Shown one piece after another: positions 1 through 64,000 of a DNA stretch of 64,000 nt. Location of the stretch: IMG/VR virus record IMGVR_UViG_3300037423_000296, positions 11,541 through 75,540 of that record. One strand, written 5' to 3'. The stretch's first letter is position 1. Each line of letters begins with the position of its first letter. The notes beneath the pieces were generated by a model. The model was given only the letters and a program-made list of their open reading frames with translations, ran no database searches and was not told the origin of the DNA. The translations under genes were made by a program, and so were the position numbers. The DNA is from a virus (lineage: Duplodnaviria; Heunggongvirae; Uroviricota; Caudoviricetes).

Positions 1-145
1 ACAGTCTCCTGATTACCAGGATTGGGATTGATGACGAGCCAATCCTTTGGTGCTACTCAGAGTTGACAATCTTGAGACCCGGCCTTGACTTGATTCAGCG
101 TGTTCGTGCTGTTGTTACTGAGCACTATACGTGATAGACTGAATC

Positions 146-307
146 ATGCGTAATGTTGATGAGGAGAAGGTGAAGAAACTCTTGCGGAGCATTGTTGCAC
201 AGCTTGAGTCTCTTCATGACCCCAACATGTATACCAGAATGACATTCAGTGAAGTTTACCGACTAATCGATAGGACAGATATTACAAGTGAAGAAGAAAG
301 CACTTAA
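146..307 (+). CDS. small hypothetical protein (53 aa)
   Basis: ATG-initiated ORF read manually; overlaps the GTG start of the next ORF. Confidence 0.3.
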   Translation: MRNVDEEKVKKLLRSIVAQLESLHDPNMYTRMTFSEVYRLIDRTDITSEEEST

Positions 308-692
308 GGCGGTCGCTCTAGCAGCCACCGCCTTTCTCATTTTGACAGCCGAGGGATGTCCTCCCGAGGGAAGTCAGGCGAAGCGAGCCACAACGCCGGT
401 TATCACTAGGAGTGGTGACTACAAAATCACCAATAACTTCCATCCCAACATCCAGGCTCCCAAGCCGACAAAGGATTGTGAGTGGTGGATTCTTTATGAT
501 ATTCCAGGCGGAACTGCTGGAGCAGATGCCGTACAATTGAAGCATGTCACGACAACCGTGAAGACATCAGTCAACCTTGGAAGGGAATATACATTCAACT
601 ATCCAAGTCCGAAGAATGGTACCAAGGTTACTGTAATCGGTCGTGGAACTACGTTTGTGACTAAGGGTTGCGGCCCGTGGTATAAGAAGTGA
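288..692 (+). CDS. putative secreted/lipoprotein (GTG start, N-terminal signal peptide, Cys after hydrophobic stretch)
   Basis: ORF track; N-terminus MKKKALKAVALAATAFLILTAEGC. Confidence 0.5.
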   Translation: MKKKALKAVALAATAFLILTAEGCPPEGSQAKRATTPVITRSGDYKITNNFHPNIQAPKPTKDCEWWILYDIPGGTAGADAVQLKHVTTTVKTSVNLGREYTFNYPSPKNGTKVTVIGRGTTFVTKGCGPWYKK

Positions 693-839
693 GTTACAAC
701 GACGACGAGACTTGGACTATCACCGAGGAAGGGCGGGTTCTCACCAAGAAAGCCCACGTTCTCTTGGATGAAGGATGGGAAATGGACGAGGTTGCAAACT
801 TCCTTGGCCTTCCAAGTAAGCTCCATCTAATGATTCTGA

Positions 840-1112
840 TTGCTATGGATGCTGGGTATGAGTTGTGAGCATCGAGAGAGAACTCCAAAAGCCGCCGAAA
901 TGACGCTAGAGGACTCTCTCGACCACTTTCTAACCTGCTTCACACGAGAAGAGCAATTGCATTACTGGCAGTATTTCCGTGAAGACCAGCACACTGCCAG
1001 AAGGTGCCGTCAGAATGAGCATGAATATCTTATTCGTGAGCACCAAAACTACATTACTGTTTTGAGGAACCAACTTGACAAATACAGAGAGCAATCTCTC
1101 ACAGAAGATTGA
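840..1112 (+). CDS. hypothetical protein
   Basis: ORF track; overlaps thyX-like start by 38 nt. Confidence 0.4.
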   Translation: MLWMLGMSCEHRERTPKAAEMTLEDSLDHFLTCFTREEQLHYWQYFREDQHTARRCRQNEHEYLIREHQNYITVLRNQLDKYREQSLTED

Positions 1113-1785
1113 CGTACTTGACCATGGTTATGTGCGTTACATTAAGCATATGGGCGATGACCTTGACCCTGTTAATTCGGCTAAGGTCTCATTTGCGAAA
1201 GAATCCGCCGAATTCGGTGAGCGAGAAGCAAGACTTCTCGCATTCCTAGCCCGCGAAGAGCACACATCGGTATTTCGTCACTCTGCGTTAACATTTGAAG
1301 TCTATGCACCTTTGATGGTTGCCCGACAGTGGTTTAAGTACATTGTCGCTAGCTCTCACACCGAAGACCAGCAGGGGTGGAATGAATCTAGCCGTCGATA
1401 TGTGACCGAAGAGCCTACGTTCTACGTTCCTGAAGCACATCAGTGGCGCTCAGCCCCAGATAACAGGAAGCAAGGCTCCGGGGAACCGCTGGATTATCTT
1501 GAAGGAAGAGAGCAGATGCTTTCGTTGATGGAATACATTGAAGATGGCGAGCGTAGATATGAAAGGGCTTTGGAAGTAGGAGTTTGTGCCGAGCAGGCTC
1601 GACTCTTCTTGCCAGCCTACGGAATGTATGTTCGTTGGCGCTGGACTGCAAGTCTCGGTGCCGTAATGCACTTCTTGCATCAAAGACTTGAGCATGATGC
1701 TCAAAAGGAAATTCAGGATTTCGCTAAGGCAGTTCATGCACTTACAGCGCAACACTTCCCCGTAACGATGGAGACATTGGTATGA
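1075..1785 (+). CDS. thyX: ThyX-like flavin-dependent thymidylate synthase homolog with RHR motif replaced by KYI
   Basis: Recalled alignment to T. maritima ThyX: KIDVLDHGYV.., APLMVARQWF[KYI]VAS.., SSRRY, ARLFLP.., LHQRLEHDAQKEIQ. Confidence 0.85.
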   Translation: MTNTESNLSQKIDVLDHGYVRYIKHMGDDLDPVNSAKVSFAKESAEFGEREARLLAFLAREEHTSVFRHSALTFEVYAPLMVARQWFKYIVASSHTEDQQGWNESSRRYVTEEPTFYVPEAHQWRSAPDNRKQGSGEPLDYLEGREQMLSLMEYIEDGERRYERALEVGVCAEQARLFLPAYGMYVRWRWTASLGAVMHFLHQRLEHDAQKEIQDFAKAVHALTAQHFPVTMETLV

Positions 1786-1937
1786 AAAAGTTGGGAATTC
1801 TACTCTTCCCGTTGGTTTGGCTTATGGCTAGAGCACCAGGAAAGGCCGATAAGTGCCTCATTACCTTGGCTGCAATGGTCGGGTCTATGGCACTATGGGC
1901 GGCATTGGCAACCGGAGTGGTTAAGGTATTGGTATGA
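1782..1937 (+). CDS. small membrane protein (51 aa)
   Basis: manual ORF; hydrophobic; ATGA overlap with next ORF. Confidence 0.35.
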   Translation: MKKLGILLFPLVWLMARAPGKADKCLITLAAMVGSMALWAALATGVVKVLV

Positions 1938-2110
1938 ACAACAAGCACATCTATATCGGTGGACCTGCTGATGGAGTTCGGACGGAAGTCGTAATCGATG
2001 GTCAGCCTAAAGAACTGGACAGTATTAGGCGCGATGGAACCTTGTATAGATTTAATGGAGTAGTCAATCACGACGGGTATCGAGAAATGATGTGTGAGGA
2101 AGTTGGCTAA
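1934..2110 (+). CDS. small hypothetical protein (58 aa)
   Basis: manual ORF, translationally coupled (ATGA). Confidence 0.35.
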   Translation: MNNKHIYIGGPADGVRTEVVIDGQPKELDSIRRDGTLYRFNGVVNHDGYREMMCEEVG

Positions 2111-2280
2111 TGATGAATAACTTGCGGGTATTCAATGGCAACTACAGGTTCCATGTCTACAAGGGTCGCAAGCTCGTGTACAATGGGAACAGTAGGTTCA
2201 TCGCCGGGATTTATCGGCTGATTGAACGATTCGACAAAAATTATTACGTGGGTGATTTGAATGGCACAAAAGGTAGGTAG
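2110..2280 (+). CDS. small hypothetical protein (56 aa)
   Basis: manual ORF. Confidence 0.3.
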   Translation: MMNNLRVFNGNYRFHVYKGRKLVYNGNSRFIAGIYRLIERFDKNYYVGDLNGTKGR

Positions 2281-2566
2281 CCTTCACGTACACGAACTTC
2301 CAGATAACCGCGACATCGAAATTAGGTCCGAAGTTTACCAATGTAACTGTGGTAGGGAGTTCTTCGTGGAGGAGAATAAGGAGTCCGGATGGGCTAAGCA
2401 ACCTAAGAAGTGGGTTGAGGTTGACTCGTCCTCCTTCTTGGTTGAGTATGACAGGACTGTCGAAGGACAGACCTTCATCGGACGGGCCACAGCAGAAACA
2501 GTATTCGATGAGCCTGCCTCAGAGGAGGTAATCGATGGCGGAACAGAACCAGCAACCACCGATTGA
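2261..2566 (+). CDS. hypothetical protein
   Basis: ORF track. Confidence 0.45.
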   Translation: MAQKVGSLHVHELPDNRDIEIRSEVYQCNCGREFFVEENKESGWAKQPKKWVEVDSSSFLVEYDRTVEGQTFIGRATAETVFDEPASEEVIDGGTEPATTD

Positions 2567-2744
2567 TTCGGTCTTTCATCCTGATAACATTGGGCCAGTA
2601 ACAGTCATCCAGCTAACCCGGCTTTATGATGCTGCGATGGCCTTGCTGGCTATTGCTGACCCAGAGAAGGCTCTTAAGATGGCTGAGGCTCACGCCAAGG
2701 GCATCACACTCACACCAGCCCCGGCTTTTACAGAAGAGGATTAA
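2535..2744 (+). CDS. hypothetical protein
   Basis: ORF track. Confidence 0.4.
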   Translation: MAEQNQQPPIDSVFHPDNIGPVTVIQLTRLYDAAMALLAIADPEKALKMAEAHAKGITLTPAPAFTEED

Positions 2745-3185
2745 ATGCTTACGTATTACACAGATGGTTCATGCGCTCCAACCAATCCAGGTCCGGGTGG
2801 TTTCGCCGTTATTCAAGACGGCAAGCCAGTCTATCTAGGCAAGGATGAATGGACAACCAATATCCGGATGGAGGGTGAAGCGATGCTTCACGCCATTGTT
2901 CATTCCAAAGGCAAGACGTGCACCATCTACTCAGACTCCGAATTCTGGATTAACGTCCTCACCAAGTGGGCTCCAGGCTGGAAGGGTAAGGGTTGGAAGA
3001 AGTCGAGTGGCGAAATCAAGAATCTCGACCTTGTGAAGGAGCTATACTCTGCCTACGTAGCATCTGATGCCAGGCTTGTTTGGGTCAAGGGCCACGCCGA
3101 TGATGTCGGAAATATCGCGGCTGATGAGTGGGCCAACAAAGCCAGAGAAGGTGTAACCCTTGATTTTCAAGACAATCACCGTTGA
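2745..3185 (+). CDS. rnhA: ribonuclease H (RNase HI family)
   Basis: YTDGSC N-terminal motif, overall RNase H-like sequence. Confidence 0.9.
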   Translation: MLTYYTDGSCAPTNPGPGGFAVIQDGKPVYLGKDEWTTNIRMEGEAMLHAIVHSKGKTCTIYSDSEFWINVLTKWAPGWKGKGWKKSSGEIKNLDLVKELYSAYVASDARLVWVKGHADDVGNIAADEWANKAREGVTLDFQDNHR

Positions 3186-3357
3186 ATTCTATGAGCCATG
3201 GGGTAAAGGGTTTCGGACATTCAACGGCTGGGTATATTACCTGGCAACAGTAAGTGACTACGTATTTTACGAAATTAGTCCCAGTGAGCACAAGCACAAG
3301 CCTCTTGCTACAATCGATAAGTCAAGGGTAAAGGCTATTACGGAGAAATTTCTATGA
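3160..3357 (+). CDS. hypothetical protein
   Basis: ORF track. Confidence 0.4.
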   Translation: MIFKTITVEFYEPWGKGFRTFNGWVYYLATVSDYVFYEISPSEHKHKPLATIDKSRVKAITEKFL

Positions 3358-3636
3358 ATGGCAAGGTCGCTTCATTCGTCCTAAGCGCTGTAGTCGCAGG
3401 ATTCCTTATGAGCCAATCCGACCACAAAGCATTGGACGACTGTAACCATAAGGACGGGATTTACATAAGTGGAGCCTGCCAAGAAAAGGAGGTAGTGTAA
3501 TGATTAAGGTCTATAAGGCTGGTAAGCTTGTAGCTTCATATGACCCAGCGCTGTATTATGCCGACCCAGCCGGTGGCAAGCTGAACATCCGCTTGCTCAC
3601 CACTCACGCAATTACAACCACCTATCAAATCGGTCA

Positions 3637-3828
3637 ATGGACGGACGTGAAGTGAAGAAAGTATGGATTGATATTAGCGAGGGCCATGTAGTTCTCTTTG
3701 ATAGTCATACCGGCGAGCCAATCGTCGGCTGGGCTGACGATGAGGACTGGGGTCTTAAGGAAGCCTACGCATACGTTGAACGCTACGGATTCCATGTTAC
3801 GCACGAAGTGAGGCCATTAGTTGACTGA
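3637..3828 (+). CDS. hypothetical protein
   Basis: ORF track. Confidence 0.4.
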   Translation: MDGREVKKVWIDISEGHVVLFDSHTGEPIVGWADDEDWGLKEAYAYVERYGFHVTHEVRPLVD

Positions 3829-4171
3829 CAATTGTGTATTTTGTGAAATTGTGAAAACTGGGGATGCTGAAGAGTTCTACCGGCATGACAAATTTGTCGT
3901 TTCGTTCGTCCCTCTTAACCCAGTAACGCCGGGTCACAGATTGTTTGTACCAGCAAGACATGGTGATGACATTGCCGATGACCCCACATGGGGAACTCTT
4001 GCAGTAAGAGCGGCAGCAGATTACGCTAATGCAAATGGACACGACTTCAACCTGATTACTTCTGGTGGCTCATTCGCTACCCAGACAGTGTTCCATACGC
4101 ACATTCACTATGTGCCCCGTCGAGAAAACGACGGGCTCTTCTTGCCATGGACGGAGCACTGGTGTCTATGA
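3821..4171 (+). CDS. HIT-family (histidine triad) nucleotide hydrolase
   Basis: HTHIHYVP histidine-triad motif, CVFC N-terminus. Confidence 0.85.
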   Translation: MTDNCVFCEIVKTGDAEEFYRHDKFVVSFVPLNPVTPGHRLFVPARHGDDIADDPTWGTLAVRAAADYANANGHDFNLITSGGSFATQTVFHTHIHYVPRRENDGLFLPWTEHWCL

Positions 4172-4410
4172 GACTAGTAATCGAATATCTTGATGGTACC
4201 AAGGATATTACTGGTGTTCTCGATAATGTAGAAACCTGGGAAGAATTTAACAAGATGTTCAGCGGTGGACCAGTTCACAGCATGACGGTACCTAAGTCGG
4301 ATGTCGGAATGATGTGGATTCCGGGTTCAGCTATCAAGAAAATTTACGAATACGTTCCCGTGCAAGAACCTATCAAGGTAAAGAAGGTTCCAAAATGGAG
4401 TTCGAAATGA
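4147..4410 (+). CDS. hypothetical protein
   Basis: ORF track. Confidence 0.45.
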   Translation: MDGALVSMRLVIEYLDGTKDITGVLDNVETWEEFNKMFSGGPVHSMTVPKSDVGMMWIPGSAIKKIYEYVPVQEPIKVKKVPKWSSK

Positions 4411-4562
4411 ACGATATCGACAAAAGAATCGAGAGGGCAGGAGAATATCAAGACACTCGCGGCAAATGTGTAATTTGCGGCGGCTGGTTTCAGGTCTGTC
4501 CTCACAGTATGACTCAGTGTAATCTTGCGATAGAGTACTATAGAATGAGGAGGTGTACATGA
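4407..4562 (+). CDS. small zinc-ribbon protein
   Basis: CVICGG...CPHSMTQC; ATGA overlap with upstream gene. Confidence 0.35.
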   Translation: MNDIDKRIERAGEYQDTRGKCVICGGWFQVCPHSMTQCNLAIEYYRMRRCT

Positions 4563-4888
4563 ACATCGTAAAACCAACTTTGCCAGATGGATGGACATTC
4601 TCCGTTTACTTTGACGATACCCTTGGAACTTCAGTAATCCAATGCTCAGGTCCAGGGTATAACTGGTCAGCACAGGTTGTTAAAAGCGCCGACCCAAATG
4701 CTGTCGAGCAGAATGTTAATAGCATTCTCGCGGATTACGCAGATAGAGCGGCGGCTGCCGAAAAGGTTAGAGCAGACTGGTCAAAGAAGCAGCTAGCAGA
4801 AGCACAAGACAGGATTGCTGCAAAGGCTCTGTCCGATGAAATCAAGCGGGCTCTTCCAGGCACTCCACGACAGATTCAGGGAAGATAA
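4553..4888 (+). CDS. hypothetical protein
   Basis: ORF track. Confidence 0.45.
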   Translation: MYMNIVKPTLPDGWTFSVYFDDTLGTSVIQCSGPGYNWSAQVVKSADPNAVEQNVNSILADYADRAAAAEKVRADWSKKQLAEAQDRIAAKALSDEIKRALPGTPRQIQGR

Positions 4889-4890
4889 TC

Positions 4891-5085
4891 ATGATGGAAG
4901 CATACGCAGCAGTTCACGGAGTGGATGAAGATGATAAGTTTGTCATTACAATTCATGAAAGGGATACTGATACTCTACAAGTGAAGTTCCGAATTAACAA
5001 TTGCACTAAGTTCACCGTCAAGATTATGCAGTTCGTTGAAGAGGAAGCTTCAAAAAGGAATTACAACGTAGTGGAGTGGAGATGA
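4891..5085 (+). CDS. hypothetical protein
   Basis: ORF track. Confidence 0.4.
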   Translation: MMEAYAAVHGVDEDDKFVITIHERDTDTLQVKFRINNCTKFTVKIMQFVEEEASKRNYNVVEWR

Positions 5086-5282
5086 CCGTACAAAAGGGAC
5101 CGGCTCTATGCAATGAATACCTCATCCTAGATGAGGGAACAACTCTAGCCGTATGCTACACAGAGCTTCCTTGCTCAAAGGAGCATGCAACGGAGCGAGA
5201 AATCGCGGCTTGGCGTGAGCGTGTAGAATCACGTATTGCAGAACTAGAAGCAGAGTATTGGAGATTGAAGGATTCAGAATGA
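5076..5282 (+). CDS. hypothetical protein
   Basis: ORF track. Confidence 0.4.
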   Translation: MEMTVQKGPALCNEYLILDEGTTLAVCYTELPCSKEHATEREIAAWRERVESRIAELEAEYWRLKDSE

Positions 5283-5476
5283 AAGATTTCGCCGGAAAGG
5301 AATTTGAGGTCGGCCAAACGGTAGCCTTGTGTCTTCCCTACTACAAACATCTCGTAAAAGGCCGGGTTGAGAAGATTGGTAACAAGATGGTCTCCTGTTC
5401 ATACAAAGGCCCATGGGGAGAAGACACCACAGCAAGGTATCCCAATCAGGTGATTATCATGGACGACAATGACTGA
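5258..5476 (+). CDS. hypothetical protein
   Basis: ORF track. Confidence 0.4.
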   Translation: MEIEGFRMKDFAGKEFEVGQTVALCLPYYKHLVKGRVEKIGNKMVSCSYKGPWGEDTTARYPNQVIIMDDND

Positions 5477-5660
5477 CCTAGACAAGCTAAAGAGTCTTCT
5501 CGATGAATGGGAAGTCCCATACGAAGAAGAGGATAACGCCATCACGCTCGAAGCCAATCAGTGGGATGACGATGCAAAGGTAACCGGCTATAGCGGCTTT
5601 GTAACACATGTTACTTTTGATGAAGAAGGCAAATTTCGCCGGATTGGTATTTGGGAATGA
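5469..5660 (+). CDS. hypothetical protein
   Basis: ORF track. Confidence 0.4.
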   Translation: MTDLDKLKSLLDEWEVPYEEEDNAITLEANQWDDDAKVTGYSGFVTHVTFDEEGKFRRIGIWE

Positions 5661-5817
5661 CAGAAACAGAACTAGATGAACTAAAGAACAAATGGTTCCA
5701 TCTCGGATGGGAGGCGGCTCTACGAGAGGTCGTCCTTTGCGAAGAATCTACAGATTACGGCGGTGTAGAATTCGCACGGGATTGGTTGAAGAGTCATGCC
5801 AAGGAGGTAGGTAAGTA

Positions 5818-6045
5818 ATGACAGATATCGGTCCCAAGACATATGTACTCAAGGGAGGGGCTCATGACGGATTAATTCTAAGGTCAATAAGCCCTATTAA
5901 GTCGATTGCTGTCGATGACAACGCATATGCAGATATGGGCGATGTCGATGAGAACGGATTCGTAGTACTAGAGAATGCAGTCGTCCTTGGATTGTCAAAA
6001 CTCGGCAAAGACCCTCTTGGTGGAGATGGCAAGAAGCTCTTCTGA
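5818..6045 (+). CDS. hypothetical protein
   Basis: ORF track. Confidence 0.4.
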   Translation: MTDIGPKTYVLKGGAHDGLILRSISPIKSIAVDDNAYADMGDVDENGFVVLENAVVLGLSKLGKDPLGGDGKKLF

Positions 6046-6126
6046 TGCGGCGCGAATCCTAGTCAACTAGAATTTCTATTCCCCAAATGTCCAAATTTGT
6101 GTTAGATGTATGATATGGGGTTCCTA

Positions 6127-6147
6127 AATCGAAAATGCTTTCGATTA
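6127..6147. terminator. hairpin aatcgaaaATGCtttcgatt (first of two at convergent junction)
   Basis: inverted repeat read in sequence. Confidence 0.45.
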
Positions 6148-6155
6148 GTGCGCAC

Positions 6156-6192
6156 AGAAAGGCATATAGGAATTGACCCTATATGCCTTTCT
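6156..6192. terminator. bidirectional intrinsic terminator, 14-15 bp perfect stem (agaaaggcatatagg / cctatatgcctttct)
   Basis: perfect inverted repeat between convergent gene blocks. Confidence 0.7.
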
Positions 6193-6295
6193 CCGCAATT
6201 CGCCGGATTACCCTATGACCATTCCAATGAGAACAACAATTCCCATTAGAACGAATGCCAACATAACCGCATAAACCAATAGGGTAATCACTACG

Positions 6296-6547
6296 TCACG
6301 CAATTGCCTTAGCCCAATACAGGACACCGTTGCATTCTTGCTCGAATGGCAAGGGTGAATTGCGCAAGGCAGAATAGATAGGCGCGTATATCTCATCCGC
6401 ACCCTCGCCTATCTCGTCATAGGCCTTATCCCAATTGCTTTCTACCTTGAGCAATAGTTCGGCTATGCATTCGTATGGGTTATCCCTTTTGATGATGGTA
6501 AAAGGCTCATTCCCTACAGCCTGCCATCCTGCCGCGTATCCGCTCAT
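6296..6547 (-). CDS. hypothetical protein
   Basis: ORF track. Confidence 0.4.
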   Translation of the reverse strand: MSGYAAGWQAVGNEPFTIIKRDNPYECIAELLLKVESNWDKAYDEIGEGADEIYAPIYSALRNSPLPFEQECNGVLYWAKAIA

Positions 6548-6651
6548 ATCCCTATCCCTACGGTCACAGCCCTACCCATGCGGGTAGGGCTTTAGCTGTG
6601 TGCCTAAGCCTGTCTAGCTAGGCAGTGTGCCTATGCCTAAAGGCACGGGCT

Positions 6652-6924
6652 CTATGCTGGGATAGGCCTGTAGATATCCACCCTCTCACCCTTGCCTACA
6701 GACACAGGGAAAGGCTGATTGAACGAACCGAAATAGGTCTCTACTTTCTCCCCCGACACGCTAGCTACGCGGGTATAGGTGGCAATGTCGATTCCCCGTA
6801 CGGGCACTAGTACACGCAAGTAGTCACCCTCTCGGATGCTACGCACGGTCCTGTCAGTGAGCCTGTCTACCCTGAGAGTCTGCATATTCGGGAGGGTAAT
6901 CGTCGCCTTAATTGCCTTTGCCAT
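6652..6924 (-). CDS. hypothetical protein (start moved to MAKAIKAT)
   Basis: ORF track, internal ATG chosen. Confidence 0.4.
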   Translation of the reverse strand: MAKAIKATITLPNMQTLRVDRLTDRTVRSIREGDYLRVLVPVRGIDIATYTRVASVSGEKVETYFGSFNQPFPVSVGKGERVDIYRPIPA

Positions 6925-7104
6925 AGTGCTAAATGCCTTTCTAGTGGTTTTTGGTGGGTAATTGGCATTAATTGGGCCAATATCCCTTGTTTTTCGCCAA
7001 AATCGGCGCTTTTTGCGGTGAAAACAGGAACTTGTTCCTGTTTTATTACCCATAGTAACAATGGCAGAATATTGACGTTAGTTAACATTCTGCTAGGTAA
7101 AGCA

Positions 7105-7485
7105 TTAGGCAGGCTCGACTACTGCCAAAGCCAACGGTTGCGTGTCGTCGTCGGTAATGTGCAGCTTGATAACCGCATCCGGATAGTGCTCACGCGGATA
7201 CCTGAAAAGCAGTTCCGATTCGTCTGGGCTTTCGATGGGGTCGGAGTACCAAAGCCACATCTCCGAATCCTCGCCCACATTCGGAGTCAACTTCGAATCC
7301 GGCTCACGGTTGACGTAGTCGAAATCTTGCGTCAGCCAATGTCCCGACACGTACCTATCCACCAAAGCATCTTTGGCAGCTTCAAGGGTGGGGAATGTTT
7401 CTAAGTATTCCCATGGGTAGGACATGGCGTAGTTAGTGCCTCCGTACCATTCGACCCAGACCCGCGATTTTTCGTCAGTGCTCAT
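7105..7485 (-). CDS. hypothetical protein
   Basis: ORF track. Confidence 0.5.
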   Translation of the reverse strand: MSTDEKSRVWVEWYGGTNYAMSYPWEYLETFPTLEAAKDALVDRYVSGHWLTQDFDYVNREPDSKLTPNVGEDSEMWLWYSDPIESPDESELLFRYPREHYPDAVIKLHITDDDTQPLALAVVEPA

Positions 7486-7580
7486 CCTGCCTAGACCTTT
7501 CGTGATTGTCCCTAGATTCGATTCTGAGAGACTTTGGCACAGTGAGGGTAGGTCACCCCACCCTCACCCGCCATGATGCC

Positions 7581-7790
7581 TCAGACTCGCTTGTACGCCG
7601 TCCGTGGATTCGGTAGCGGCTGACTGCCTTCCGGCCACGTGTAAATGTGGTACTGGCCTGCCGGATATTTGTCTTTGCGCAGACCAAAGCGAATGACGTT
7701 ATCGACACTCGCGTAATGCTCGAAAGACTGGTCATCCGTCCCGAGCTTTTCTCGTCCGCTCTCAGTGAGTGCGACGACTAGATAGCGCAT
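7581..7790 (-). CDS. hypothetical protein
   Basis: ORF track. Confidence 0.45.
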   Translation of the reverse strand: MRYLVVALTESGREKLGTDDQSFEHYASVDNVIRFGLRKDKYPAGQYHIYTWPEGSQPLPNPRTAYKRV

Positions 7791-7793
7791 GTC

Positions 7794-8126
7794 TCAATCC
7801 CTTTCCGCATGGTCGTATTCGAACGGGCATCGTGCGGACGGGTAAAGGTCTGGGAATGACTTGCCACACTCTCCGCAAGTCACCACATCGGAGCGGGTAG
7901 GGATTCCCTCGCCTTCCCATGTCTCTACCCATTCGCTTTGGTCACCCTCACTGAAAACAAGGGTGACGCTAAAGCGGTCCTCTCCGAAGTAATCCGGATT
8001 CATTCGGGATTTCAACTCATCCCGAATTGCCACGTAGGCCGATTCCCTTCCACCATCACGGGTAACCCCGGTAACCAGCGCGTGCCAGTTACCGAAGTTG
8101 TCAGCCCATGTCTGCACGCTAGCCAT
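7794..8126 (-). CDS. hypothetical protein (Cys-rich C-terminus)
   Basis: ORF track. Confidence 0.5.
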   Translation of the reverse strand: MASVQTWADNFGNWHALVTGVTRDGGRESAYVAIRDELKSRMNPDYFGEDRFSVTLVFSEGDQSEWVETWEGEGIPTRSDVVTCGECGKSFPDLYPSARCPFEYDHAERD

Positions 8127-8373
8127 TGGTCAATTTCTCCAATCGGTATTCGGTGTCAGTGTCAAGGAAGAAATCCTCACCCTTGACGATGATGTAAACG
8201 CTCGCGGAATTGCCGTAGGCCATGGCGTAAACCCGTCGCCAAATACCCGCGTATTTCAGCATGTAGCGGGTAGGAATCTTCCCTCCGTACCCGCTCACTG
8301 TCTGCCCGCTACGCGGAACATCGGTCACCCTCGCGTCAGTCACAAGCTGACTGTCTGTGCGCTGCACTGTCAT
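8119..8373 (-). CDS. hypothetical protein
   Basis: ORF track. Confidence 0.45.
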   Translation of the reverse strand: MTVQRTDSQLVTDARVTDVPRSGQTVSGYGGKIPTRYMLKYAGIWRRVYAMAYGNSASVYIIVKGEDFFLDTDTEYRLEKLTNG

Positions 8374-8428
8374 GTCTCATCCCTTCCAAGCCTGTAAGGC
8401 ATGGGAAAGCGGTTGCTAAGGCTCTAAC

Positions 8429-8462
8429 GGGTCCGACCCTAGGGAAGGCCTAGGGTCGGACC
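8429..8462. repeat. perfect 14-bp inverted repeat ggtccgaccctagg/cctagggtcggacc (hairpin/operator)
   Basis: read in sequence; intergenic. Confidence 0.5.
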
Positions 8463-8539
8463 TTGAAATCGTCTCTGTGAGCCCTACAGGCTCACTGCCG
8501 TAGGCACAGGCTTACAGGCCTGCCTAGCGGACACAGGCT

Positions 8540-8931
8540 CTACGCGCCTGCCGGACCCCATGACGGAGACTGGTCTACGGTGCCTCCGTCGTCACCCTCA
8601 CCCTCCCAATCGGCGTATTGGTCCTCAAGCTGCCGGTAGCGACGGATGAGGTCCGATTCCGCGTGATAGCGGGTGATGTGGATAAACCCTTGCGAGTCAG
8701 TCATCACGAGAAAGTAACCGACTGCCTCACGCAATTGCTCGTCAGTCATGCCGTAAGCGCTGATGACATCAGCGAATGAGTCTTTGATTCCTCCCGGCCA
8801 TCCGAAGACTTCCGACTCACTGTTGCTAATGCGCGCGAAATGACCGGTAGGGCTTTCAACGTCTCCGTCCGATTCGTTCGCCCACCCTCCGGTAATCATG
8901 GCGTCGAATAGGGCTTCAAGCGGAGTACGCA
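8540..8931 (-). CDS. hypothetical protein (start at MRTPLEALF)
   Basis: ORF track trimmed to internal ATG adjacent to upstream stop. Confidence 0.45.
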
Positions 8932-8945
8932 TGATGTGCTGCCTT

Positions 8946-9347
8946 TCAGTCGTCGTAACGTGCCCAGTACGGGTCACTGGTTGGAAGGGATGCCGCGAGA
9001 TTGCACATCCCTTGATAGCGAGAGGTAGTGGGCGAGTAGGACACGTCAGGGATAACCCATCCGTGAGTTTCCTTTGGTCCACCCTCGCTAGTGGGTACCC
9101 ACCATGCAATAGGCGTGTCATAGGACCACACAACGTATTGCGCTCCGGAGTGAATGAAACGGTCCTGCCATTCGGCAGGCAGTTGCGTGTCTGTCGGCAG
9201 GCTGAGGCTCGCACCCTCGCGGATGTTCTCTCCCCTGTGCGAGAGGGTGGCAGTGCGGAAATTCCGCATCATGTTCACCTCTCGTGCTACCTGCCTACGG
9301 GTGACCTTGCGAGTCATGGCAATTTCCTTTCTTGGCTTTGCCTTCAT
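8946..9347 (-). CDS. hypothetical protein
   Basis: ORF track. Confidence 0.4.
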   Translation of the reverse strand: MKAKPRKEIAMTRKVTRRQVAREVNMMRNFRTATLSHRGENIREGASLSLPTDTQLPAEWQDRFIHSGAQYVVWSYDTPIAWWVPTSEGGPKETHGWVIPDVSYSPTTSRYQGMCNLAASLPTSDPYWARYDD

Positions 9348-9416
9348 TGGTCGCTAGTGAGCACTAGCTTTCGCGTCACCCGCGATTTTTCGCACGGGTG
9401 ACACAAGAGTCATTGC

Positions 9417-9758
9417 TCACTCTGGGCTGTAACCGTCCGCATGTTCCTGCTCCGTGATTTCGTACAGCCTGCCGCTCGAATGGCGCTGTCTCGCAGTAGG
9501 TGGCTTAGGCGGGTTAGTGAACAACTCCGATTCACTCGCCCACCATCCGCACCTACGCTGCAAAGCTTCAAGCGCGCTTGCCTTAGATGCGACTCGCACA
9601 TCACTGCCCGTGGAAAACACGTAGAGCGGATTCCGGTCATCGTCAATCAGCCGGATTTCCCATCCGGCATCGATGACTGTCACGTATCGACGGGTGAAGC
9701 CTGCCTGTATCGACACGCGGAATTCAATCCGGTTGTTAATGGGCTCGAATGTCGCCAT
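9417..9758 (-). CDS. hypothetical protein
   Basis: ORF track. Confidence 0.45.
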   Translation of the reverse strand: MATFEPINNRIEFRVSIQAGFTRRYVTVIDAGWEIRLIDDDRNPLYVFSTGSDVRVASKASALEALQRRCGWWASESELFTNPPKPPTARQRHSSGRLYEITEQEHADGYSPE

Positions 9759-10018
9759 TCCTTACCACCTACTCACTCTCACTAGTGATTCCGTGAGCAA
9801 CGCATTTAGCTTGCGTCCGCTCTCCAATAAATCCCGTGCGAATGCTGCCAATCGCTTGGGGTCGGTTGTGTAAATCCCGAATTCGCTACCGATAAAAGTA
9901 GCGACTCTGATTGTGTCTGTGCGTCGATTCATTCCCTCACCCCTTTGTAAGTTCCCAGCATGAGCAACGCCATGGCAGCGCTAGGCCTGCCGTAAGGCCT
10001 AGCGTCACCAAAGGTCTC

Positions 10019-10321
10019 TCAGTCTGCCGCGTACCAACGTTCCGTCATCGGGTCCAAGACAGGCATGAGAGTGACTGTGTAGTCGTTAATGACTTCATCC
10101 GGCTCATTGCCTAGCACGAAGTAAACGAATCCTTCGTGGTCATCCTTACTGACGTAAAGGTGAGCCGAATCAAGCGCCATGATTGCAGCGATTGCCTCAC
10201 CCTCCTTTGTGACTGGGATGGACTCCTCACCATCCCAGACCGAATCAAGTTCCCACCCTGCCGCACGTAGTGCGCGGATGGTTTGGCGAATACCTGCTTT
10301 GTCGCTAGTCGGCGCTGCCAT
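10019..10321 (-). CDS. hypothetical protein (start at MAAPTSDK)
   Basis: ORF track trimmed. Confidence 0.4.
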   Translation of the reverse strand: MAAPTSDKAGIRQTIRALRAAGWELDSVWDGEESIPVTKEGEAIAAIMALDSAHLYVSKDDHEGFVYFVLGNEPDEVINDYTVTLMPVLDPMTERWYAAD

Positions 10322-10335
10322 GTCAGTAGTTCCAA

Positions 10336-10641
10336 TCAGTGAGTGACGATGAATCGGTAACCAGTGTGAATCACGCGGTAAGCCTTGAGCATGCCGAACC
10401 GACGAAATCGGTAGGCGGTTGACCATGAAAGGTGAGGCAGGGTGAATCTCACGCTATGACGTGTCCACCCTGCCGCATTGTCGTAAGGCCTATCCCATGC
10501 GACGAATGCACGCGGGTAGAACGTGCCTGCCTTTGCATTCATATCTAGGCCGAACGTCACCCGTCCGTACCCGCGAACTTTCGTCTCACAATCCACGATT
10601 AGCGCTTGTGAGAGTTTGGTGGGTTTGTTTCGACGTTGCAT
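10336..10641 (-). CDS. hypothetical protein (101 aa, C-terminal part of the longer R-rich ORF)
   Basis: ATG directly after stop of upstream gene. Confidence 0.4.
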   Translation of the reverse strand: MQRRNKPTKLSQALIVDCETKVRGYGRVTFGLDMNAKAGTFYPRAFVAWDRPYDNAAGWTRHSVRFTLPHLSWSTAYRFRRFGMLKAYRVIHTGYRFIVTH

Positions 10642-10642
10642 G

Positions 10643-11155
10643 TCAGTAACCCGCCATTTCCGCGTATTGGTCATAGACCGTGTTTCTCGGAGTCTCGCAT
10701 TCGTCAGTGCACATATAGATTTCTCTGTGCCTGTATCCCTCTTCCGTGGATTCCGACCATTCCGCTTTGTAGTCGAATTGCGAATACGGGTCACTCTGTA
10801 CCCGCATCGTTCCGTCAATCGCACAGGGTGAGGACAACCAATGCACGTGGAATGACCAAAATCCGAATGCGTCGATTTCTCCGGATTCGGCATCGATGAA
10901 ACGCTCATCGTCGCGACCCCAATAAATCCCGTGGTCACCGTGCCCACCATCACAGTCACGGGATGACTCTTCCCAGTGAATGTGAACGTTGGGGAATTGC
11001 TCGCGGTCAATCTGCAAAGCCTCTGCGTGCCGAATGTCCTCCAATGACTCAGGACCAATCGGGTGACGCCATGTCGGAATTTCGCACTCGCCATCCCAGT
11101 AGGCGAGTTCGTTCCCTGTGCTGGTCGGAGTGCAGTTTTCAAGCGTGTAACTCAT
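10643..11155 (-). CDS. hypothetical protein (171 aa, Cys/His-rich)
   Basis: ORF track trimmed to MSYTLENC; preceded by repeated upstream element A. Confidence 0.5.
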   Translation of the reverse strand: MSYTLENCTPTSTGNELAYWDGECEIPTWRHPIGPESLEDIRHAEALQIDREQFPNVHIHWEESSRDCDGGHGDHGIYWGRDDERFIDAESGEIDAFGFWSFHVHWLSSPCAIDGTMRVQSDPYSQFDYKAEWSESTEEGYRHREIYMCTDECETPRNTVYDQYAEMAGY

Positions 11156-11161
11156 GTCGGC

Positions 11162-11258
11162 ACCTTTCCTGTGTTGGCTGTATGCCGTTGTGCGTGTATC
11201 TGACACGCCATGGCTGAGACAGGGATTGCATGGTCCTGTCTCGCCAAAGTCAGTCAGC
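11162..11258 (-). promoter_or_regulatory. repeated upstream element copy A (cctttcctgtgttggctg ... hairpin gagacagg-N11-cctgtctc ... gtcagtcag)
   Basis: three-copy element with covarying stems. Confidence 0.55.
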
Positions 11259-11432
11259 CTGCCTTCACTCCGAGTCCGGGCGTCCACATACCCTCGCCCA
11301 CCTTGAATTTGAAGCCTGACGAATCGACACAGAGTCGAAATCGCCTGTCAAAGTTCCGAGCATTCGTCAGCGCTTCGAGCAATTGCGCTTGCTCGCGTTC
11401 TGACAATTCGATGATGTTCACTGCACAACCTT

Positions 11433-11738
11433 TCAGATTGTCGGAATGTCGTTAGGGTGCTGCCGTACCCATTCGGCGCAATAGGCAGTGTCCTCCATGC
11501 AATCGACCCATACCGCGTATACCGACCATGCGGATACATGCGGGTAGGCAGCCGCGATAGCGGCTAGGAACAAGGCCTGTGAAGCCTTGTATGTGTCTGT
11601 CCAGCATCCCGAAACGTCATTGCTGGGATGAGCCGAAACGATGTGGTGATGCCGCCTAGCCTCCTCCGCAATCTGCCGCGCCAAATCCTGCCGCGTGACT
11701 CCGAATGACTCCTCTGTCACTGTCTCGAAAACTGCCAT
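11433..11738 (-). CDS. hypothetical protein
   Basis: ORF track trimmed to MAVFETV. Confidence 0.5.
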   Translation of the reverse strand: MAVFETVTEESFGVTRQDLARQIAEEARRHHHIVSAHPSNDVSGCWTDTYKASQALFLAAIAAAYPHVSAWSVYAVWVDCMEDTAYCAEWVRQHPNDIPTI

Positions 11739-11745
11739 GGTGGCT

Positions 11746-11824
11746 TTCCCTTTCCTGTGTTGGCTGAGTTGCCATGGTTGCGGCAGGGAATGCATGTTCC
11801 TGCCGCACCAAAGTCAGTCAGTCA
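11746..11824 (-). promoter_or_regulatory. repeated upstream element copy B (hairpin gcggcagg-N11-cctgccgc)
   Basis: see copy A. Confidence 0.55.
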
Positions 11825-12066
11825 AGGACTCCCCTGCTCCGAAGTTCCGCCACTACGTCATCACGCCGTGCGCGTTGACGCGAGGTGTGCGACTCACCGC
11901 GAGCGCATGACATCTTGTATTCGACAAACTCTCGGACTAATTCCGGAGTCGTCATGACTTGGGGGTCCGCTCCAAGAATGTCTCCGAGCAATGTCCGCAT
12001 CATTCGCATGGTCTCAATTCCTAACGAATCGGAGGGATGGGCTTTCAGTGAGTAGAGCAACCGCAT
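11818..12066 (-). CDS. hypothetical protein
   Basis: ORF track. Confidence 0.4.
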   Translation of the reverse strand: MRLLYSLKAHPSDSLGIETMRMMRTLLGDILGADPQVMTTPELVREFVEYKMSCARGESHTSRQRARRDDVVAELRSRGVLD

Positions 12067-12232
12067 TCGAATAGGGAACGTTTATCCCTACCCGTTCCCA
12101 ATGCGTACCGTTCACGCTGTATGCCGAATAGGTCGCATAAGCGTTGAAACGGTCTGTGAGCTTCAAGCCTGACAAGGCGAGTTGAGTGTCAGTCATGACA
12201 ACCGGTCTCCTACGTAATCGCCCTCGCCCCAA
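12014..12232 (-). CDS. hypothetical protein
   Basis: ORF track; overlaps neighbour. Confidence 0.3.
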   Translation of the reverse strand: MGRGRLRRRPVVMTDTQLALSGLKLTDRFNAYATYSAYSVNGTHWERVGINVPYSNAVALLTESPSLRFVRN

Positions 12233-12399
12233 ACGACACTGTTGTAACCGGGGCCGTATTCCACGTTCACCCGAAGCGCATTCACCCGCACTCCGTAACC
12301 CTCCAAAAGCAGGGTTAGCGCGAGGGAAGTAGCCTCCTCAGCATTCGGCGCTGTAATGCCTCCGCTGAAACCGTCAATCGTAATGTGCATTTCCTGCAT
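12193..12399 (-). CDS. hypothetical protein
   Basis: ORF track trimmed to MQEMHITIDG. Confidence 0.45.
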   Translation of the reverse strand: MQEMHITIDGFSGGITAPNAEEATSLALTLLLEGYGVRVNALRVNVEYGPGYNSVVWGEGDYVGDRLS

Positions 12400-12478
12400 T
12401 CCTTTCCTGTGTTGGCTGAAATGCCATTCGGGCTGACAGCGCATGTCTGTCAGCCCTAGATGACGTGTCAGTCAGTGA
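12398..12478 (-). promoter_or_regulatory. repeated upstream element copy C (hairpin ggctgacag-N7-ctgtcagcc)
   Basis: see copy A. Confidence 0.55.
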
Positions 12479-12743
12479 CCCGCTCCGCATAGGCCAAATC
12501 CTCGCGGTACTGCAAAGCCCATTGGTCACCCGCTGCCTTAACGAACGGATGGAAGTAGGTAGACACGTTGTCATCCGCTGCCACACATCCAACGTTCCAA
12601 CCAACCGTGACCCCATCCGCTTTGAAGCTGAAAGGCTCAGCCACTACGCGGAACAACGTTCCACCTTCGTTCACTACGTCACCCGGTTTCAATTCCGAGT
12701 AGTGCACTCTGTGTGTCGTCATTGCATGTCCTCTCACAGGCAA
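12468..12743 (-). CDS. hypothetical protein
   Basis: ORF track. Confidence 0.5.
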   Translation of the reverse strand: MPVRGHAMTTHRVHYSELKPGDVVNEGGTLFRVVAEPFSFKADGVTVGWNVGCVAADDNVSTYFHPFVKAAGDQWALQYREDLAYAERVTD

Positions 12744-13559
12744 GGCCTACAGACTGTCTGTCTGCCTTGTGAGTGCTAGGCATGCGTCGGAGTCCGCTTG
12801 TTTCGAGTGACTGTCTCCGAGTAGTCACTCACCCTTACCTGTGCCCACATCATCGCGTCGGTGTCTTGCATCCGCGCTAGCGCCATGTCCTAAGGGAACC
12901 TGCCGTGAATAGCATTCCGACCTTGCACGTCAGCCGGAGTATTCCAACGGGCCTTGAGATTCAGTTGTCCTGCTTACCCTGTGCGGGTTGTCCTGCTCTC
13001 CGCGCTTCCCTCGCGTGCCCGATGGGCTGACTTGCGAGTGCCTGTGCTCCGAGCGGAGCGGCTGGCGGGGTGTTTCGGTGTTGCAATGAGGACACTACGT
13101 AGGCCGTAGAGACGCACAAAGTCGTCAAGGCCCATATCCCATCATCGTTATCATTCCGTTATCAAAAACTACGCTCTGTGCATGAAATTAGCGCTCGCTA
13201 TCTACGCAGAGTGAGATTGAGCGTAGACAGTGTGTCAGTCTGTGAGACGGATTGTCTCAGCATTCGAGAAATAACCGACAATGATGTTCAATAAGGCCGA
13301 TTCCGAGCCTGTGCCTATGCAGTGTTTATCTATATGCGCTCCGCACAGGCCTGCCGTGAGCCTGTGAGCCTGCCTAGTGACTGTGCGCCTGTCTCAGCCG
13401 CAGACACTGCCGGTAGGCCTGTCGGCATGCGCTCCGAGACTGCCTGTCAGGTGACTTCGGAGGGTGCCTGTCTGTTGCTACAGGCAACATAGTTACTCAG
13501 AGTGAAAATCGCCTGTAATCGACGTTTAGCCTTCGGTAGGTATGTGACCCTAGCTAGGC

Positions 13560-13990
13560 ACTCTCAATCGCTTAGCAAGCGCTTTCCGAGATAACGCTTT
13601 CCGTAAACAACCTTTCCGATTGAAGCGGTTGTTTGAATCTTGAGCGCAGCACATTCGAACAAATGTTCGTTCGAACAGATTTTCGAAAATTCTCAATTAG
13701 TAAAGGTCCGTTCGTTTAGTAAGTCTGAGGTTACTTAGTAAAGGTTCGTTATTAATCCCGGCGGAATTAGTAAAGAAGCCTTCTTATCTATTCGAACAAG
13801 CGTTCGATTTGGTAAGCGCTTTCCCGGTAAACGCTTTCCGACAACGATTTTCATTCCCAACTGTGGGGGCCGGGGGCCATTTACGAATGGGGCTTACGAA
13901 AGCGGGAGTTTTACGACCGGGACTTTTAAAAGCGGGAGTTACGAATTACGAATTGATTTACAAAAGAGGAAAACCCCGGCTCTTTGCCGG
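13560..13990. repeat. repeat-dense non-coding hub: CGCTTTCCG x4, TTAGTAAAGGTyCGTT x2-3, CGAACA-NN-YGTTCG palindromes x2, TTACGAA x4, AGCGGGAGTT x2
   Basis: direct reading; no ORF >=60 aa from 12780 to 13809. Confidence 0.7.
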
Positions 13991-13998
13991 GGTCTCTC

Positions 13999-14190
13999 TT
14001 AGTATCTGGGAGTCACTGATTTGATTGCACCATCTCCAGCGCCGTGATTTCCGTCAGTCAGTTGCTCAAGAGTTTGCAGCAACGTTTCACGAACGTCATC
14101 CTTGACTGCCTGAGCAGTGTTGTCGATGCCGTAACAAGAAGCCCATTCGTCCTTGTCAACCTCTACAGTGACACTGAAGATTACCTTCAT
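13999..14190 (-). CDS. hypothetical protein
   Basis: ORF track. Confidence 0.45.
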   Translation of the reverse strand: MKVIFSVTVEVDKDEWASCYGIDNTAQAVKDDVRETLLQTLEQLTDGNHGAGDGAIKSVTPRY

Positions 14191-14194
14191 TTGT

Positions 14195-14334
14195 CAGTCC
14201 TCCGAGTTACGAGTCTGGACACGAACCTCAAAGCCGCCGACATAAGTGCCAGTGTTCAGGCCTTGAGTCACCTTCCGCGCTCCGAGACGAGTGTACGTCT
14301 TACGAGCCTGCGGACGACGAACGCGCTTACCCAT
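14195..14334 (-). CDS. small basic protein (46 aa)
   Basis: manual ORF MGKRVRRPQARK.. Confidence 0.3.
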
Positions 14335-14399
14335 AGCTTACTCCTTAATACGAACTTCCAGTTGAAAATCCGGGGTTTTCCCGGCTGCTTGTGAGTACT

Positions 14400-14428
14400 A
14401 CTCTAGTGCGTGAGAGTCAGCCTGTCAA
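14400..14428 (-). promoter_or_regulatory. promoter TTGACA-N17-TAGAGT
   Basis: consensus match on minus strand. Confidence 0.55.
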
Positions 14429-14634
14429 GTCCTGATTAGATGACTTCCAGTCTTGTCTAGGTGCTTCTGGTTGATGGTCCATACGAACATGTCATAGTCA
14501 ACGTTGACAGTCACGGGCTCTTGCCTGTCCCTGAGATATACGCGGGTTGTCCCATGAGGGTCTAGCTCGTCTTCCTCAGCAAATACAATGTCGTCTGTCT
14601 CAATGAATTGAGACTTGGTTACTTGTACCTTCAT
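14425..14634 (-). CDS. hypothetical protein
   Basis: ORF track. Confidence 0.45.
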   Translation of the reverse strand: MKVQVTKSQFIETDDIVFAEEDELDPHGTTRVYLRDRQEPVTVNVDYDMFVWTINQKHLDKTGSHLIRT

Positions 14635-14887
14635 CGGCGGTCCTTGTGCTGAGCCGTGCTAATCCAGTTGAGAGAATGACGCCTGATGCTATTACCCAAT
14701 CCCTCTTCTCGGAGGGTACTCATGAGTGGCAAGAGTCCCAAGATTGAGAGTGTGGACGACCCAACGCCTCCACGCAGGAGAACACCTAGGCCTTCAGCCT
14801 CCTCGCGGGAAAGCTCCAGTGTGTAACCGCCCTTTTCGACAACGACTACCTCAGTAACGTCTTCTCGCTTTGTCAGTGTTGCCATAT
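14631..14887 (-). CDS. hypothetical protein (start at MATLTKRE)
   Basis: ORF track; longer ATG at 14909 lies inside iteron array. Confidence 0.45.
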
Positions 14888-14891
14888 TTGT

Positions 14892-14966
14892 GACCGAAAA
14901 TCCTTTCAATTATGAATGCCGACCGAAAATCTGACCGAAAATCGACCGAAATCTTGACCGAAAATC
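14892..14966. repeat. iteron-like array: 5 direct copies of GACCGAAA(A)TC, last four at about 11-12 bp spacing
   Basis: copies at 14892, 14921, 14933, 14944, 14956. Confidence 0.8.
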
Positions 14967-14984
14967 CATTTGAAATCAGATTTC

Positions 14985-15344
14985 TCACTCAATTTCAAAT
15001 TTGAGACGCTTGAGAATTTCTGAATTCCAACCCGCCGTGTATTCGTGCGTGGTGACATCGTGAGTGTTGTTATTGAAAAGGACGTGCCCCCAACCATGAA
15101 TGAATTCATCCCATCGGACCATGTACCCACATTCATCACACCAAGGCTTACGACCGTTATCTAGGTACTTTTGGTATGCCTGGTCAACATAAGGCTTACG
15201 TTCGTCCAGCAAGAGCCGGTGAATCGTCTGCCGAGTCTCCCACACCTTTTCGTCAGCGTAGAGATTGCCAGTGTGTGGACTGGGTAGATTCTCTACCTCG
15301 TTGATGAGCTTGTTTAGCAGGTTGATTGCTTCCCAGTCCTTCAC
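14985..15344 (-). CDS. hypothetical protein
   Basis: ORF track. Confidence 0.5.
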   Translation of the reverse strand: MKDWEAINLLNKLINEVENLPSPHTGNLYADEKVWETRQTIHRLLLDERKPYVDQAYQKYLDNGRKPWCDECGYMVRWDEFIHGWGHVLFNNNTHDVTTHEYTAGWNSEILKRLKFEIE

Positions 15345-15502
15345 TTGGCTTCCACCATCTCAATCTGGAAATTGTCAATGGTGAACAACTGAATAACCGG
15401 GTTGTTTCCGTCGAAGGTAATCTCCACACGCTCACCAGACGGCAAGTCAACAATTACCTTGTCGTCCTCATCGTTGATACAGCGCCGGTCGATGTTCCAC
15501 AT

Positions 15503-15700
15503 TTAGACTCCTACGAGTTGACGAGCTTCACGCTCTAGCTTCTCTACCTTTAGGGACAATGCTAGGTTCTCCTGCCGTAGCCTGTCAAGCTCAGCGAGGA
15601 CGGCAATGTGGTGCGAATCGTGCCGGGTTGTGTTGCGAACATCAACGCCACATTCGGCGCACATCTTTGCCTCTCCTACGCCAATGTAGGTAGGCTTCAT
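15503..15700 (-). CDS. hypothetical protein (CxxC, possible Zn-binding)
   Basis: ORF track. Confidence 0.4.
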   Translation of the reverse strand: MKPTYIGVGEAKMCAECGVDVRNTTRHDSHHIAVLAELDRLRQENLALSLKVEKLEREARQLVGV

Positions 15701-15909
15701 TTATACTTCACCTCTTTGTATGAAAATGGTTCGGGAACCCAGCGGACTCCCTGAATTGCATATCTAGTGTTAGGCTTGCCGTGCTGTCTAATCCAAGCTT
15801 CGGCTTCCCATTCGGTCAGGTGGTCAAGGAATACCTTAGACCAGAATGGAGTGTCAGCATTGGTCACGTATTCCCATACATGCCAGTAGCGATGAGGGTA
15901 ATTCTCCAT
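15697..15909 (-). CDS. hypothetical protein
   Basis: ORF track. Confidence 0.45.
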   Translation of the reverse strand: MENYPHRYWHVWEYVTNADTPFWSKVFLDHLTEWEAEAWIRQHGKPNTRYAIQGVRWVPEPFSYKEVKYK

Positions 15910-15911
15910 CC

Positions 15912-16136
15912 TTACTCCTTGGCCGATGGTTCGGGGTTGAGGAATAGGTCAAGATAGTCAGCAGCTTGTTCGGTGTTGCCGAGAGCCCGAATGACAACCC
16001 CGCGCTCGTGGAGAGCATCAAGCGACGGAGCAATCTCAGCCTTGAGACTGTCATCCACCTCACCAAGAAGCTTGACAGCCTTGTCAAGGGCAGCTTTTGC
16101 TCGCTCAACCTTCTGCCGGTCTGACTTCTTCATCAT
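15912..16136 (-). CDS. hypothetical protein
   Basis: ORF track. Confidence 0.45.
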   Translation of the reverse strand: MMKKSDRQKVERAKAALDKAVKLLGEVDDSLKAEIAPSLDALHERGVVIRALGNTEQAADYLDLFLNPEPSAKE

Positions 16137-16324
16137 TCCTCCGGTGGATTTCTCTCGATGTATGTTTGGATTGTCGTATAGCCACCGAGAGCACTTCTCT
16201 TTGCGAAGAATTCCATCATCCGCATGTATTCTTCGGCACCCTCAATTGGCTCTTCCATGTCCCATTCAAGGAGCATGCGCATTCGCACTCTAGCCATTAC
16301 TCTTCCGGCTTCTCGCCGGTCCAC
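16133..16324 (-). CDS. hypothetical protein
   Basis: ORF track. Confidence 0.4.
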   Translation of the reverse strand: MDRREAGRVMARVRMRMLLEWDMEEPIEGAEEYMRMMEFFAKRSALGGYTTIQTYIERNPPEE

Positions 16325-16593
16325 AATTCGTGGGCCGAAATGGTAGAAGCCTGCGGAGTCTGCCTCTGCATTGCCTCAGCTTCAATTGCCTGAGCCGCCG
16401 ATGCAAGCCCGTTGACGAATACGAATGCCTCACGCAGCGAGCGCAATTCCAAGTCCGCTCCGCTAGCCAGGTGGACAATGTATCGGTCTCCCGGCTTACG
16501 CGGGTCAAGAATCCACGAGCCAATCCGGCGCTTGTCAGCGTGCATCGTGAGAGCCCGCTCGACGGATTCCTTGCTGTAACCCTTGCCTGCCAT
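16297..16593 (-). CDS. hypothetical protein
   Basis: ORF track; RBS and promoter upstream. Confidence 0.5.
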   Translation of the reverse strand: MAGKGYSKESVERALTMHADKRRIGSWILDPRKPGDRYIVHLASGADLELRSLREAFVFVNGLASAAQAIEAEAMQRQTPQASTISAHELWTGEKPEE

Positions 16594-16628
16594 GATGTCT
16601 CCCTACCTAGTGTTCCGTTGATGTATCT

Positions 16629-16657
16629 AGACTAACAGAGTCTAGCTTGAGAGTCAA
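16629..16657 (-). promoter_or_regulatory. promoter TTGACT-N17-TAGTCT
   Basis: consensus match. Confidence 0.55.
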
Positions 16658-16828
16658 TCGTTGTCGTACGGACCAAAAGTGCGGGTGACATCGAAGGTGA
16701 AAATCCGACCTTCCTCATCCTCAACGTGAACAACGGTAGGATGAAAGGCGTCAACCCGGCAGTTGAGATTCGGGTCGTCCTCATTGAGCAGTCGGACAAT
16801 CTTGGTGGCGAGCTTGATTCTGGTCATT
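16655..16828 (-). CDS. small hypothetical protein (57 aa)
   Basis: manual ORF MTRIKLATKIV.., GGGAG RBS. Confidence 0.4.
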
Positions 16829-16839
16829 GTAACTCCCTG

Positions 16840-17130
16840 TTATCGCGGGTCTTTGTGGTATTTGTAATAGAAAGCCAGGTTCGAACGAAACCGCTCTTTG
16901 TACGAGCCGATAGCTCTCTCTAGTTCGTTCTCTGGCCCGTCAGGCAATGCCTCATCCAGCTTATTGACAATGTTTGCCATGATGGCAACTGCTTCGGCTA
17001 GGTCGGAATTCGCAACCTGCCAAGCTTTTCCCTGCTCTATTGCGTAGTCCACCTCCCAGTGAAGTCGGTTCAATGCCGAACGTGCATCGCGTGCACGGAT
17101 ATCAACTCCTACGAATTGCATCTTCGGCAT
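16840..17130 (-). CDS. hypothetical protein
   Basis: ORF track. Confidence 0.5.
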   Translation of the reverse strand: MPKMQFVGVDIRARDARSALNRLHWEVDYAIEQGKAWQVANSDLAEAVAIMANIVNKLDEALPDGPENELERAIGSYKERFRSNLAFYYKYHKDPR

Positions 17131-17143
17131 TGTGACTCCTCAG

Positions 17144-17167
17144 CTAGGGTGTATAGGTACACCCTAG
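17144..17167. repeat. perfect 10-bp hairpin ctagggtgta-tagg-tacaccctag
   Basis: read in sequence, intergenic. Confidence 0.5.
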
Positions 17168-17185
17168 CCAAGAGAGCCGGGATTG

Positions 17186-17629
17186 TCAATAGGCGGCAAC
17201 CCACCGGATTAGAAAGCGAGGGTCGAAAGAGCGAGAGCACTTGCCACAAGCCCTATTGCCACTAGGCTTACGGTGCCGCTTGATGATGTGACCATTCGGA
17301 CAAAGCCCGTGCCACTTGTAAGACACCTCTACCTTGTCAGCGCTGCAACGCTTGCCGTCACAGCCAATTGAGAGAGCCTTTCGACGCCATACCGCATCGT
17401 GGCCGTGGGAAGCTCCTACAAGCGCGTGAGCGATTTCGTGGAGCATGGTGTTTCGTACTGCCTCTTCGGTACGCTGCACCGTGAGAACCCGGCTCAGAGA
17501 GATAAGCCTGTCAGAGTGGCGGCAGCGTCCAAACCGGCTTTTGGCGTTGTCCCACTCGAATCTCCAGCCGGTCAAGCCGTGTGCGGCCATCAGCAGTTTG
17601 GCCTGTCGCTCAGCTTGGAAAAGGTCCAT
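17186..17629 (-). CDS. SprT-like zinc metalloprotease
   Basis: HEIAHAL (HExxH) followed by Cys-rich zinc ribbon (CPNGH..CGKC). Confidence 0.75.
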   Translation of the reverse strand: MDLFQAERQAKLLMAAHGLTGWRFEWDNAKSRFGRCRHSDRLISLSRVLTVQRTEEAVRNTMLHEIAHALVGASHGHDAVWRRKALSIGCDGKRCSADKVEVSYKWHGLCPNGHIIKRHRKPSGNRACGKCSRSFDPRFLIRWVAAY

Positions 17630-17696
17630 CGTCTTGCCCTTTCGGTCGATTTGCTTGGTGTAAGCTTACCAGCCTAGAGAGTGTGGGTCAAGCCCT

Positions 17697-17873
17697 AATT
17701 TGTGCGGGTACTGGGATTCGAACCCAGATATCAGTACGCTCGACATTGCTAGCATTTAGTCGAGACTAGACTGAGACTGTGCACCATCTCTGCCTAGAGA
17801 ACCATACTGCATTCGACGGAATTGCTCCCTTAGCCTTGCTCTTCACAAGCGGCTTTACCATTTGCCTATACCC
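17697..17873 (-). ncRNA. tRNA-like element (7-bp acceptor GCGGGUA/UACCCGC, D-arm, T-arm CUGGG-UUCGAAU-CCCAG) with about 100-nt insertion; identity unresolved
   Basis: manual folding; perfect acceptor pairing 177 nt apart. Confidence 0.35.
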
Positions 17874-19306
17874 GCATGAAGGGCTAGATGACCCCCGTTA
17901 AGAACCCATCTAGCCCTAGTGCTCTTCCGCACGACGGTTTGAGCAGTTAACCAATCAGGCACCTGACAAATGCTATTGGTTCTCTGTGCTTCCGGTTGTC
18001 AGCCTCACAGAGTGGGCTTATGCCTCCGTTATCTCAACCACCATTAGCACGGAAGCTACACTAATGGTGTGTAAAAGTGAAGAGAGCCAGCCGACGCATT
18101 GCATCACAGCAAAGCATTCAGTCTAAATGCCTTTCATCGTTGACTAGACGATTAAGCTCTCCCCAACTTGCGCTCCCAGCGGGAGTTGAACCCGCGCTAA
18201 TACATTGACAATGTATCGTGCTGCCGTAACACTTTGAGAGCAATCGCCGGGTTTTGTTAAGTGGCTCCCTGCTAATACCCGGCTGATTAGCAGAAATCTT
18301 GAGCCGATGAGTGAATGCGCCTACCCATTCCACAGGGCTTTAGTACGCATTCGCTAGTGGAATTCCCTAACTCGCCTTGAGCGTCGGGCTAGCCTCACCA
18401 CGTGTTTTTGTCGTTGCCATGACTAGTATTGGCTTTCCCGTCTCGCCAGACGTTCCACGCAATGAGTAACCTTTGACGTTATCGCCGGTTGCGGTCCTTG
18501 AATGCTACCCGGTAAACCGGACATCTTCACCTAACCTCACTGCCGCTCTATGCCTAAGGATGCTATTTATACTCGCATAGACGAGTGTTGAGGCGCATTA
18601 GCTGTCGTATGCTATGCGAATTGATAGGTCAGTCCGGGGCTCGTTCTACAGGTTCCAGCCTTCGCCACTTCAACCCGCTTCCACCCTAACCATTCCATTC
18701 TGGCTCTCCGCACAAGGGACTAGAACCCAAGCTCTCCTCAACGTGTCACCCCATCCGGTTAATTCCGGTCCTGCCAACCCCAGTTAAAGGCTGACTATGC
18801 TTTCCTGCTTAACGGCAGGCCTATACACTAATGGGAAGCTTATGGGGTGGACGCTAAGACCAGTGTTCTTCATTCCGGGCGTACCGGACTTCCACTTACG
18901 TCTCTTATCTAACACAAGACCCCGCAGAATTTCGAATCGGTGCCAGTTCACCCTGTGATTCTCCATTCTGACCCCGGCTTTTTCTAGCAAGCGTGACCAA
19001 GCCACCGGGGATTTGCTTTTGCTGGTGTGGGTGGCGTTTATACACTCTCCCCTAATCCGGGCGTACCCAGAAGCCACATGCCCATCTTGTCTAGTGTTAG
19101 ACCAGCAATTCGCTATTCAGTTGTCAAGGTGTTGCCTAACTTCCTTGGTTTGTATATCTTAATCTTGCCTTGATTCTCGGAGCTTGTCAAGTAGCTGTGG
19201 GAAGTTTTTCATCATCTCGGCCCACTGCTCAGACTCAGCCTTGAGACACTTGGCACACCGCTCCTCGTGCCAACCAGTAGTCTCACTACCCGGCTTGCAG
19301 TCGCAG

Positions 19307-19540
19307 TCAGTCATCCCTATACCAGTCTTTCAGGAACAGAGTCCCTACCTTGTGATACCGCCTGCCATATCGCCACTGTACTTCGCAACCGGCAGGACAT
19401 TGAAGCTTTGTTCGTGGACCAGCACCCTTGTTGGAAAGGGTTCTATGCCAAGTGGCTACAGCATGGCACTCTGGACACCTGTGAGGCTTGTCCTCGTTGC
19501 GCTTAACCCACCGCATACTGAGCCAGCTTAGCCTCTGCAA
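19307..19540 (-). CDS. hypothetical Cys-rich (zinc-finger-like) protein
   Basis: ORF track; CPEC..CPAGC. Confidence 0.4.
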   Translation of the reverse strand: MQRLSWLSMRWVKRNEDKPHRCPECHAVATWHRTLSNKGAGPRTKLQCPAGCEVQWRYGRRYHKVGTLFLKDWYRDD

Positions 19541-19698
19541 TAGCCCGCAGGCTTTGCATGTGCCAATCCATGAGGTTGTGTACGTCTTGCGGGTGCATGT
19601 TCAGCTTCTTGGCTGTCATGGTCTCAGCTTCGGTTACTTCACAACCCATGTCGTTGTGGTAATCCTCGCAAACTGGAATGTTCATGAATCCTCCATCT

Positions 19699-19935
19699 TC
19701 ATAACCAACCCCGGCTTCTCAGTCGGGCGACAGCCTCTTTCTTCGTGGGGAACTCTTCCAACTCTTCCCATTCGCCATTAGGCGTTACGGGTCGCTGAGT
19801 GATTACCCAAACGGAAGATGTGGTCTCAACATATCGCTGCTCTTTGACCGACCATCCCTCACCAAGGGAGTCAATCCTCTCGACACGGTATTGTCCGTCG
19901 TTTGTCTGATAAACCCCCGATTCAATACGCTTCAT
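19699..19935 (-). CDS. hypothetical protein
   Basis: ORF track; AGGAGGA RBS. Confidence 0.5.
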   Translation of the reverse strand: MKRIESGVYQTNDGQYRVERIDSLGEGWSVKEQRYVETTSSVWVITQRPVTPNGEWEELEEFPTKKEAVARLRSRGWL

Positions 19936-19946
19936 GGATAATCCTC

Positions 19947-20150
19947 CTAAACCTTGAGAGTCTTGTCAAGGCCTTTAGCCTTCTTCAAGGCCAAATCCGC
20001 GACTTCTTCGTAGTCCCAACAGCTAAAACTCTCAGCCTTGACAGTCTCCATGGCTTCATCCCAAAGCTCATTCAGGTGGTCTACCTCGTACTGGTCGTTT
20101 CGCCTGCGAGCCTTCCAAATGAGATTGTTGAATTGCTCAAGCCGGGTCAT
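19947..20150 (-). CDS. hypothetical protein
   Basis: ORF track. Confidence 0.45.
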   Translation of the reverse strand: MTRLEQFNNLIWKARRRNDQYEVDHLNELWDEAMETVKAESFSCWDYEEVADLALKKAKGLDKTLKV

Positions 20151-20338
20151 GTCGTCAACTGCAATTCTGAGCCGTAGGCAACAAAAGTATCTGCGCCACT
20201 CATCCAGGGGTCGGTGTACCTCACGAGAAACAGGCGACCGGTGTACGCATCCTTAACTTCAGAGACGATTTCAACCAAACCCGCTGGAAAAGCCGGGTTG
20301 TTATTTTCATGCTGAAACAACAGCGCTGGCTCAGTCAA
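20147..20338 (-). CDS. hypothetical protein
   Basis: ORF track. Confidence 0.45.
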   Translation of the reverse strand: MTEPALLFQHENNNPAFPAGLVEIVSEVKDAYTGRLFLVRYTDPWMSGADTFVAYGSELQLTT

Positions 20339-20540
20339 TTGGCACCTCTGTGTCCAATTCGAAAACCCGTGCTCCCTGGCCTCCGTCGTAATGCTTCACC
20401 GGAACGAAAACCATCTTCTTTCCGTCCTCAACGCTCCACGCTACGACGGCATCGCCGGTAGCTTTCCAGTCACCGTGAATCCGACCCCTTTCGTCGCGAT
20501 TGGTGTAGGTGTTGCCGGTCTTGATGTCCTGAGCTTTCAT
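20331..20540 (-). CDS. hypothetical protein (start at MKAQDIK)
   Basis: ORF track trimmed. Confidence 0.4.
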   Translation of the reverse strand: MKAQDIKTGNTYTNRDERGRIHGDWKATGDAVVAWSVEDGKKMVFVPVKHYDGGQGARVFELDTEVPID

Positions 20541-20541
20541 G

Positions 20542-20847
20542 TCACTCTCCAAACGTCTTGAAGTGCGATTCAAGGAATGCGATTGATTCCTCAATGGTGC
20601 TACCAATGATACTACCACCACTGTGGGGTTCGCCGGTAGTGTAGTAGTAGGCAATTGCCCAGCTTTGAGACCAAACTGGATATGCCACCAACAATTGCGA
20701 TTTCCCCTCAGGTTGAAGGTTCGCATTGCAATTGACGTAGGCCGGTGCGTATCCAATCGTTGCCCGCGTCTTGCCGCCAGACTTCCGCACTGACGACTCT
20801 TCGAATTGTTGGATAAGCTCTTGAAGTCGGTCGAATTTGGTTGTCAT
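20542..20847 (-). CDS. hypothetical protein
   Basis: ORF track; GGAGGA RBS. Confidence 0.5.
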   Translation of the reverse strand: MTTKFDRLQELIQQFEESSVRKSGGKTRATIGYAPAYVNCNANLQPEGKSQLLVAYPVWSQSWAIAYYYTTGEPHSGGSIIGSTIEESIAFLESHFKTFGE

Positions 20848-20993
20848 TACTCCTCCTCAACTTCCTGAGCCGCGATTTCCTCGTCGGTCGGCGTGCACAG
20901 ATATCCCTTCATGCCATTCGCGTACTCAACCTCTACCCGCACCATTTTTCCTCCAGAGAGTAAGAGACCCTAGCTTGACTAGGTTAGGGGTAC

Positions 20994-21022
20994 AGCTTAG
21001 CGTACCGGGAGGAGCTTGTCAA
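20994..21022 (-). promoter_or_regulatory. promoter TTGACA-N17-TAAGCT
   Basis: consensus match. Confidence 0.5.
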
Positions 21023-21193
21023 CCAGTTGATTCTAAGTACCCACTCATGATAGATATAAACCCGCCACTGAAACGGGGGTTTGAAGTGGGGGCCGGTCAG
21101 CGGGACGGACATGAGGGGTTATGGGGGTCAACGTCCCGCCGACCGGTGATTAATAGTACACCAAGCGTGATTACTGGTCAAATGTGAATTTGG

Positions 21194-21394
21194 TTACAGA
21201 CCGTCACTAAGGTCGGCATGGTCCATCATACCTCGTGCCGTAGAACCCTCGTCCAGAACCCTCAGATAGCCGTCTGCGCCACGTTTGCACATCTCCCACA
21301 GTGGTGCCTCAGGACGGCTTCCCAGAGCCTTACGGACCAGCCAGTCGCCTCGGTGCCAGCCCTCATGGTCACGAGTCCAGGTAGTCTCCATCAA
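21194..21394 (-). CDS. hypothetical protein
   Basis: ORF track. Confidence 0.4.
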   Translation of the reverse strand: MMETTWTRDHEGWHRGDWLVRKALGSRPEAPLWEMCKRGADGYLRVLDEGSTARGMMDHADLSDGL

Positions 21395-21609
21395 TGCCGT
21401 CCTCGCGTAGCCTCGCTGTACGATTCGATGATGGTTTGCGCCTCTTCCAGCCCGCCCAAATGTGCGGACAATCGGGCAATCCTCATTCGGTCAACAAGAG
21501 TGACCTTCTCCTGCGCTTCGAGGGTTCGAACTTTCTTTCGAATTTTCTCGATGCGCGCTTGCAGTGCAGCTTCGGCCACCCCGTCAGGCATGGCGCTCCT
21601 TGTTGGCAC
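21391..21609 (-). CDS. hypothetical protein
   Basis: ORF track. Confidence 0.45.
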   Translation of the reverse strand: MPTRSAMPDGVAEAALQARIEKIRKKVRTLEAQEKVTLVDRMRIARLSAHLGGLEEAQTIIESYSEATRGRH

Positions 21610-21784
21610 GAGCCTCGGCCAGCTTGCCCTTCATGTACTGAAGAGCGGCGGTTCTGTTGGTGATTACCTCATCCTGAAACACGTACTTAGTCGGACCTTT
21701 CGGGTCAGGCTGAGTTGCGTAATGGAAAAGGTCTTGCCCCGTCAGGTTTACGTACTCCTGATTCAGAGCTTGGAATTCGCTCAT
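21584..21784 (-). CDS. hypothetical protein
   Basis: ORF track. Confidence 0.45.
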   Translation of the reverse strand: MSEFQALNQEYVNLTGQDLFHYATQPDPKGPTKYVFQDEVITNRTAALQYMKGKLAEARANKERHA

Positions 21785-21823
21785 GCCACCGGCTCCCTTC
21801 GACTGATTGGTACTTAGGGCTGA

Positions 21824-21853
21824 AGCCTATCAAGCGGGATAAGCCGATGTCAA
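21824..21853 (-). promoter_or_regulatory. promoter TTGACA-N18-TAGGCT
   Basis: consensus match. Confidence 0.5.
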
Positions 21854-21875
21854 GGCCTGTCTCAGCATTCAGTCG

Positions 21876-22094
21876 TCATACAACTTCAATGGGCGGGCAG
21901 TAAATGTGTATGCCACTGCCATTTGGATACGGGGTGTGTACGCAGTGATTCTTGGTCTTGTAAATTACCGCCCGGATTTGGTCATCAATCGGACCATCAA
22001 ACGTCTCAAGGTCAACAACCGATGCAAGCATAATGAGAGCCGTAACCTCTTTTCCGGTGAATACGGTGTCTCGTGAACGATTCCAGAACATCAA
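21876..22094 (-). CDS. hypothetical protein
   Basis: ORF track. Confidence 0.45.
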   Translation of the reverse strand: MMFWNRSRDTVFTGKEVTALIMLASVVDLETFDGPIDDQIRAVIYKTKNHCVHTPYPNGSGIHIYCPPIEVV

Positions 22095-22179
22095 TCCTCC
22101 CCTTTGAATCTAGCTTGAATAAGAAGCCACATGGAAATGACGATGAGGATAATGAGAGCAATAAATCCGAGAATCCTCA

Positions 22180-22398
22180 TCAGTCACCCTTATAAGGTGA
22201 AGTCCAGCCGGGTGGAAAGTCGTATGTCTCCAGTACTACACCATCCCGAATAATCCGGATTGTCGCGTAGTAATCTGCGTCATTGCTCAGGCCGTATTCC
22301 TTGACCCATTTGATTGCCTGTGCATAGGACAGGGTTTCTCCAACCTCTGCCTTAAATCCGTCGTATTCTCGCTGTACCACAAAAGGCTTAATTGCCAT
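22180..22398 (-). CDS. hypothetical protein (start trimmed to MAIKPFVV)
   Basis: ORF track. Confidence 0.4.
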   Translation of the reverse strand: MAIKPFVVQREYDGFKAEVGETLSYAQAIKWVKEYGLSNDADYYATIRIIRDGVVLETYDFPPGWTSPYKGD

Positions 22399-22444
22399 GT
22401 TCGCCACCGCATATACTTGAGCAGTTTGCCCAGGTCCGTACAAG

Positions 22445-22684
22445 TCAACTCCTATGTTCAAACGGCCACGTTGGGTCGTAATCAAATGCCCACAATGTGA
22501 CATCTCCGACATATTCAAATACCGTACCGACTAGCAAGTCGGTTGGGCCGGATGATTGTGCGTAAACAGCATACTCCGTCTTATCGCGCTCCGCAACACC
22601 TTCGGCAGCAGCAATGCAGCCTTTCAAGGTAGGGAACAATCCCGAAGTATCTTCTGTCTTAACGTTCTCGTAGTAATATCCCAC
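22445..22684 (-). CDS. hypothetical protein
   Basis: ORF track. Confidence 0.45.
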   Translation of the reverse strand: MGYYYENVKTEDTSGLFPTLKGCIAAAEGVAERDKTEYAVYAQSSGPTDLLVGTVFEYVGDVTLWAFDYDPTWPFEHRS

Positions 22685-22700
22685 ATTTCCTCCAGGGGAT

Positions 22701-23072
22701 TTATGCAGCCGCGTAACGGCTCCTATCTAGCGTTTTGTGCTGGTCCCACTTAGTGTTTACCCAGACAGTCTTGCACCGCCAAGGCTTATCCCCGTTGGGA
22801 ATCAATACTATGCAAAGGTCACGCTGGTCGTCAAGGCGACCGCGAAAAAGAATCTTGGAAACGGTTTTACCGACCATTCCAACCTCAATTACCCGCATCC
22901 TGTGCAGGCTGAGAGTCTTGGGAAGCCGGATTTCTCCGTAGCGGTCGGCGCGAGCTTCAGCGCGAGCGTGAGAGTCAGGACTGGAACCGTAGTTGATTTC
23001 GATGCGGTGAGTCGGGGCCACAAAGCCCTTGGGGAGTCCGAGTTCAGCGTGGTAAAGCGTCTCAGTCAGCAT
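22701..23072 (-). CDS. hypothetical protein
   Basis: ORF track. Confidence 0.5.
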   Translation of the reverse strand: MLTETLYHAELGLPKGFVAPTHRIEINYGSSPDSHARAEARADRYGEIRLPKTLSLHRMRVIEVGMVGKTVSKILFRGRLDDQRDLCIVLIPNGDKPWRCKTVWVNTKWDQHKTLDRSRYAAA

Positions 23073-23079
23073 GTGTAAG

Positions 23080-23109
23080 AGACTACAGCCTGACTGAGAC
23101 GCTTGTCAA
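23080..23109 (-). promoter_or_regulatory. promoter TTGACA-N18-TAGTCT
   Basis: consensus match. Confidence 0.5.
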
Positions 23110-23372
23110 CCCTTATTCAGAGACTCAAGCCAGTCTCTTACAGCAGACTCCAGCATGTCTTCGGCGTAATCGATTTCGTCGCCTGCATGAGGATTCTCCG
23201 GACGCTCGTCGGCAGACTGCCAGGCATTCTTGAGTCGCGTGGCCCAGATTACCACAATGGACAAATCGCTTGGAGGATTGCCGGTAGAAATTCCGTAATC
23301 CTCTGCCATTCCCCTAATGAATCCCCACTCCTCTTCCTGAGTCGCAAGGCGGGTTTCGTAGAAATCACTCAT
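23106..23372 (-). CDS. hypothetical protein
   Basis: ORF track. Confidence 0.5.
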   Translation of the reverse strand: MSDFYETRLATQEEEWGFIRGMAEDYGISTGNPPSDLSIVVIWATRLKNAWQSADERPENPHAGDEIDYAEDMLESAVRDWLESLNKG

Positions 23373-24007
23373 AGTGTCTTAATCCAATCTCTGATGACCG
23401 AATGGTGAACCGGCGTGTAATCGTTCACATCCACACCGACATTGAACATATTTCCTTCAATCCGGCGCTTCTCGTGAATGTGTCCGTGAATGAGAGGCAA
23501 GTTAGAGTCAGTCGGCCTCTTGTCAACGTGCCGGTCATTCTCCTGAGAATCCCCCGAGTAAGGGAAGTGACTCAGGGTAATGTAGGACTCCAGATGCGGA
23601 ATCCACGTCTGAACAATCTCAGGCCAAATGACATTGAAGACCTTACGGTATTCAGGGTCGAAGCGATTTCGAGACTTCTCCTTTTCACCAGAGAAAACCC
23701 TATCATGGTTACCCGGCACCAATACCTTGCAGCCATTCAGCAGGCCGACCAAAGGTAGACTATCAGCAATCTTGCCCAGTGCAACATCCCCCAAGTGAAT
23801 AGCCAAATCCTCCGAACGTACAACGGTATTCCAGTTGTCAATGAGAGTTTGGTCGTGAAGGTCGATGTCCGGCTCATTGTGAGTTAAGAAAGGCCGGTTA
23901 CTCAGATTGATGATATTCCGGTGACTGAAGTGGGTATCACTGGTGAACCACACATTGTCGAATTTCATGAAAAATGCGGCAATTGCGCCAGTGTTGAAAG
24001 TAAGCAT
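23369..24007 (-). CDS. calcineurin-like metallophosphoesterase
   Basis: SDTHF.., LGDV, GNHD motifs. Confidence 0.8.
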   Translation of the reverse strand: MLTFNTGAIAAFFMKFDNVWFTSDTHFSHRNIINLSNRPFLTHNEPDIDLHDQTLIDNWNTVVRSEDLAIHLGDVALGKIADSLPLVGLLNGCKVLVPGNHDRVFSGEKEKSRNRFDPEYRKVFNVIWPEIVQTWIPHLESYITLSHFPYSGDSQENDRHVDKRPTDSNLPLIHGHIHEKRRIEGNMFNVGVDVNDYTPVHHSVIRDWIKTL

Positions 24008-24013
24008 GTGAAG

Positions 24014-24042
24014 AGCCTATCTGACTAGCTAGAGTTTGTCAA
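24014..24042 (-). promoter_or_regulatory. promoter TTGACA-N17-TAGGCT
   Basis: consensus match. Confidence 0.55.
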
Positions 24043-24050
24043 TGGAGGGG

Positions 24051-24248
24051 TCACCGGTCTTGTGCATTCTTCTTCTCCATATCAATGATGAATTGGGCAG
24101 CCTCGTCTTTGACGGACTGCGGTGATTGAAGCAATAGCTCAGCAAGCCGGTTCTTTCCCGTGCCATCCGGCAGGAAATCTAGCTGCTGAAACAGAAAGGC
24201 GAATGTCCGAGCCGCCCACTCGTTGGTCTCCATAGGAAAGTCTCCCAA
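24051..24248 (-). CDS. hypothetical protein
   Basis: ORF track. Confidence 0.45.
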   Translation of the reverse strand: MGDFPMETNEWAARTFAFLFQQLDFLPDGTGKNRLAELLLQSPQSVKDEAAQFIIDMEKKNAQDR

Positions 24249-24322
24249 AATAGTAGTGATTGTGTAACGCCATTCACAGTCTATCGTAGGAGACTTGCCA
24301 TGTCAACGAAGGAAAACCTTCT

Positions 24323-24565
24323 TCACCAGAACTTTGCAATGAAGTGGATTGCCACGTAGATAATCCCGGCTGTCAGAGCAAGGCTAAGCAGTGCCCCGAT
24401 AAGCCAGACAATCACAAAGCCAATGCCAACCTTGCGTTCAATGTCACGCAATGTAACTCCTCCCTTAATCCTCGTCATCTGGAGTGCCGAATTCAAACAC
24501 AATGAAATCCGGCAGAAATATTGAGAGTACAACCACTGCAATTCCGACCATGACCAAAGCTGCAC
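24323..24565 (-). CDS. small membrane protein
   Basis: ORF track; hydrophobic. Confidence 0.4.
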   Translation of the reverse strand: MQLWSWSELQWLYSQYFCRISLCLNSALQMTRIKGGVTLRDIERKVGIGFVIVWLIGALLSLALTAGIIYVAIHFIAKFW

Positions 24566-24656
24566 CGACGAAAAGCCCGAGCACCATCAGAGCCATTCCA
24601 ACAGAGTACCCGATTTCATCCAGCGAAATGAAGTGATGCCCAATGTTGATTTTCAT
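24465..24656 (-). CDS. small membrane protein
   Basis: ORF track; overlaps neighbour. Confidence 0.3.
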   Translation of the reverse strand: MKINIGHHFISLDEIGYSVGMALMVLGLFVGAALVMVGIAVVVLSIFLPDFIVFEFGTPDDED

Positions 24657-25400
24657 TTACCGGCCCTTCTGCTTGAGCGTACTATCCAAGGAAACCTTAC
24701 CGGAGAATGCAGCCCTCATCAAGCCGGGGAACTGATTCAAGGTAATGATTGACGCAACGGTGTTGTGTCGGAACATCTTGGAAAGCTCGTCGGCAACCCG
24801 CTCATCTGCGACAGACTCAACCCCGACATGGACAGCAGGCTCACGGAGAGCGTCAGCCAAATTTATGTCCAGAGCGAATCCCTTGGTGACCGTGAATCGA
24901 ATTGCCCTGAGAGCCCTCAGCGGGTCTTCTGACAGCCTTTCTAGTGGGTCACCTACAGCCCTAACAATCCGGCGCTTGATGTCCCTAAAGCCGTCGTGAG
25001 GGTCAATGAAGTTACCAGTGCTATCCTTGGCAATGGCATTCATGGTGAAATCCCGCCGCTTTAGGTCGTCGCCAAGCTTACCCGGCTCAACCTTGTCAGG
25101 CCTGCGTCCGTCCGTGTAATCCGACTCCTTGCGAGCCAGCACAAAGTCGGCAGCCATGCCAGGGTAAGTCGGGTGATTCTTCGGGAATTGTCCACGAGCC
25201 GTCAAGAATTCGGGGGTCGTCACGAAAATGGTGAATCCCTGCTTCTTCAGCATGTCCACCATCGTTTGAAACGGATTGAATTCCAGCCCGCCAATTGGGT
25301 TCCAATCGTACTGAGCGAGAACGCAAGTGAAATCAATGTCCTTCGATGGAATACCCAGGATTTCATCCCGAACACAACCGCCTACTTCAAAGAGTTGCAT
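24657..25400 (-). CDS. cca: tRNA nucleotidyltransferase (CCA-adding enzyme / polyA polymerase head domain)
   Basis: GGCVRDEILG..DIDF and RRDFTMNAIA motifs. Confidence 0.85.
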   Translation of the reverse strand: MQLFEVGGCVRDEILGIPSKDIDFTCVLAQYDWNPIGGLEFNPFQTMVDMLKKQGFTIFVTTPEFLTARGQFPKNHPTYPGMAADFVLARKESDYTDGRRPDKVEPGKLGDDLKRRDFTMNAIAKDSTGNFIDPHDGFRDIKRRIVRAVGDPLERLSEDPLRALRAIRFTVTKGFALDINLADALREPAVHVGVESVADERVADELSKMFRHNTVASIITLNQFPGLMRAAFSGKVSLDSTLKQKGR

Positions 25401-25403
25401 AAT

Positions 25404-25589
25404 TCAGTCCAATCCCCTAGGGTCAAACTTGGTGTAATTCAGACCGTTAGCCTCAACGAAATCAACAAGTGTATCCCAGCACTCTTGCTCAGCCCGGATA
25501 TTAGCTTCAGAGTCATCATCAATCAGACGATTACTCGCCTTGACCCACAAATCTCGTAGCCTCAAAGCTTCCTTCTCAATCTCGGTCAT
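25404..25589 (-). CDS. hypothetical protein
   Basis: ORF track. Confidence 0.45.
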   Translation of the reverse strand: MTEIEKEALRLRDLWVKASNRLIDDDSEANIRAEQECWDTLVDFVEANGLNYTKFDPRGLD

Positions 25590-25596
25590 GAGACCT

Positions 25597-25626
25597 ACTC
25601 TACCTTGAGAGTCTTGAGGTTGTCAA
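25597..25626 (-). promoter_or_regulatory. promoter TTGACA-N18-TAGAGT
   Basis: consensus match. Confidence 0.5.
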
Positions 25627-25886
25627 GAGCCTTCATCGGGCCGCGTCTCCTCGCGGTTGAAACGGCGGGCTGCCCGCTCAGCGCATTTCCGGGCGGTGCC
25701 GGGGCTGTTGTGAGCATGCGGGCAACGCTCGAATTCCAAACCTTTCTCGCCCCTTCGGACGACGACCCCTCGCCAGACATTCACACGCTGATGGACAAGG
25801 CCGCCGCTGTCCCGCCGCAACATGGTGCGTTTGTCAACGAACTGGATTGGGTCTGACGCATACCAATCGCTAGGCATCGCTCTCAC
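25623..25886 (-). CDS. hypothetical protein
   Basis: ORF track. Confidence 0.45.
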   Translation of the reverse strand: MRAMPSDWYASDPIQFVDKRTMLRRDSGGLVHQRVNVWRGVVVRRGEKGLEFERCPHAHNSPGTARKCAERAARRFNREETRPDEGS

Positions 25887-26073
25887 ATTCCTGACAGCCG
25901 TACTTAGGTTGTTCCTCGTGGTCTGGGCAGATTTCTACGACGGACAAATCGTCGGCATTCGCCGGGTCTTCCGAGATGTATTCACCAAGACGTTCCTGTG
26001 CAGAAAAGTCACTGTAGAAACCTGTCTCTACAAACCCGCCGTCGCTCGCAGTCCAAATGCCGTATTCCTGCAT
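25870..26073 (-). CDS. hypothetical protein
   Basis: ORF track. Confidence 0.45.
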   Translation of the reverse strand: MQEYGIWTASDGGFVETGFYSDFSAQERLGEYISEDPANADDLSVVEICPDHEEQPKYGCQECESDA

Positions 26074-26237
26074 TATTCGCCGTCCTCACCATCAACGTGA
26101 CCTACGACTCGCCAACCCTCGGTCAGCAATTCCTTAACCTCGTCGGTGTCAGGGTCTTCGAACAATGGGCAATGCGACACGTAGGCATAGCGGGTAGGCT
26201 CGTTCTTCTCTCGCCGTAGCATCAATCTGGTTGCCAT
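26073..26237 (-). CDS. small hypothetical protein (54 aa)
   Basis: manual ORF MATRLMLRRE..; AGGAGA RBS. Confidence 0.4.
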   Translation of the reverse strand: MATRLMLRREKNEPTRYAYVSHCPLFEDPDTDEVKELLTEGWRVVGHVDGEDGE

Positions 26238-26268
26238 TGGTATCTCCTTAGCTTGAGTTGATACTCAG

Positions 26269-26297
26269 AGTCTAGTCTGAGAATGTCGGCCTGTCAA
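26269..26297 (-). promoter_or_regulatory. promoter TTGACA-N17-TAGACT
   Basis: consensus match. Confidence 0.55.
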
Positions 26298-26587
26298 GCA
26301 TCGCCGTCCATCAGCTTCCGGAAGAAACGCTTGATACCCTCGCGTCGAGCAATCCGGCGAGAATGCCTGAGTTCCTGTTCGGTCAATGGGTAATCGGCAT
26401 GCCGACTCCGGTAATTCCGGTCGTCTTGGCAGAATTGGCATGGACAAATACTCTGAAAATGCTTCATTAGATTGACCCCGGCTTTCTGCGGGAGGTACTT
26501 AGCGACTTGGCGAGAGGAAACCTGATAGCCGTACCGGGGTCTTCCGATGTTTACTGTTACCAGCTTACCAGAAAACCCCGATTTCCG

Positions 26588-26779
26588 CTACTCCATTTCG
26601 TCGTCTCGGTTGTCCTTACCCAGAAGTTCTCGGAGGACGGCATTACGTCCTCGTTCCCACGCCAGAGCTTCACGATTCGACGGAGTGAACACATCGTCAG
26701 GCTGTGCCTCAAGCTCATCCAGCCGCGCCTCAGATGCTTCGAACAATTCCAATGCTCTGAGCTTGAATTCGTCAGCCAT
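26588..26779 (-). CDS. hypothetical protein (start at MADEFKL)
   Basis: ORF track trimmed; ATGA-type overlap with upstream small ORF. Confidence 0.4.
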   Translation of the reverse strand: MADEFKLRALELFEASEARLDELEAQPDDVFTPSNREALAWERGRNAVLRELLGKDNRDDEME

Positions 26780-27035
26780 TAGCGTCCTCCTGCTCATTCA
26801 TCATTTTGGCAGTCTTCTCAGCCTCTTGCTTGGTCATCAAATCAGTGGCGTATCCGAGATGAGTGTCTTGTACGTAGAAGCGTACGGGCGTGTCATTCTC
26901 CCACGGACCAAGCTCCTTCACCACGTATCTCATCCCTCGTGCTCCTCGTCCTTGACCATGGTAATCATGTAGACGATGTGGTCATCCACTTCCTCTTCGG
27001 TGCCTTCGAATTCACAGTATGGACATTTAGGCATT

Positions 27036-27383
27036 TTACCGACCTTCCTCGCAGAGGTACTGGGTCGCTCCGTCGTAAATCCGGCGACCGGCTCCAGGGT
27101 ACTGAAGCTCAGCCATGTTTGTCAACGTAGTCTCGGAGAAGCTGTGTAGCTCCCCGCAAATCTTGTAGCCGACAAACAGCAGGTTGCCGTTCGGCTCACT
27201 GTTTAGCTCAGGATTGTTCATCCTGACATAGTTGAGGTAGGCGTCGTTGAGCTTGGCGGATTCATCCGATGTGCGACCGTGAGCGGTCATCTCAGGCTCG
27301 CTCGCCTCGTGGATGGCCAGCCCTAGGCCGACGCCTGCAAGAGCCAGCACAACGGCTCCTACGGCCAGCCACCAGCGCTTCAT
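27036..27383 (-). CDS. secreted/membrane-anchored protein (signal peptide)
   Basis: MKRWWLAVGAVVLALAGVGLGLA. Confidence 0.5.
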   Translation of the reverse strand: MKRWWLAVGAVVLALAGVGLGLAIHEASEPEMTAHGRTSDESAKLNDAYLNYVRMNNPELNSEPNGNLLFVGYKICGELHSFSETTLTNMAELQYPGAGRRIYDGATQYLCEEGR

Positions 27384-27694
27384 GACGCGCTCAACTCCCA
27401 GCCAGGGAAGTAAGCAATCAGACCGTCGCCCAGCGGGTCAATCTGAAGGTGAGCGCCGAGCAGACCAGCGTCGTCAGGATTGACGTAATCGGAGCGAGTG
27501 TGGTTCCAGTCCATCTCCCGATACATGGAATCACCGCCCAGCTTCACAAGAAAGCTACCGAGTTCTCCGAAGGTGTCGAATTGAATTCCGAAACCCGGCT
27601 CCAAGTGGGGCTTGATGTGGCTTTTGTAGGACAGGTAGAAATCTCCCGCGTGAACCGCAGCGTTCCGAATGTCCTTGCCAGTGATGGTCAGCAT
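27380..27694 (-). CDS. paralog family A member 1 (C-terminal YFPGWEL)
   Basis: shared FGI(Q/E)FD and (V/A)YFPGW(T/E)L motifs with two neighbours. Confidence 0.5.
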   Translation of the reverse strand: MLTITGKDIRNAAVHAGDFYLSYKSHIKPHLEPGFGIQFDTFGELGSFLVKLGGDSMYREMDWNHTRSDYVNPDDAGLLGAHLQIDPLGDGLIAYFPGWELSAS

Positions 27695-27739
27695 GTTATC
27701 TCCTTCTACTAATTGTTACGGTGTGTTACTGCTACTGAA

Positions 27740-27768
27740 AGTCTAACCTAGGGTCAGACTAATGTCCA
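27740..27768 (-). promoter_or_regulatory. promoter TGGACA-N17-TAGACT
   Basis: consensus match. Confidence 0.5.
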
Positions 27769-28080
27769 GCCAGGGAAGTATACAACCGTGTGAGAAGTAA
27801 GGGCACTCATCCTTCCGGCACGGGCAAGCTCAAAAGCCCTCTCGCTGGTCAGAGACTCGTCGTCATTGTCATCAGCGTATTGGTCCATAACCCCGCCCTC
27901 AATGCCAAGAGACGTGAAGAATGCAAATACGTGCGACATGGCGTCGAACTCGATTCCGAAGCCCTCTGGCAAATCCCACCCGCCACGGTAAGCCGGGACA
28001 ATTGCGTCCTCGCCTTCGAATACATTCGCGGCTTCCAGCGCGGCCAGAACTTCCTTGCGACTGATGACCTTCTCCATCAT
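27754..28080 (-). CDS. paralog family A member 2 (C-terminal VYFPGWTLV)
   Basis: see member 1. Confidence 0.5.
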   Translation of the reverse strand: MMEKVISRKEVLAALEAANVFEGEDAIVPAYRGGWDLPEGFGIEFDAMSHVFAFFTSLGIEGGVMDQYADDNDDESLTSERAFELARAGRMSALTSHTVVYFPGWTLV

Positions 28081-28109
28081 GACTCCTTAGCTTGAGATTG
28101 TGGCTTCAC

Positions 28110-28361
28110 CTACACCATAATCAGGACAACTGTCCAGTACTTCTCCGTGCCACCCCATGCACCTCTCGGCACTGATTCGGCAATTGCGTTCATGCCCTGT
28201 TTCTGCAAACGTCGAGCTTCCCGGCGAGCTTCAATTTGTGACATCGGTCGGCCCAATGGACACTCTGGCAAATGAGCCTGCGTAACCCTCGCAAAACAAA
28301 CCGGGCATTCTGGGAAATAAACATTTGCCTCATCGTTCGGAATCATCGTCGCTCTCCGCAT
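28110..28361 (-). CDS. hypothetical Cys-rich protein
   Basis: ORF track; CPVC..CPLG. Confidence 0.4.
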   Translation of the reverse strand: MRRATMIPNDEANVYFPECPVCFARVTQAHLPECPLGRPMSQIEARREARRLQKQGMNAIAESVPRGAWGGTEKYWTVVLIMV

Positions 28362-28683
28362 CCAATAGCCTGATGTAAGCGCATCCGACAGAATGAGTCA
28401 TCGTCTTGGCACCCTTACCCACCTTCGGAGTGAGTTTGAATTTCGCGCCACAGGCTGGACAATCCTCGCCTCGTGCAATTGCTTCAAACCACTCGTCCAA
28501 TGGATTGGAGACATTGCCAGTAATGTCCAGCGGGTCACCATCGGCCTTGAGAGCCCAGCGGCGAAGCTGATGGGGAATGCCGGTCATCCCTTCGACAACC
28601 GGCTTTCCAGCCTCATCGTAGCCCAGCAATTTGACTCTCGGCGTATCGAGCACTTGTCGCTGTTGCTTAGTGAGCTTGTTCAT
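28330..28683 (-). CDS. hypothetical protein with CPACG / C..C motifs
   Basis: ORF track. Confidence 0.5.
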   Translation of the reverse strand: MNKLTKQQRQVLDTPRVKLLGYDEAGKPVVEGMTGIPHQLRRWALKADGDPLDITGNVSNPLDEWFEAIARGEDCPACGAKFKLTPKVGKGAKTMTHSVGCAYIRLLDAESDDDSER

Positions 28684-28994
28684 CAGTAGAGAGTCCAGCC
28701 CTTGAAGTACACCGTCAACTTTTCGGGGGTGTATTCCAGAGAAGCATCGTCAGCGAGCCCCTGAGCCTTCTCATCCTCGTAGTTGTACGTCTCACCGGTA
28801 CCGAGAACATATCCAGCCTCTCGACCCATCTGAGTAAAGAACCGAGCCACCTGAGCGAAGTTCTCAAAGTCAATGCAGAGGCAATCTCTCACGCCATCCT
28901 TGTTGACAATCTCGTAGGGGTTCAGGTTCGAAGAGCCCCCGGCCTTGTTCAAAGCGTAAACCACGCTGTCTCGGTCAATCTTGTTCAACGGCAT
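28683..28994 (-). CDS. paralog family A member 3 (C-terminal VYFKGWTLY)
   Basis: trimmed from ORF 28683..29111 to MPLNKIDRD; GGGAGG RBS. Confidence 0.5.
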   Translation of the reverse strand: MPLNKIDRDSVVYALNKAGGSSNLNPYEIVNKDGVRDCLCIDFENFAQVARFFTQMGREAGYVLGTGETYNYEDEKAQGLADDASLEYTPEKLTVYFKGWTLY

Positions 28995-29029
28995 GATGTC
29001 CTCCCCTAGCTCGTGATTGTTACAGGTAA

Positions 29030-29070
29030 AGCCTAACAAGAAAAGAGCCGGGGCACAATGGCCCCGGCTC
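29030..29070 (-). terminator. intrinsic terminator (gagccggggc/gccccggctc stem followed by U-run on minus strand)
   Basis: read in sequence downstream of 29077..30075. Confidence 0.65.
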
Positions 29071-29076
29071 AATTTC

Positions 29077-30075
29077 TTAGACAGCCGCCAGGAAGCGCTG
29101 CCAGACTGCATTCCGGCTGTCGTTGGTCACGTTGTCGAAACCAGCGCCAGCGGCAAACAGGTTCTCGTCCTTACCGGCGCGAACCTCACGGAACCACTGC
29201 TGGTGCTCAGTGACAGCGTTGAGACCCTTCCAGACCGTGTTGTCAAGGTTGCCCATGGACTCCGTACCGTTGCTCCAAATGGTCTCCAGAGCGTCAACCT
29301 TGAATTCCCACTTGCTCATCCGGCCACGGGTGTTGTCCTCAGGCTTCGGGTAAATGTCCTCAACAATCTTGAGGAAAGCGTCCTTGGTCATCTCGGCCTC
29401 AATCATGGCCTTGGCCTCAGCCTCAAAGGCGTCGTCGTAAGCCTGAGCGAATCCAAGGGCGGCCTGAGCGTCGGCCAGCTTGGTCTCCATACCCTGAGTG
29501 TGACGAATGCGGAATTCGTCTCCACGCTCGCCCAGAGCCACGTTGAGGGTGTTCTGACAAACAACCCTCACGTTCGTCTTCTTGGCAATCAGGGTGCCGG
29601 AACCATCGTGCGAGGAGGTCAGCATCAGATAGCGCTTGATGACATCCTTGGAACCCTTCGGGTCCAGCACGATATCGTTGGTCTCAACCAGCGTGGCAAA
29701 TACCTGAGCACCACCCTTGATAGAACCGGCAGTCTCCCAGCGGCGACGGCCATTCGTGAGCTTGTCTCCGAAGTCGAAAATCGACTCGTTGGAGAAGATG
29801 TTGTAACGCTTGCCAACCGTGCCCAGAACATCCTTCTGGCCCTTCTTGAAGGGGTTGTCACGGATGACGAGCTTGGCTTCCTTGGCAAAGTTGTAGTGCG
29901 GAAGCTCTTCCTTCAGGTCAAGGAAGCGAATGTTCCAACCGTGAAGGTGAGCGAGCTTGAGCATTTCCTCAGTGGAAACCGGCTTGTCGAAGACGGTACC
30001 GAGTCGGTGCCAGGCGGGCTCACGCAGGGAAGCGAAAGCAGCCAGGTCGCCGTAGGTCTCGATTCCTGCGGGCAT
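29077..30075 (-). CDS. hypothetical protein, 332 aa, likely highly expressed (own promoter, AGGAGGA RBS, terminator); function unknown
   Basis: ORF track; regulatory context. Confidence 0.65.
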   Translation of the reverse strand: MPAGIETYGDLAAFASLREPAWHRLGTVFDKPVSTEEMLKLAHLHGWNIRFLDLKEELPHYNFAKEAKLVIRDNPFKKGQKDVLGTVGKRYNIFSNESIFDFGDKLTNGRRRWETAGSIKGGAQVFATLVETNDIVLDPKGSKDVIKRYLMLTSSHDGSGTLIAKKTNVRVVCQNTLNVALGERGDEFRIRHTQGMETKLADAQAALGFAQAYDDAFEAEAKAMIEAEMTKDAFLKIVEDIYPKPEDNTRGRMSKWEFKVDALETIWSNGTESMGNLDNTVWKGLNAVTEHQQWFREVRAGKDENLFAAGAGFDNVTNDSRNAVWQRFLAAV

Positions 30076-30112
30076 TATGTCCTCCTAGTGTCTGTTTGAC
30101 TTGGTACCTAGT

Positions 30113-30141
30113 ACTCTACCGGAGTCTACCTAGACTGTCAA
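30113..30141 (-). promoter_or_regulatory. promoter TTGACA-N17-TAGAGT
   Basis: perfect -35, consensus -10. Confidence 0.6.
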
Positions 30142-30169
30142 GCACCCAGCCTAGGTAGACTTTGTGGCC

Positions 30170-30409
30170 TCAGTCACTCAGGGTGAGCCGACGATACTCC
30201 ACCTCTGCCTCGCGGACAGCCTGAAAGAATGCCTCAATTTCGCGGGGTTCATCCGTGAATGCGTCCACGAAATCATCAGCAGTCTGGACTTTTGTCAAGA
30301 TGACAGAGACGTAGGGCTTCCGAATTCCACCACTGATATTGTGCTCCTTTACGGTGACATCAATATCAATATTTTCGTGCCCGTAGGCATCCTCGAATTC
30401 AGCAGCCAT
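30170..30409 (-). CDS. paralog pair B member 1
   Basis: shares C-terminal (E/A)FF(Q/R)xV(R/E)EA..Y(R/Y)RL motif with neighbour. Confidence 0.5.
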   Translation of the reverse strand: MAAEFEDAYGHENIDIDVTVKEHNISGGIRKPYVSVILTKVQTADDFVDAFTDEPREIEAFFQAVREAEVEYRRLTLSD

Positions 30410-30627
30410 TACTTGTCAGCCTTGAGACGGTAGTAATCCTTCTTGGCCTCTTCGACTTGCCGGAAGAACTCTTCGATGTCCTCGTGACTGTCCGTCTGAA
30501 ACTCGATGGTCTTCCCGTCGTCACTCTCGAAAATCACCGCCATGAACAGGGTCTCATCTACCTCGCAGGTAATGTCGAATCGAACCTGTTCGCTGCCGTA
30601 ATTGACATTCTCCAGAAATGCGGTCAT
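30409..30627 (-). CDS. paralog pair B member 2
   Basis: see member 1. Confidence 0.5.
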   Translation of the reverse strand: MTAFLENVNYGSEQVRFDITCEVDETLFMAVIFESDDGKTIEFQTDSHEDIEEFFRQVEEAKKDYYRLKADK

Positions 30628-30636
30628 CGCTACCTC

Positions 30637-30984
30637 CTACATCTTGAACTGGTCGAGCGTATCCTTCAGGCGCATTGCATCTCTGGCAACATCGTCTTGA
30701 TAAACCCCGTGCTCCCACTGAGACGCATAGTGCTTGATGATGCCAATAGCAATACCAAGAATCCGCCGACGCATTTCATTGCCGCCTTCTACGGCAAGCA
30801 GGTAGGCAAATGACGAAGTATCGAATGACATCTTATCCAGAAGTCCTACAAGGGTGCGTGCAGCCTTGCCTTCTGGAGTCCTGTAGTTGGTTGTACCTCT
30901 GTCGTAATGTGCGGAGCTTGGGATGTCTGGCTGGTTAATACCTCCACCACCATAGCCACCGAATTGAAAAGACCTTCCACTCAT
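30637..30984 (-). CDS. hypothetical protein (Gly-rich N-terminus)
   Basis: ORF track. Confidence 0.5.
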   Translation of the reverse strand: MSGRSFQFGGYGGGGINQPDIPSSAHYDRGTTNYRTPEGKAARTLVGLLDKMSFDTSSFAYLLAVEGGNEMRRRILGIAIGIIKHYASQWEHGVYQDDVARDAMRLKDTLDQFKM

Positions 30985-30997
30985 TCAGTACCCCGAT

Positions 30998-31579
30998 TCA
31001 GTTGTCGTCGCTGACGGAAACTCCACCCTCAGGCCATCCCTTTCGGACTCCCCAAGAGCCGTTCACCTTAGCGTGCCACTTCTTCCCAGTCTTGTCAATG
31101 AAGTGCGTGAAACCCTCGCTGTCAGGAAACTCGCTCACAACCCTGAGAGTCATGCCCTGCGGGTTGCAGACGAAGTTACCGAAGGCGAACACCTTCTCGT
31201 ACCACGAAAGCGGCGGGTGAGTCGGCTTACCATCCTCGCCAAGCTTGACAGCGTTGGACGGCTTACCCTCAACGATGACAGCCTCACGACTATTGTTCGG
31301 GGTTGAAGCCTTGCGAATCCGCTTCGGGCCACTTTCAGCCCGCTCCTGCGCCGCAAGAACGTGCGCCGGAAGCTTAAAGACGACACCCTCAGACTCAGCC
31401 TTGGCAATAGCCTCCTTGGCAGCAGGACTCATTCGGCCCCGGCCCATCTTGGCAAGTCCGAGACTCGCGGCATACTCACGCGCAGTCATCTCCGAACGCT
31501 TGTCCATAGTTGCAGTAAGCACTTTCTCTCCTTCAGTAGGTTGTGTCTCAACCCTAACAGACTCAAGTTTGGGAGTCAA
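30998..31579 (-). CDS. protein with Lsr2-type C-terminal-domain-like DNA-binding motif (REYAASLGLAKMGRGRMSPAAKEAIAKA) near N-terminus
   Basis: spacing-identical match to REWARKNGYDINARGRIPFSVMDAFTKA of the Lsr2 at 62317. Confidence 0.55.
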   Translation of the reverse strand: MTPKLESVRVETQPTEGEKVLTATMDKRSEMTAREYAASLGLAKMGRGRMSPAAKEAIAKAESEGVVFKLPAHVLAAQERAESGPKRIRKASTPNNSREAVIVEGKPSNAVKLGEDGKPTHPPLSWYEKVFAFGNFVCNPQGMTLRVVSEFPDSEGFTHFIDKTGKKWHAKVNGSWGVRKGWPEGGVSVSDDN

Positions 31580-31732
31580 GAGCTAGCTCAAAAGAATCCC
31601 GGCGATTATCGCGAGTGCAACAATCGTAAGGATACCTAAACAGCTACCACATCCGCCAGTGTTAAGAGGCAGGGTATCTCTGATTTCCCCCGCCTCTATC
31701 CGGTCGTCTCTTGTCAGAGACCGGTAAAGCAG

Positions 31733-31978
31733 TCACCGAATGGCGACGGCAAGCTCCCGAGCGGTAGCCTTCGGCAGGCGACCCTTCGACGGAACCTCCA
31801 GACCCAGGAAGTCGCCCAGTTCGCGAGCGGTCTTCGGCTGAGTCACAAGGTAGTCAGCGATGACATCTACGGAAACCCGCCCAATGCTGCCGACAGCCTT
31901 TCCAGCCTCACGAGCGTGCTCACGAGCCGCGTTCGCGATGTTGGAGGTGTCCAGTACGAGAGTAGTGTACTTAGCCAT
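31733..31978 (-). CDS. hypothetical protein
   Basis: ORF track. Confidence 0.5.
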   Translation of the reverse strand: MAKYTTLVLDTSNIANAAREHAREAGKAVGSIGRVSVDVIADYLVTQPKTARELGDFLGLEVPSKGRLPKATARELAVAIR

Positions 31979-32030
31979 TTCAGTTTCTCCTTCTTGTTCC
32001 GGTTGTGGGCTTGTTGCCCCGTTGAGTAAG

Positions 32031-32060
32031 ACTCTAGGGCCAGACTGTCTAGCTTGTCAA
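32031..32060 (-). promoter_or_regulatory. promoter TTGACA-N18-TAGAGT
   Basis: consensus match. Confidence 0.5.
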
Positions 32061-32074
32061 CCCTACTTCCCGAA

Positions 32075-32380
32075 TTAGTTTTGGGCAGTTGCCGGAAGGT
32101 AGTAGATGTCGTTGCCTACAAGGTAGGCAGCCTGAGCCTCAGTCACAGGCTGACGAGTCTGGACATCCACATACTTACCGATAGAGCAGACGTAACGAAG
32201 CCGGTTCCACCGTGACACCTCCGCGTGAGGACGGATAACCTTCTCCGTCGCCTCTGTCACGACTCCCCGCAACTTCCCATTGATTGCTACGTCCTGTAGA
32301 ACCACAGTCTTTACCTTGACAACCTTACCCTTGATGTTGAGAGCAAGTCCATCACTGGTTTGATTCACTGCACCACGCAT
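32075..32380 (-). CDS. hypothetical protein
   Basis: ORF track; AGGAGGA RBS. Confidence 0.5.
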   Translation of the reverse strand: MRGAVNQTSDGLALNIKGKVVKVKTVVLQDVAINGKLRGVVTEATEKVIRPHAEVSRWNRLRYVCSIGKYVDVQTRQPVTEAQAAYLVGNDIYYLPATAQN

Positions 32381-32424
32381 TTACGTATCCTCCTGGGGGT
32401 TGGAGCTAATTAACTTGTAGCCAG

Positions 32425-32453
32425 ACACTATCGGTAACTCTCGTGCCTGTCAA
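32425..32453 (-). promoter_or_regulatory. promoter TTGACA-N17-TAGTGT
   Basis: consensus match. Confidence 0.55.
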
Positions 32454-32510
32454 CTCTGTGTGTCTGATTAGTCGCTACTTATCTCGGTGTAATTTCGTAC
32501 TGAGTCTACT

Positions 32511-32684
32511 CGAAAGTGCGTTCGAGTGCAATCTTTCAAACGATTGATTCAATCGAACGTTTGTTCGAATACCTCGCGGGGCTGTCGAACAGGTGTTCGG
32601 TTGCTCGCGGGCACCCGAAACCAATTTTTGCCCTTTACGAAAGGGTCCAAAAGTGTACGGGACTTTTTCGCCCTTTACGAAAGG
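32511..32684. promoter_or_regulatory. regulatory region with CGAAMR-NN-YGTTCG palindromes (32511, 32554, 32586) and two CCCTTTACGAAAGG hairpin motifs 40 bp apart (32631, 32671)
   Basis: direct reading. Confidence 0.6.
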
Positions 32685-32869
32685 TCACCGATTTCGACGG
32701 GACTTAAAATCCGAGATTCGGATTGCTCGTGTGTACGTCGTCGGAATTCCGGCTCCTCGTACTCAATCTCTTCTTCCGGCCAATCAAATTCCACAAGACC
32801 ATACCAGACTTCTGTGCTGGGGTCTACAATTAACTCGACATACATGATGCCTCCCGAGTTAATTATACC

Positions 32870-33283
32870 TCAAAGACCCTCATTATCATATCTGGCATGG
32901 GCACAACGAATCTCTTCGTTCAAGTCCTTGATTTCGTTCTCAGCGTAGGCAAGGTCTTCTTCAAGAGCCCTGATTTTCTCGTATTGAGCGTAGTTGTCAT
33001 CCATGAGAACCCCGCAGTTTTTGCACAAGGTGTCCCAGTTCAGCGCGTCCTCGTTGAGAATTAGAATGCGCGTAGCCATCTCTTCCTGAGAGAACCAACC
33101 AGCCTCATCGTACTGCTGGACAAGCCTCAGTGCCTCCTTAAATGCCGGAAGCTCACGATATCTCTCTTTGAATAGCTCTGCCATATCAGCCCCAGATGAC
33201 GACTTTGGTTTCGACCTGTGGGTCGTCGCCGTACTCGCCGTTCTCGATGTCTTCCCAGGAAGCCGGGTATTCGTCTCCGTCAA
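32870..33283 (-). CDS. hypothetical protein
   Basis: ORF track. Confidence 0.45.
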   Translation of the reverse strand: MTETNTRLPGKTSRTASTATTHRSKPKSSSGADMAELFKERYRELPAFKEALRLVQQYDEAGWFSQEEMATRILILNEDALNWDTLCKNCGVLMDDNYAQYEKIRALEEDLAYAENEIKDLNEEIRCAHARYDNEGL

Positions 33284-33410
33284 CGAACTTCTCCTCCTGA
33301 ATACACCAGATGGTGTCGAAGCCGTTACCCTCTTCGTCCTTCGATTTAATGATGGGCAAGTCCTGGTTGAACTTCAGTAGTTCCTTTACCACATCTCCTA
33401 CGGTGTTCAC
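33186..33410 (-). CDS. hypothetical protein
   Basis: ORF track. Confidence 0.4.
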   Translation of the reverse strand: MNTVGDVVKELLKFNQDLPIIKSKDEEGNGFDTIWCIQEEKFVDGDEYPASWEDIENGEYGDDPQVETKVVIWG

Positions 33411-33592
33411 TCAACACTCCTTAGCTTGTCAGCGTGCTTGATAATCCATCTGGCAAGAGAACTTTCGGCATCTACCAATGCGGCGTATTCAACGTCCTGC
33501 AATTGCCACGCCTCAAACTTCTTCCTCGCCTTGTCATAGGCCTTGCGTGCCTCGGTTGCTCGTGTTATAAGCAGAGCCAGCTTCTCGTTCAT
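33407..33592 (-). CDS. hypothetical protein
   Basis: ORF track; CCTTTCGTAAAGGG motif immediately upstream of ATG. Confidence 0.45.
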   Translation of the reverse strand: MNEKLALLITRATEARKAYDKARKKFEAWQLQDVEYAALVDAESSLARWIIKHADKLRSVE

Positions 33593-33628
33593 TTTACCCC
33601 TTTACGAAAGGTCTCCAGAAGTCATGGA

Positions 33629-33656
33629 GAAACCCGGCCTTTTTCGACCGGGTTTC
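33629..33656. repeat. hairpin gaaacccgg-N10-ccgggtttc (possible terminator)
   Basis: read in sequence. Confidence 0.45.
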
Positions 33657-33727
33657 AACCAGAATACAACCAGATGACCAGAAATGCGACCGAAAATCCA
33701 GCCAAAAGCCCCAGTGTGACTAGAATT

Positions 33728-33943
33728 CTACCCAATAACTAGCAAATCCCTCGGTGCAAACCAGAGAGTGGAAATGCTACGACCAATCTCGTCTCTCGAC
33801 TCTTCAGAGAGGACTACCTTGACGGTTCGCTCGGGGTTGATTGGCCCTCTGTCACGCATCTCGCGGACGTGGCCGAAAAGTGTCTTGGTACCCCACTGAG
33901 ATGTCCATTCTGGTGTGGTTCTGACTCTATCTCCGATGTTCAT
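33728..33943 (-). CDS. hypothetical protein
   Basis: ORF track. Confidence 0.45.
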   Translation of the reverse strand: MNIGDRVRTTPEWTSQWGTKTLFGHVREMRDRGPINPERTVKVVLSEESRDEIGRSISTLWFAPRDLLVIG

Positions 33944-34176
33944 TCTACCTCCACCCGAGTGATTGCTCCACCGTCGTCAATGTAGAAGAAGCCCCCTTCC
34001 TTAGACCCGCCGACTGCCCGGTTACCATGCAAGTCGGGGTAGGCAAGGATGTCTTGAACAGTACAGCCGTTCTCTTTGTCCTGCTCTCGACGGGCATCCT
34101 CGAAGTTCCAAAAGGCTCGTGGTCCTGAGTTCCGACCTTCATAAATCCAAACTATAGCCAAATTGTTATGCCTCAA
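33940..34176 (-). CDS. hypothetical protein
   Basis: ORF track. Confidence 0.45.
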   Translation of the reverse strand: MRHNNLAIVWIYEGRNSGPRAFWNFEDARREQDKENGCTVQDILAYPDLHGNRAVGGSKEGGFFYIDDGGAITRVEVE

Positions 34177-34571
34177 ATCTTGTCGTTATAGAAATCATCA
34201 AGTAGTGAGTCAATGTCCATTACCTCTTCGCCCTCAGGCACCAGAACGCGGGTCTGGTCAAGGAAGAGGCTCACCTCATTGAGCGGGTACAGAACGTTCT
34301 GGTAGCCGCCGTCGAATCGTAGGTGCATGCCTACCATTAGCTGTGTGACCGAAAAACTGATTGAACCTTCACCGGCATATCCCATTGCTCGTTCACGGTT
34401 CACTACCGGCTGTACAGCTTCGCTCAGTAGCTCCCGGCCAAAGATAATGTCCGCGCCGGTCACGTTCTGTAGCCTAATCTCGAATGGTCGAGTCTCGTCG
34501 TAAATGAAATTGGTAACCATTTTCTGGTCACCGCCGACGCCTACATGACCTGTAATTGGGCGTGCAAACAT
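34173..34571 (-). CDS. SsgB/SsgA-like protein (SALP family) homolog
   Basis: recalled alignment to S. coelicolor SsgB: YDETRPFEI.. vs YDTADPYAV.., IIFGRELLSEAV vs WVFARDLLAEGL, SLFLDQTRVLVPEGEE vs SFLKRTDAAVPPGTE; ATG start chosen (track used GTG upstream). Confidence 0.6.
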   Translation of the reverse strand: MFARPITGHVGVGGDQKMVTNFIYDETRPFEIRLQNVTGADIIFGRELLSEAVQPVVNRERAMGYAGEGSISFSVTQLMVGMHLRFDGGYQNVLYPLNEVSLFLDQTRVLVPEGEEVMDIDSLLDDFYNDKI

Positions 34572-34798
34572 GCCCCAGTTCCCCACCTCTCGTGTCCCCT
34601 GCTCCCCCACCTTGCCCTCTGCTGGACACGATGCTGGGAGGAATCCTACCTGTTAAACGGTTTGAGCCGCAAAGCGTTACGTAACGCTTAGGTCTCGGCC
34701 TGTCCACAGCCTGTGGACATCCTATGTCACCTGTAGTGACACTACAAGTCCACGGAGTGACAAGACCGGGTTCCTTTACGAAACCCGGTCTACGACAA

Positions 34799-35686
34799 TT
34801 ACTTACTTGGTGCTACGATGCCAACACCCGAAGAGCCAGAGCAATTCCAGCCAGCGGGAAGAGGACCATTCTTGTTCTGGTCCCAGTTATTCGTGACATC
34901 AAGGCAAAAGCGCTGGTTAGCCTGAGGAGTCAGAATGCCAGACTTCTCACGAATCTCAGCAGTCTTGGCCTCAGTCAAAGCCTTTTGACGCTCAAGCTCA
35001 GCACGAGCCAAATCCTGTTGAGCAATGACAACCTTCTCAATGCTGGCCTGCGTCTTCTCGTCCAAGCCTACATTGGTAACCCGGACATTATCAACTTCAA
35101 GACCATACTTCGCAAAGTCCAAAGAAAGCTGAGTCTTGACGGCTTCAGAAATCTCATTTCCCTTTGCCTGAGCATCAGTCGGAATGTACTTGCCAGCAGC
35201 ATCACGAACTGCTGCCTCGGCACTGTTCTGCACAAGTTCCTTCTGAACCCGCTTAAAGGACTTGTAACGCTCCCACAGAGCCTTGGCTTCCTTGTCAGAA
35301 ATCTTCCAAGAGACGGTAGCAGCAATCGAACCCTGACCGCCGCCCTTGTAAGTGACATTGACGCGGTTCACGTGCACAACGTTGTCATCATTGTCGTCAC
35401 CACCATCAAGGTAGAGAGTCTGAATCTGAGTGCTGAACTCTTCGACCGAAGAAGTCGGGTTGGTCCAGTGGAATCCGTTGTCCAGCGTCTTCTGGTACTT
35501 CCCGAAGCCGGTCTGAATTCCGACAGACCGGGCTGAAACAGTGGTAGCCGAACAGATACCAAAGACCAGCAACCAGAGCATAATAACCGCTCCAGCCGCA
35601 ATCTTACCACCGGTCGTGACGAACGCAAAGCCAATTGATACGACAAATGCAATCGCCAGGATGATGGTCAGAATGATGAACAGCAA
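34799..35686 (-). CDS. SPFH/band-7 (stomatin/prohibitin/HflK-like) membrane protein
   Basis: N-terminal TM segments then band-7 core and coiled-coil (AQQDLARAELERQKALTEAK). Confidence 0.8.
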   Translation of the reverse strand: MLFIILTIILAIAFVVSIGFAFVTTGGKIAAGAVIMLWLLVFGICSATTVSARSVGIQTGFGKYQKTLDNGFHWTNPTSSVEEFSTQIQTLYLDGGDDNDDNVVHVNRVNVTYKGGGQGSIAATVSWKISDKEAKALWERYKSFKRVQKELVQNSAEAAVRDAAGKYIPTDAQAKGNEISEAVKTQLSLDFAKYGLEVDNVRVTNVGLDEKTQASIEKVVIAQQDLARAELERQKALTEAKTAEIREKSGILTPQANQRFCLDVTNNWDQNKNGPLPAGWNCSGSSGVGIVAPSK

Positions 35687-35965
35687 TTAAAACTCCTTAC
35701 ATTTTGGGCAGGCCACTGTATAGCCGCCGATTGTTTGGGGGTCATGCTTATAACCTACGAAGGCATTCTCAGACAATAGTTCATGCTCATTGTCCCAATC
35801 TCTTCGTAGCAAATCCCGCGCCATCTTGTCGGCACGCTCCTGCTTGAGCTTCCGAGACATCTCTTTAGCTTTATCTTTGGTCTTCTTCATTTGAAGACCC
35901 CAGTATACTGCAAATCCGGTCCCGCCTGTGAGGACGACACCGAGACTCACTAGTCCTTGTCGCAT
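35687..35965 (-). CDS. membrane protein
   Basis: ORF track; N-terminal TM. Confidence 0.45.
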   Translation of the reverse strand: MRQGLVSLGVVLTGGTGFAVYWGLQMKKTKDKAKEMSRKLKQERADKMARDLLRRDWDNEHELLSENAFVGYKHDPQTIGGYTVACPKCKEF

Positions 35966-36159
35966 TATTCCTCACAGTAGTCGGGGTTATCGAGCGGCGT
36001 AGGCGTTCTCGCTTTATTGCCGCATGACACACAATACATATCTAGGGAGTACGATGCAATCTCATACTCATCAAATGTTGCCAGAATCTTCCAAGTGTCA
36101 CATCCACAGATACAAATGTGGGTAACCACGCCAAGGTCAAGAGGTCTTTCGTTGGACAC
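35965..36159 (-). CDS. small zinc-ribbon protein
   Basis: CICGCD..CVSCGN. Confidence 0.4.
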   Translation of the reverse strand: MSNERPLDLGVVTHICICGCDTWKILATFDEYEIASYSLDMYCVSCGNKARTPTPLDNPDYCEE

Positions 36160-36308
36160 TTTTCTTCTTCTGGCCTTCCTTCTTATTGTGACACTTACAG
36201 TGACACTTCAAATCCCCGTTTTGTTTGGTGCACACTTCGTGCTGATTTGTCAAGCACCAGCCGAACTTGGATTTCCCCTCAGTTACAGCAGAAACGGGCA
36301 TGATTCTC

Positions 36309-36632
36309 CTATCGGCGGATTTCGGAAGCTAGCTGAAGTGCTGTACGAGCCTTAATTTCTCGACCCTCAACACCATTACGGGCGTCCTCATAGAACCAAA
36401 CCTGTGGCACTGACATGATGCCAAATTGCTCCTTGACACCTTCAACGTGGTCAACATCAGCGTCAAGGAAAGTGTAATCAGGCATGGTCTGAGCCGCTGC
36501 CTTTACGTGTGGCGCAAGTCTCTGACAAGGGACGCACCAATCAACTGCTGAGAAGGTTACCACAACATTCGGTGTAGTATCAAGTACATCCAGCAATTCG
36601 TCTAGACTCTCTACCTTGATAACCTCACTCAA
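36309..36632 (-). CDS. trx: thioredoxin
   Basis: WCVPC active-site motif in thioredoxin-length protein. Confidence 0.85.
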   Translation of the reverse strand: MSEVIKVESLDELLDVLDTTPNVVVTFSAVDWCVPCQRLAPHVKAAAQTMPDYTFLDADVDHVEGVKEQFGIMSVPQVWFYEDARNGVEGREIKARTALQLASEIRR

Positions 36633-37035
36633 AGTGAACCCGCACCTCCTTCAGCACACCGTTCGGGAATAGCCGCTCGAAATCAGCCTTGGCGTCTTCC
36701 AACGAAGTTCCCTCGAAGGTGTACTCTACTGGAGAGTGGCCCACAAGCACAAACTTGTGAGTGTTGCTCTCGGCAGCCTTACCGGCTCCGATGAAGGTCA
36801 AGCTACTGACATTCATGAACGTGTTGAACTTTCCCTTGATATTCGTGTTGTAATAGTTACCGGCAGACCCAGCCTTGATGAATGCGTCCCAAGTCCACGA
36901 AGGAACCTTGGAATATCCATAAAGACCGTTGCCAGAGAACTTCACGAATAGATTCTGCTCGCCTCGGTGATAGTAAGCCACGCTGACAAGCGTGCTGTCC
37001 GGACTGAAGCTATCCGTGTATTTGTAATCTGTCAC
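36625..37035 (-). CDS. KTSC-domain-like protein
   Basis: VKFSGNGLYGYSKVP..AGSAGNYYNTNIKGKF resembles KTSC domain (recalled). Confidence 0.45.
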   Translation of the reverse strand: MTDYKYTDSFSPDSTLVSVAYYHRGEQNLFVKFSGNGLYGYSKVPSWTWDAFIKAGSAGNYYNTNIKGKFNTFMNVSSLTFIGAGKAAESNTHKFVLVGHSPVEYTFEGTSLEDAKADFERLFPNGVLKEVRVHFE

Positions 37036-37325
37036 TCAATTTCTCCCATTCTCAAGAATACCTCTACTTTACCAGATTCAGACTGCTTAAACAAGAGGTG
37101 TCGCATGATTACCTGCGCACTTGTGTTCTTCACATGAGAATTCACGGCTTGGTATTCTACTTCAAACTTTGCCCTGTCTAGTACTGCTTGGATGTCTTCG
37201 GCAGTAGGAACTCTTTGAGACCCGCCGATTTTCCAGGTGAGATTGTGCTTTACGAAAAGCTCCGCAATCTCACCAGCTAGAGCGGTGATGGGTTCGCTTG
37301 ACGGCATCAGATACTCCCTGTGCAA
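37032..37325 (-). CDS. hypothetical protein
   Basis: ORF track. Confidence 0.45.
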   Translation of the reverse strand: MHREYLMPSSEPITALAGEIAELFVKHNLTWKIGGSQRVPTAEDIQAVLDRAKFEVEYQAVNSHVKNTSAQVIMRHLLFKQSESGKVEVFLRMGEIE

Positions 37326-37500
37326 TGTCAGTGCTTCGTAGATTTGGAATGTTGATGACTGGCTTGGAGTCGTCTAGCTTGACACTCTTCACTCCAAAGT
37401 CAGAATCCTCAATGTTGGCAAGCAAATCTCCGAGACGAGAATATACTTCACTCTCGAATTCCGTCTCAATCTCTAGCTCAAGCGTTACTTTCTTACGCAT
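37270..37500 (-). CDS. hypothetical protein
   Basis: ORF track. Confidence 0.4.
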   Translation of the reverse strand: MRKKVTLELEIETEFESEVYSRLGDLLANIEDSDFGVKSVKLDDSKPVINIPNLRSTDIAQGVSDAVKRTHHRSSW

Positions 37501-38122
37501 TTGCGTAAATCTCCTTTAGTGGTGTTGGGCTTCCGTGGACGTTAATCAAGTGGTCGAGACCCATGCGGCCTCTGCGCTGTACCGCCTTGCAATCTTGTGC
37601 TGTCCACAAGCCTTGAACAATACCCCCGGCGAATCGAGCAGGCAGGAATCTTCCGCCCCCCTTTGCCTCGTGCTGGTGATACCTTCTGTGCTCAGCAATA
37701 GCCAAGCATTGTACGGCATACAAGAATGTCTGTGGATGAAGGCTGTCTGTCCATAGCTCACCTTCATCGCCGGGGTTTTCCGGTAGAAGGTGATATGTTG
37801 GCCTATGCCAATCAAGCTTGGCAGGGTCTTCACCAAAGACTACCTTAACGTAATCCACGAAGAATTGCTCTGTGGTGTAAAGGTCGTCGCCGCATTTCTT
37901 TTCAATGTCGTGAAAGAGGTCGTCATGAGTGAACTGGTGATTTACCCAGCCTAGTCTTTCATCACTTACCATTACGACAAAATCCCCGCCTTCCGGGGTT
38001 GTGTCTTTCTGATGTCTTCCCGGCATTGCAAGAACCACGCCATTATATGGAGTCATAGTCATGACGTGGTTCTTACCACCAGTTGCGTAGGGAATCATCT
38101 TATGCAGTGTGTCGAATTTCAA
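37493..38122 (-). CDS. hypothetical protein (209 aa)
   Basis: ORF track. Confidence 0.5.
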   Translation of the reverse strand: MKFDTLHKMIPYATGGKNHVMTMTPYNGVVLAMPGRHQKDTTPEGGDFVVMVSDERLGWVNHQFTHDDLFHDIEKKCGDDLYTTEQFFVDYVKVVFGEDPAKLDWHRPTYHLLPENPGDEGELWTDSLHPQTFLYAVQCLAIAEHRRYHQHEAKGGGRFLPARFAGGIVQGLWTAQDCKAVQRRGRMGLDHLINVHGSPTPLKEIYANA

Positions 38123-38202
38123 AATTGCCTTTTAGGTCACACGGTCGATGACTGCCCAAGCCATTTCTTGACCGAATTCAAGTACCGAACGCCAGTAGAG
38201 TT

Positions 38203-38436
38203 TCAACGGGATAACCTCAATTGAGTCTTTCTATCCATGTAGATATACTCTACCTGCTTTTTTGGTACCAACTCGTGAGCCATTCGCATGGCTCCACGGA
38301 TATTCCTATGAATCCCAGAAAATTCTGCCCTATCAGGGTCAAACGGCCAGTCGTGCGGTTCGATTGGTTGCAAATGCCAACCCCAGTACTTTGATGCCGT
38401 GTTCTGAATCAAACACAGCTTGTACACAATAGCCAT
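38203..38436 (-). CDS. hypothetical protein
   Basis: ORF track. Confidence 0.45.
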   Translation of the reverse strand: MAIVYKLCLIQNTASKYWGWHLQPIEPHDWPFDPDRAEFSGIHRNIRGAMRMAHELVPKKQVEYIYMDRKTQLRLSR

Positions 38437-38448
38437 CAGTCCTCCTTA

Positions 38449-38622
38449 GAAGAGAGCCTTAATTTCCTCTGAAATGCGGTGAGAAGCTTCTTCAATACTT
38501 TCTTCTTCACCACCGGCCAAAAACTCAAACTCTTCATCATTGAGTTCCTGACCAATTCCCCAAGTGTAGACGTTATCCGTCTCCTTGGTGATGTATACAT
38601 ATAGTTCGTAAGTATCCATTAA
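38449..38622 (-). CDS. small acidic protein (57 aa)
   Basis: manual ORF MDTYELYVYITKE.. Confidence 0.35.
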
Positions 38623-38909
38623 TTCCTCTCAACAATACGACATCCGCCGTCACACGATGACCAAAACACCTTGAACAATGAATCGGGGTAACCCAGAGTC
38701 ACTGATGCAGTTTCAGGAGCGTAAGCAATGTCCATCAACTCTAGCCTGTAAGTCTCTGGGATTTGCCCGAGTTGGTACATGTATACGTTGCCAATTAGCT
38801 CAACAAAATCATCGATGCTACGTTCAGCGGATTCATATTCACTCTCATAGAGTACCACACCTTGAGGTGTAATACTAACGATATGAAAGTGTCTATCGGA
38901 GATATCCAA
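38619..38909 (-). CDS. hypothetical protein
   Basis: ORF track. Confidence 0.45.
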   Translation of the reverse strand: MDISDRHFHIVSITPQGVVLYESEYESAERSIDDFVELIGNVYMYQLGQIPETYRLELMDIAYAPETASVTLGYPDSLFKVFWSSCDGGCRIVERN

Positions 38910-39231
38910 GTGCTCGTAGCTTCCTATTCATTTCTTCCGAACTTCTAGCTTCATAGTCTACGTAGGTAGCGTAATCTCCATCGGCAGGCATTAGCTTGCC
39001 TTCGAATACTGCCACAATCGCCAGATGAAGCCCGCGCTCTTTCGCTTCCATTTGTGCAAGGTCTTCGGCCATTTGCGGGGTCAGGCAGTCATAGTGACCG
39101 GCCCAACGCTCCCACGATTCATGCCAAAACCCTACCACAGTCCACCAGTCATGGCGGATGTCATCCTGAAGTTCATTCTCAACATAGTCACTCACCCGAA
39201 CCATCTCCAAACTTTGCATACAGGATTCCAA
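38893..39231 (-). CDS. hypothetical protein
   Basis: ORF track. Confidence 0.45.
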   Translation of the reverse strand: MESCMQSLEMVRVSDYVENELQDDIRHDWWTVVGFWHESWERWAGHYDCLTPQMAEDLAQMEAKERGLHLAIVAVFEGKLMPADGDYATYVDYEARSSEEMNRKLRALGYLR

Positions 39232-39370
39232 TGGTGACCCATGGAATCATTGCTGCTGCCCAGAGAATCGGACTGTCCATAGCTAGTGCATAAATCGACT
39301 CTACCAATGAAGTAAACGAGCCGACAATAATTGAATTACGAGCTTCCGGTGTCACAAGCCCTCCTTGTAG
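39232..39370 (-). CDS. small membrane protein (46 aa)
   Basis: manual ORF, hydrophobic. Confidence 0.3.
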
Positions 39371-39442
39371 AAGTACCAGATAGTGAAAATACCCCCGCCA
39401 ACAACAAGGCCGATAGCAAGGCCAATAATTAGTTCCTTCATT
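39353..39442 (-). CDS. tiny single-TM protein (29 aa, MKELIIGLAIGLVVGGGIFTIWYFYKEGL)
   Basis: manual ORF. Confidence 0.3.
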
Positions 39443-39498
39443 TCCCCTCCTATAAAGAAAAGAGTACCACCCTTACGAGTGGTACTCCAAATCCATAG

Positions 39499-40191
39499 TC
39501 AGCGTCGGCTGGTACGAATTCCACCGGAAGAGGAAGACTTGCTACTCCAACCGGAGCTATTCCTGCTGCTACTTCCAGTCCTGTAACCGCCGCCACTTGA
39601 GGAAGGCTTCCAACTACTAGACTTTTCCTGCTTCTTGTACCACTTGTCTGCATTATTCTTCACAGACTTGCCATTGTCACCCCGAATTCCAGAGCCGCCC
39701 TTGGAGCGAACACCGCCTCCGAATTGCGAAGTCTGAACACGGTCACCATCAACCTTGTTACCCTTGTTGTCAACGTAGACAGCCTTCTTCTGAGCAACCT
39801 TAATATCCTTTGCCCAAGTGGTCTCAAAGTCACGAACATAGACCGCATAAATCTTGCGGTTCGAAGCCGGAACGTAGTAGTCGCGGTATTCAGGGGATTC
39901 GTAATACTTTACGTAACGAACCTGCCAAGACCAAGGAGCCTGAGCCGGTCGCCAGGTGGGCTGGCAAAGACCCTCTCGAATGAGCATATCTGCTTCGGCC
40001 TGAGTCTGCATGTAGTAACACATGCCATTCTCACCGAATGATGCAGGCCGATAATAATTGGTCTTGTTCCAGTTCGGACCACAGGCCGATGCACCAACGA
40101 GAACCGCCAGAACACCGAACAATCCGAGCAACTTCTTGAGCAATTTATCCTCCTCTTTGGGGGTTATACATAGCAATAACCCCGGCTTCAT
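39499..40191 (-). CDS. secreted/lipoprotein candidate with Ser/Gly-rich C-terminal tail
   Basis: signal peptide ..LVGASAC, long S/G-rich tail. Confidence 0.55.
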   Translation of the reverse strand: MKPGLLLCITPKEEDKLLKKLLGLFGVLAVLVGASACGPNWNKTNYYRPASFGENGMCYYMQTQAEADMLIREGLCQPTWRPAQAPWSWQVRYVKYYESPEYRDYYVPASNRKIYAVYVRDFETTWAKDIKVAQKKAVYVDNKGNKVDGDRVQTSQFGGGVRSKGGSGIRGDNGKSVKNNADKWYKKQEKSSSWKPSSSGGGYRTGSSSRNSSGWSSKSSSSGGIRTSRR

Positions 40192-40217
40192 CGTTGAGAG
40201 GAAATCCGGGGTTTACG

Positions 40218-40290
40218 AGCGTATGGCCGGGTTCGAACCGGCGACATCAACGTTGGCAACGTTGCACTCTACCTACTGAGTTACATACGC
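40218..40290 (-). tRNA. tRNA-Gly (GCC)
   Basis: manual cloverleaf; loop UUGCCAA. Confidence 0.8.
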
Positions 40291-40364
40291 AAAGGCAGGA
40301 TATGTAGGCGTCATCGGTATTTAGCAATGTGAGTGATAGGTAACCGATTAACTTCGACCCTGCG

Positions 40365-40441
40365 TGGGGTGACTGACGGGGTTCGAACCCGCGTACTCTG
40401 CTTCACAGGCAGATATCTGAGACCGCTCGATTACAGCCACC
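40365..40441 (-). tRNA. tRNA-His (GUG) with G-1 and encoded CCA
   Basis: manual cloverleaf; loop CUGUGAA; 8-bp acceptor incl G-1:C73. Confidence 0.8.
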
Positions 40442-40457
40442 ATAGCGCTTACGCGCA

Positions 40458-40652
40458 TTAATCCAATGGGATTATTGTTACTTCGAATCCCTGAGCATTC
40501 AGCTTCTTCCAAGCTTCCTGTCCATGGTGATTGCAAAATACTAGCATCAATGTGCCCTTTTCTGCAACCATATACCCTCGTGCGCCGCACTTGTCACATC
40601 GTTGTGACACAGGATTGTGTTCCTGCAACTTCTCTACAACATTCATTGACAT
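40458..40652 (-). CDS. small zinc-ribbon protein
   Basis: CDKCGARG..CNHHG. Confidence 0.4.
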   Translation of the reverse strand: MSMNVVEKLQEHNPVSQRCDKCGARGYMVAEKGTLMLVFCNHHGQEAWKKLNAQGFEVTIIPLD

Positions 40653-40682
40653 AGCGCCTCCTATAGAATCGGGGGTACCGAG

Positions 40683-40753
40683 AGCGGATGACCAGAATCG
40701 AACTGGCTTCTCTAGCTTGGAAGGCTAGGGCACAACCAATATACCACATCCGC
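40683..40753 (-). tRNA. tRNA-Gly (UCC)
   Basis: manual cloverleaf; loop CUUCCAA. Confidence 0.75.
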
Positions 40754-40777
40754 AATGACATTCTTTCGAATGTCTCG

Positions 40778-40848
40778 CACTCCTACGGAGAATTGAACTC
40801 CGACTAACAACTTGAGAGGCTGTCGTACTACCCTTATACGATAGGAGC
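40778..40848 (-). tRNA. tRNA-Glu (CUC)
   Basis: manual cloverleaf; loop CUCUCAA. Confidence 0.65.
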
Positions 40849-40936
40849 AAAATCGGGTTTTTAGGAGCCCGTCTCCTGCCAGGTGTTTCACTGGCTGCCC
40901 TGATGTTTCTATTCTATCAGAGCGTTTGCACCACTG

Positions 40937-41239
40937 TCAAGCCGATGTCTCAGGGGTTGTTTGTGTTGGGGCTTTTGAGGTATCTCCCTGACCCATCTTA
41001 TACTTGATGAACTCGTCCATTAGAGCGTAGTACTTCACACGCCACTTGTCAAGCTCTTCTTCTGTCTTGGCAAGCTCTAGACGAAGTTCTTTAATGTCTG
41101 ACCGCAACTCGTTACGAAAGTCTGTTGCAGTGTCATCTTTAGATTTAGACCTGTTTAGCCAGTGCTCGATGACCTTCAGTCCGGAACCCCCGAGAAGAGC
41201 ACCAATGAGTGCTAGCCAAGCCTGATTAATTTCCGGCAT
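40937..41239 (-). CDS. membrane/coiled-coil protein
   Basis: ORF track. Confidence 0.45.
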   Translation of the reverse strand: MPEINQAWLALIGALLGGSGLKVIEHWLNRSKSKDDTATDFRNELRSDIKELRLELAKTEEELDKWRVKYYALMDEFIKYKMGQGDTSKAPTQTTPETSA

Positions 41240-41663
41240 CTTGTGTATCCATCTCCCACTTTAGTCTCAAGTGGCAAACAGCCGAGATGAGTGCCAGACC
41301 AAATGTCTGCAACCAGGATAGTCTCTGGGTTCCAAAGAGAATAACCCCGGAAAAACCATAAAAGGTCAGCAACAGAAAGGACGTGAACGTTACAATTCTG
41401 CGAACCTGCTGCCTCCTAGGCCACTTCTTACGGAGCAGAGCATACAGCATCGGTCCAGCCATCAAGATTTGCACAGTACCAAACAATATTGACAGAGTAA
41501 TTCCATCAATAATTTTCAGCTGTGAAGCCGCCCCAGGATTCGGTGTGTACCACGGTGTCATAAACCAAATCCCCGTCAAGAACAGAATGAAGGCGATGAT
41601 AGACTCGATTGCTTCCATCGGTCGCTTCGCAATGGACTTGAAAAAGGTAATTGGCTCAATCAT
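41226..41663 (-). CDS. integral membrane protein (about 4 TM)
   Basis: ORF track; hydrophobic segments. Confidence 0.5.
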   Translation of the reverse strand: MIEPITFFKSIAKRPMEAIESIIAFILFLTGIWFMTPWYTPNPGAASQLKIIDGITLSILFGTVQILMAGPMLYALLRKKWPRRQQVRRIVTFTSFLLLTFYGFSGVILFGTQRLSWLQTFGLALISAVCHLRLKWEMDTQDAGN

Positions 41664-41716
41664 GGTCTAATTATAGCCCGGAACGGATTAGGTGCCAAAA
41701 AGGTAACTCTCAGTAA

Positions 41717-41962
41717 CTAGCCCAGCAATTCTTTTGCAGTGATTTCTGGACCACAATACCGGCGATGCTTGATGTATTCACGAAAAGTCTCATCGCCGCC
41801 AATACGACCGGCCAAGATGATAAAGCTTCGTGGTTCCATCTTACTGTTAATGCAGGTCTGACACAGAAGAATCTTAGTCTTCTTCCAAAGCTTTGATTCC
41901 TTGGCATGAAGCTCAGCCTTCTGCTTGCCACAACTCTGGCACTCCATTAATTCCCCTCCCAT
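41717..41962 (-). CDS. zinc-ribbon protein
   Basis: CQSCGK..CQTC. Confidence 0.45.
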   Translation of the reverse strand: MGGELMECQSCGKQKAELHAKESKLWKKTKILLCQTCINSKMEPRSFIILAGRIGGDETFREYIKHRRYCGPEITAKELLG

Positions 41963-42213
41963 TTACGGTACGGCACCGGGTTTGTAGAGCCCTGAATGTG
42001 ACACTTGGTACCGGTCAGTCTAATTGCATCTCGCAGCTTGTATAGGTAATCAGCTAGGCCTAGTTTCTGTGGTTCGCTGAATGATTCAATATTGTCTTTG
42101 TAAACCCGCAACTCAAGGTAATCTTGGTGCTCAACCATATCAACAAAGAACCCCCGATATGGACACTTTGTTGTCTTGAAGATACGCTGAACCTCAGATG
42201 TGTAAAGGCTCAT
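41947..42213 (-). CDS. hypothetical protein
   Basis: ORF track. Confidence 0.45.
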   Translation of the reverse strand: MSLYTSEVQRIFKTTKCPYRGFFVDMVEHQDYLELRVYKDNIESFSEPQKLGLADYLYKLRDAIRLTGTKCHIQGSTNPVPYRKWEGN

Positions 42214-42548
42214 GATACCTTCCTCTCAATTGCATCCCAAATTTCTTGAGTTTTGTGTGAATTCTTGTTCTTGTCTGGCTTACCGGAGCCATTCCAGTAA
42301 ACGCCACCCCAAACGCCAAACTCGCCATTCTGGAGTCCAGCAAAAAAGCAGTCTTTAATGACTGGGCATCCGAGACACACCGCGTCGGCTGCCTTAGCAA
42401 TCTCGGTGTCAGATTCGTATTTGTCGCAGAAAATTTCCGGCTCAAGATGTTGGCAGGCAGCCAAGTGATGCCATTCGAATTCTTCCGGGTCAACTCCGAG
42501 ACTTTCTAGCAGTGAAGACATCCTTCTTGCTAACCTCCCAATTGCCAT
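42210..42548 (-). CDS. whiB: WhiB-like (Wbl) Fe-S transcription factor
   Basis: four Cys (C..C..CLGCP..C) plus GVWGG motif. Confidence 0.8.
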   Translation of the reverse strand: MAIGRLARRMSSLLESLGVDPEEFEWHHLAACQHLEPEIFCDKYESDTEIAKAADAVCLGCPVIKDCFFAGLQNGEFGVWGGVYWNGSGKPDKNKNSHKTQEIWDAIERKVS

Positions 42549-42735
42549 CCGCGTTTACCGAGACGCGCTTTTCCACGCCCCAACGTCCATCACGGAAGGC
42601 CCCGTTTACATCCTTGTAACCATAGTGGGTTGGCTTGAAGAAAACCATGTCCCATCCTTCCCAGCGAACCTTATTGCCGAGGTGACGCTGCTCCCGCATA
42701 AACTTGTGGGCAGCGGAGTAATCGAGAATCAACAT
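42490..42735 (-). CDS. hypothetical protein
   Basis: ORF track. Confidence 0.45.
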   Translation of the reverse strand: MLILDYSAAHKFMREQRHLGNKVRWEGWDMVFFKPTHYGYKDVNGAFRDGRWGVEKRVSVNADGNWEVSKKDVFTARKSRS

Positions 42736-42870
42736 TGTTAGTTAATCCTTTCATTTGTAGGAAACATCATGGTTTAATATTAACATGTGCTTAACATGAG
42801 AGTCAAGCGTTTGTTTGACGCTTTTGCCAAACAAAACCCGGCAATGTCATTTTGGTGACCATTGCCGGGG

Positions 42871-42944
42871 TGGAGCCCAATACCTGAGTCGAACAGGCAC
42901 ATCCTCATTACGAAAGAGGCGCACTGCCATTATGCTAATCGGGC
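42871..42944 (-). tRNA. tRNA-Thr (CGU), CCA encoded
   Basis: manual cloverleaf; loop UUCGUAA. Confidence 0.7.
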
Positions 42945-43056
42945 AAATTCAGCTTGACGAACTGATTACGAGATGAAGGGCCTAGAAACCTTCATCACCG
43001 GGGGTTATATGGAATACCCCTCACCAGTGTGCCGTTAGGCTTTACCTTAACACACT

Positions 43057-43131
43057 TGGAGCCCACTGTGGGAATTGAACCCACGACCTTCTCCTTACCA
43101 AGGAGACATTCTACCACTGAACCAAGCGGGC
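43057..43131 (-). tRNA. tRNA-Thr (GGU), CCA encoded
   Basis: manual cloverleaf; loop UUGGUAA. Confidence 0.8.
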
Positions 43132-43399
43132 AAATTACATAACAAAGCAATAATAGCCGGGGTTCTGTTATTTCATGCAAGCATCTGTCTCGGGTTCTTT
43201 TACGAACCCGGCGATTTCGTTGCCTCCATCGCTGCCCTCTACCCGACATCCTATGGGAATGAAACCGGATGTCTGCTTGAGGTTGCTCCCATCCTACACC
43301 CTGCTTTTTCGGTTGGGCTTAGTGGACGCACCACACGGCTTTCATTCTGGGAGCCCCGAACTTGTCCTCTGCGTTAACCGCAGCGCTCGCATCATGCTT

Positions 43400-43450
43400 T
43401 GTTAAAACTATTTTAGCAAAAGAGAGGGGACTTTGGCAAGTCCCCTCTCT
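43400..43450 (-). terminator. intrinsic terminator (agagaggggac/gtcccctctct stem, U-run)
   Basis: read in sequence downstream of 43456..43758. Confidence 0.65.
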
Positions 43451-43455
43451 TAGAC

Positions 43456-43758
43456 TCACTTCTCGTTCTTCTTGGTTGCCTCGTCTGAAGTTACAACTCC
43501 AGCGTCAGAAGCACCAACCTCACGACGGAAAGCTGCATCTGCGAAAGAGGTTCCGTTTTCACGGGCACGACGCTGCTCCAATGTCTCAACGTCTGGACGG
43601 CTCTCGTAGTTCTCAAGAGCGGCCTCGTAGTCAACGTACTCCGGGGCGACCTTACCAGCCTCAGCGGCTCGTGCAGCGGCCTCCTCGTCAACCTTGTTTC
43701 CGCGCTCCTCTGGAGCTAGAAGACCTGAGTAATCGTAGTCCTTCTTGTCATCTGCCAT
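43456..43758 (-). CDS. hypothetical acidic protein
   Basis: ORF track. Confidence 0.5.
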   Translation of the reverse strand: MADDKKDYDYSGLLAPEERGNKVDEEAAARAAEAGKVAPEYVDYEAALENYESRPDVETLEQRRARENGTSFADAAFRREVGASDAGVVTSDEATKKNEK

Positions 43759-43795
43759 ATGTGTTACACCTCCTTAAGAATAGATTGCACCCTAG

Positions 43796-44566
43796 CTAGG
43801 TACCCAATCCATTCCATTCTACCTTGAATTCGTTCCTAAAGAGAAATTCTTGTGTTTCAAGGTCAAGAATTCCCCAACTATCCCATGTTCCATCCATATC
43901 TAGACCAATTGTTTTGGTGTAATGATTGTCTGCAACAAGGTTCTCCCAGACATAGCGGGTGTGCATATGTCCGTGAAAATGCATCTCTGGCCTAACCCGG
44001 CTCAAAATCGCATCGATACGCTGCCGGTTAGCCAGACTGTCCATGTCAGGCTTGAGTCGGCCCTTCCATGGAGTCCTGTTAGAACAGTCGTGAGTGACTA
44101 AGTAGTCAATCTTACCGGTCTTGATGGAGTCAACCATCTCGTCGGTGACTTCCTCATTCCGCCACCAAGTCTGGCCCTCAACTCTCCACTGCTTATCGAC
44201 CGAGACAGCCCCAGCAACCATGAGAAACTTCTTGCCTTCCCACCCCCAATAATGGACACGTGGAGCTAGCAAGATGTGAGACCGCAGATATGCAAAGCCA
44301 TGGTAGGACTTCGGCATATTCTTTACGAACCAATCCCAGTGGTCCCAATTCTCATGGTTACCGCCGACAGCGTAAATCTTTACGCCCTCTCTTCGGGCAA
44401 CCTCGTTCAATTGGTCTAGAAAACGAATGCCATCCTCGTAGTGACTCCAGAGTCCGAAATCGCCTGTCTGGATAATCTTCTTGACCCCGGCTTTTGACGC
44501 CTCCTTCACCATGTTAATGGCGTGCTTGGTGTTGCCGTGCCAGTCGCCTGCTACGAGTACCTTCAT
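43796..44566 (-). CDS. calcineurin-like metallophosphoesterase (Ser/Thr phosphatase-like)
   Basis: GDWHG, GDFG, GNHE motifs. Confidence 0.8.
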   Translation of the reverse strand: MKVLVAGDWHGNTKHAINMVKEASKAGVKKIIQTGDFGLWSHYEDGIRFLDQLNEVARREGVKIYAVGGNHENWDHWDWFVKNMPKSYHGFAYLRSHILLAPRVHYWGWEGKKFLMVAGAVSVDKQWRVEGQTWWRNEEVTDEMVDSIKTGKIDYLVTHDCSNRTPWKGRLKPDMDSLANRQRIDAILSRVRPEMHFHGHMHTRYVWENLVADNHYTKTIGLDMDGTWDSWGILDLETQEFLFRNEFKVEWNGLGT

Positions 44567-44575
44567 TTCGCCTCC

Positions 44576-44851
44576 TTAAACCCAGTCGTTTTCGTTGATG
44601 CCTTCCTTGCCATGTTTGCACAAGTCTACATGACGACCACACCTTGAGCAAATGGCTTCCTGAGATGCGTAGTAGTGCTTAGGGGGAGCGCTAGGCGACT
44701 CCCCCATTACACTCTCAGCCTTATCAGGCTCAGTAGTCGTCATCTTCGTCGTCGTCTTCATCGTACTCTGGACACTCGTAGTACTCGTGGTCATCGTCAC
44801 CGCAATTCTCACAGTACAAAGTGTCGAAGTCGTTCTCGTCCAACTCGCCAA
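44576..44851 (-). CDS. hypothetical Cys-containing protein (true start probably internal)
   Basis: ORF track. Confidence 0.35.
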   Translation of the reverse strand: MASWTRTTSTLCTVRIAVTMTTSTTSVQSTMKTTTKMTTTEPDKAESVMGESPSAPPKHYYASQEAICSRCGRHVDLCKHGKEGINENDWV

Positions 44852-45680
44852 CTACATTGGCATAATCGGACTTGAGCAGAGGAGCGCTGACCTCTTCATC
44901 GGCAACGTCAATTACGACGTAGCGACAAACGCGAATCTTCGCCTCGTTGTGCTCAGTCGGCACAGAGACAACATCGCGAGGGTTGATAGCAACCTTCACA
45001 CGACCATTTCCGTAACCACGGGCATAGTCGAACGTTCCGGCATGCAGACCAGTCGAGCATCCCTCGGCAGGGTTGAATTCAACCTCGCTACGCGGCATCT
45101 CAACCGTGTCACCAATGCGCTGGGGAATCTGCTGGTTCTCGAACAACTCGCCATTGACGATTGCCGTACCAGAGTGCCACGACTTGTAGACCTTGCCGTT
45201 CTCATCCTCCTCAACGTAGAGACCCTTGTAGGCAACAAGGTCACCGTCAGAGGTAATCGTGATTGACGGACGAGCCTTGACCCAGCCGTAAAGCTGCTCA
45301 CGGCTGTGAGGCTCAGGGTTGAGAGACACCTTGTCTAGGAAGTTGACCAAAGGCATGAAGTCTTCGTCAGCCTCAAGCATTCGCAGAATGTGGTCAGTGA
45401 TGGCGTTGTCAACGTGGTCACCGTCGAAGTATACCTTGCCATTGGCAACGGAGATTCGGTCGGTCAGACGCTCAAAACGCTTTGCCACCTCTTCAGCCGG
45501 GTCAAAGAGTCGGACGACAGACTCATCACCGGAAGTAATCCCGGCAACAATCTGGTCCCAATTCTTGTGGTCCTGGTTTGCAACGTACATCTCACCGTCA
45601 ATAAAAGCGGTGACGCTGGACTCATTTCCAACGCTTACGAGATTATACTTGATTGTTCTTCTCCTTCTGGTAAATTGCAT
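44730..45680 (-). CDS. rIIB: rIIB-like protein (by size and position immediately downstream of rIIA-like)
   Basis: 316 aa, overlaps rIIA-like end; acidic C-terminus; no motif-level confirmation. Confidence 0.5.
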   Translation of the reverse strand: MQFTRRRRTIKYNLVSVGNESSVTAFIDGEMYVANQDHKNWDQIVAGITSGDESVVRLFDPAEEVAKRFERLTDRISVANGKVYFDGDHVDNAITDHILRMLEADEDFMPLVNFLDKVSLNPEPHSREQLYGWVKARPSITITSDGDLVAYKGLYVEEDENGKVYKSWHSGTAIVNGELFENQQIPQRIGDTVEMPRSEVEFNPAEGCSTGLHAGTFDYARGYGNGRVKVAINPRDVVSVPTEHNEAKIRVCRYVVIDVADEEVSAPLLKSDYANVVGELDENDFDTLYCENCGDDDHEYYECPEYDEDDDEDDDY

Positions 45681-47559
45681 TCATGTATAGGTAGACATGC
45701 TCTTTATTGCTACCACAGTTACCCCTGGCAAGCGGGTACTTATTGAATGGGTCGGTAATATCTTCCGACTTAATCTCTCCGTGAGCGTACTCGATTGCCC
45801 TGGCAAATTCACACGCCGCGTACCAATCCTTCATGGTGTCGGTGAGCGGTTCCTGCTTCGCATTGCATGCATTGATGAATGCGACCATCTCAGGGTCGTC
45901 AATGCGAGTGGGGTCAAGCTTCTGAGCGTTGACTCTGGAGTAGTAATCTACGTCAGTCATTCTACGCCTATCGGTCTTGGTAAGTCCAGCCTTCGCGAAC
46001 ATTACCTTGTCCTTAATCCACTGCTCCAAATCCTCAGAGTCAGGGTTGGCTTTCTTGAACCTATCAAGCTCATTCTTGTACAGAATGACGATTTCGTAAT
46101 CCTTGAGAATAGTGGTGAGGTTCTTCCACTTAATCTTCCGGCGACCCGGCACAATGTACATGACATTCTTGGTGTCATCCAAATCAGCCTTGGTTGTCGT
46201 GTATCCGTGCGCAGTCAGGGTGTTGTACTCAACAACCTTCTTGTCAGACTTGGCACGAACTAGCTTGATAGCCTTGATAGTCTCAAAGGGCACCGTCCGA
46301 ATTTCGGCCAGACGCTTCGTGTCAGGGTGCTTCTCCATCAAGAATACCTTGTACGGACGCTCGCCTGCCGGAAGATTCTCAATGTAGTGACGAATCTTCT
46401 GTCGGTAGTTCGTAGGAAGCTTCTCACCAGTAAACCCAGTGATGGTCAGATATTGAGAGAAATTCTTCCAGTCGATGTGCCTCGGGAAGGTTACTGCATG
46501 ACGCTCATGGCTGTGAGCGAAAGACATCGCTTCCGGCGCTTCACCGTAATTGAATTCCCACGTCTGCTTCAGTTCCTCACCCTTGTAGGTGTAATTGTGA
46601 GAAATCATGAATGAACGCTTGTCATGAGTCTTGAGAGCTTCAAGGTAGGTGGGCTGGGCATCAATCTCGGCCTGGATTTGGTTGGCAATTCCTGCCTTAG
46701 CCTCTGCCGACAGCTTGGAGATTGTCTCCTTGGTCTTGTCGGTGTACATCAATTCCTCGCGGTTCGGAGGAAATGCCACATCACCAATCTCGACAAAGGC
46801 TACCAAGTGATAATCGCCGTAGTGTTCGGCAAGACCGTCAGCCTTGTAGGGAACATTTCCCATAACTACGTACGATGTACCCTGACCGGGAAGAGCGACA
46901 ATGTTGTCAGTGACCCACAAAGCATCCTTGTGGTCTCCGATGAATTCCGGCTGCTTGTCGTCAACAAGAACAGTACCCGGAGTCCAGTACTTGAAGAAAT
47001 GCTCCACCCTTGCAGTGAAGTCACTAGTGTACTTGACGGGAATGATGATTTCCACACCAGACGGCTCATCGGTAATCGACGTGTCAACAATCTCCATTAC
47101 GCCAGAGCCGTACTCATCCTTGCTCACCATTACAAGAATCTTCACACCTTGGTGAATGGATACAATCTGGAATTGAGCCGTGTAAGTCAAGCCAGACTTA
47201 CTTCCAAGACCCAGCATTCCAACCTGAGAATCAGTATCTCTCTTGGTTGAATTCCAGTATTGAGAGTAGACGTTCTCAATGAAATCTACAGACATTCCAT
47301 TGCCAAAATCCCGAATTTTGAAGAACGGGCTAAGCGCGCTGGGACTGTGAATCTCGATTGGAACATTTGCCTTGCCAGCGTCAATATGAGCATCACGAGC
47401 ATTCGTGCTGTATTCTCGAATGATTGCCTTGATTGGGTCTGCGTACATATCTGTCAAGGTGCTCATGGCGAATTGTAGACTGTGCATATCCATCGTCATC
47501 TCAATACGCTTACCGCCGAGATTGCCGCTGGTTTGAATGTCTAGTGGTGCTGGACGCAT
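45643..47559 (-). CDS. rIIA: rIIA-like protein with N-terminal GHKL (HATPase_c) ATPase domain
   Basis: N box REYSTNARDA, G1 box IRDFGNGMS, G2 box GMLGLGSKSG. Confidence 0.75.
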   Translation of the reverse strand: MRPAPLDIQTSGNLGGKRIEMTMDMHSLQFAMSTLTDMYADPIKAIIREYSTNARDAHIDAGKANVPIEIHSPSALSPFFKIRDFGNGMSVDFIENVYSQYWNSTKRDTDSQVGMLGLGSKSGLTYTAQFQIVSIHQGVKILVMVSKDEYGSGVMEIVDTSITDEPSGVEIIIPVKYTSDFTARVEHFFKYWTPGTVLVDDKQPEFIGDHKDALWVTDNIVALPGQGTSYVVMGNVPYKADGLAEHYGDYHLVAFVEIGDVAFPPNREELMYTDKTKETISKLSAEAKAGIANQIQAEIDAQPTYLEALKTHDKRSFMISHNYTYKGEELKQTWEFNYGEAPEAMSFAHSHERHAVTFPRHIDWKNFSQYLTITGFTGEKLPTNYRQKIRHYIENLPAGERPYKVFLMEKHPDTKRLAEIRTVPFETIKAIKLVRAKSDKKVVEYNTLTAHGYTTTKADLDDTKNVMYIVPGRRKIKWKNLTTILKDYEIVILYKNELDRFKKANPDSEDLEQWIKDKVMFAKAGLTKTDRRRMTDVDYYSRVNAQKLDPTRIDDPEMVAFINACNAKQEPLTDTMKDWYAACEFARAIEYAHGEIKSEDITDPFNKYPLARGNCGSNKEHVYLYMNAIYQKEKNNQV

Positions 47560-47568
47560 TATGCTCCT

Positions 47569-47916
47569 TTACGCTGGTGTTTGAACTGTTGGCGGGTATG
47601 TTGTACCCAATTCAATGAGAAAGCCTTCCAATGGAAGTCCTCGCAAATTCTCGAAGACAAACCCACCAATGAAAGGCAAGTAGTTGATTCTAACAGCAGT
47701 CCATGGCTCTCCGCAACCCGGCTCACCGGAGCGCTCAGAGTATTCTGCAATCGTGATATGACCGTCTTCGCTTGGTCTGGCTCCTCTGTTACAGGCTAGA
47801 CACAGTGAGCTACTTCTGTCAATCTGAATCGTTGCCATAGTACTTTCCTTCATTCTTCTTAGCCTCAACCCAGGCTTGGTGCCGGTTCCATAGCTTCCTG
47901 GCCTCCGCAAGAACAC
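47569..47916 (-). CDS. hypothetical protein
   Basis: ORF track. Confidence 0.4.
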   Translation of the reverse strand: MFLRRPGSYGTGTKPGLRLRRMKESTMATIQIDRSSSLCLACNRGARPSEDGHITIAEYSERSGEPGCGEPWTAVRINYLPFIGGFVFENLRGLPLEGFLIELGTTYPPTVQTPA

Positions 47917-48097
47917 TGTTGTTGGTCAAGTCGTTGGAGACACCGGCCTCTTGAGGTTCCCACCAAAACCAATTCTTTTTCTCAAGAATGATGTAGTAGC
48001 AAAGAACTCCTGAGAGCTTTTCAGTAACCTCAACCTTCCAGCGGAAGTTCTTCGGCAATTCGGGGAGATTCAAGTTAGTCATTATCCTCCAATGCAA
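47819..48097 (-). CDS. hypothetical protein
   Basis: ORF track. Confidence 0.45.
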   Translation of the reverse strand: MHWRIMTNLNLPELPKNFRWKVEVTEKLSGVLCYYIILEKKNWFWWEPQEAGVSNDLTNNSVLAEARKLWNRHQAWVEAKKNEGKYYGNDSD

Positions 48098-48106
48098 AAA
48101 CCGCCA

Positions 48107-48307
48107 CTACTTAGAGTGACGGTTCTTTCGGTTCGGGTCTTTCATTAGTCTGGCAACGTGGTCAATCTCTTCCTGACCTCGCTTTGTCTTGCCCTTTGCA
48201 TGCAATAGTAGCGCAATGAGCAACGGTTCGCCAGTATGAACTAGGTCACCATCTCGAAGATAAGCTCTGTCCATCAATCGATAGCCAGGCTTGATATAAG
48301 TACTCAT
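48107..48307 (-). CDS. hypothetical protein
   Basis: ORF track. Confidence 0.45.
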   Translation of the reverse strand: MSTYIKPGYRLMDRAYLRDGDLVHTGEPLLIALLLHAKGKTKRGQEEIDHVARLMKDPNRKNRHSK

Positions 48308-48312
48308 TCTTA

Positions 48313-48342
48313 TATCATATCCTATAAGACTCTAGCCTGTCA
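48313..48342 (-). promoter_or_regulatory. promoter TTGACA-N18-TATGAT
   Basis: consensus match. Confidence 0.5.
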
Positions 48343-48423
48343 ACGTGGACGCGGCGGTGGAGGAGGTGGTGGTGCAGGTAGTTGTGACGGGTCATCATGT
48401 GGTTCCCATGGATTTCTCATAAG

Positions 48424-48506
48424 TAGCGACTGTGGGAGTCGAACCCACACCCCATTTCTGAGACTGCATTTTGAGTGCAGCGCGGCTGCCGTTACGCCAA
48501 GTCGCC
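48424..48506 (-). tRNA. tRNA-Leu (CAA), long variable arm
   Basis: manual cloverleaf; loop CUCAAAA. Confidence 0.75.
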
Positions 48507-48588
48507 AAATTCCTAGAAATCGGTCCCATTACTATTCTAGGCGGATTTCGGTTGCCACTAATGGGTTGAGCGAACCTACTTTCGTCTG

Positions 48589-48660
48589 TGGATGGTGAGG
48601 GAATCGAACCCCCGACGACTTGCGTGTCGAGCAAGCATTCTACCGCTGAATTAACCATCC
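48589..48660 (-). tRNA. tRNA with anticodon GAC (Val?) and non-canonical C33
   Basis: manual cloverleaf; loop UCGACAC; acceptor and T-arm perfect. Confidence 0.5.
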
Positions 48661-48661
48661 A

Positions 48662-48814
48662 TGGCCCCTCGTCTGGACTCGATACCAGAACCCCCGGTTT
48701 ATGAGACCGGAATGCTAACCGTGCGGGAACACGGGTTATGCCATTCGTTCAACCAGGGACTTGTACAGGTTCCCGCCCGTACAGAGGCTTAATTGAATAG
48801 AGGCATACTTACAC
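48662..48814 (-). ncRNA. unresolved tRNA-like segment (anticodon-arm-like hairpin CCGGU-CUCAUAA-ACCGG with CAU; T-like arm with 8-nt loop; no canonical acceptor)
   Basis: manual folding failed to give a canonical cloverleaf. Confidence 0.25.
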
Positions 48815-48886
48815 CATCTCGGGGTGCTCCCAGGGAATTTCGAAATCCCGGCCTTCTGTGTGTAAGACAGACGCTCTTCCTCTGAG
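48815..48886 (-). tRNA. tRNA-Val (UAC)
   Basis: manual cloverleaf; loop CUUACAC. Confidence 0.7.
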
Positions 48887-48972
48887 CTACAGGAGCTTGG
48901 AAGCGCGGTTTTAGAGCCCGCGCTACTTATCTCGTTACACTGTGTCACATTCTAGACTGCTCAACAATGCCT

Positions 48973-49046
48973 TGGCTGGGGAAGTAGGATTCGAACCCAC
49001 ACAGCAGGAACCAAAATCCTGCGTCCTGCCATTAGACGATTCCCCA
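48973..49046 (-). tRNA. tRNA-Gln (UUG), U1-A72, CCA encoded
   Basis: manual cloverleaf; loop UUUUGGU. Confidence 0.75.
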
Positions 49047-49115
49047 ATAAATGCAGAGGCTCTATTTGAGCTACACCCAACGGGGATGGGATTACACCCA
49101 CATCTCTCTGCACAG
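49047..49115 (-). pseudogene. possible tRNA remnant (acceptor/D-arm-like GGGUGUAGCUCAAAUAGAGC, no 3' half)
   Basis: manual reading. Confidence 0.25.
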
Positions 49116-49198
49116 TACGGATAACAGGAGTCGAACCTGCACGCCCTCTCGGGCACTGCGTTCTAAGCGCAGCGTGTCTGCCATTTCACCATATCCGC
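49116..49198 (-). tRNA. tRNA-Leu (UAG), long variable arm
   Basis: manual cloverleaf; loop CUUAGAA. Confidence 0.8.
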
Positions 49199-49286
49199 AT
49201 GTTCGGAGGGATGCTCAACCCTGAAGGTCTCTTGCCATTCCCTCCGAAGTACTTCTATTCTAGCACAGTCTCTCTGACTAGTGCAA

Positions 49287-49790
49287 CTACGGAAGAGCAA
49301 TCCACTTGGTGACAGTTACTTCCTTGCCGACAACCGGGAAAATCGTGCAGTTGCCGTGCCAGGGCTCAGTGCCATCGTAGGAAGAGTAGAAGTGGTCGAA
49401 CTTATAGTGCTGGTCGCCAATCTTGACGATAATCCACAACTCCTCGCCCATTCCCTCCCCACCGTAAGAATCTACCAAAGTAGCAATCCCAAGGCCGGGA
49501 AGCTCAACACCTTCCTTCGGGAAATCGTACGCCTCGTAGAAGCCTTCCGCAAGCTGGGTTGCAACATCTTCACGGTTGAACTCTTCGGGAGTCGTTGGGT
49601 AAGGAACCTTCTTAGGTTCACCCCTATAACCGCCGTAGCTGTACACCGTACGACCGCCGTACTTCTCGTTGTATTCCTTGTTATTCTTGATTGACTCGGC
49701 AATGCTAGCATCCACCTGAGACTCAGCCCAGGCATTGATGGCATTGTGAATCTGAGTGCCGGTGAAATAATTCACTTCTTGACCTTCCAA
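49287..49790 (-). CDS. paralog family C member 4 (C-terminal HYKFDHFYSSYDGTEPWHG)
   Basis: shared FFKK(T/E)G.Y.SY(D/E)G..WDG motif across four tandem ORFs. Confidence 0.5.
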   Translation of the reverse strand: MEGQEVNYFTGTQIHNAINAWAESQVDASIAESIKNNKEYNEKYGGRTVYSYGGYRGEPKKVPYPTTPEEFNREDVATQLAEGFYEAYDFPKEGVELPGLGIATLVDSYGGEGMGEELWIIVKIGDQHYKFDHFYSSYDGTEPWHGNCTIFPVVGKEVTVTKWIALP

Positions 49791-50128
49791 TCCGTAACAG
49801 TCTTCTCGAAAGGCTCGACCTCGAAAAGCTCGCCATCCCAGTTACTACCGTCATAAGACATGTAGTAACCCTCCTTCTTGAAGAACTGAGTGTTGCCTTC
49901 GCCATCCGTGACAGACCAAACCTGCCAGATGTACTCGGCAGAGCCCTCTCCACCAGTCTCACCGTCGATGTACTTGGCAAATCCGAATTCACCAAGATTC
50001 AGGTCTTCCTTGCCATAGTGAGCCTCGTGCCAGAATTCAGAGCCCTCTAGCTCGTAGTCGTCACCATCGTCAATACCCTCATCAATGAGGTTTTCGAACT
50101 GCTTTGCGGTAATCAAATCTCTACCCAT
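49772..50128 (-). CDS. paralog family C member 3
   Basis: FFKKEGYYMSYDGSNWDGE. Confidence 0.5.
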   Translation of the reverse strand: MGRDLITAKQFENLIDEGIDDGDDYELEGSEFWHEAHYGKEDLNLGEFGFAKYIDGETGGEGSAEYIWQVWSVTDGEGNTQFFKKEGYYMSYDGSNWDGELFEVEPFEKTVTDWKVKK

Positions 50129-50394
50129 TCCTCTCGTAGAACCTCGCGCTTTTCAACCTGCACGAGTGGACCGTCCCAGACAGCCCCTTCGTATGACTGG
50201 TAATAGCCGGTCTTCTTGAATGTCTGACCGTTCAAGCGGACGACCTTGTAAAGCTCGCCTTCATTGTTCTCGCCACGCTGGTTCTCTTCGACAATCTCCA
50301 CCAAGCCGTACGGAGTCGAAACTTCGTCTTCTTCGTAGTGGAGAAAGTACCAGTTAATGGCGCAATCTAGGTCTGTCAGCGTAAAGCTCATCAA
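50113..50394 (-). CDS. paralog family C member 2
   Basis: FKKTGYYQSYEGAVWDGP. Confidence 0.5.
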   Translation of the reverse strand: MMSFTLTDLDCAINWYFLHYEEDEVSTPYGLVEIVEENQRGENNEGELYKVVRLNGQTFKKTGYYQSYEGAVWDGPLVQVEKREVLREEWVEI

Positions 50395-50696
50395 TTACCC
50401 TTCGGGACAAAGACTATTACAGTCTTGGTGGTTCCGAATACCTCGGTGACTGGGCCGTCCCAACTACGGATTTCATCGTAGGAATCCATTCGACCAGTCT
50501 TCTTGAAGAACCGGTTGCCAACCTGGAAGATGACGTAAATCTCATCCTCACTCTGGAGGTAATCTCCATAGCCATCAGTTGGCCGGTTGTGAACTTCCAC
50601 AACGGTAGCCTCGGTTCCCTGAGCCAGCGGGACTACATTGTGCTTAGAGCCCAGGCCACTTCTGAACATGGCGTCCCAATTGTCTGTCGTGTACAT
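50391..50696 (-). CDS. paralog family C member 1
   Basis: FFKKTGRMDSYDEIRSWDGP. Confidence 0.5.
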   Translation of the reverse strand: MYTTDNWDAMFRSGLGSKHNVVPLAQGTEATVVEVHNRPTDGYGDYLQSEDEIYVIFQVGNRFFKKTGRMDSYDEIRSWDGPVTEVFGTTKTVIVFVPKGN

Positions 50697-50704
50697 TTTC
50701 TCCC

Positions 50705-51451
50705 TTAGAGTAGAATCAGTTTGTGTGACTTCGCCTTGTGTTGCGCTACGTAGTCAAAGTCAGGCTTGTAAAGGTCTTTGTAGTTCAAAATAATGAACAA
50801 AGCCCATTCATTCTTGAACAGCGACGTAATGGATTTCTTCATGGCCTTAGCATATGCCATGCGCGGGCTAACCCGGTAATCTGCTGGGATTACCCAGCGC
50901 TCAAGTGCTGTCGCATAGACTTCCTCGCGGATAGTCTTGAGCTTGTCCTCGTGGCTCATTGCCCAGAACTTATCGTTATCGACAAGGACATCTGAGCCCT
51001 CTTTCAGAATCCTAATATACATGGCTTCGTCGCCGTATGCAACACTGTCATGCAGAGAATCGTGGTCATACTTTCGGATAACCGCGTCTCCGAAGAAGTC
51101 TTTCTTGGTCTTGTTAAGGTTGACTCTCTTCTGGCCGTGAACTTCCATCCACACGGGATGGAGAATTTCCCACATAGCCCGGTCGAATTGTACGCCGTTA
51201 TGCTGGAAGAAGAGGATGTCATTCATGTGCTTCTCCCACGAGCCATTCTGCAATGCCCACGGAGAGTGACTGACCTTGATGGTGTAAAGCTCTCGCGGCC
51301 AGGCTACTCGATTGGTGCCCCACTCTTCCGGAAAAGACTCATGCCAGAAGTTGTCACCTGGCAAATCCGGGTCAGGAGAGAAATGGTCCTCATCCTTTGG
51401 CTCACGAAAGTCTGGATACCAACCCTTCATTGCTTTAGAACCGATTAGCAT
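50705..51451 (-). CDS. hypothetical protein (248 aa); weak nucleotidyltransferase-like GS...DED signature at N-terminus
   Basis: ORF track; IGSKAMKGWYPDFREPKDEDHF. Confidence 0.5.
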   Translation of the reverse strand: MLIGSKAMKGWYPDFREPKDEDHFSPDPDLPGDNFWHESFPEEWGTNRVAWPRELYTIKVSHSPWALQNGSWEKHMNDILFFQHNGVQFDRAMWEILHPVWMEVHGQKRVNLNKTKKDFFGDAVIRKYDHDSLHDSVAYGDEAMYIRILKEGSDVLVDNDKFWAMSHEDKLKTIREEVYATALERWVIPADYRVSPRMAYAKAMKKSITSLFKNEWALFIILNYKDLYKPDFDYVAQHKAKSHKLILL

Positions 51452-51465
51452 TTCTCTCCTAACTC

Positions 51466-51684
51466 TTAGATAAGACCCTTGGACTTTGCTGCAATTGCGG
51501 CGGCACTAAGAGCGCAAGCGCTATTCTCAGAACCCCAGCAACGAGCCTTCTTCGTAACCTTAATGCCATCACGAATTGCATCTGCAAGACTGTAGGGCTT
51601 GGTAAGAAGGTCAAGCTCGATGTTTGCCAGGTCGGCCTTCATAAGCTCAGAAAGCTCATCAGCCTTTGTCTCTCTAGTAATCAA
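51466..51684 (-). CDS. hypothetical protein
   Basis: ORF track. Confidence 0.45.
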   Translation of the reverse strand: MITRETKADELSELMKADLANIELDLLTKPYSLADAIRDGIKVTKKARCWGSENSACALSAAAIAAKSKGLI

Positions 51685-51685
51685 T

Positions 51686-52681
51686 TTAGTTCTCCTTTTC
51701 AGTGGTAGTACTATTGTCTCTCAAGGAGAGGTCTACGTCAAGACTCTCAAGCCAATCCGCGATTTCTTCTCGTGACCATTCTCCACTGCCATTCTCATGG
51801 TAACCCTTGTCATTAAGATGAATGATGATTGCCTGAATGGTATTAGATGTGCTCAGGCCCATCTTGCATCCACAGGGATACTTTACCTTCTCGTTGAGGC
51901 CGGGGCAAATCTCTCTCAGAAGGACGGCAGAGTCACCGTAGTCATCTCCTCCCATGTGCCCGCCAGTCGCCAAGTCCTTGTCAAACTTGGGAACAATGTC
52001 ACCCTTCTTCACTCCGTGATGCCACCAGTCCTTATTGACATCATTCATAATACCAAATTGGCGAGCCCGTTTATACGGATAGTAACCATTCGGGTTGTCC
52101 CAAAAGAAGTCTAGCTGGTCAAGGTAGCCCTTGGATTTTAGATATTCATAGGACTGCATGGTATGTGGGAATGTAGATGCAACCTGGTCAATGTCACCGA
52201 CATCCTTGGCAAAAATCGAATGCGCATTGTGAAGTGCATACATTATATGAAGTTTATCGTCACACGTCATGCACATCTTGCGCAGGGTGTCAAAGAAAGC
52301 ATCCTTGGTATTATTTCCAATAAAGTACTCAGAGGTAAACTTCATTGCAAAGATGGAAGTTTTTTGCATTGCCATAACACTGATAGCGAGTGAGAACATA
52401 TCAGTCTTCGGATGGTAATGCCATTCTTTGGTGACATTATCCACACCCCATAGATGAGCGGCGGCTTGTCCAAGGTAATCCGCCATTTTCTTAATGGCGT
52501 CATGTGGCAACAGCCACTCGGGCTCCGTGTATTGAAATGCAGAGATAATAGCCTCCCCGGACTCTTGTGCAGTTTTCTTCATGGCAAGCATACCGGCAGT
52601 CATACCGCCAAAATCAAAAGACACACTATCAATATCGATTTTCGAAATGATGTGTGTCTTCTTTGGAAATTCTTTTGTCAT
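51686..52681 (-). CDS. hypothetical protein (331 aa; start at MTKEFPKK because longer ORF overlaps tRNA-Ser)
   Basis: ORF track trimmed. Confidence 0.55.
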   Translation of the reverse strand: MTKEFPKKTHIISKIDIDSVSFDFGGMTAGMLAMKKTAQESGEAIISAFQYTEPEWLLPHDAIKKMADYLGQAAAHLWGVDNVTKEWHYHPKTDMFSLAISVMAMQKTSIFAMKFTSEYFIGNNTKDAFFDTLRKMCMTCDDKLHIMYALHNAHSIFAKDVGDIDQVASTFPHTMQSYEYLKSKGYLDQLDFFWDNPNGYYPYKRARQFGIMNDVNKDWWHHGVKKGDIVPKFDKDLATGGHMGGDDYGDSAVLLREICPGLNEKVKYPCGCKMGLSTSNTIQAIIIHLNDKGYHENGSGEWSREEIADWLESLDVDLSLRDNSTTTEKEN

Positions 52682-52704
52682 TACTAATCTTTCGGTCAAT
52701 GAAG

Positions 52705-52789
52705 CGGCGAGTGTGGGATTCGAACCCACGGTGGTTTTACCCACACAGACTTAGCAGGTCTGCCTAATCAGCCTCTCTAGCAACTCACC
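52705..52789 (-). tRNA. tRNA-Ser (GCU), long variable arm
   Basis: manual cloverleaf; loop CUGCUAA. Confidence 0.8.
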
Positions 52790-52912
52790 AAGTGGAAGTG
52801 GGCACATGACCGTTTGTCGTTTAAGTCAACGTGATTCCCGAATCCGGCCTTACCCGAGAGCCACCTTATCCTAGGTTGGTGGTCGGTGACACGTTAAACC
52901 CCTACTCCCAAG

Positions 52913-52995
52913 CGGTGGGTAAGGGATTCGAACCCTTGGGAGTTTCCTCCGCTGCCTTTCCAAGACAGTGCACTAGACCTCTATGCGAACCCACC
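52913..52995 (-). tRNA. tRNA-Ser (GGA), long variable arm
   Basis: manual cloverleaf; loop UUGGAAA. Confidence 0.8.
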
Positions 52996-53147
52996 AATAA
53001 GCAGCGCTCTTCCGCTGAGCTACCCGAACTTTTACATAAGGGGCTGGATTCGAACCAGCGACCTCTGCTGTCGGTAGCGCTCTGCCATTGAGCTACAACC
53101 CCGGTTGCCCGAAGCTGGCGGGACTCGAACCCGCAACCTCTACCACG
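52996..53147 (-). pseudogene. cluster of degenerate tRNA-like pieces (5' half GUUCGGG-UAGCUCAGCGGAAGAGC; near-complete tRNA-like with T-arm GCUGG-UUCGAAU-CCAGC but acceptor missing about 4 nt; T-arm GCGGG-UUCGAGU-CCCGC)
   Basis: manual folding; no canonical cloverleaf recoverable. Confidence 0.35.
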
Positions 53148-53229
53148 TGCACACAGAGAGATTCGAACTCTCACGCCACTAGGACACAGCGCCCTCAACA
53201 CTGCGCGTCTACCGTTCCGCCATGCGTGC
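53148..53229 (-). tRNA. tRNA-Leu (GAG), long variable arm
   Basis: manual cloverleaf; loop UUGAGGG. Confidence 0.75.
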
Positions 53230-53310
53230 AAATGCTACCATTCTGAGTTTCACAGTGTTTGGTAGCAGGAGTAAACTGAGCTTGATATTATCTCCTCAGC
53301 AATTACCCCT

Positions 53311-53388
53311 TGGAGCCCAGTGTCGGTTTCGAACCGACCGCCTCGAATTTACAAGATTCGCGCTCTACACCAAATGAGCTAACCGGGC
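53311..53388 (-). tRNA. tRNA-Thr (UGU), CCA encoded
   Basis: manual cloverleaf; loop CUUGUAA. Confidence 0.8.
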
Positions 53389-53481
53389 AGGACCGTACGT
53401 GCTATCTACACTACTTAGAGTCTCAGAGTTTGCAACCTCAATCAACCCTTACAGGGATTCTCACCACTGCTCTTTACGGAT

Positions 53482-53557
53482 GGCTGGCCTAATAGGACTC
53501 GAACCTATAACCGGTCGGTTAACAGCCGACTGCTCTGCCAATTGAGCTACAGACCAA
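53482..53557 (-). tRNA. tRNA-Asn (GUU), CCA encoded
   Basis: manual cloverleaf; loop CUGUUAA. Confidence 0.85.
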
Positions 53558-53936
53558 TATGTGCACCCCTCCACCAACTTAGGATGATGCACTGCTAAGT
53601 TTCCACCCGCCGTGGTAACGAATCTCAACCTAGCTTATTTATTGTATCACTCTTCTGATGTCCGCGTCAACTCTGCATTACAAGCCAGAACCATGATAAT
53701 CGCACCGAACATCAACAGGATTTCTGCCTGACACAAGAGAATAAAGCTTGAGACTGACATGCTCCAGAAGCCAAACCAGAGAGTTTTCCTATACACGATT
53801 TGCTTCTACTTCCTGCCGTAGTTGTGCAAGTCGCTCACTAAGCCGGTCGGCCTGCGACGTTTCGGCTTTTAGCACCTGCGCCTTCGGGTCTTTCAGAGAA
53901 TCGCGGTTCTTGTAACGTCTCGGGTAATACTCCACG

Positions 53937-54437
53937 TCACTCCTTAGCTAGTACCTGAAGAAGATGGTCTCCGTAACGTTCACTATCTAGACTCAGTTTA
54001 GTCTTTCTACCTAGTGTCTTTAGTTCGATAGAGACATCCTCTAGAAAGTCTTGCTTGTAGTCTACCAGAGCTACCTCTGTCGGTACAATTCTGGCGGCTT
54101 TCCGAAAGAGAGCCCGCGATGGTTCGTCATGCGGATGAGTGATGATGTTTCCCAGCTTAGCCGCTCTTTTGACCATAGCCATACCAATGCCCTTACCTCG
54201 GGCTTCCCGGCGAGTCCAGAAGCCAACTTCTCCGTCACTTCTCCTTAGACCCCAGCCAAGAAAAATGCCATCCTCTTCAACGAGAATGGCCTTAGTGTCT
54301 GCCCAATCGTCCCAGTGTCTAGCTTGATAGAGCCATTCACTGAGGTCTCCATATGACCGAAAACTGCTATTGTAGCAGTATCTTAGCTCCTGAGTGTCAA
54401 GTGACCTTGCAAGCTTAGTCAGAATCTTACGCGCCAA
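53937..54437 (-). CDS. GNAT-family N-acetyltransferase
   Basis: ARGKGIGMAMV acetyl-CoA binding motif. Confidence 0.7.
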   Translation of the reverse strand: MARKILTKLARSLDTQELRYCYNSSFRSYGDLSEWLYQARHWDDWADTKAILVEEDGIFLGWGLRRSDGEVGFWTRREARGKGIGMAMVKRAAKLGNIITHPHDEPSRALFRKAARIVPTEVALVDYKQDFLEDVSIELKTLGRKTKLSLDSERYGDHLLQVLAKE

Positions 54438-54697
54438 CTACCTCTCCTATAAGGAACTGTGTATCGGCCAAGAGTTGCCTCACGACCTGTAGGGCTGAGT
54501 CACAGTTGCGGATTACATCCTCTGTGGACCCGCCGTAAAAGAGCGGCGAAGTGTACTCAATGTTACCGTTCTTCGAAATTGCGAAGTATCGAGCATATCC
54601 CACATTCATTTCAAATGGGTTTGCTTCAACGGTGATTAATCGCACCTTCGTGTCGAGAGAGAAGAAGTCTTCCTTCTTGACAATCGTATCTGACATG
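54427..54697 (-). CDS. hypothetical protein (start at MSDTIVKK)
   Basis: ORF track trimmed to avoid tRNA-like element. Confidence 0.45.
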
Positions 54698-54712
54698 CTC
54701 TTCCTCTCTAAT

Positions 54713-54790
54713 TGTGGAGTCGCGGGGAATTGAACCCCGGTCCTTTGCATTCAATCGTACATCCGAATTACAGCCATCCCTATTCTTTAG
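54713..54790 (-). ncRNA. tRNA-like fragment (perfect T-arm CGGGG-UUCAAUU-CCCCG; no acceptor partner found)
   Basis: manual reading. Confidence 0.3.
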
Positions 54791-55108
54791 ACCTTTACGA
54801 TTGAAGGTGGTCCCAGGATAAGTCCGTCTACCTCTGGCCTTTTAAACTGATGCCGAGCAGTAGGGGGGGTGAACAGTTTGTAGGCGAAGCCACTGTTCGA
54901 TTTCCACCACTGACCTTTCTGTTCCTAGGCAGTCAGCGCCCGATGCTCAATCCTCAGACTGAAGCAAGGTCGTACTCAGCGCAAAGCGCCTCGTACTCTG
55001 CATCAATGTTGTCAGTTGCAGTTATTGTTTGTCAAGTGTTTAACGACTCTCTCAACGAAGTCGGGCTGCGTTCATACTCTCTAGTTCAAAGTCGATACCT
55101 TTCGACCC

Positions 55109-55423
55109 CTAAGGCAAATATACTTTTGCCAAGTTATTGTCTACAAGTAGTTTATTGAGACTTTCAGTACCGGCGAAAACCTCTGCCAGCCAGCGACCGT
55201 ACTTCTCTTTCTTGTAGGTATTGATTGTAACTGTTGGATTCTTTGCAAAGAAGGACTTTACGAAGGCTGTTGCCTCTGCCCATCCTACCTGACCACGCTC
55301 TGGCGTGTCAATTCCATACAATCTGAAAACCGTATCAACTCTAATATCAAATCCCAGGTCTACTGTTAGTTCTACAGTATCACCATCTACCGCTCTAACA
55401 AAGTCTGCCTTGTATTGGTACAT
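55109..55423 (-). CDS. thermonuclease (staphylococcal nuclease-like, SNase domain)
   Basis: VRAVDGDTVEL..RLYGIDTPE..KYGRWLA motifs. Confidence 0.8.
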   Translation of the reverse strand: MYQYKADFVRAVDGDTVELTVDLGFDIRVDTVFRLYGIDTPERGQVGWAEATAFVKSFFAKNPTVTINTYKKEKYGRWLAEVFAGTESLNKLLVDNNLAKVYLP

Positions 55424-55445
55424 GTTTCAATTATATCAGATTGCG

Positions 55446-55517
55446 TGTCCCTGCCCGGACTCGAACCGGGAATAGCTCCTTAGGAGGGAGCGGGTTTATC
55501 CATTAGCCTACAGAGAC
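55446..55517 (-). tRNA. tRNA-Arg (CCU)
   Basis: manual cloverleaf; loop CUCCUAA. Confidence 0.75.
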
Positions 55518-55588
55518 ATTCGCCAAGCCGTTGCAACCAGCAGGAATCGAACCCCGACTTGACTGAGCGTATTTCGAACTACGCTTTG
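55518..55588 (-). pseudogene. degenerate tRNA-like spacer with two T-arm-like hairpins (GCGUA-GUUCGAAA-UACGC; GGGGUUCGAUUCC)
   Basis: manual reading. Confidence 0.25.
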
Positions 55589-55659
55589 CTCTCCCACCTG
55601 GACTCGAACCAAGAAGACTTCGTTAACAGCGAAGCATGTTGCCATTACATCATAGGAGA
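55589..55659 (-). tRNA. tRNA-Asn (GUU), second copy with different backbone
   Basis: manual cloverleaf; loop CUGUUAA. Confidence 0.7.
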
Positions 55660-55698
55660 AAGAAAGGATTCTCATGAAAGGGGTAACTGAGAATCCTA

Positions 55699-55771
55699 GA
55701 GGTGCGTACCGGATTCGAACCGGTGTTTACAGCTTTGCAGGCTGCCGCCTAACCAGACTCGGCCAACACAC
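55699..55771 (-). tRNA. tRNA-Cys (GCA)
   Basis: manual cloverleaf; loop CUGCAAA. Confidence 0.8.
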
Positions 55772-55849
55772 CATAATGCAATCTTCTACTTTACCCATTA
55801 AGGGAGGCACTGCGCACCATTTGCTAAAGTAAAGTGACTGCAACTTGCG

Positions 55850-55921
55850 TGCCCCCAGAGAGATTCGAACTCCCGACTTACTGGTTCGAAGCCAGTTACT
55901 CTTCCGCTGAGTTATGAAGGC
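55850..55921 (-). tRNA. tRNA-Arg (UCG)
   Basis: manual cloverleaf; loop CUUCGAA. Confidence 0.75.
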
Positions 55922-56035
55922 ATTGGTGGGCGCGTGCTCAAGAAATCATCCTCAGCATCTTCCGTATAGCCGTTTCTCGGGATATTGTACAATTACCTCC
56001 GACGTACTACACGACATGTCTTTCGACGCGCCCAG

Positions 56036-56107
56036 TGGACCATACAGGATTTGAACCTGCGACTTCTTCCATGCCATGGAAGCACTCTACCGCTGAGTTA
56101 ATGGCCC
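56036..56107 (-). tRNA. tRNA-Ala (GGC) with G3-U70
   Basis: manual cloverleaf; loop AUGGCAU; G3:U70 identity pair. Confidence 0.8.
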
Positions 56108-56137
56108 ATTGCCATTTGAGGCATGGCTGCCGCGTTA

Positions 56138-56407
56138 CTATGCTTGAGTTGGAGTGAATGTTCCGAACTGTGGACCTGATACGCTTGCATATGCATATTG
56201 GAATTGCCAGCCATCGGCACCCAATAGTTCTGTCAGAGAATCAATGATTGCCTGATAACCCTCTTCCTGAGTTCCTGGCAACGTTCCAAAGCTAGGCTTA
56301 ATTTCAAGCCAATCCGCTGCCCATTCTTGAGGGTCTTGTGGGTCGTAATACCTAACAAATCTAACTGTAAGTTCCTGACCCATTGTGACAGTCTCAGTAA
56401 ATGGCAC
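56138..56407 (-). CDS. hypothetical protein
   Basis: ORF track. Confidence 0.45.
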   Translation of the reverse strand: MPFTETVTMGQELTVRFVRYYDPQDPQEWAADWLEIKPSFGTLPGTQEEGYQAIIDSLTELLGADGWQFQYAYASVSGPQFGTFTPTQA

Positions 56408-56424
56408 TTTTTCACCTCCCCTTA

Positions 56425-56805
56425 CTACGTGCGCGCTGATGGAGTCGAACCACCCGAGCCCGAAGACAACTGTTTTACAGACAGTCCCGCTACCTCTACG
56501 GAATAAGCACGCATTGCAAGTTGGTTTCTAATCAACTTGCTCTTGTAGTAGCTTACTCGACGCCTTCTCAGTCTGTCAAGCTTATCCGGCAGAGTTTCTG
56601 TAGTTTCATCTTGAACTACTTCTGTTCTTGCCGCTTGCCAGCTTGAGAATGACCCCAAGAACAAGGCTACCATGGATACTACACTTACGAAAACCACACT
56701 CTCAAGCCAGCCAATGTAGTAACTCAAGATAGTGAATGGCAACCAGAATAGTGTACACCATCCGTGGAATGCTCTCAAAACCCGTGGATTTTCGTAAAAT
56801 TTCAT
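56425..56805 (-). CDS. membrane protein (2 TM); 3' part of ORF overlaps tRNA-Tyr so true end uncertain
   Basis: ORF track; overlap with 56430..56512 tRNA. Confidence 0.35.
   Translation of the reverse strand: MKFYENPRVLRAFHGWCTLFWLPFTILSYYIGWLESVVFVSVVSMVALFLGSFSSWQAARTEVVQDETTETLPDKLDRLRRRRVSYYKSKLIRNQLAMRAYSVEVAGLSVKQLSSGSGGSTPSART
56430..56512 (-). tRNA. tRNA-Tyr (GUA), long variable arm
   Basis: manual cloverleaf; loop CUGUAAA. Confidence 0.8.
56560..56590 (-). promoter_or_regulatory. promoter TTGACA-N18-TAAGCT upstream of tRNA-Tyr
   Basis: consensus match. Confidence 0.45.
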
Positions 56806-56838
56806 GATACATCTAGCTTACCATAGTAAGCACGTGGG

Positions 56839-56906
56839 GGCAGGGCCGGATTCGAACCGGAATACGAGATTATGAGCCTCGTGTGATGCCGTTTCACTAC
56901 CCTGCA
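56839..56906 (-). tRNA. tRNA with anticodon CAU (Met or Ile2), short/non-canonical T-stem
   Basis: manual cloverleaf; loop CUCAUAA; acceptor GCAGGGU/GCCCUGC. Confidence 0.55.
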
Positions 56907-56908
56907 AG

Positions 56909-56981
56909 TAGCTGAGGTCAGAATCGAACTGACTATATAGTTCCTTATGAGAGAACTCGGATACCTTATCTCGTCCCAGCC
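56909..56981 (-). tRNA. second tRNA with anticodon CAU (Met or Ile2), atypical D-arm
   Basis: manual cloverleaf; loop CUCAUAA; acceptor GGCUGGG/CUCAGCU. Confidence 0.5.
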
Positions 56982-57056
56982 ATACTTCATTTATTCTATC
57001 ATACTTTCTTGATGCGAGTCAAGAAGGGCGGGCTTCCCCAGATAGCCCGCGCCATC

Positions 57057-58277
57057 TCACTTGTCTAGAACATTGAACTTCGTGAAGTCCCAGCGCTTGA
57101 ATACTCCCTTGGTATCAACAGGCTCAACACCATAAGAAATCTGACCAACGTGAGGGTCTGATGCGGCAGTGCGCATAATACCTCTGTTTGCCATATCCTT
57201 GGCGAATGCCTTGACATCAATTGTGCCACTGGTAATTGCTTGTGGAGCACCATCTGCCGGTACGTATGCAACGTAGTCAGGAGCACCATAATATACATCC
57301 CACTGGCGTCCATCAACTGTCACATTCTTGGCCTTGAGGTCACCATATGGTGACTGCCCCTGATTGTGAGTCCAAATCATCAACTCGGTCTGGTAATTTC
57401 CATCACCAATACCATTGAGCCAAATGTCGAATGCCTCTTCGTAAACACATCCGGCGCAATCAGTTGGGCTTTGGTGAGCAAACTCTACCTTTAGCTGTGG
57501 GAATGAGGATAGCTTAGGGTCAAGCGTGTAATCCTCTGGACCTCCCCAGTCGTGGTAAATCTTCCTAATGGAAGGGTAAGCCTGAACTGCTCCATCGCCA
57601 TGGTCGGTAGCCTTGATTTCGACGTACCAATCGTCCTTGGAGTAGGCACAGAGATTGGAGCTATAGTCATTCTTTACTGCCCACTGTTCGGCAGAAATGT
57701 CATACCCGTCTCCAATTGCGTCTGAGCCTTCTCCAGTGAAGTGGGCAATTGTGTTTGTTGGGCTGCATGACTTGTCAGCAGGAATCGTTGGACTTGCGGT
57801 TGGTGTTACCGTTGTCGTAGGAGTTGGCGTATTTGTCTCCGTTGGTGACGGAGTTGAGCTAGTCACTGTCGGTGACGGACTTGGCTCGATTGGCGCTCCC
57901 ACATAAGTGTAAACAACGTAATACTTGATGACAATTCCAGACTTGAACTTGGTGCCATCATGCCACAAGAACTTCACTGTATAGCTTGTGTCTGTGGTCT
58001 TGGATGGGTCAACCGTTGCATTCTGCCCCGGTCCTCCAGGGGTTACAACGATTGATGTTGGCTTGACTCCCAAGCCATGATTCACCGTACATGCGCTAGA
58101 AACATTGACTGTACACTGTTCGCTACGGCCAAGTGTCTGCTGAGTCGGTGGTGTTGTTGAATCATTAGCCTTTGCATTGAATGCGCTCATTAGCGCAATA
58201 ATGAAAGCTAGAGCCAGGGCGGCTACGAAAACTACTCGTACATTTGGCTTGCTAATGGCGGGCTTAGCGTGCTTCAT
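57057..58277 (-). CDS. secreted glycoside hydrolase, GH12-like catalytic domain, with N-terminal domain and Pro/Thr-rich linker
   Basis: signal peptide; PT linker; ELMIWTHNQG motif characteristic of GH12; AAGGAGA RBS before MKHAKP. Confidence 0.65.
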   Translation of the reverse strand: MKHAKPAISKPNVRVVFVAALALAFIIALMSAFNAKANDSTTPPTQQTLGRSEQCTVNVSSACTVNHGLGVKPTSIVVTPGGPGQNATVDPSKTTDTSYTVKFLWHDGTKFKSGIVIKYYVVYTYVGAPIEPSPSPTVTSSTPSPTETNTPTPTTTVTPTASPTIPADKSCSPTNTIAHFTGEGSDAIGDGYDISAEQWAVKNDYSSNLCAYSKDDWYVEIKATDHGDGAVQAYPSIRKIYHDWGGPEDYTLDPKLSSFPQLKVEFAHQSPTDCAGCVYEEAFDIWLNGIGDGNYQTELMIWTHNQGQSPYGDLKAKNVTVDGRQWDVYYGAPDYVAYVPADGAPQAITSGTIDVKAFAKDMANRGIMRTAASDPHVGQISYGVEPVDTKGVFKRWDFTKFNVLDK

Positions 58278-58352
58278 GTATTTCTCCTTATTTGTGATTG
58301 ACCTCACGGGTCTCTCACAAGCATAACATTAAGGTTACGATGAAGCAAGATG

Positions 58353-58425
58353 TACCCCTGACAGGATTCGAACCTGCATACGCGCTGGGTAGAAACCAGC
58401 CGTTCATCCTTTGAACTACAGAGGC
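58353..58425 (-). tRNA. tRNA-Arg (UCU)
   Basis: manual cloverleaf; loop UUUCUAC. Confidence 0.7.
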
Positions 58426-58678
58426 AAGACTGCCGGGTATTGTATCCCCATTTTCCCGGCAGCTTTCTATCGGGCAATTTTCCGGGTTCCCGATGGTTGT
58501 TACTGCTTCAGAGCTTTGTACAACTTTTCGAACATCGATTTAGCTCCCCGCTCACACGATGGTGAGCAGTAAACCAGCCCTCTCATGACCCACCGATGGG
58601 TGGTAATCTTTGTTCTGCACTTGCTACAATTCACATTATTGATTTATACCGTCTCTCGACGTGTGAGGTGTTACGGTA

Positions 58679-59113
58679 TCAGTAGTGATACCACCAAGAG
58701 GTGTCATTGCTGTGGTCAGCCTTCATCCTCTTCTTACCGGACTTTTTCAAGCATCCGGCGCAAATCTGAATTTCACGAGCCTCAAGCCAAGCTGCGTGCT
58801 CTTCTTGAGAATCGAACGGCATGTATCCGTGGAACATGCCGTCGTAGTTGGGGTTGTTGCGGTAGCACCACTTGTCTCGTACCTGGTCAAGGTAGATTCC
58901 GTTGTGAGTCGGCATGTAACGTGCGCCAATCCAGACGTAAACGTGGTTCTTACCGTCGTTTCCAGGGCAACCCGGCTTTTTCTTGGGTGCCTTCTTGGAC
59001 TTGTTCTTCTTGTGAGGTGTTTCCTCGTAACCGGCGCTCTTGTCGTGCCGGTTGTCTCGGGTGATGAGACTTGTTGCGTTCCAGTTGTCAGAACGTTCTT
59101 TCAATGTTGCCAT
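58679..59113 (-). CDS. hypothetical basic protein with Cys/His and aromatic-rich C-terminus
   Basis: ORF track. Confidence 0.5.
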   Translation of the reverse strand: MATLKERSDNWNATSLITRDNRHDKSAGYEETPHKKNKSKKAPKKKPGCPGNDGKNHVYVWIGARYMPTHNGIYLDQVRDKWCYRNNPNYDGMFHGYMPFDSQEEHAAWLEAREIQICAGCLKKSGKKRMKADHSNDTSWWYHY

Positions 59114-59192
59114 GTTAAGTATCCCTCCTTAGGTTACCTATACATGGCCGTCAACCTTTCGCATTACAAACCTCCTTTGAATAGAAGTTACG

Positions 59193-59266
59193 TAGGCCCC
59201 GTGGGATTCGAACCCACACTCTGACAGGGTAAAAGCCTGCGGTTTTGCCAATTAAACTAGAGACCC
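59193..59266 (-). tRNA. tRNA-Lys (UUU)
   Basis: manual cloverleaf; loop CUUUUAC. Confidence 0.8.
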
Positions 59267-59450
59267 AAAAACCTCAAGACCGCTAATCTTGAGGCTGTAA
59301 GCAATCACAGTACCTAGGATTGATTGCCCTTTGTGAGTTTTGGCTTCTCACTGCGCCACGGTTTTCTCTAACATTCAGAACCGCTCTGAACGGCTGCGCT
59401 CTGGTGTACAGCCACCATCTGTATTTTGCATCGCGTAATGCTCAACATTG

Positions 59451-59526
59451 TACTCCGGACGGGAATCGAACCCGCACCCTCTGGGGTGAAAACCCAGCGA
59501 ACCTGACCAATAGATTCTACCGGAGC
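59451..59526 (-). tRNA. tRNA-Glu (UUC)
   Basis: manual cloverleaf; loop UUUUCAC. Confidence 0.75.
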
Positions 59527-59636
59527 ATAAGCGGTAGTCCGCTAGCCAGTCGGTCTTTATACACAATAGCCCTATCCGACGACCTTGCTATTGCGTGGCC
59601 CGTTTATCTCGTGCCAAAACGGTTTCCATAAAAGCG

Positions 59637-59709
59637 TACCCCCAGACGGACTCGAACCGCCGACCCGATGATTAAGAGTCATCTGCTCTACCAACTGAGC
59701 TATAGAGGC
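59637..59709 (-). tRNA. tRNA-Lys (CUU)
   Basis: manual cloverleaf; loop CUCUUAA. Confidence 0.8.
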
Positions 59710-59725
59710 ATATTCAATTATTGCG

Positions 59726-59798
59726 TGGGTCGCCGGGGAATTGAACCCCGTCCCGAAGGGTAAGAGCCTTCTGTTGCTAACCGTTACACCCGCGACCC
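59726..59798 (-). tRNA. tRNA-Lys (CUU), second copy, different backbone
   Basis: manual cloverleaf; loop CUCUUAC. Confidence 0.65.
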
Positions 59799-60047
59799 AG
59801 AACCGGGCTGACTTCTTAACCCGGCCATCTTACTTTACAACTGTGGAAGAAGCAATAGGCAAAATACCAGACCCAATGCGAATCCAATTACTACTGCTAG
59901 CCAAAGGGGCATCATTTACCCCCTCACAGGATTAGTGATAGTAGCCATACGATTAGCAATACTACCACAACCACCATAAGAATGTAACCAATACTCATAT
60001 TACACACCTCCACTATCATGTTACCCAAGTTAGTGGAGGTTGAAACG

Positions 60048-60118
60048 TGGACCGTGTGGGAATCGAACCCCTCTTCTTCCTTGCAAGGGAAGTTTGCAAC
60101 CATTACAACTCACAGCCC
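60048..60118 (-). tRNA. tRNA-Ala (UGC) with G3-U70, imperfect T-stem
   Basis: manual cloverleaf; loop CUUGCAA. Confidence 0.55.
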
Positions 60119-60183
60119 AAAACCCGAACCACGAGGGAGCGGGTGGTTAATAACTCAAGTTTACCAGAACCCGCGCATTCTTG

Positions 60184-60390
60184 TCAACTAACAATGTGGA
60201 CGACGAACCATGCGAAGAAGATTCCAGATACAACCAACCATACCGTGCGTCCAAGGTGAGTGTCAACCCTGAACCACTTACGAAGATGCTCTGAGAGCGT
60301 GTCTTCGTCTACGTCATTGGAGATTGCTACAGCCTCAATAATAGCGAAGCTGACAATCCATAATACCCACAAGACATTCCAGATGTTCAT
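60184..60390 (-). CDS. small membrane protein
   Basis: ORF track; two hydrophobic segments. Confidence 0.45.
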   Translation of the reverse strand: MNIWNVLWVLWIVSFAIIEAVAISNDVDEDTLSEHLRKWFRVDTHLGRTVWLVVSGIFFAWFVVHIVS

Positions 60391-60629
60391 TCTTCTCCCA
60401 GGGATAGCTTATGTTCTACACTGATTAGGTCTAGACACTTCTGGCATACTGGGATAACGATTGGACCAAATTCTGTTGATGCAGTAATTTCACCAACCGC
60501 TGGATTTCCGTCAGTGAACAGTACCTCTGGGTTTTCAGAGTCAGTCCAAGTAATCCCGCACATCTGCTGAATCTGGATGTTATTACCCATTGCTTCGATG
60601 CTACTTTTGATTTGGCTTAGGTCGTTCAC
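60387..60629 (-). CDS. hypothetical protein
   Basis: ORF track. Confidence 0.45.
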   Translation of the reverse strand: MNDLSQIKSSIEAMGNNIQIQQMCGITWTDSENPEVLFTDGNPAVGEITASTEFGPIVIPVCQKCLDLISVEHKLSLGEE

Positions 60630-60780
60630 TGTCTACCTTGAAACTGTTGATGTCTACTCCGCACGTAGAGCCCTCGCCAAATGCGTCATGGACAGCATCA
60701 ATGGCATCGGCAAGGTCGAATGCTTCGACCTCAACCTCTAGGCTTACGTGCAACACATATCTTTCCATGCCTCTATTGTA

Positions 60781-60975
60781 CTACGAATTCTTTCCTCGTA
60801 GCCACCAGTCGGCCAAATCTACAGAGCAGTTTCCGCAGATTTCTCCTCTATCATCCACTGCCAGAACCGGCCCATTCTCATTGAACTGAGACTCAAGCCT
60901 TAGACTGACAATGCCAAGCGCCTTAAACTGAGAGACTACCTTGTTACAGTTCGGCCTTGCGCAAATTGTTGCCAT
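60781..60975 (-). CDS. zinc-ribbon protein (start at MATICARPNC)
   Basis: CARPNC..CGNC. Confidence 0.4.
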   Translation of the reverse strand: MATICARPNCNKVVSQFKALGIVSLRLESQFNENGPVLAVDDRGEICGNCSVDLADWWLRGKNS

Positions 60976-61516
60976 CAAGCACCTCCTTAAGATAGTTGTA
61001 TCTAACAATGTTAAACTTAGCATCTTCAAGAGCGTTGTGCAAGCCTTCCGGCTGCTTAGGCATGTCACAGTACTTAGCTAGTTTGTGTAGCTGCTTGATA
61101 TCGTAGGTCACCATCGGTACCTCGGGTGGAAGGTCAACCATCTTGCCAAAGAGTTGGGCTAGGCATACATGGTCATAGGCACTGTACCATGCCCATAGTT
61201 CTGCTGGCTGTCCTTGGCCGACAAATTCCAAGACCCCGCGCTTAATCTCCTCGCGGCTCATGGCTGCCGGGTCTGTGATGTCGAAGTCTCGATAGACAGG
61301 AAATCCTTCGGCATCGACAACAGCGTACGACTCATGGTCAATAGAAGACATAACATTCTCCATGAGCCACCAATGAGTTGCTACCCTGGAAGTGTCGAAT
61401 TCATTAGACACAGCGTAGAAAGTCTCATCTGTCTCGTAGTTCACGATTCCGATACTGATAAGGTCGATAATCTTTCCATCTTCATGGAATTCACAGTCAT
61501 AGAAAAACTTACTCAT
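60944..61516 (-). CDS. DEDDh-family 3'-5' exonuclease (DnaQ/RNase T-like)
   Basis: Exo I YDCEFHEDG, Exo II AWYSAYD, Exo III HNALEDAKFN motifs. Confidence 0.8.
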   Translation of the reverse strand: MSKFFYDCEFHEDGKIIDLISIGIVNYETDETFYAVSNEFDTSRVATHWWLMENVMSSIDHESYAVVDAEGFPVYRDFDITDPAAMSREEIKRGVLEFVGQGQPAELWAWYSAYDHVCLAQLFGKMVDLPPEVPMVTYDIKQLHKLAKYCDMPKQPEGLHNALEDAKFNIVRYNYLKEVLDGNNLRKAEL

Positions 61517-61691
61517 TACTCACAATCCAAAATAGTATTCAATTCGATGCCCTCCAGAACAAAAGTATAGCGTCTCCTGAGGAACTTCACCGGCTGCCGC
61601 GACGACTCCATTTGTAATGAATGCCAGCTTGAAAGTCCTGATACCAACCAGTCTGTCATCACAAGTAGCTCCGCACCACGCACACTCTTTC

Positions 61692-61958
61692 TCAGACATT
61701 GAAAGTCAGTGTTTCCTTTAGTGTAGTTGTGTCGATATCCCAATCAACAACCCCGGCTGTCACTGCGTTGAGAATCGCTAGGTCAGCTTGGTTGCGATGA
61801 GCCCAGTAGATTTCTGGGCAAAGTTCTAGTGCCTGCTTGATATTCAGCACGTACAGTGGCTCTCCGTTATCATCTGGTCCCACATAGTCATACACACCCA
61901 TAGTAACCAGTGCATCGAAATCTGTAACTGCGTCCATATTGTGAGACCTCCATATCAT
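61692..61958 (-). CDS. hypothetical protein
   Basis: ORF track. Confidence 0.5.
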   Translation of the reverse strand: MIWRSHNMDAVTDFDALVTMGVYDYVGPDDNGEPLYVLNIKQALELCPEIYWAHRNQADLAILNAVTAGVVDWDIDTTTLKETLTFNV

Positions 61959-61992
61959 AGAGAAAGGCCACTACCGAAGTAGTGGCCTCTTG

Positions 61993-62065
61993 CGCGCTAG
62001 AGAGGATTCGAACCTCCGACCGCTTGATTCGTAGTCAAGTACTCTATCCGCTGAGCTACTAGCGC
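61993..62065 (-). tRNA. tRNA-Arg (ACG)
   Basis: manual cloverleaf; loop CUACGAA. Confidence 0.85.
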
Positions 62066-62093
62066 ATGCTTTATACTAGCCCTTATGGGGCAG

Positions 62094-62166
62094 TGGGAAC
62101 TTAGGGAATCGAACCCTACTCTCTCGGGCTTCAACCGAGCGCATCTACCACTTCTACTTAGTCCCC
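62094..62166 (-). tRNA. tRNA-Phe (GAA)
   Basis: manual cloverleaf; loop UUGAAGC; D-arm imperfect. Confidence 0.7.
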
Positions 62167-62206
62167 TTGTAACAAGTAGTACCAGTGTAGCATCTGATTC
62201 AAACGC

Positions 62207-62235
62207 TTGTCAAGTAACGACTTCAGAACTAGTGC
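62207..62235 (+). promoter_or_regulatory. promoter TTGTCA-N17-TAGTGC upstream of lsr2
   Basis: same consensus as minus-strand promoters. Confidence 0.5.
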
Positions 62236-62316
62236 TTGACTTGCTGCGTGTTGCCCTGTACAACTGGTTGTGTACCAAGTAGTGCAACACCAACCGCAAC
62301 AGTTAGGAGAAACATC

Positions 62317-62673
62317 ATGAGCAAGCGGCAGATGGAAGTTCTCGTTGATGACATCGACGGAACCCCAATCATGGACGAGAGCCAGGGCCGGTCCATCCCG
62401 GTCAAAATCGGAGACGTGGAGACCACGCTCGACCTCACCAACGAGAACATCGCACGACTGGAGCAAACGTTCCGCGAATTCATCTCGGCAGGAGAGGGCA
62501 ATGTCGCCACTCGAAACACCGCCGCACCTCGTCGCACCGCACAGTCCACGGAAGACCTCTCAGTCATCCGCGAGTGGGCACGGAAGAATGGGTACGACAT
62601 CAACGCCAGAGGGCGTATCCCATTCTCTGTCATGGATGCCTTCACCAAGGCTCACATGGGCAAGCTCCGCTGA
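62317..62673 (+). CDS. lsr2: Lsr2 nucleoid-associated protein
   Basis: N-terminal VLVDDIDG dimerisation-domain pattern, C-terminal REWARKNGYDINARGRIP motif; AGGAGA RBS; track ORF had upstream extension. Confidence 0.85.
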   Translation: MSKRQMEVLVDDIDGTPIMDESQGRSIPVKIGDVETTLDLTNENIARLEQTFREFISAGEGNVATRNTAAPRRTAQSTEDLSVIREWARKNGYDINARGRIPFSVMDAFTKAHMGKLR

Positions 62674-62684
62674 ATTCCCAGAGT

Positions 62685-62716
62685 AAACCCCCGACCGTTT
62701 GGTCGGGGGTTTCTCG
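62685..62716 (+). terminator. intrinsic terminator aaacccccgacc-gttt-ggtcgggggttt followed by T-rich tract
   Basis: perfect 12-bp stem immediately after lsr2 stop. Confidence 0.8.
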
Positions 62717-62767
62717 TTGCCCTACCCGGCGTGTGCGACCCACCGCAAGTGCAACGGCGTAATCGTA

Positions 62768-62950
62768 TCATTCCAAAATGTTACTGTCAAGCTCTGAATC
62801 AGACTGTAGCATGTCACGTTTATGGTTGTCAAGGTCACGCAGAGCTATTGGTACGTTCTCAAAGCTGAGAGATACAACTCCATGGTCGAAGCAGTACCAG
62901 TACCAATTGTACATATCGTCATGAAACAATCGCGCCCTGCAAGTAAGCAT
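62768..62950 (-). CDS. hypothetical protein
   Basis: ORF track. Confidence 0.4.
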   Translation of the reverse strand: MLTCRARLFHDDMYNWYWYCFDHGVVSLSFENVPIALRDLDNHKRDMLQSDSELDSNILE

Positions 62951-62979
62951 ACACTTATTATTCCCAAGAATTACAAGGG

Positions 62980-63255
62980 TTAAACTAGAGCAATTCCGTA
63001 CTCGTGTTCGATGACTCCAGTATAGTTCCTGCGTTCTTCATGCCAGAAGTCGATATTGTATTCTCCAGCGGGAAGCACTGTCAACTCATCCGGCAACCCG
63101 GCTTCATCGATAAACCAGCCGACTGGACAAATCCACTCCAGATAACCCCGGCTAGCTTGAGTAGGGCATTCGGTAAGATGCTCAATTTCACACTCCCGAC
63201 CATGTTCGTCATCAACGATTGTCAGAATGTGGTGCATCATGATACCACCGGGCAT
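62980..63255 (-). CDS. hypothetical protein
   Basis: ORF track. Confidence 0.45.
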   Translation of the reverse strand: MPGGIMMHHILTIVDDEHGRECEIEHLTECPTQASRGYLEWICPVGWFIDEAGLPDELTVLPAGEYNIDFWHEERRNYTGVIEHEYGIALV

Positions 63256-63438
63256 TGTCCGGTATGGCCTCCGACCTCTCCGCAGTATTTGCAGCGTTCC
63301 GGTGTACCCTTGCCCCCAGCAAGGGTCTTATCCGTCACCAATCCCAGTACTTGCGCATCGCGGCCACCAGCTTTCATCTTCATTATATTCCCCATCCTTT
63401 CGTTAAAAAGGCGGGGTGACCAAAGCCACCCCGCTCAA

Positions 63439-64000
63439 TTACAGACGACCGGCTGAGAAGTCTGCGAAAACCTTTGGCGCGTTGCTGTCAAAGCCAACGA
63501 AATCCATCTGGTTCGCGTCCTTAGGGTCGGCCACAGTGTACTCGGTAGCAGCTACACCGAAGCTTGCCAGCTTCGCATTAATTCCCATCTTCTGGCGGTA
63601 GTCGGCCAAGGCCTGGGTAGGCTTACGACCGGTGTTAGCCTCGTTGTCGGTAATCATTGCGAACGTGTCAACCTCAATACGGTTCTTGATAGCGTAGTCG
63701 ATTGCAGCGGAAATGTTCGTTGCTCCGAAGGAACGCTGAACCCTTTGCATTGCACCTTCCAAGTTAGTCTTGGCCGTAATTCCAAGGTCAACGATGCTGG
63801 TTCCGAACCCTACAATCTCGCTGTACTTTTCAGTACGAGCAAGGTTCATTCCCATAGCCGCTGCAACCTGCGCGGCAGAAAGGTCTAGACCGTTAGCAGC
63901 GAATCCGGCCATGGAGCCAGAAACGTCAACTGCGAGCATAGTCCTCTTGCCGGAAGGCTCGACGTGCTTGAAAGCCTCGTAGAAGCCCTCGTTGAGAGCG
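63439..64000 (-). CDS. von Willebrand factor A (VWA) domain protein, 5' end beyond window
   Basis: MIDAS motif DVSGSM; reading frame stays open to the window edge. Confidence 0.7.
   Translation of the reverse strand, partial: ALNEGFYEAFKHVEPSGKRTMLAVDVSGSMAGFAANGLDLSAAQVAAAMGMNLARTEKYSEIVGFGTSIVDLGITAKTNLEGAMQRVQRSFGATNISAAIDYAIKNRIEVDTFAMITDNEANTGRKPTQALADYRQKMGINAKLASFGVAATEYTVADPKDANQMDFVGFDSNAPKVFADFSAGRL

What the first reader, a model, noticed from the sequence alone, without database searches (positions are those of the whole stretch)
17690..19180. 1.5-kb ORF-poor interval with tRNA-like substructure: candidate large structured RNA(s)
Only two weak ORFs exist here. At 17697-17873 on the minus strand, a perfect 7-bp acceptor-like pairing (GCGGGUA/UACCCGC) flanks a D-arm-like stem and a canonical T-arm (CUGGG-UUCGAAU-CCCAG), separated by an insertion of about 100 nt. 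There is no encoded CCA, and the phage encodes a CCA-adding enzyme. A second T-arm-like hairpin, gcggg-uucaacu-cccgc, lies at about 18183. This could be an intron-containing or permuted tRNA, a reduced tmRNA-like RNA, or another structured ncRNA. I could not fit a tag-peptide reading frame.
Basis: partly seen in the sequence, partly recalled or inferred. Interest (0 to 1): 0.7.

Follow-up and report, generated by a model that had tools for sequence, protein, structure and literature searches.

The report
Phage noncoding-RNA operon with tRNA mimic
The ORF-poor 1.5 kb is a conserved, promoter-bounded noncoding RNA unit of an uncultured actinophage that holds a pistol self-cleaving ribozyme, a normal tRNA-Asp, several unclassified structured RNA segments and a conserved 173-nt tRNA-shaped RNA that cannot decode and has no described family.

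Summary
Minus-strand 19190-17700 has no conserved ORF, and it recurs in near-identical and in diverged metagenome relatives (SprT 84% and 72% identical).

What is there:
- **Pistol ribozyme, 18586-18454.** Rfam scores it 37.9 bits against a cutoff of 34.5. I read P3 as a long-range helix with a 69-nt insert and predict cleavage at G18458|U18457.
- **tRNA-Asp(GUC), 18241-18171.**
- **tRNA-shaped RNA (TL), 17875-17703.** The acceptor, D arm, T arm and an anticodon-arm-like hairpin are invariant. The inserted three-way junction covaries: 6 pairs change on both sides, and 97% of cells pair against about 35% in slid controls. It is neither a decaying pseudogene nor a canonical tRNA.
- **Flanking segments.** They show compensatory changes and a 47-nt invariant core, with no Rfam family.

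TL carries a conserved GNCGAAUG, the proposed Ro60-binding motif of YrlA Y RNAs. The window also encodes a Ro60 orthologue at 63439-64000. However, TL's topology, its distance from that gene and the absence of a YrlA model hit all fail the family test.

The ribozyme and the tRNA are known kinds. TL is a new variant of the tRNA-mimic kind, and its function is inferred, not shown.

The parts
19162..19190 (-). Promoter-like site at the head of the unit: TTGACA (19190-19185), a 17-nt spacer, then CAAGAT (19167-19162)
   Evidence: The motif TTGAC[AC]-N17-[TC][AT]AGNT occurs 4 times on the minus strand (21022, 19190, 17691, 15187) and 0 times on the plus strand; shuffles give 0.16. L143 has it at the same place (TTGACA-17-TTAGAT). 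Function is inferred.
18587..19155 (-). 5' structured RNA segment 'a'. It contains the leader motif UUGACAACUGAAUAG (19127-19113), hairpin a3 (19010-18972), hairpin a4 (18970-18925), core a5 (18923-18844, with an invariant 47 nt at 18896-18850), a T-loop-like hairpin (18731-18713), module a7 (18709-18618) and a GCAU hairpin (18617-18595).
   Evidence: Helices a3 and a4 have 10-11 pairs changed on both sides between lineages. The a5 core is identical in the relative whose SprT is only 72% identical. No Rfam family matches at E<=10, even when only 566 nt are searched. No GenBank phage matches.
18454..18586 (-). Pistol self-cleaving ribozyme. P1 is ACUCG/CGAGU (18586-18571). The pseudoknot pairs UCUAUG with CAUAGA (18552-18547). 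The linker is AUAAAUAG (18570-18563). P2 is UCC (18560-18558) with GGA (18456-18454). GCG lies at 18546-18544. P3 is GCAGUGAG (18543-18536) with CUCAUUGC (18466-18459), with a 69-nt insert. The predicted scissile bond is G18458|U18457.
   Evidence: Rfam RF02679 scores 37.9 bits against a gathering score of 34.5. The pseudoknot, P1 and P3 covary in L106 and L143. The same architecture is seen in 20 distinct IMG/VR pistols. Cleavage itself was not tested.
18242..18457 (-). Structured segment 'b' between the predicted ribozyme cut and tRNA-Asp. It has a hairpin with a conserved UGGCGA loop (18452-18439), a multi-helix domain, and a possible CCGGG/CCCGG pseudoknot.
   Evidence: RNAalifold on the window and L106 finds 58 pairs, 5 of them changed on both sides. 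The first ~60 nt are 83% identical in L143. A covariance model of it finds no homologue in 41 other loci.
18171..18241 (-). tRNA-Asp (anticodon GUC), no encoded CCA
   Evidence: ARAGORN and Rfam tRNA call it at 57.6 bits. The anticodon stem covaries in L143, which scores 59.1 bits.
17876..18170 (-). Variable spacer 'c' with strong hairpins, including the 36-nt hairpin 17916-17881 and the GGUUGAGAUAACGG hairpin module 18039-18026
   Evidence: The fold z-score is -4.45. Content differs between lineages: an extra ~95-nt tRNA-like element is inserted at ~18020 in L106, L031 and L113, and is also present upstream of TL in L142. L113 carries a replaced block, and most of 'c' is different in L143.
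17703..17875 (-). TL, a conserved tRNA-shaped ncRNA. In order it has: acceptor; D arm (17866-17851); hairpin H1, CUUGUGAAGAGCAAG (17849-17835); hairpin H2 (17829-17818); GUCGAAUG (17817-17810); helix S1, CAGUAUG/CGUACUG (17809-17803 with 17738-17732), which carries hairpins S2 (17797-17766) and S3 (17764-17739); AUAU; T arm (17727-17711); acceptor 3' strand; and discriminator A17703.
   Evidence: Four lineages were aligned. With the structure I supplied, 97.1% of cells pair against 31-38% when partners are slid. Six pairs change on both sides, and 0 of 500 shuffles reach the covariation score. The acceptor, D arm, H1 and T arm are invariant.
17663..17691 (-). Second promoter-like site (TTGACC-17-TAAGCT), downstream of TL and upstream of the SprT-like protease gene (17629-17186). 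It marks the end of the noncoding unit.
   Evidence: It is one of the four motif occurrences. The equivalent TTGACA-17-TAAGCT lies downstream of TL in L142 and L143.
63439..64000 (-). C-terminal part of a Ro60 (Rsr) orthologue; the gene runs off the window end. It is the candidate protein partner of TL.
   Evidence: PF25045 vWA_Ro60, E=7.6e-45. 'Ro-like RNA binding protein' is annotated in 115 Streptomyces and 210 Mycobacterium phage records.

Best explanation
The interval is a dedicated noncoding transcription unit on the minus strand, about 19155 to 17700. It lies between two copies of a recurring phage promoter motif.

**Processing (inferred).** Its roughly 1.45-kb primary transcript is cut in two ways:
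- by its own pistol ribozyme at G18458|U18457, which would leave a 2',3'-cyclic phosphate upstream and a 5'-OH downstream;
- by the cell's tRNA-processing enzymes at the two tRNA-shaped elements.

**Predicted products.**
- a ~0.7-kb structured 5' RNA that keeps the ribozyme;
- a ~216-nt structured RNA;
- tRNA-Asp(GUC);
- a variable spacer;
- TL, a 173-nt tRNA-shaped RNA.

- a 7-bp acceptor and A73;
- U8, A14, G18, G19 and A21;
- a T loop of UUCGAAU;
- a possible A15:U48 pair.

It has no usable anticodon loop. Instead, an invariant small hairpin (H1), a covarying hairpin (H2), an invariant single-stranded GNCGAAUG, and a 7-bp helix ending in a three-way junction occupy the anticodon and variable region.

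TL is therefore a non-decoding tRNA mimic. I infer that it is matured like a tRNA, with CCA added by the phage enzyme at 24657-25400, and that it serves as a protein-binding scaffold. The most likely partner is the phage Ro60 orthologue.

**Shown versus inferred.** Shown here: the anatomy, its conservation and covariation, and ribozyme family membership by sequence and structure. Inferred: transcription, cleavage, maturation and the partner.
For: **The locus is noncoding and conserved.**
- Gene-free gaps occur in the homologous contigs, and indels break reading frames.
- The same order (a, pistol, b, tRNA-Asp, c, TL, SprT) is present in L143, where SprT is 72% identical. TL lies upstream of SprT in L142, where SprT is 84% identical.

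**Promoters.** The motif occurs 4 times on the minus strand against 0.16 expected. Copies sit at both borders and are conserved in L142 and L143.

**Pistol.**
- It scores above the Rfam gathering score.
- All catalytic-core positions named in PMC6154101 are present: purine 32, G33, G40, C41, G42 and the G-U junction.
- The pseudoknot reads UCUAUG/CAUAGA in the window, UCUGAG/CUCAGA in L106 and ACUAGG/CCUAGU in L143.
- P3 reads GCAGUGAG/CUCAUUGC, then GCAGUAG/CUACUGC, then GAAGUUGUUGUG/CACAACAACUUC in the same three.
- On 23 sequences the pseudoknot pairs in 99.3% of cells, with 4 covarying pairs.

**tRNA-Asp.**

**TL.**
- The closest tRNA in the window to the TL model is the class II tRNA-Leu(UAG).
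- Neither ARAGORN's default mode nor the Rfam tRNA model accepts TL.

**Ro60 link.**
- GUCGAAUG, GGCGAAUG and GACGAAUG in three lineages fit the GNCGAAN0-1G motif that PMC4201824 proposes as the Rsr/Ro60 site of YrlA RNAs.
- A Ro60 orthologue lies in the window.
- A below-threshold YrlA match (35.4 bits against a gathering score of 69) lies about 1.8 kb upstream of the Ro gene in the related Streptomyces phage Sham.
Against: - There is no expression data of any kind.
- No terminator-like site lies in the unit, so read-through from upstream genes and into SprT is possible.
- Pistol P2 is only 3 bp in the window and is poor in the relatives (2/3 pairs in L106, 1/3 in L143). The L143 copy has a diverged linker and is not called by Rfam at E<=5. 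Cleavage may therefore be weak or lost in some lineages.
- My script chose P3 and P2 for pairing, so their pairing percentages are not independent evidence.
- The Ro60 link is weak. The motif has only six fixed bases. In my scan for copies lying near a T-loop-like sequence it turned up 15 times on the minus strand alone.
- TL lies about 45.6 kb from the Ro60 gene.
- The Rfam YrlA model gives no hit in 17300-19500 at E<=10.
- The motif sits at the proximal end of the anticodon-stem-like helix, not the distal end as in YrlA.
- Only four lineages, two of them nearly identical, support the TL covariation.
Confidence: 0.6

Rival explanations
1. TL is a true Y RNA: a non-permuted YrlA. It would bind the phage Ro60 through GNCGAAUG and helix S1, with the tRNA-like module protecting or targeting it, as in actinobacterial YrlA after RNase P cleavage.
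For: - The GNCGAAN0-1G motif is conserved, with only the N position varying.
- D, T and acceptor mimicry, including a possible A15:U48 pair, matches what PMC4201824 describes for YrlA.
- Ro60 is encoded in the window.
- TL's GUCGAAUGCAGUAUGGUUCUCU resembles the 5' end of the Sham YrlA-like RNA, GUCGAUUGUAAUUGGUUAUCU (16 of 22 by eye).
- M. smegmatis YrlA has a 7-bp acceptor, is cut by RNase P and receives CCA.
Against: - The Rfam YrlA model gives no hit to TL.
- YrlA is a circularly permuted tRNA whose ends form the Ro-binding stem, whereas TL's ends are at the acceptor.
- Published YrlAs lie within 4 kb of rsr; TL is ~45.6 kb away.
- The motif is short and frequent by chance and sits at the other end of the helix.
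- I could not retrieve the region upstream of rsr, where a canonical YrlA may lie.
Confidence: 0.28
2. The whole ~1.5 kb is one large ornate phage RNA of the GOLLD or ROOL type, with tRNAs embedded in a linker. It would act as a single folded particle.
For: - GOLLD and ROOL are phage or prophage RNAs found near tRNA islands, and GOLLD sometimes holds tRNAs in its linker.
- Many helices here are supported by compensatory changes, and there is an invariant core.
- A T-loop-like hairpin and reused hairpin modules are present.
Against: - No GOLLD or ROOL hit appears at E<=10, even with lax filters.
- The unit contains a self-cleaving ribozyme and two RNase P-type substrates that would break it up.
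- Segments are shuffled, inserted or replaced between lineages. The pistol 5' part lies upstream of module a7 in L106 and downstream of it in the window, and segments c and 3' b differ in L143. That fits independent modules better than one fixed fold.
Confidence: 0.1
3. TL is an intron-containing tRNA gene. The ~85-110-nt insert would be removed, by itself or by phage RNA-repair enzymes, to give a working tRNA.
For: - ARAGORN's intron mode returns a tRNA with an 86-nt intron.
- The arms are perfect.
- Related Streptomyces phages carry interrupted tRNA genes: in TomSawyer, tRNA halves flank an HNH endonuclease ORF.
Against: - No group I, group II or other intron family hits, and the insert is too small for a group I core.
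- ARAGORN's solution places the intron at 31/32 and needs an AAA anticodon and an odd long variable arm.
- The natural anticodon-arm-like hairpin has G at position 33, or a 5-nt loop, and it is invariant in all lineages.
- The junction sequences CGAAUGCAGU and ACUGAUAU are invariant, and the insert's helices covary. That pattern fits a functional domain.
Confidence: 0.07
4. The interval is a graveyard of decaying tRNA genes and mobile-element scars with no function of its own.
For: - Content is mosaic, with presence/absence variation between haplotypes.
- tRNA-like fragments are present, including an extra tRNA-like element and T-loop-like hairpins.
- HNH-split tRNAs occur in relatives.
Against: - TL, the a5 core, the pistol and tRNA-Asp are retained in lineages whose SprT protein is only 72-84% identical.
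- Compensatory changes keep helices intact.
- A 47-nt block is identical across these lineages.
Confidence: 0.05

Closest known systems
Pistol self-cleaving ribozyme (Rfam RF02679; Weinberg et al. 2015; structures 5K7C and 5KTJ)
   Same: P1 with a 6-nt loop forms a 6-bp pseudoknot. The A-rich linker AUAAAUAG, UUAGG (purine 32, G33) and GCG (G40-C41-G42) are all present. P3 is followed by G-U and a short P2. The phage context also matches, since pistols are reported near phage genes and I found them in 26 IMG/VR contigs.
   Different: P3 carries a 69-nt insert here, 106 nt in L106, where it encloses a whole conserved RNA module. It sits inside a noncoding RNA unit next to tRNAs rather than in a 5' UTR. 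P2 is weak in the relatives.
YrlA / bacterial and phage Y RNAs (Rfam RF02553; Chen et al. 2014, PMC4201824)
   Same: Both mimic tRNA D, T and acceptor arms, replace the anticodon stem with another helix, and carry a GNCGAAN0-1G motif. Both occur in actinobacterial phages that also carry Ro60, many tRNAs, a tmRNA and a CCA-adding enzyme.
   Different: YrlA is circularly permuted, with its ends at the Ro-binding stem and its acceptor closed by a loop. It is about 110 nt and lies within 4 kb of rsr. TL is unpermuted and 173 nt, has two extra hairpins and a three-way junction, lies ~45.6 kb from rsr, and is not hit by the YrlA model.
tmRNA tRNA-like domain
   Same: Both have an acceptor and T arm with a non-decoding body that replaces the anticodon arm.
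   Different: TL has a full D arm, no pseudoknot ring and no tag reading frame. The phage already has a standard tmRNA at 54712-55109 (96 bits).
Class II tRNA (tRNA-Leu type)
   Same: The 5' half resembles the window's tRNA-Leu(UAG), which is the best tRNA match of the TL model. H2 looks like a long variable-arm hairpin.
   Different: The H1 loop is UGAAGAG, with G33. About 85 nt of three-way junction lie before the T arm. TL scores below the Rfam tRNA threshold.
GOLLD and ROOL large phage RNAs; theta (HDV-like) ribozymes next to phage tRNAs (PMC10879173)
   Same: All are phage noncoding RNA in or beside tRNA islands. Theta ribozymes likewise place a small self-cleaving ribozyme adjacent to phage tRNA genes.
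   Different: No sequence or structure match to GOLLD or ROOL was found. The ribozyme here is a pistol, and it lies 216 nt upstream of the tRNA rather than at its 3' trailer.

Membership tests
Pistol ribozyme (RF02679) | Score at or above the Rfam gathering score | tested here: met
   37.9 bits against 34.5 in the window and L030, and 39.6 bits in L106 and L108. The L143 copy is not called at E<=5.
Pistol ribozyme (RF02679) | P1 hairpin whose loop forms a 6-bp pseudoknot with the P2-P3 junction | tested here: met
   UCUAUG/CAUAGA pairs 6/6. It covaries in L106 and L143. Across 23 pistols, 99.3% of cells pair and 4 pairs covary.
Pistol ribozyme (RF02679) | Conserved core: A-rich linker, purine 32, G33, G40, C41, G42 | tested here: met
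   AUAAAUAG, then UUAGG, then CAUAGA-GCG, read against the residues listed in PMC6154101.
Pistol ribozyme (RF02679) | P3 followed by a two-nucleotide G-U junction and P2 | tested here: met
   P3 has 8 bp around a 69-nt insert, then GU, then GGA pairing with UCC. cmscan's own 3' end at 18533 is a local-alignment shortcut. P2 is only 2/3 pairs in L106 and 1/3 in L143.
Pistol ribozyme (RF02679) | Site-specific self-cleavage | not testable with these tools
   This needs in vitro transcription, or sequencing specific for 2',3'-cyclic-phosphate and 5'-OH ends.
Canonical tRNA (RF00005), for 18241-18171 | Cloverleaf with a 7-nt anticodon loop, and a score above the gathering score | tested here: met
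   57.6 bits, anticodon GUC. The anticodon stem covaries in L143.
Canonical tRNA (RF00005), for TL 17875-17703 | Acceptor 7 bp, D arm with GG, T arm with a UUCRANY loop | tested here: met
   Read directly from the sequence, and invariant in four lineages.
Canonical tRNA (RF00005), for TL 17875-17703 | 5-bp anticodon stem with a 7-nt loop carrying U33 and purine 37; model score above threshold | tested here: not met
   H1 is either 4 bp with loop UGAAGAG (G33) or 5 bp with a 5-nt loop. The Rfam tRNA model gives no hit at E<=10, and ARAGORN's default mode is silent.
YrlA Y RNA (RF02553) | GNCGAAN0-1G motif | tested here: met
   GUCGAAUG at 17817-17810, GGCGAAUG in L142 and GACGAAUG in L143. The motif is short and common by chance.
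YrlA Y RNA (RF02553) | [quoted passage not shown] | tested here: met
YrlA Y RNA (RF02553) | Permuted order, with 5' and 3' ends forming the Ro-binding stem and the acceptor closed by a loop | tested here: not met
   The below-threshold YrlA matches in Sham and LRRHood, read, are permuted. TL has the normal tRNA order.
YrlA Y RNA (RF02553) | Encoded within ~4 kb of the Ro60 gene on the same strand | tested here: not met
   TL is on the same strand but about 45.6 kb from the Ro60 gene (TL at 17.8 kb, Ro60 at 63.4 kb).
YrlA Y RNA (RF02553) | Match to the family covariance model | tested here: not met
   No YrlA hit in 17300-19500 at E<=10. The phage YrlA-like matches themselves score only 35-36 bits against a gathering score of 69.
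YrlA Y RNA (RF02553) | Bound by Ro60/Rsr | not testable with these tools
   This needs co-immunoprecipitation or a gel shift with the phage Ro60.
tmRNA | Resume codon and tag-peptide frame, with pseudoknots | tested here: not met
   ARAGORN's tmRNA mode gives only a forced, unidentified tag at a lowered threshold. Rfam tmRNA hits only 54712-55109.
Group I intron in a tRNA | Group I core (P3-P9) within the insert | tested here: not met
   No Intron_gpI hit at E<=10, and the insert of about 85-118 nt is too short.
GOLLD / ROOL | Match to the family covariance model | tested here: not met
   No hit at E<=10 on 2.2 kb or on 566 nt. Only the genomic context (phage, tRNA island) is shared.
Bacterial RNase P RNA | P4 helix with a bulged U and CR-I/CR-V, and a model match | tested here: not met
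   GGAAGUCCGG (a5) and CCGGACU (a7) are complementary and look P4-like. However, they lack the bulged U, and no RNase P family hits.

The most novel reading that the evidence does not exclude
TL would found a new class of phage tRNA-mimic RNA. It would be an unpermuted counterpart of YrlA that is matured like a tRNA (RNase P cut, CCA added by the phage enzyme). It would recruit the phage Ro60 and the neighbouring 3'-5' exoribonuclease to structured RNA targets. The upstream ~0.9 kb would be a second new structured RNA whose release depends on a pistol ribozyme, which would give pistol its first defined biological job: excising a noncoding RNA from a tRNA-operon transcript.
Probability: 0.25. 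Interest if true: 0.8.

Novelty: new variant of a known kind. Interest (0 to 1): 0.6.

Why it matters
**A natural context for pistol.** Pistol ribozymes have well-studied chemistry but no assigned biological role. Here one sits at a fixed, conserved place in a noncoding RNA unit. Its fold is kept by compensatory changes even though the surrounding modules are rearranged. That gives a concrete, testable processing role.

**A new form of tRNA mimicry.** The tRNA-shaped RNA shows that phages with large tRNA sets also keep non-decoding tRNA mimics under selection. If TL proves to be a Ro60 partner, Y RNAs would extend to an unpermuted architecture that current models cannot find.

**Unclassified structured RNA.** The invariant 47-nt core and the covarying helices upstream mark further structured RNA with no family.

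Tried and rejected
**Rfam searches.**
- Gathering thresholds on the whole window.
- E<=10 on 2.2 kb and on 566 nt.
- Only tRNA and pistol were found. There was no RNase P, GOLLD, ROOL, group I or YrlA hit.

**ARAGORN.** Intron and tmRNA modes gave forced solutions only.

**Searches for the locus in public collections.**
- BLAST of the interval, of TL and of segment 'a' against 50,697 GenBank phages matched only SprT, tRNA-Asp and generic T arms.
- Exact-pattern scans of IMG/VR for the window's exact pistol sequence, the TL 5' half, TL H1 and the a5 core gave 0 hits.
- A genome scan for H1 gave 5 hits inside unrelated sequence with no tRNA-like context, about the number expected by chance.
- SprT-anchored loci from IMG/VR and from the metagenome collection (<=70% identity) lack the locus.
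- Relatives came instead from exact-protein look-ups and one protein search.

**Covariance models.** Models of segment b and of TL found no further homologues in 41 and 85 loci.

**RNase P-like reading of a5 and a7.** Considered because of the GGAAGUCCGG / CCGGACU complementarity. Rejected because there is no bulged U and no model hit.

**Permuted YrlA in the window.** My own scan found none.

**Region upstream of the Ro60 gene.** I tried to reach it through a protein search, but no close relative of the window's Ro60 is on record (best 65% identity).

**The 97-aa ORF at 18784-19077.** Rejected as coding because of frame-breaking indels in L030.
Full report
**Setting.**
- All genes and RNAs in the window lie on the minus strand.
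- ARAGORN and Rfam find 32-33 tRNAs and a tmRNA at 54712-55109.
- The gene just downstream of the finding, 17629-17186, is a SprT-like protease. It is 62-70% identical to those of Streptomyces cluster BE phages (Stanwilliamsviridae), but the interval itself has no DNA match in 50,697 GenBank phages.
- The window also encodes a CCA-adding enzyme (24657-25400), an SsgA-like protein, an Rv2179c-like 3'-5' exoribonuclease (60944-61516) and the C-terminal vWA domain of a Ro60 orthologue (63439-64000, E=7.6e-45).
- This is an uncultured actinophage of the kind that carries many tRNAs, a tmRNA and Ro.

**Checking the observation.**
- The tRNA-like element exists as described, at 17875-17703 rather than 17873-17697.
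- It has a 7/7 acceptor, a D arm with GG, the T arm CUGGG-UUCGAAU-CCCAG, discriminator A and no CCA.
- Standard tRNA finders reject it. ARAGORN with introns forces a tRNA-Phe(aaa) with an 86-nt intron at position 31/32 and a long variable arm, which is not credible.
- The 'second T-arm' is the T arm of a normal tRNA-Asp(GUC), 18241-18171, 57.6 bits.
- The interval is noncoding. ORFs are short, gene callers left it empty in four independent contigs, and a 98%-identical haplotype has +1, +2 and -6 indels inside the longest ORF.

**Finding relatives.**
- Anchoring on SprT in IMG/VR and in the metagenome collection gave only relatives at 70% identity or less, and these lack the locus.
- Exact-protein look-ups found contigs from one JGI project that are 96-100% identical. 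They include a second haplotype (L106, L108) that is mosaic between 19113 and 18421.
- A protein search then gave two more distant relatives. L142 has SprT 84% identical and holds TL. L143 has SprT 72% identical and holds the whole locus in the same order.
- These four lineages carry the comparative evidence.

**The ribozyme.**
- Rfam calls a pistol ribozyme at 18586-18533 (37.9 bits against a gathering score of 34.5).
- The model matched P1, the linker, UUAGG, the pseudoknot strand and GCG. It then skipped P3 and took a nearby poor P2.
- I read 26 IMG/VR phage contigs that carry a pistol 5' core; they yield 20 distinct usable pistols. The natural pattern is a P2 of 3-4 bp, a P3 with 4-69 nt between its strands, then GU (rarely AU or GA) and P2'.
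- Applied to the window, this gives P3 as GCAGUGAG (18543-18536) with CUCAUUGC (18466-18459), then G18458-U18457, then GGA pairing with UCC.
- The relatives keep this fold with different sequences:

| Helix | Window | L106 | L143 |
|---|---|---|---|
| Pseudoknot | UCUAUG/CAUAGA | UCUGAG/CUCAGA | ACUAGG/CCUAGU |
| P3 | GCAGUGAG/CUCAUUGC | GCAGUAG/CUACUGC | GAAGUUGUUGUG/CACAACAACUUC |
| P1, fifth pair | G-C | G-C | C-G |

- On a 23-sequence alignment of minimised cores, the pseudoknot pairs in 99.3% of cells with 4 covarying pairs. P3 and P2 in that alignment were chosen by my script for pairing, so they are not independent evidence.
- In L106, P3 encloses the conserved module a7. In the window, a7 lies upstream of P1. 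The ribozyme fold has therefore survived a rearrangement of its surroundings.
- Weak points: P2 pairs only 2/3 in L106 and 1/3 in L143. The L143 linker has diverged, and Rfam does not call that copy.

**The tRNA-shaped RNA (TL).**
- Aligning the window, L106, L142 and L143 shows several invariant parts: the acceptor, the D arm, the hairpin H1 (GCUUGUGAAGAGCAAGG, stem and loop), CGAAUGCAGU, ACUGAUAU and the T arm.
- Other helices change while keeping their pairing:
  - H2 is GGGA/UUCC, then GGUUGG/CCAACC, then GGGG/CCCC.
  - S1 has A-U, G-C and U-A at one pair, and G-C, U-A and C-G at another.
  - S3 has three covarying pairs.
- With the structure I supplied, 97.1% of cells pair against 31-38% for slid partners. 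Six pairs change on both sides, and no shuffle of 500 reaches the covariation score.
- TL is thus under selection as a structured RNA.
- Its tRNA core keeps U8, A14, G18, G19, A21, the T loop and a possible A15:U48 pair.
- S1's 3' strand is followed by a 4-nt AUAU and the T stem. S1 therefore sits where the anticodon stem would be and ends in a three-way junction.
- H1, H2 and GNCGAAUG are inserted after G26. An alternative reading treats H1 as the anticodon arm and the rest as a giant variable region; secondary structure alone cannot decide.
- Either way there is no canonical anticodon loop: position 33 is G, or the loop has 5 nt.
- The best tRNA match of a TL covariance model in the window is the class II tRNA-Leu(UAG), which suggests descent from that type.
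- No TL homologue was found in 85 other loci, in GenBank phages, or by exact-pattern scans of IMG/VR and of 185,579 species' genomes.

**The Ro60 lead.**
- Chen et al. (PMC4201824) define YrlA Y RNAs of bacteria and mycobacteriophages by two features: a tRNA-like domain and a GNCGAAN0-1G motif thought to contact Ro60/Rsr.
- TL has GUCGAAUG, GGCGAAUG and GACGAAUG in three lineages, and the phage encodes Ro60.
- The last Rfam search gave below-threshold YrlA matches beside the Ro genes of Streptomyces phage Sham (35.4 bits) and Mycobacterium phage LRRHood (36.1 bits).
- Read by eye, these are circularly permuted tRNAs whose ends form the motif-bearing stem.
- TL differs in four ways: it is unpermuted, its motif is at the proximal end of the helix, it lies ~45.6 kb from the Ro60 gene, and the YrlA model does not hit it.
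- The motif is also frequent by chance.
- I therefore treat 'works like a Y RNA' as a hypothesis at about 0.25-0.3 and do not file TL in the family.

**The other segments.**
- Upstream of the ribozyme, hairpins a3 and a4 keep pairing through 10-11 double-sided changes. The a5 core contains 47 nt identical in all lineages.
- Segment b, between the predicted cut and tRNA-Asp, has five compensatory pairs between two haplotypes and a conserved 5' part in L143.
- Segment c is a variable spacer with strong hairpins (z = -4.45).
- None of these matches an Rfam family.
- A P4-like complementarity between a5 and a7 made me test RNase P. It fails: there is no bulged U and no hit.

**Borders.**
- A motif TTGAC[AC]-N17-[TC][AT]AGNT occurs four times on the minus strand and never on the plus strand, against 0.16 expected.
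- One copy lies at 19190-19162 at the head of the unit and one at 17691-17663 between TL and SprT. Both are conserved in the distant relatives.
- The generic sigma-70 and terminator scan found nothing.

**Conclusion.**
- The interval is a conserved noncoding RNA operon.
- Two parts belong to known families: the pistol, with a long P3 insert, and tRNA-Asp.
- TL is a new variant of the tRNA-mimic kind.
- The a and b segments are unclassified structured RNA.
- Transcription, cleavage, maturation and partners are all inferred and need experiments.

Noticed in passing
window 63439-64000 (-), 60944-61516 (-): A Ro60 (Rsr) orthologue runs off the window end; its vWA_Ro60 domain scores E=7.6e-45. An Rv2179c-like 3'-5' exoribonuclease lies 2 kb downstream. 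A strong terminator-like hairpin at 63435-63405 follows the Ro60 stop. This is a possible phage counterpart of the Ro/Y RNA/exonuclease machine.
   Followed up: partly
window 59798-59727 (-): A 72-nt tRNA-shaped sequence lies just upstream of tRNA-Lys(CUU). It has acceptor GGGUCGC/GCGACCC, anticodon loop CUCUUAC (CUU) and T loop UUCAAUU. It has G8 and a weak D stem, and neither ARAGORN nor Rfam (at gathering score) calls it.
   Followed up: partly
L106 4018-4113, L031, L113, L142 1-85; insertion point about window 18020: An extra ~95-nt tRNA-like element is present in some haplotypes and absent from the window. It has acceptor GCCCCUA/UGGGGGC, T arm CCCGG-UUCGAGU-CCGGG and an odd middle part. 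Neither ARAGORN nor Rfam calls it.
   Followed up: partly
L141 (Streptomyces phage TomSawyer MN369750) 1990-2535: A tRNA 5' half (acceptor plus D arm) and a matching T arm plus acceptor 3' half flank an annotated HNH endonuclease ORF (2033-2497). This looks like a tRNA gene split by a homing-endonuclease gene. It is unannotated, and there is no room for a group I core outside the ORF.
   Followed up: partly
window 21022, 19190, 17691, 15187 (-): A recurring promoter-like motif, TTGAC[AC]-N17-[TC][AT]AGNT, occurs on the minus strand only (4 copies against 0.16 expected). The copies at 21022 and 19190 share TTGACAAGCTCC.
   Followed up: partly
window 18039-18026 (-) and L143 1197-1211: The hairpin-loop module AAUGGU(G)GUUGAGAUAACGG sits in spacer c in the window but inside segment a in L143. 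Pistol likewise changes place relative to module a7 between haplotypes. RNA modules seem to be shuffled within the locus.
   Followed up: partly
L149 (Streptomyces phage Sham ON645339) 1467-1671: The tRNA annotated 'tRNA-Asp(gat)' has anticodon loop CUGAUAA, so it reads as tRNA-Ile(GAU). A below-threshold YrlA match (35.4 bits) follows it after 12 nt and is not annotated. A manA RNA match (38.8 bits, below threshold) lies at 995-1151.
   Followed up: no
L115, L123, L124, L136 (IMG/VR contigs): Several phage contigs carry two pistol ribozymes 0.4-1.2 kb apart. Many pistols start within a few bases of the stop codon of the upstream gene. L117 has a tmRNA-like 3' end about 400 nt downstream of its pistol.
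   Followed up: no
window 34173-34610 (-): An SsgA-like protein (the Streptomyces sporulation and cell-division family; E=1.7e-05, 25.1 bits, just at the 25-bit cutoff). This is consistent with a sporulating actinomycete host.
   Followed up: no

What the first reader, a model, noticed from the sequence alone, without database searches (positions are those of the whole stretch)
27380..28994. Three-member paralog family with conserved C-terminal (V/A)YF(P/K)GW(T/E)L just downstream of the highly expressed gene
ORFs 27380..27694, 27754..28080 and 28683..28994 are each about 104-108 aa. They share FGI(Q/E)FD(A/T) mid-region and (V/A)YFPGWxL C-terminal motifs. Two have their own promoters. A diversifying small-protein family of this kind could be anti-defence or host-takeover effectors.
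Basis: seen in the sequence. Interest (0 to 1): 0.55.

Follow-up and report, generated by a model that had tools for sequence, protein, structure and literature searches.

The report
Acidic small-protein trio in phage
Three neighbouring small genes in a Streptomyces-type phage are real, ancient copies of one uncharacterised, strongly acidic phage protein family, and they sit in a fast-changing gene slot; this makes them reasonable but unproven candidates for proteins that disarm the host.

Summary
ORFs A (27380-27694), B (27754-28080) and C (28683-28994), all on the minus strand, are significantly similar to each other (BLASTP 7e-8, 2e-7, 3e-5). All three end in YF(P/K)GW(T/E)L.

The window proteins have lost the canonical YSGRGMYG..C and TDSMG motifs. 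A, B and C belong to three old subclades. They fill a variable slot between a DUF932 gene and a DUF732-like membrane-protein gene, and related phages carry one, two or no members there. In a near-identical strain, A is replaced by an allele with 44% identity.

The function is unknown. My best guess, about 0.35, is early-expressed inhibitors or decoys acting on host factors. Interest is moderate.

The parts
28683..28994 (-). Paralogue C (103 aa, pI 4.5). It is the first gene after the DUF932 terminator and ends in VYFKGWTLY. Its stop overlaps the start of the next gene (ATGA).
   Evidence: groups with P0050 in the NJ tree; best window match to the second family copy of L009, 37% identity
27754..28080 (-). 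Paralogue B (108 aa, pI 4.25). It ends in VYFPGWTLV. It is the protein that was modelled: b1-a1-b2-b3-a2-a3-b4-b5-b6, pLDDT 93.5.
   Evidence: subclade with P0011, P0013, P0063, P0020 and P0040; dN/dS 0.34 against strain L094
27380..27694 (-). Paralogue A (104 aa, pI 4.9). It ends in AYFPGWELSAS. Its stop overlaps the start codon of the downstream membrane-protein gene (ATGA).
   Evidence: orthologues P0004-P0008 at 45-69% identity
27416..27699 (-). Swapped cassette: codons 1-92 of A plus 5 nt upstream. This stretch cannot be aligned at the DNA level with strain variant L094, although the genes around the B-A-membrane-gene tract are 99.5-100% identical in nucleotides. The L094 allele is 44% identical in amino acids.
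27740..27768 (-). Streptomyces-type promoter-like site (TGGACA-17-TAGACT) ahead of A. It overlaps the 3' end of B.
29045..29070 (-). Intrinsic terminator (10-bp stem with 9 GC pairs, then a T-run) between the DUF932 gene and C.
29077..30075 (-). DUF932 gene (332 aa), the conserved upstream flank of the slot. It is 63% identical to Streptomyces phage Moab gp220.
30113..30141 (-). Consensus promoter TTGACA-17-TAGAGT of the DUF932 gene. A 15-nt inverted repeat (30123-30137 / 30147-30161) straddles its -35 element.
28330..28683 (-). 117-aa gene with a weak zinc-ribbon signal (below Pfam cut-off), lying between C and B. No homologue was found in the sister loci L008 and L009.
28110..28361 (-). Cysteine-containing gene (CPVC...CP motif; 83 aa by the longest ORF, 78 aa in the metagenome gene calls), lying between C and B.
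27036..27383 (-). Conserved downstream flank: a 115-aa protein with an N-terminal transmembrane anchor and a two-cysteine, DUF732-like domain. Its start overlaps the stop of the last family member by 4 nt or more in the window, L008, L009, L097 and the contig carrying P0005, which suggests translational coupling.

Best explanation
Shown:
- A, B and C are real genes and ancient paralogues of each other.
- They form a divergent branch of a family of about 100-aa, strongly acidic, single-domain alpha/beta proteins found only in phage or viral contigs. The canonical branch is PHROG 14658, of unknown function.
- They occupy a variable slot between a conserved DUF932 gene and a conserved DUF732-like membrane-protein gene.
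- The slot lies in an arm of a Stanwilliamsviridae-like (Streptomyces-phage-like) genome that carries many host-type promoters.

Inferred:
- They are made early in infection and act stoichiometrically, as binders (decoys or inhibitors) of host or competitor macromolecules. This means counter-defence or host takeover.
- Each paralogue has its own specificity.
- The C-terminal YFPGW is read as a structural beta5-turn-beta6 element that closes the sheet.
- Specificity would then lie in the helices and the acidic a2-a3 loop, which are the parts that vary between alleles.
- Alleles are exchanged between co-circulating phages by recombination, using the conserved gene ends as junctions.
For: Paralogy is shown.

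Family:
- The exhaustive profile search returned 58 representatives, almost all 80-125 aa.
- 35 of 60 aligned members hit phrog_14658.
- hhalign of window-type against canonical members gives probability 99.4%, E 5.6e-21.
- The model is a confident single-domain fold (pLDDT 93.5, pTM 0.85).
- 95% of members have pI below 5, with a median net charge of -10.
- The family was found only in phage or viral contigs, with no plasmid hit.

Expression context: 15 Streptomyces-type promoters, all on the coding strand, against 1.6 expected from shuffles. One of them lies directly before A.

Variable slot: one, two, three or zero members sit between conserved flanks in L008, L009, the window and Moab/Faust.

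Allele replacement: A is replaced in an otherwise near-identical strain.

Coding status: the genes are intact and under purifying selection (B dN/dS 0.34). Substitutions between B alleles fall in a1, a2, the acidic loop, a3 and the b4-b5 loop, and never in YFPGW.
Against: - There is no homology or fold match to any known anti-defence protein, DNA mimic or sponge.
- The canonical branch has invariant polar residues (Y-S-G-R..M..C, D) that look more like a ligand or catalytic site than a charge mimic. The window proteins lack them, so the function may differ between branches.
- No partner protein has been identified.
- Acidity and early position are common among phage small proteins and are not specific.
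- Timing of expression is inferred from promoter consensus only.
Confidence: 0.38

Rival explanations
1. Module partner. The last family member works together with the adjacent DUF732-like membrane-anchored protein, and perhaps with DUF932. The pair could form an early superinfection-exclusion or envelope-directed two-gene module. In that case the allele swapping would reflect competition between related phages, not host defence.
For: The stop of the last member overlaps the start of the membrane-protein gene in the window, L008, L009, L097 and the P0005 contig. B, A and the membrane gene together form the divergent tract between near-identical strains. DUF932 lies within 5 kb in the window lineage, L031, L048/L049 and Gordonia phage Mariokart.
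Against: The membrane-protein pairing is confined to this lineage: 3 of the 4 downstream ORFs with a transmembrane-like segment, out of 78 checked, belong to it. No neighbour is conserved across the family. Only A is coupled; B and C are not. Most family loci have no DUF932 nearby.
Confidence: 0.2
2. Small-molecule binder or mini-enzyme. The canonical family uses its invariant YSGRGMYG..C hairpin, the TDSMG aspartate and the YFPGW aromatics to bind or modify a nucleotide-like ligand, for example as a signal sponge. The window paralogues would then be degenerate or neofunctionalised derivatives.
For: In 14 canonical members Y, S, G, R, M, C, D, Y, F, P and G are invariant. This degree of polar-residue conservation is unusual for a pure protein mimic. 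The size and the phage-only distribution resemble known sponge proteins (own knowledge of Tad1, Tad2 and Acb2).
Against: All three window proteins lack the hairpin motif, and B and C also lack the aspartate. There is no sequence or fold similarity to solved sponges or enzymes. No oligomer or pocket was analysed.
Confidence: 0.15
3. Virion or assembly protein with a tail-terminator-like alpha/beta sandwich fold.
Confidence: 0.03
4. Chance similarity or decaying duplicates with no function.
For: None beyond the low pairwise identity (23-33%).
Against: Pairwise E-values are significant. hhalign probability is 99.4%. Orthologues of each paralogue exist in other contigs. All three have ribosome-binding sites. 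dN/dS is 0.34.
Confidence: 0.01

Closest known systems
PHROG 14658 (and PHROG 36992), uncharacterised phage protein families. Examples are Gordonia phage Mariokart gp73, Gordonia phage Lilbeanie A0A7T1NXQ0, Saccharomonospora phage PIS 136 PIS_068 and Rhizobium phage RHph_Y68 EVB55_111.
   Same: Homologous over the whole length (hhalign 99.4%). The size, the acidity, the predicted fold and the C-terminal (I/V)(V/A)YFPGWxL are the same.
   Different: The window proteins are not recognised by the PHROG models at E below 0.1. They lack the invariant YSGRGMYGxxC hairpin and mostly lack the TDSMG motif. Here they occur in tandem as three subfamilies, whereas 89 of 91 loci carry a single copy.
Acidic early phage inhibitors and DNA mimics (T7 Ocr, ArdA, T4 Arn, PBS2 Ugi); named from my own knowledge, as a functional analogy only.
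   Same: About 100 aa, pI about 4, found only in phages, in an early genome region, and variable between related phages.
Phage signal sponges (Tad1, Tad2, Acb2); named from my own knowledge, as a functional analogy only.
   Same: Small, phage-encoded, widely scattered across unrelated phages, with a conserved putative pocket motif in the canonical branch.
   Different: No homology or fold match. The window paralogues have lost the conserved motif.

Membership tests
YFPGW small acidic phage protein family (PHROG 14658-like) | Whole-length profile homology to canonical members | tested here: met
   hhalign of A2 (window type) against A4 (canonical): probability 99.4%, E 5.6e-21, 98 columns. The profile built from window-type sequences retrieves canonical members at 1e-5 to 1e-9 in 1.84 billion proteins.
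YFPGW small acidic phage protein family (PHROG 14658-like) | Direct match to the PHROG 14658 model | tested here: not met
   A, B and C give no PHROG hit at E up to 0.1, while 35 of 60 aligned relatives do. The window proteins are a divergent branch.
YFPGW small acidic phage protein family (PHROG 14658-like) | C-terminal (I/V)(V/A)YFPGWxL within a few residues of the end | tested here: met
   A ends in AYFPGWELSAS, B in VYFPGWTLV and C in VYFKGWTLY.
YFPGW small acidic phage protein family (PHROG 14658-like) | YSGRGMYGxxC(F/W)G hairpin and the TDSMG motif | tested here: not met
   These are invariant in 14 canonical members. In the hairpin region A has YKSHIKPHLEPGFG, B has YRGGWDLPEGFG and C has VNKDGVRDCLC. 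Only A keeps the aspartate, as IDPLG.
YFPGW small acidic phage protein family (PHROG 14658-like) | Single domain of about 80-125 aa with acidic pI | tested here: met
   Lengths are 103-108 aa and pI values are 4.25-4.9. The family median pI is 4.3.
DNA-mimic anti-restriction proteins (Ocr, ArdA, Arn type) | Sequence or fold relationship to a known mimic | tested here: not met
DNA-mimic anti-restriction proteins (Ocr, ArdA, Arn type) | Surface carboxylates spaced like DNA phosphates; inhibition of restriction or BREX | not testable with these tools
   Only bulk acidity was measured. Model coordinates could not be inspected, and no assay was possible.
Known anti-phage defence components (PADLOC) | Match to any PADLOC model | tested here: not met
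   No hit for A, B, C, DUF932 or three canonical members.
Tail terminator (gpU-like) proteins | Significant fold match and location in the structural module | tested here: not met

The most novel reading that the evidence does not exclude
The YFPGW family may be a previously unrecognised class of phage counter-defence or inter-phage competition protein with a fold that has no solved relative. In this lineage it would have expanded into a three-specificity array. Its terminal member, apparently translationally coupled to a DUF732-like membrane protein, would be exchanged as a cassette between otherwise clonal phages, making it a hypervariable 'specificity' locus.
Probability: 0.2. Interest if true: 0.7.

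Novelty: new variant of a known kind. Interest (0 to 1): 0.42.

Why it matters
If these proteins are inhibitors of host defence, or of rival phages, the family would add a structurally new class to the anti-defence repertoire. It is scattered across viral contigs of very different size (up to 485 kb) and across cultured phages of Rhizobium, Gordonia and Saccharomonospora.

The locus also offers a natural experiment. Three old paralogues lie side by side, and an allele swap has occurred in a near-clonal background. Both can be used to map specificity determinants.

As it stands, this is a well-delimited, testable candidate and not a discovery. The function is unknown, and such small acidic early proteins are common in large phages.

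Tried and rejected
- Pfam, NCBIfam, PADLOC and PHROGs on A, B and C directly gave no hits.
- Megablast of the 5-kb region and tblastn of B against 50,697 phage records gave no match.
- tblastn of a canonical member against plasmids gave no match.
- The PDB profile search gave only E 0.005 to a trypanosomatid protein of unknown function.
- Foldseek against AFDB50 was unavailable.
- BFVD returned only uncharacterised phage proteins.
- The genes downstream of DUF932 in Moab (gp222) and Faust (gp217) were checked as possible hidden homologues. Their sequences show neither family motif, and hmmsearch found no member in either 9-kb region.
- The long profile hits P0043 and P0052 are TPR and ankyrin repeat proteins, so they are spurious. 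No informative domain fusions were found.
- Literature searches for the motifs and for DUF932, UPF0380 or YfjQ gave nothing functional.
- The search for a family-wide conserved neighbour found none.

Full report
**1. Observation**

On the minus strand lie A (27380-27694, 104 aa), B (27754-28080, 108 aa) and C (28683-28994, 103 aa). Each has a Shine-Dalgarno sequence: GAAGGAG for A, AAGGAG for B and GGGGAGG for C.

Pairwise BLASTP is significant for all three pairs: A/B 7e-8, B/C 2e-7, A/C 3e-5. The three-way alignment has 13 invariant columns, including Y-F-x-G-W-x-L at the extreme C-terminus. The motif-coding DNA is still visible as a 20-nt direct repeat in all three genes. The FGI(Q/E)FD motif is shared only by A and B. 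No fourth copy exists in the window.

**2. Genome context**

The window carries 32 tRNA genes and a tmRNA.

The gene upstream of C is a DUF932 protein (Pfam E 6e-47). Its best cultured relatives are Streptomyces phages of the Stanwilliamsviridae (Moab 63%, Faust 53%). There is no nucleotide-level match to any of 50,697 phage records. The window therefore comes from an uncultured relative of these roughly 130-kb actinophages.

Fifteen sites match the Streptomyces housekeeping promoter consensus, which I give from my own knowledge as TTGACA-N16-18-TAGRNT. All fifteen lie on the coding strand, against 1.6 expected from shuffles. Eleven of them lie between 14 and 32 kb, which suggests host-polymerase, early transcription.
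- One site precedes the DUF932 gene (30141-30113). That gene ends in a strong terminator (29070-29045).
- One site (TGGACA-17-TAGACT, 27768-27740) precedes A.
- B has no promoter of its own, and C has no consensus promoter.

**3. The family**

A, B and C hit nothing in Pfam, PHROGs, NCBIfam or PADLOC.

A word-indexed search found only the three proteins themselves and three orthologues of A. An exhaustive HMM search of 1.84 billion representatives, using a profile of those six sequences, found 58 hits at E up to 1e-3. Almost all are 80-125 aa. Two long hits are TPR and ankyrin artefacts.

The aligned family has this consensus: TIxR..A...YSGRGMYGxxCFGI..F...FFxxLG...A..LA..A.TDSMG..IVYFPGWxL.

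Of 60 aligned members, 35 match PHROG 14658 and 8 match PHROG 36992. Both PHROGs have unknown function. A profile-profile comparison of the window type against canonical members gives 99.4% probability and E 5.6e-21.

Members occur in these sources:
- Rhizobium phages, Saccharomonospora phage PIS 136 and Gordonia phage Mariokart;
- an uncultured 485-kb phage record;
- 80 IMG/VR viral contigs of 6 to 485 kb.

None was found in plasmids. Bacterial genomes could not be scanned.

The family is uniformly acidic: median pI 4.3, median net charge -10, and 95% of members below pI 5.

**4. Structure**

With the 60-sequence alignment, AlphaFold2 gives a confident single-domain model of B (pLDDT 93.5, pTM 0.85). 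The order of elements is b1-a1-b2-b3-a2(long)-a3-b4-b5-b6. YFPGW forms the b5-turn-b6 element. The canonical YSGRGMYG motif corresponds to the b2-b3 hairpin loop.

**5. What is special here**

(a) The window proteins are a degenerate branch. They lack the canonical invariant residues Y-S-G-R-M...C...D.

(b) Tandem multiplicity is rare. Of 91 loci with a member, 89 have one copy, L009 has two and the window has three.

(c) In an NJ tree, A, B and C fall in three separate subclades, each with orthologues in other contigs. They are therefore old paralogues, not a recent triplication.

(d) They fill a variable slot between conserved flanks. The shared order is Lsr2-like gene, 115-aa gene, DUF932, the slot, DUF732-like membrane protein, and further on the CCA-adding enzyme. 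The slot holds different genes in each phage:

| Phage or locus | Slot content |
|---|---|
| L008 | A-like only |
| L009 | B-like, then C-like |
| Window | C, two small Cys-rich genes, B, A |
| Moab, Faust | unrelated genes |

(e) In this lineage the last member overlaps the start of the membrane-protein gene (ATGA). That protein has an N-terminal transmembrane anchor and two invariant cysteines. Five of 14 aligned sequences (the window protein and 13 homologues) match DUF732. This pairing is not family-wide.

(f) Strain variant L094 comes from a different metagenome sample, and the differences from the window cluster in one tract.
- The surrounding genes that were compared are 99.5-100% identical in nucleotides. 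These are C, both Cys-rich genes, the CCA-adding enzyme, the phosphoesterase and four small genes.
- B is 94.5% identical in nucleotides (dN/dS 0.34).
- The membrane gene is 93.3% identical (dN/dS 0.28).
- A is replaced by an allele with 44% amino-acid identity that cannot be aligned at the DNA level. The replaced tract is 27416-27699, from 5 nt upstream of the start codon to the codons for AYFPGW.

This is cassette-like allele exchange at the A locus.

(g) DUF932 lies within 5 kb of a member in the window lineage, in L031, in L048/L049 and in Mariokart (gp76 and gp73). It is absent from most loci. No other neighbour recurs.

**6. Interpretation**

Several lines of evidence fit a stoichiometric early effector, meaning counter-defence or host takeover, with the paralogues differing in specificity:
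- the proteins are acidic;
- the family was found only in phage or viral contigs;
- the genes lie in a region of host-type early promoters;
- slot content varies between sister phages;
- an allele has been swapped in a near-clonal background;
- B is under purifying selection.

I rate this at about 0.35-0.4. It is an inference, because nothing links the family to a target.

The rivals are as follows:
- a two-gene module with the adjacent membrane protein, for example superinfection exclusion (about 0.2);
- ligand binding or catalysis through the canonical invariant residues, with the window copies neofunctionalised (about 0.15);
- a structural role (about 0.03);
- chance similarity or decay (about 0.01, refuted).

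**7. Novelty and score**

The family is already catalogued as a PHROG of unknown function, so the trio is not an orphan invention. It is, however, a divergent, motif-less, tandemly expanded and allele-swapping variant.

Function and mechanism remain open. A specialist would find it a sensible screening candidate, not a surprise. Interest is 0.42.

Noticed in passing
window 40217-62166, plus 18170-18241: There are 32 tRNA genes and one tmRNA (54714-55109, tag ATDNIDAEYEALCAEYDLASV), all on the minus strand. This is typical of large Streptomyces phages of the Stanwilliamsviridae type.
   Followed up: partly
window 14400-57022, minus strand: Fifteen matches to the Streptomyces-type promoter T(T/G)GACN-N16-18-TAGRNT lie on the minus strand and none on the plus strand, against 1.6 expected from shuffles. 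Eleven of them lie between 14 and 32 kb. Many spacers contain CTAG or TAGAC-like words.
   Followed up: partly
window 30123-30137 / 30147-30161: A 15-nt inverted repeat (93% complementary, 9-nt gap) straddles the -35 element of the DUF932 promoter. It could be an operator for a phage or host regulator.
   Followed up: no
window 26000-26399: This is a second small cluster of differences (16 mismatches) between the window and the otherwise near-identical strain L094. It covers small ORFs and the promoter-like site at 26297-26269.
   Followed up: no
window 27036-27383: The 115-aa membrane-anchored protein downstream of A belongs to a conserved two-cysteine family, and 5 of 14 aligned sequences match DUF732. 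DUF732 is, from my own knowledge, an actinobacterial domain of unknown function. Its start overlaps the stop of the last YFPGW-family gene in every related contig examined.
   Followed up: partly
window 28110-28683: Two small Cys-rich genes (117 aa and about 80 aa; the 117-aa one has a weak zinc-ribbon signal) are inserted between C and B. No homologue was detected in the sister loci L008 and L009. One long family member (P0092, 197 aa) carries a Cys-rich C-terminal extension.
   Followed up: no
window 23369-25400 and 30998-31579: The neighbourhood includes a CCA-adding/poly(A) polymerase-family enzyme (24657-25400), a metallophosphoesterase (23369-24007) and a homologue of the Lsr2-like DNA-bridging protein of phage Moab (30998-31579).
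   Followed up: partly
window about 6000: GC skew and AT skew change sign near 6 kb (positive before, negative after), consistent with a switch of coding strand.
   Followed up: no
window 34799-35686, 45643-47559, 50705-51451, 57057-58307: Other annotated genes in the window are an SPFH/Band 7 protein, a 638-aa protein with a weak GHKL ATPase domain match, a DUF7275/DUF7277 protein, and a 416-aa protein with a glycoside hydrolase family 12-like C-terminal domain.
   Followed up: no

What the first reader, a model, noticed from the sequence alone, without database searches (positions are those of the whole stretch)
30998..31579. Second protein carrying an Lsr2-type DNA-binding motif, in addition to a canonical Lsr2
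The canonical Lsr2 at 62317..62673 has REWARKNGYDINARGRIPFSVMDAFTKA. The 193-aa protein at 30998..31579 contains REYAASLGLAKMGRGRMSPAAKEAIAKA, with identical spacing of the RE(W/Y)A and RGR(I/M) elements. This one sits near its N-terminus and is fused to an unrelated C-terminal region. Two Lsr2-type binders on one phage could counter-silence or re-target the host Lsr2 xenogeneic silencer.
Basis: partly seen in the sequence, partly recalled or inferred. Interest (0 to 1): 0.7.

Follow-up and report, generated by a model that had tools for sequence, protein, structure and literature searches.

The report
Divergent Lsr2-like DNA-binding module protein
A phage gene carries a distant, uncatalogued cousin of the Lsr2 AT-rich-DNA-binding domain fused to a new tail domain, one of three Lsr2-type genes on this Streptomyces-type phage, which extends a known theme rather than founding a new one.

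Summary
The motif is real. It lies on the minus strand at 30998..31579; the likelier start is GTG 31522, giving 174 aa.

Pfam Lsr2_DNA-bd gives no hit even at E<=10, and my own Lsr2-DBD HMM scores 4 bits.

hhalign gives 84.5% (P 7e-6), rising to 93.7% (E 2e-7) with larger alignments. No shuffle out of 750 comes close.

The [R/K]-G-[R/K] loop is the most conserved feature across 146 relatives. AlphaFold predicts helix–loop(RGR)–helix. Fold searches did not recover Lsr2.

The module heads a family of at least 242 protein clusters. Cultured members are the 'Lsr2-like DNA bridging protein' gp221 of BE-cluster Streptomyces phages, where it sits upstream of a canonical Lsr2 DBD.

Here the canonical DBD and Cys-rich tail are replaced by a family-specific domain of unknown fold. 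There is no Lsr2 dimerisation domain, so heteromerisation with host Lsr2 by that route is unlikely.

The adjacent 81-aa gene (31733..31978) encodes two more Lsr2-DBD-like modules. The window therefore holds three such proteins and four modules.

Counter-silencing is plausible but untested. Verdict: a new variant of a known kind, of moderate interest.

The parts
30998..31522 (-). Target gene, 174 aa from GTG 31522.
   Evidence: ORF list. RBS and start read from the sequence. Homologue N-termini.
31525..31533 (-). Shine-Dalgarno-like GAAGGAGAG upstream of the GTG start.
   Evidence: Sequence read.
31373..31489 (-). N-module, residues 12-50: divergent Lsr2-DBD-like helix–loop–helix (MTAREYAASLGLAKMGRGRMSPAAKEAIAKAESEGVVFK).
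   Evidence: hhalign against Lsr2 DBD: 84.5%/7e-6 and 93.7%/1.9e-7. AF2 predicts H14-20, loop 21-32, H33-44, pLDDT 83-91. PHROG 6269 at 4e-14.
31433..31441 (-). R28-G29-R30, an AT-hook-like loop motif that aligns to Lsr2 R97-G98-R99.
   Evidence: R/K 143/146, G 146/146, R/K 144/146 across relatives. Register.
31226..31372 (-). Helix 53-64 followed by a basic, low-confidence linker containing GPKRIRK (net charge +2.9).
   Evidence: AF2 pLDDT 56-76. Charge. PKRxRK is conserved in A1.
31001..31225 (-). Family-specific C-terminal domain, residues 100-174: one helix plus about 5 strands, unknown function.
   Evidence: AF2 pLDDT 83-94. Only weak SH3/Tudor-like Foldseek hits, E>=0.05. No PDB sequence or PHROG match. 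Invariant W, F, G, T, D and WG..G.P columns.
31733..31978 (-). Adjacent 81-aa gene: two tandem Lsr2-DBD-like modules (A about residues 14-46, IGR loop; B about residues 48-81, KGR loop) and no dimerisation domain.
   Evidence: Pfam Lsr2_DNA-bd 4.9e-5, 23 bits, below the gathering score. hhalign module A 95.7%/1e-8 and module B 91.6%/8e-7 against Lsr2 DBD. 16 conserved homologues. Cultured homologues are annotated Lsr2-like.
32031..32060 (-). Promoter-like TTGACA-N18-TAGAGT upstream of the 81-aa gene.
   Evidence: Consensus scan, 10/12 match. Not evidence of function.
31640..31740 (-). Structured intergenic RNA or DNA (two GC-rich hairpins) between the 81-aa gene and the target.
   Evidence: MFE -40.9 kcal/mol, z -3.8. 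No T-tail terminator. No Rfam hit.
62317..62673 (+). Canonical phage Lsr2: dimerisation domain plus DBD (DBD about 62545..62661).
   Evidence: Pfam PF11774 7e-9 and PF23359 2e-14. PDB 2KNG 7e-8.

Best explanation
The gene (30998..31522, minus strand, 174 aa) encodes a three-part protein.

1. Residues about 12-50 form a small helix–long-loop–helix module. [quoted passage not shown] It keeps the Arg that aligns with Lsr2 R84 (a phosphate contact), the aromatic core residue (Y for W), the loop Gly and the [R/K]-G-[R/K] AT-hook-like triplet.
2. Next come a helix and a basic, flexible linker (PKRIRK).
3. Last is a roughly 75-residue C-terminal domain found only in this small family.

The protein has no Lsr2 dimerisation domain. 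It is the positional counterpart of gp221 ('Lsr2-like DNA bridging protein') of BE2-cluster Streptomyces phages. In gp221 the same N-module is followed by a canonical Lsr2 DBD and a Cys-rich tail; here that part has been swapped for the new domain.

Inferred mechanism: the RGR loop inserts into the minor groove of AT-rich DNA, as in Lsr2, and the basic linker adds non-specific contacts. The C-domain would then bring a partner protein, or self-association, to that DNA.

The phage is about 50.6% GC and its cultured relatives infect Streptomyces. From general knowledge, not tested here, Streptomyces genomes are about 70% GC or more. If so, the phage's own DNA is the obvious AT-rich target. A binder that cannot join Lsr2 filaments would act there as a competitor or modulator of host (and phage) Lsr2 coating.

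Shown: the domain, its conservation, the distant homology, the architecture and the synteny. Inferred: DNA binding, AT preference and any effect on silencing.
For: - Motif and spacing are real and not due to chance.
- Profile-profile homology holds in one consistent register. N-module against 17 canonical DBDs: 84.5%, P 7e-6, score 26.8; 600 column shuffles reach at most 19.8 and the reversed profile scores 11.6.
- With 170 N-modules against 55 DBDs: 93.7%, E 1.9e-7, score 32.8; shuffles reach at most 14.5.
- There is a transitive link. Module B of the neighbouring 81-aa protein matches both the Lsr2 DBD (91.6%) and the N-module (89.5%).
- Conservation across 146 relatives: G29 146/146, position 28 R/K 143/146, position 30 R/K 144/146, R15 R/K 145/146, position 17 Y/W/F 146/146.
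- AF2 places the helices at 14-20 and 33-44, with RGR in the intervening loop, pLDDT 83-91. This matches the published description of the Lsr2 CTD as two helices joined by an RGR loop, with R84 contacting phosphate (PMC8476142).
- PHROG 6269 hits at 4e-14.
- 41 of 172 N-module proteins carry a strong canonical Lsr2 DBD downstream.
- Synteny with BE2 gp221, followed by the DUF932 gene.
- The N-module and linker are basic, pI 9.8.
- No dimerisation domain is present.
Against: - Pfam Lsr2_DNA-bd does not detect the module in the target or in any of 22 relatives, even at E<=10.
- A plain HMM of canonical DBDs gives 4.2-4.4 bits.
- A profile of the N-module does not find PDB Lsr2 chains.
- The Pro that follows RGR-I in canonical Lsr2 is Ser here.
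- No binding or functional data exist for any family member.
- The host is inferred only from relatives.
Confidence: 0.68

Rival explanations
1. The N-module is an independent small helix–loop–helix domain that acquired an AT-hook-like RGR loop convergently. It binds DNA but is not homologous to the Lsr2 DBD.
For: No HMMER-level signal to Lsr2. No structural hit to Lsr2. H-NS/Bv3F show that an RGR/QGR AT-hook-like loop can sit in unrelated folds (PMC8476142).
Against: hhalign significance grows with alignment depth, from 84.5% to 93.7%. The matches extend beyond RGR to R15, the aromatic residue, G22, the hydrophobic residue after RGR and A38, at identical spacing. The 81-aa module B acts as an intermediate. 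The helix boundaries coincide with those of Lsr2.
Confidence: 0.17
2. The N-module is mainly a protein-protein or self-association module that replaces the Lsr2 dimerisation domain. In gp221-type proteins it sits N-terminal to a canonical DBD, in the position of the dimerisation domain. On this view the target is not itself a DNA binder.
For: The N-module lies at the extreme N-terminus, upstream of a canonical DBD, in 41 of 172 proteins. Fold searches are uninformative.
Against: The most conserved positions are the basic-Gly-basic loop and R15. The module has net positive charge. It shows no similarity to PF11774. It aligns to the DBD, not to the dimerisation domain.
Confidence: 0.1
3. The resemblance is a chance motif in an alanine-rich helical segment, and the ORF has no Lsr2-related function.
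For: Pairwise BLASTP gives only E 0.044. The sequence is Ala/Lys-rich and helical.
Against: The strict pattern is absent from 30 shuffles of the window. None of 750 profile shuffles reaches the observed score. The domain is conserved in at least 242 clusters, with RGR nearly invariant.
Confidence: 0.02

Closest known systems
Streptomyces BE2-cluster phage gp221 'Lsr2-like DNA bridging protein' (e.g. Francob XAO35385.1, MeganTheeKilla QQV92558.1; PHROG 6269)
   Same: The N-module is the same: 44-56% identity over residues about 27-90 and PHROG 6269 at 4e-14. Both have the same basic KPKRVR-type linker. The genomic position is the same, two genes upstream of the DUF932 gene.
   Different: gp221 continues with a canonical-type Lsr2 DBD (Pfam 1e-4 at residues 72-108) and a Cys-rich tail. 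The target has neither. It carries instead a roughly 75-aa domain found only in about 7 clusters at 50% identity.
Lsr2 (M. tuberculosis Rv3597c; DBD structure PDB 2KNG) and phage full-length Lsr2, such as the one at 62317..62673
   Same: A helix–loop–helix with an RGR AT-hook-like loop, the R84-equivalent Arg and an aromatic core residue. Profile-profile homology.
   Different: No N-terminal dimerisation or oligomerisation domain. The DBD-like module is N-terminal rather than C-terminal. It falls below every HMM threshold for PF23359. RGR is followed by M/F/L-S instead of I-P.
Lsr2-DBD fusion proteins of actinophages (Ku–Lsr2 DBD fusion in cluster J mycobacteriophages; Sharma et al. 2021, PMC8612146)
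   Same: An Lsr2-type DNA-binding module attached to an unrelated domain, encoded in a phage that also has another lsr2 copy.
   Different: In cluster J the DBD is canonical, C-terminal and fused to a known DNA-end-binding protein. Here it is divergent, N-terminal and fused to an unknown domain.
Non-oligomerising antagonists of xenogeneic silencers (Ler versus H-NS; truncated H-NST; short phage Lsr2 lacking the DBD)
   Same: Conceptually, a horizontally carried relative of a silencer that lacks one of the silencer's two essential domains (PMC8476142; PMC10066036; PMC8612146).
   Different: H-NST and the short phage Lsr2 proteins keep the oligomerisation domain and lose the DBD. The target does the reverse, so competition would be for DNA rather than for subunits. 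Nothing here tests that.

Membership tests
Lsr2 family (full-length xenogeneic silencer) | N-terminal dimerisation/oligomerisation domain (Pfam PF11774) | tested here: not met
   No PF11774 hit at E<=10. Only about 11 residues precede the module. The window's canonical Lsr2 does hit, at 7e-9.
Lsr2 family (full-length xenogeneic silencer) | C-terminal DNA-binding domain scoring above the Pfam PF23359 gathering score (26.9 bits) | tested here: not met
   No hit at E<=10 for the target or for 22 N-modules. My own unfiltered HMM gives 4.2-4.4 bits.
Lsr2 DNA-binding domain (fold/superfamily level) | Significant profile-profile similarity to canonical DBDs in a consistent register | tested here: met
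   hhalign 84.5%/P 7e-6 and 93.7%/E 1.9e-7. None of 750 shuffles reaches the observed score.
Lsr2 DNA-binding domain (fold/superfamily level) | Two alpha-helices joined by a loop that carries the RGR triplet | tested here: met
   AF2 predicts H14-20, loop 21-32 containing R28-G29-R30, and H33-44, pLDDT 83-91. This is a prediction, not an experiment. Definition from PMC8476142.
Lsr2 DNA-binding domain (fold/superfamily level) | Conservation of RGR and of the R84-equivalent phosphate-contact Arg | tested here: met
   [RK]-G-[RK] at 143/146, 146/146 and 144/146. R15 is R in 127 and K in 18 of 146.
Lsr2 DNA-binding domain (fold/superfamily level) | 3D similarity to the solved DBD (2KNG, 6QKP/6QKQ) | tested here: inconclusive
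Lsr2 DNA-binding domain (fold/superfamily level) | Binding to the minor groove of AT-rich DNA | not testable with these tools
   Needs EMSA, PBM or NMR.
PHROG 6269 / BE-phage gp221-type 'Lsr2-like DNA bridging protein' | N-terminal module (profile positions about 3-70) | tested here: met
   4.1e-14, residues 29-97 of the 193-aa form aligned to profile positions 3-70. tblastn gives 44-56% identity to the gp221 N-terminus.
PHROG 6269 / BE-phage gp221-type 'Lsr2-like DNA bridging protein' | Second, canonical-type Lsr2 DBD downstream, plus a Cys-rich C-terminus | tested here: not met
   No downstream DBD hit in the target. The target's C-terminal domain was placed in the class with no CxxC..CxC motif and fewer than 3 Cys. 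gp221 has both features.
SAP / HeH / LEM-type helix-extended-loop-helix domains | Match to the Pfam SAP, HeH or Rho_N models | tested here: not met
   No such family is listed at E<=10 for the target or for 22 N-modules.
Eukaryotic-type AT-hook (HMGA) | RGRP core in an intrinsically disordered context | tested here: not met
   The sequence is GRGRMS with no Pro. It is embedded between two confidently predicted helices.

The most novel reading that the evidence does not exclude
The N-module defines an uncurated, widespread domain family of at least 242 clusters with no Pfam or NCBIfam model. It is a divergent Lsr2-DBD lineage used by large Streptomyces-type phages as a portable AT-rich-DNA anchor. 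On this reading, the target, the adjacent tandem-DBD 81-aa protein and the phage's own Lsr2 form a phage-encoded chromatin toolkit. Its DBD-only members, which lack any oligomerisation domain, displace or remodel host Lsr2 filaments on the low-GC phage genome. That would make them a DNA-competition type of anti-silencer, the mirror image of the oligomerisation-domain-only 'truncated Lsr2' proteins.
Probability: 0.2. Interest if true: 0.65.

Novelty: new variant of a known kind. Interest (0 to 1): 0.38.

Why it matters
Host Lsr2 coats AT-rich foreign DNA. It has also been reported as necessary for productive mycobacteriophage infection (PMC10066036). How phages with much lower GC than their hosts deal with Lsr2 is an open question.

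This locus shows that BE-like phages carry more than copies of lsr2. They carry a graded set of Lsr2-DBD derivatives: canonical, tandem-DBD, and a divergent N-terminal module on a new domain. Standard domain models miss the last of these.

This has a practical use for annotation, since a new HMM would capture at least 240 clusters. It also gives a concrete, testable set of candidate modulators of silencing.

It does not overturn anything. Multiple lsr2 copies and DBD fusions in actinophages are already documented.

Tried and rejected
1. Pfam, NCBIfam and PDB-sequence HMM searches for the N-module found no Lsr2 signal. The homology therefore rests on profile-profile evidence only.
3. Identity of the C-terminal domain was not established. 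A PDB profile search and PHROGs gave nothing. Only weak SH3/Tudor/TraI-TSA-like Foldseek hits appeared, at E 0.05-0.6.
4. A megablast of the locus against cultured phages found no match. The phage is known only from metagenome contigs.
5. SAP/HeH membership is rejected because no Pfam hit was found.
6. A chance motif is rejected by the shuffles.
7. A canonical intrinsic terminator between the two genes was not found. Rfam gave nothing in 30500..32500.
8. Heteromerisation with host Lsr2 through the dimerisation domain is considered unlikely because the domain is absent.

Full report
**Observation.** The ORF at 30998..31579 is on the minus strand. It is 193 aa from a TTG start and contains REYAASLGLAKMGRGRMSPAAKEAIAKA. 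The ORF at 62317..62673 (+) is a bona fide Lsr2. It hits Pfam PF11774 at 7e-9 and PF23359 at 2e-14, and PDB 2KNG at 7e-8.

The strict pattern RE[WYF]A-x9-RGR[IMLV] occurs only at these two places in the six-frame translation, and never in 30 shuffles. Pairwise BLASTP is weak: 10/28 identities, E 0.044.

The real start is probably GTG 31522, behind GAAGGAGAG, giving 174 aa. Homologues begin MPTAT/MTTAT there.

HMMER with the Lsr2 C-terminal model fails.
- Pfam Lsr2_DNA-bd gives no hit at E<=10 for the protein.
- It gives no hit for any of 22 N-modules from relatives.
- A profile of the N-module does not find Lsr2 among PDB sequences.
- An unfiltered HMM I built from 17 canonical DBDs (A3, including 2KNG and ten cultured-phage Lsr2s) gives the target only 4.2-4.4 bits. 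The register is nevertheless the correct one.

More sensitive evidence says otherwise.

**Profile-profile evidence.**
- 600 column shuffles gave mean scores of 8.3-8.6 and a maximum of 19.8. The reversed profile scored 11.6.
- With larger alignments (170 N-modules against 55 DBDs) the match strengthens to 93.7%, E 1.9e-7, score 32.8. Shuffles reached at most 14.5.
- Module B of the neighbouring 81-aa protein matches both the Lsr2 DBD (91.6%, 8e-7) and the N-module (89.5%, 2e-6), which gives a transitive bridge.

**Conservation and predicted structure.** Across 146 relatives the best-conserved positions are the ones that matter in Lsr2:
- R15, aligned to Lsr2 R84: R in 127, K in 18.
- The aromatic residue at position 17: Y 128, W 13, F 5.
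- G22: 139 of 146.
- R28 (R or K in 143), G29 (146 of 146) and R30 (R or K in 144).

Published work describes the Lsr2 CTD as two helices joined by a loop. The RGR in that loop inserts into the minor groove and R84 contacts phosphate (PMC8476142).

AF2 (18-sequence alignment, mean pLDDT 79.9) predicts helix 14-20, loop 21-32 and helix 33-44 at pLDDT 83-91. These are followed by helix 53-64, a low-confidence basic linker, and a confident C-terminal domain of one helix plus about five strands. An N-only model agrees.

Fold searches did not retrieve Lsr2 or anything else significant. I treat this as inconclusive for so small a domain.

**Family and architecture.** A full-library HMM search with the family alignment found 242 clusters at E<=1e-3. 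Only about 7 are full-length. The rest match only the N-module, almost always starting at residues 1-5 of proteins of 56-210 aa.

Of 146 representatives, 42 hit Pfam Lsr2_DNA-bd. My HMM shows those strong hits lie downstream, at residues about 55-125, not in the N-module.

A census of 172 N-module proteins:

| Architecture after the N-module | Count |
|---|---|
| Cys-rich tail only | 91 |
| Canonical DBD (35 of these also Cys-rich) | 41 |
| The target's C-domain | 22 |
| Short, or nothing further | 18 |

Cultured members are gp221-type proteins of BE2-cluster Streptomyces phages, annotated 'Lsr2-like DNA bridging protein'. Their Pfam signal comes from the second module only. PHROG 6269 captures the family, and the target hits it at 4e-14 through the first module.

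The C-domain has no match in Pfam, PHROGs or PDB sequences.

**Context.** The window has 32 tRNAs and a tmRNA and is 50.6% GC. This resembles cluster BE Streptomyces phages (PMC5764925).

The DUF932 gene at 29077..30075 is 63% identical to the gene two positions downstream of gp221 in BE2 phages. The target is therefore gp221's positional counterpart, with a swapped C-terminal half.

The order is conserved on three metagenomic contigs: 81-aa gene, then zero or one variable ORF, then the target, a 113-115-aa gene and DUF932.

**The 81-aa protein (31733..31978, minus strand).** It has 16 conserved homologues. It consists of two tandem Lsr2-DBD-like modules, with IGR and KGR loops. In a divergent orthologue the first loop is a canonical RGR. 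Its cultured homologues are also annotated Lsr2-like.

The window thus holds three Lsr2-type proteins and four modules.

**Mechanism.**

*Shown:* a conserved, basic (pI 9.8) N-terminal module distantly homologous to the Lsr2 DBD, with the DNA-contacting residues preserved. There is no dimerisation domain. A basic linker and a novel C-domain follow.

*Inferred:* minor-groove binding to AT-rich DNA through the RGR loop. The phage is about 50% GC and its relatives infect Streptomyces, which from general knowledge (not tested here) have genomes of about 70% GC or more. If so, the phage genome itself is the likely substrate. A binder unable to enter Lsr2 filaments would compete with or remodel Lsr2 coating, while the C-domain recruits a partner or self-associates.

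Heteromerisation with host Lsr2 via the canonical interface is unlikely.

**What is already known.**
- 76 of 354 lsr2-bearing actinophages carry more than one copy, and Ku–Lsr2-DBD fusions exist (PMC8612146).
- Short phage Lsr2 proteins that lack the DBD have been proposed as dominant negatives, and BE phages carry lsr2 in their terminal repeats (PMC10066036).

**Verdict.** This is a new architectural variant within a known, already annotated class of phage Lsr2-like proteins.

The useful additions are three: the N-module is a distinct lineage missed by curated models; the C-domain is new; and the adjacent tandem-DBD gene was overlooked.

Noticed in passing
window 31733..31978 (-): An 81-aa gene immediately upstream of the target encodes two tandem Lsr2-DBD-like modules (GSIGRVS and SKGRLP loops) with no dimerisation domain. 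It is conserved in 16 metagenomic homologues and in BE-like Streptomyces phages (Muntaha gp237, Circinus gp222, BillNye). A single chain with two DBDs could bridge DNA without oligomerising.
   Followed up: yes
window 31640..31740 (-): The intergenic stretch between the 81-aa gene and the target folds into two GC-rich hairpins (MFE -40.9 kcal/mol, z -3.8). There is no T-tail and no Rfam match. It could be a factor-independent actinobacterial-style terminator, an attenuator or a processing site. Homologous contigs carry an extra 129-163-aa ORF at this spot.
   Followed up: partly
window 18170..62166, mostly 40217..62166 (-): 32 tRNA genes and a tmRNA (54714..55109, tag ATDNIDAEYEALCAEYDLASV), all on the minus strand. 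This is typical of cluster BE-like large Streptomyces siphophages.
   Followed up: partly
window 62317..62673 (+): The canonical phage Lsr2 is acidic overall (pI 5.85, net charge -1.4). It lies on the opposite strand to the flanking tRNA genes. From general knowledge, host Lsr2 proteins are small basic proteins, so this is unusual for a nucleoid-associated protein.
   Followed up: no
P0016, P0017, P0018 (alignment A1 columns about 110-170): Some family members carry a linker insert with an extra AT-hook-like RRGR(K/R)PS and a 'VLTxEHxAAMQAGRxKAK' motif that resembles NUMOD3-type DNA-binding repeats. The resemblance is from memory and untested. It suggests the linker is also a DNA-contacting region.
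   Followed up: no
L018 6778..7176; L019 130..504 (syntenic region upstream of the locus; window about 34300..34750): An SsgA-like gene (Pfam PF04686) is encoded a few kb upstream on related contigs. This family is known from sporulating actinomycetes (general knowledge, not checked here), so it hints at a sporulating actinomycete host and possible manipulation of host development.
   Followed up: no
window 32031..32060 (-): A sigma-70-like TTGACA-N18-TAGAGT sits about 50 nt upstream of the 81-aa gene. It is the only strong promoter-like site on this strand in 30500..32500.
   Followed up: partly
N-module proteins P0022-P0026, and 91 of 172 in the census: The commonest partner of the N-module is an uncharacterised Cys-rich C-terminal domain (CxxC...CxC, probably a zinc ribbon) with no Pfam model.
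   Followed up: partly
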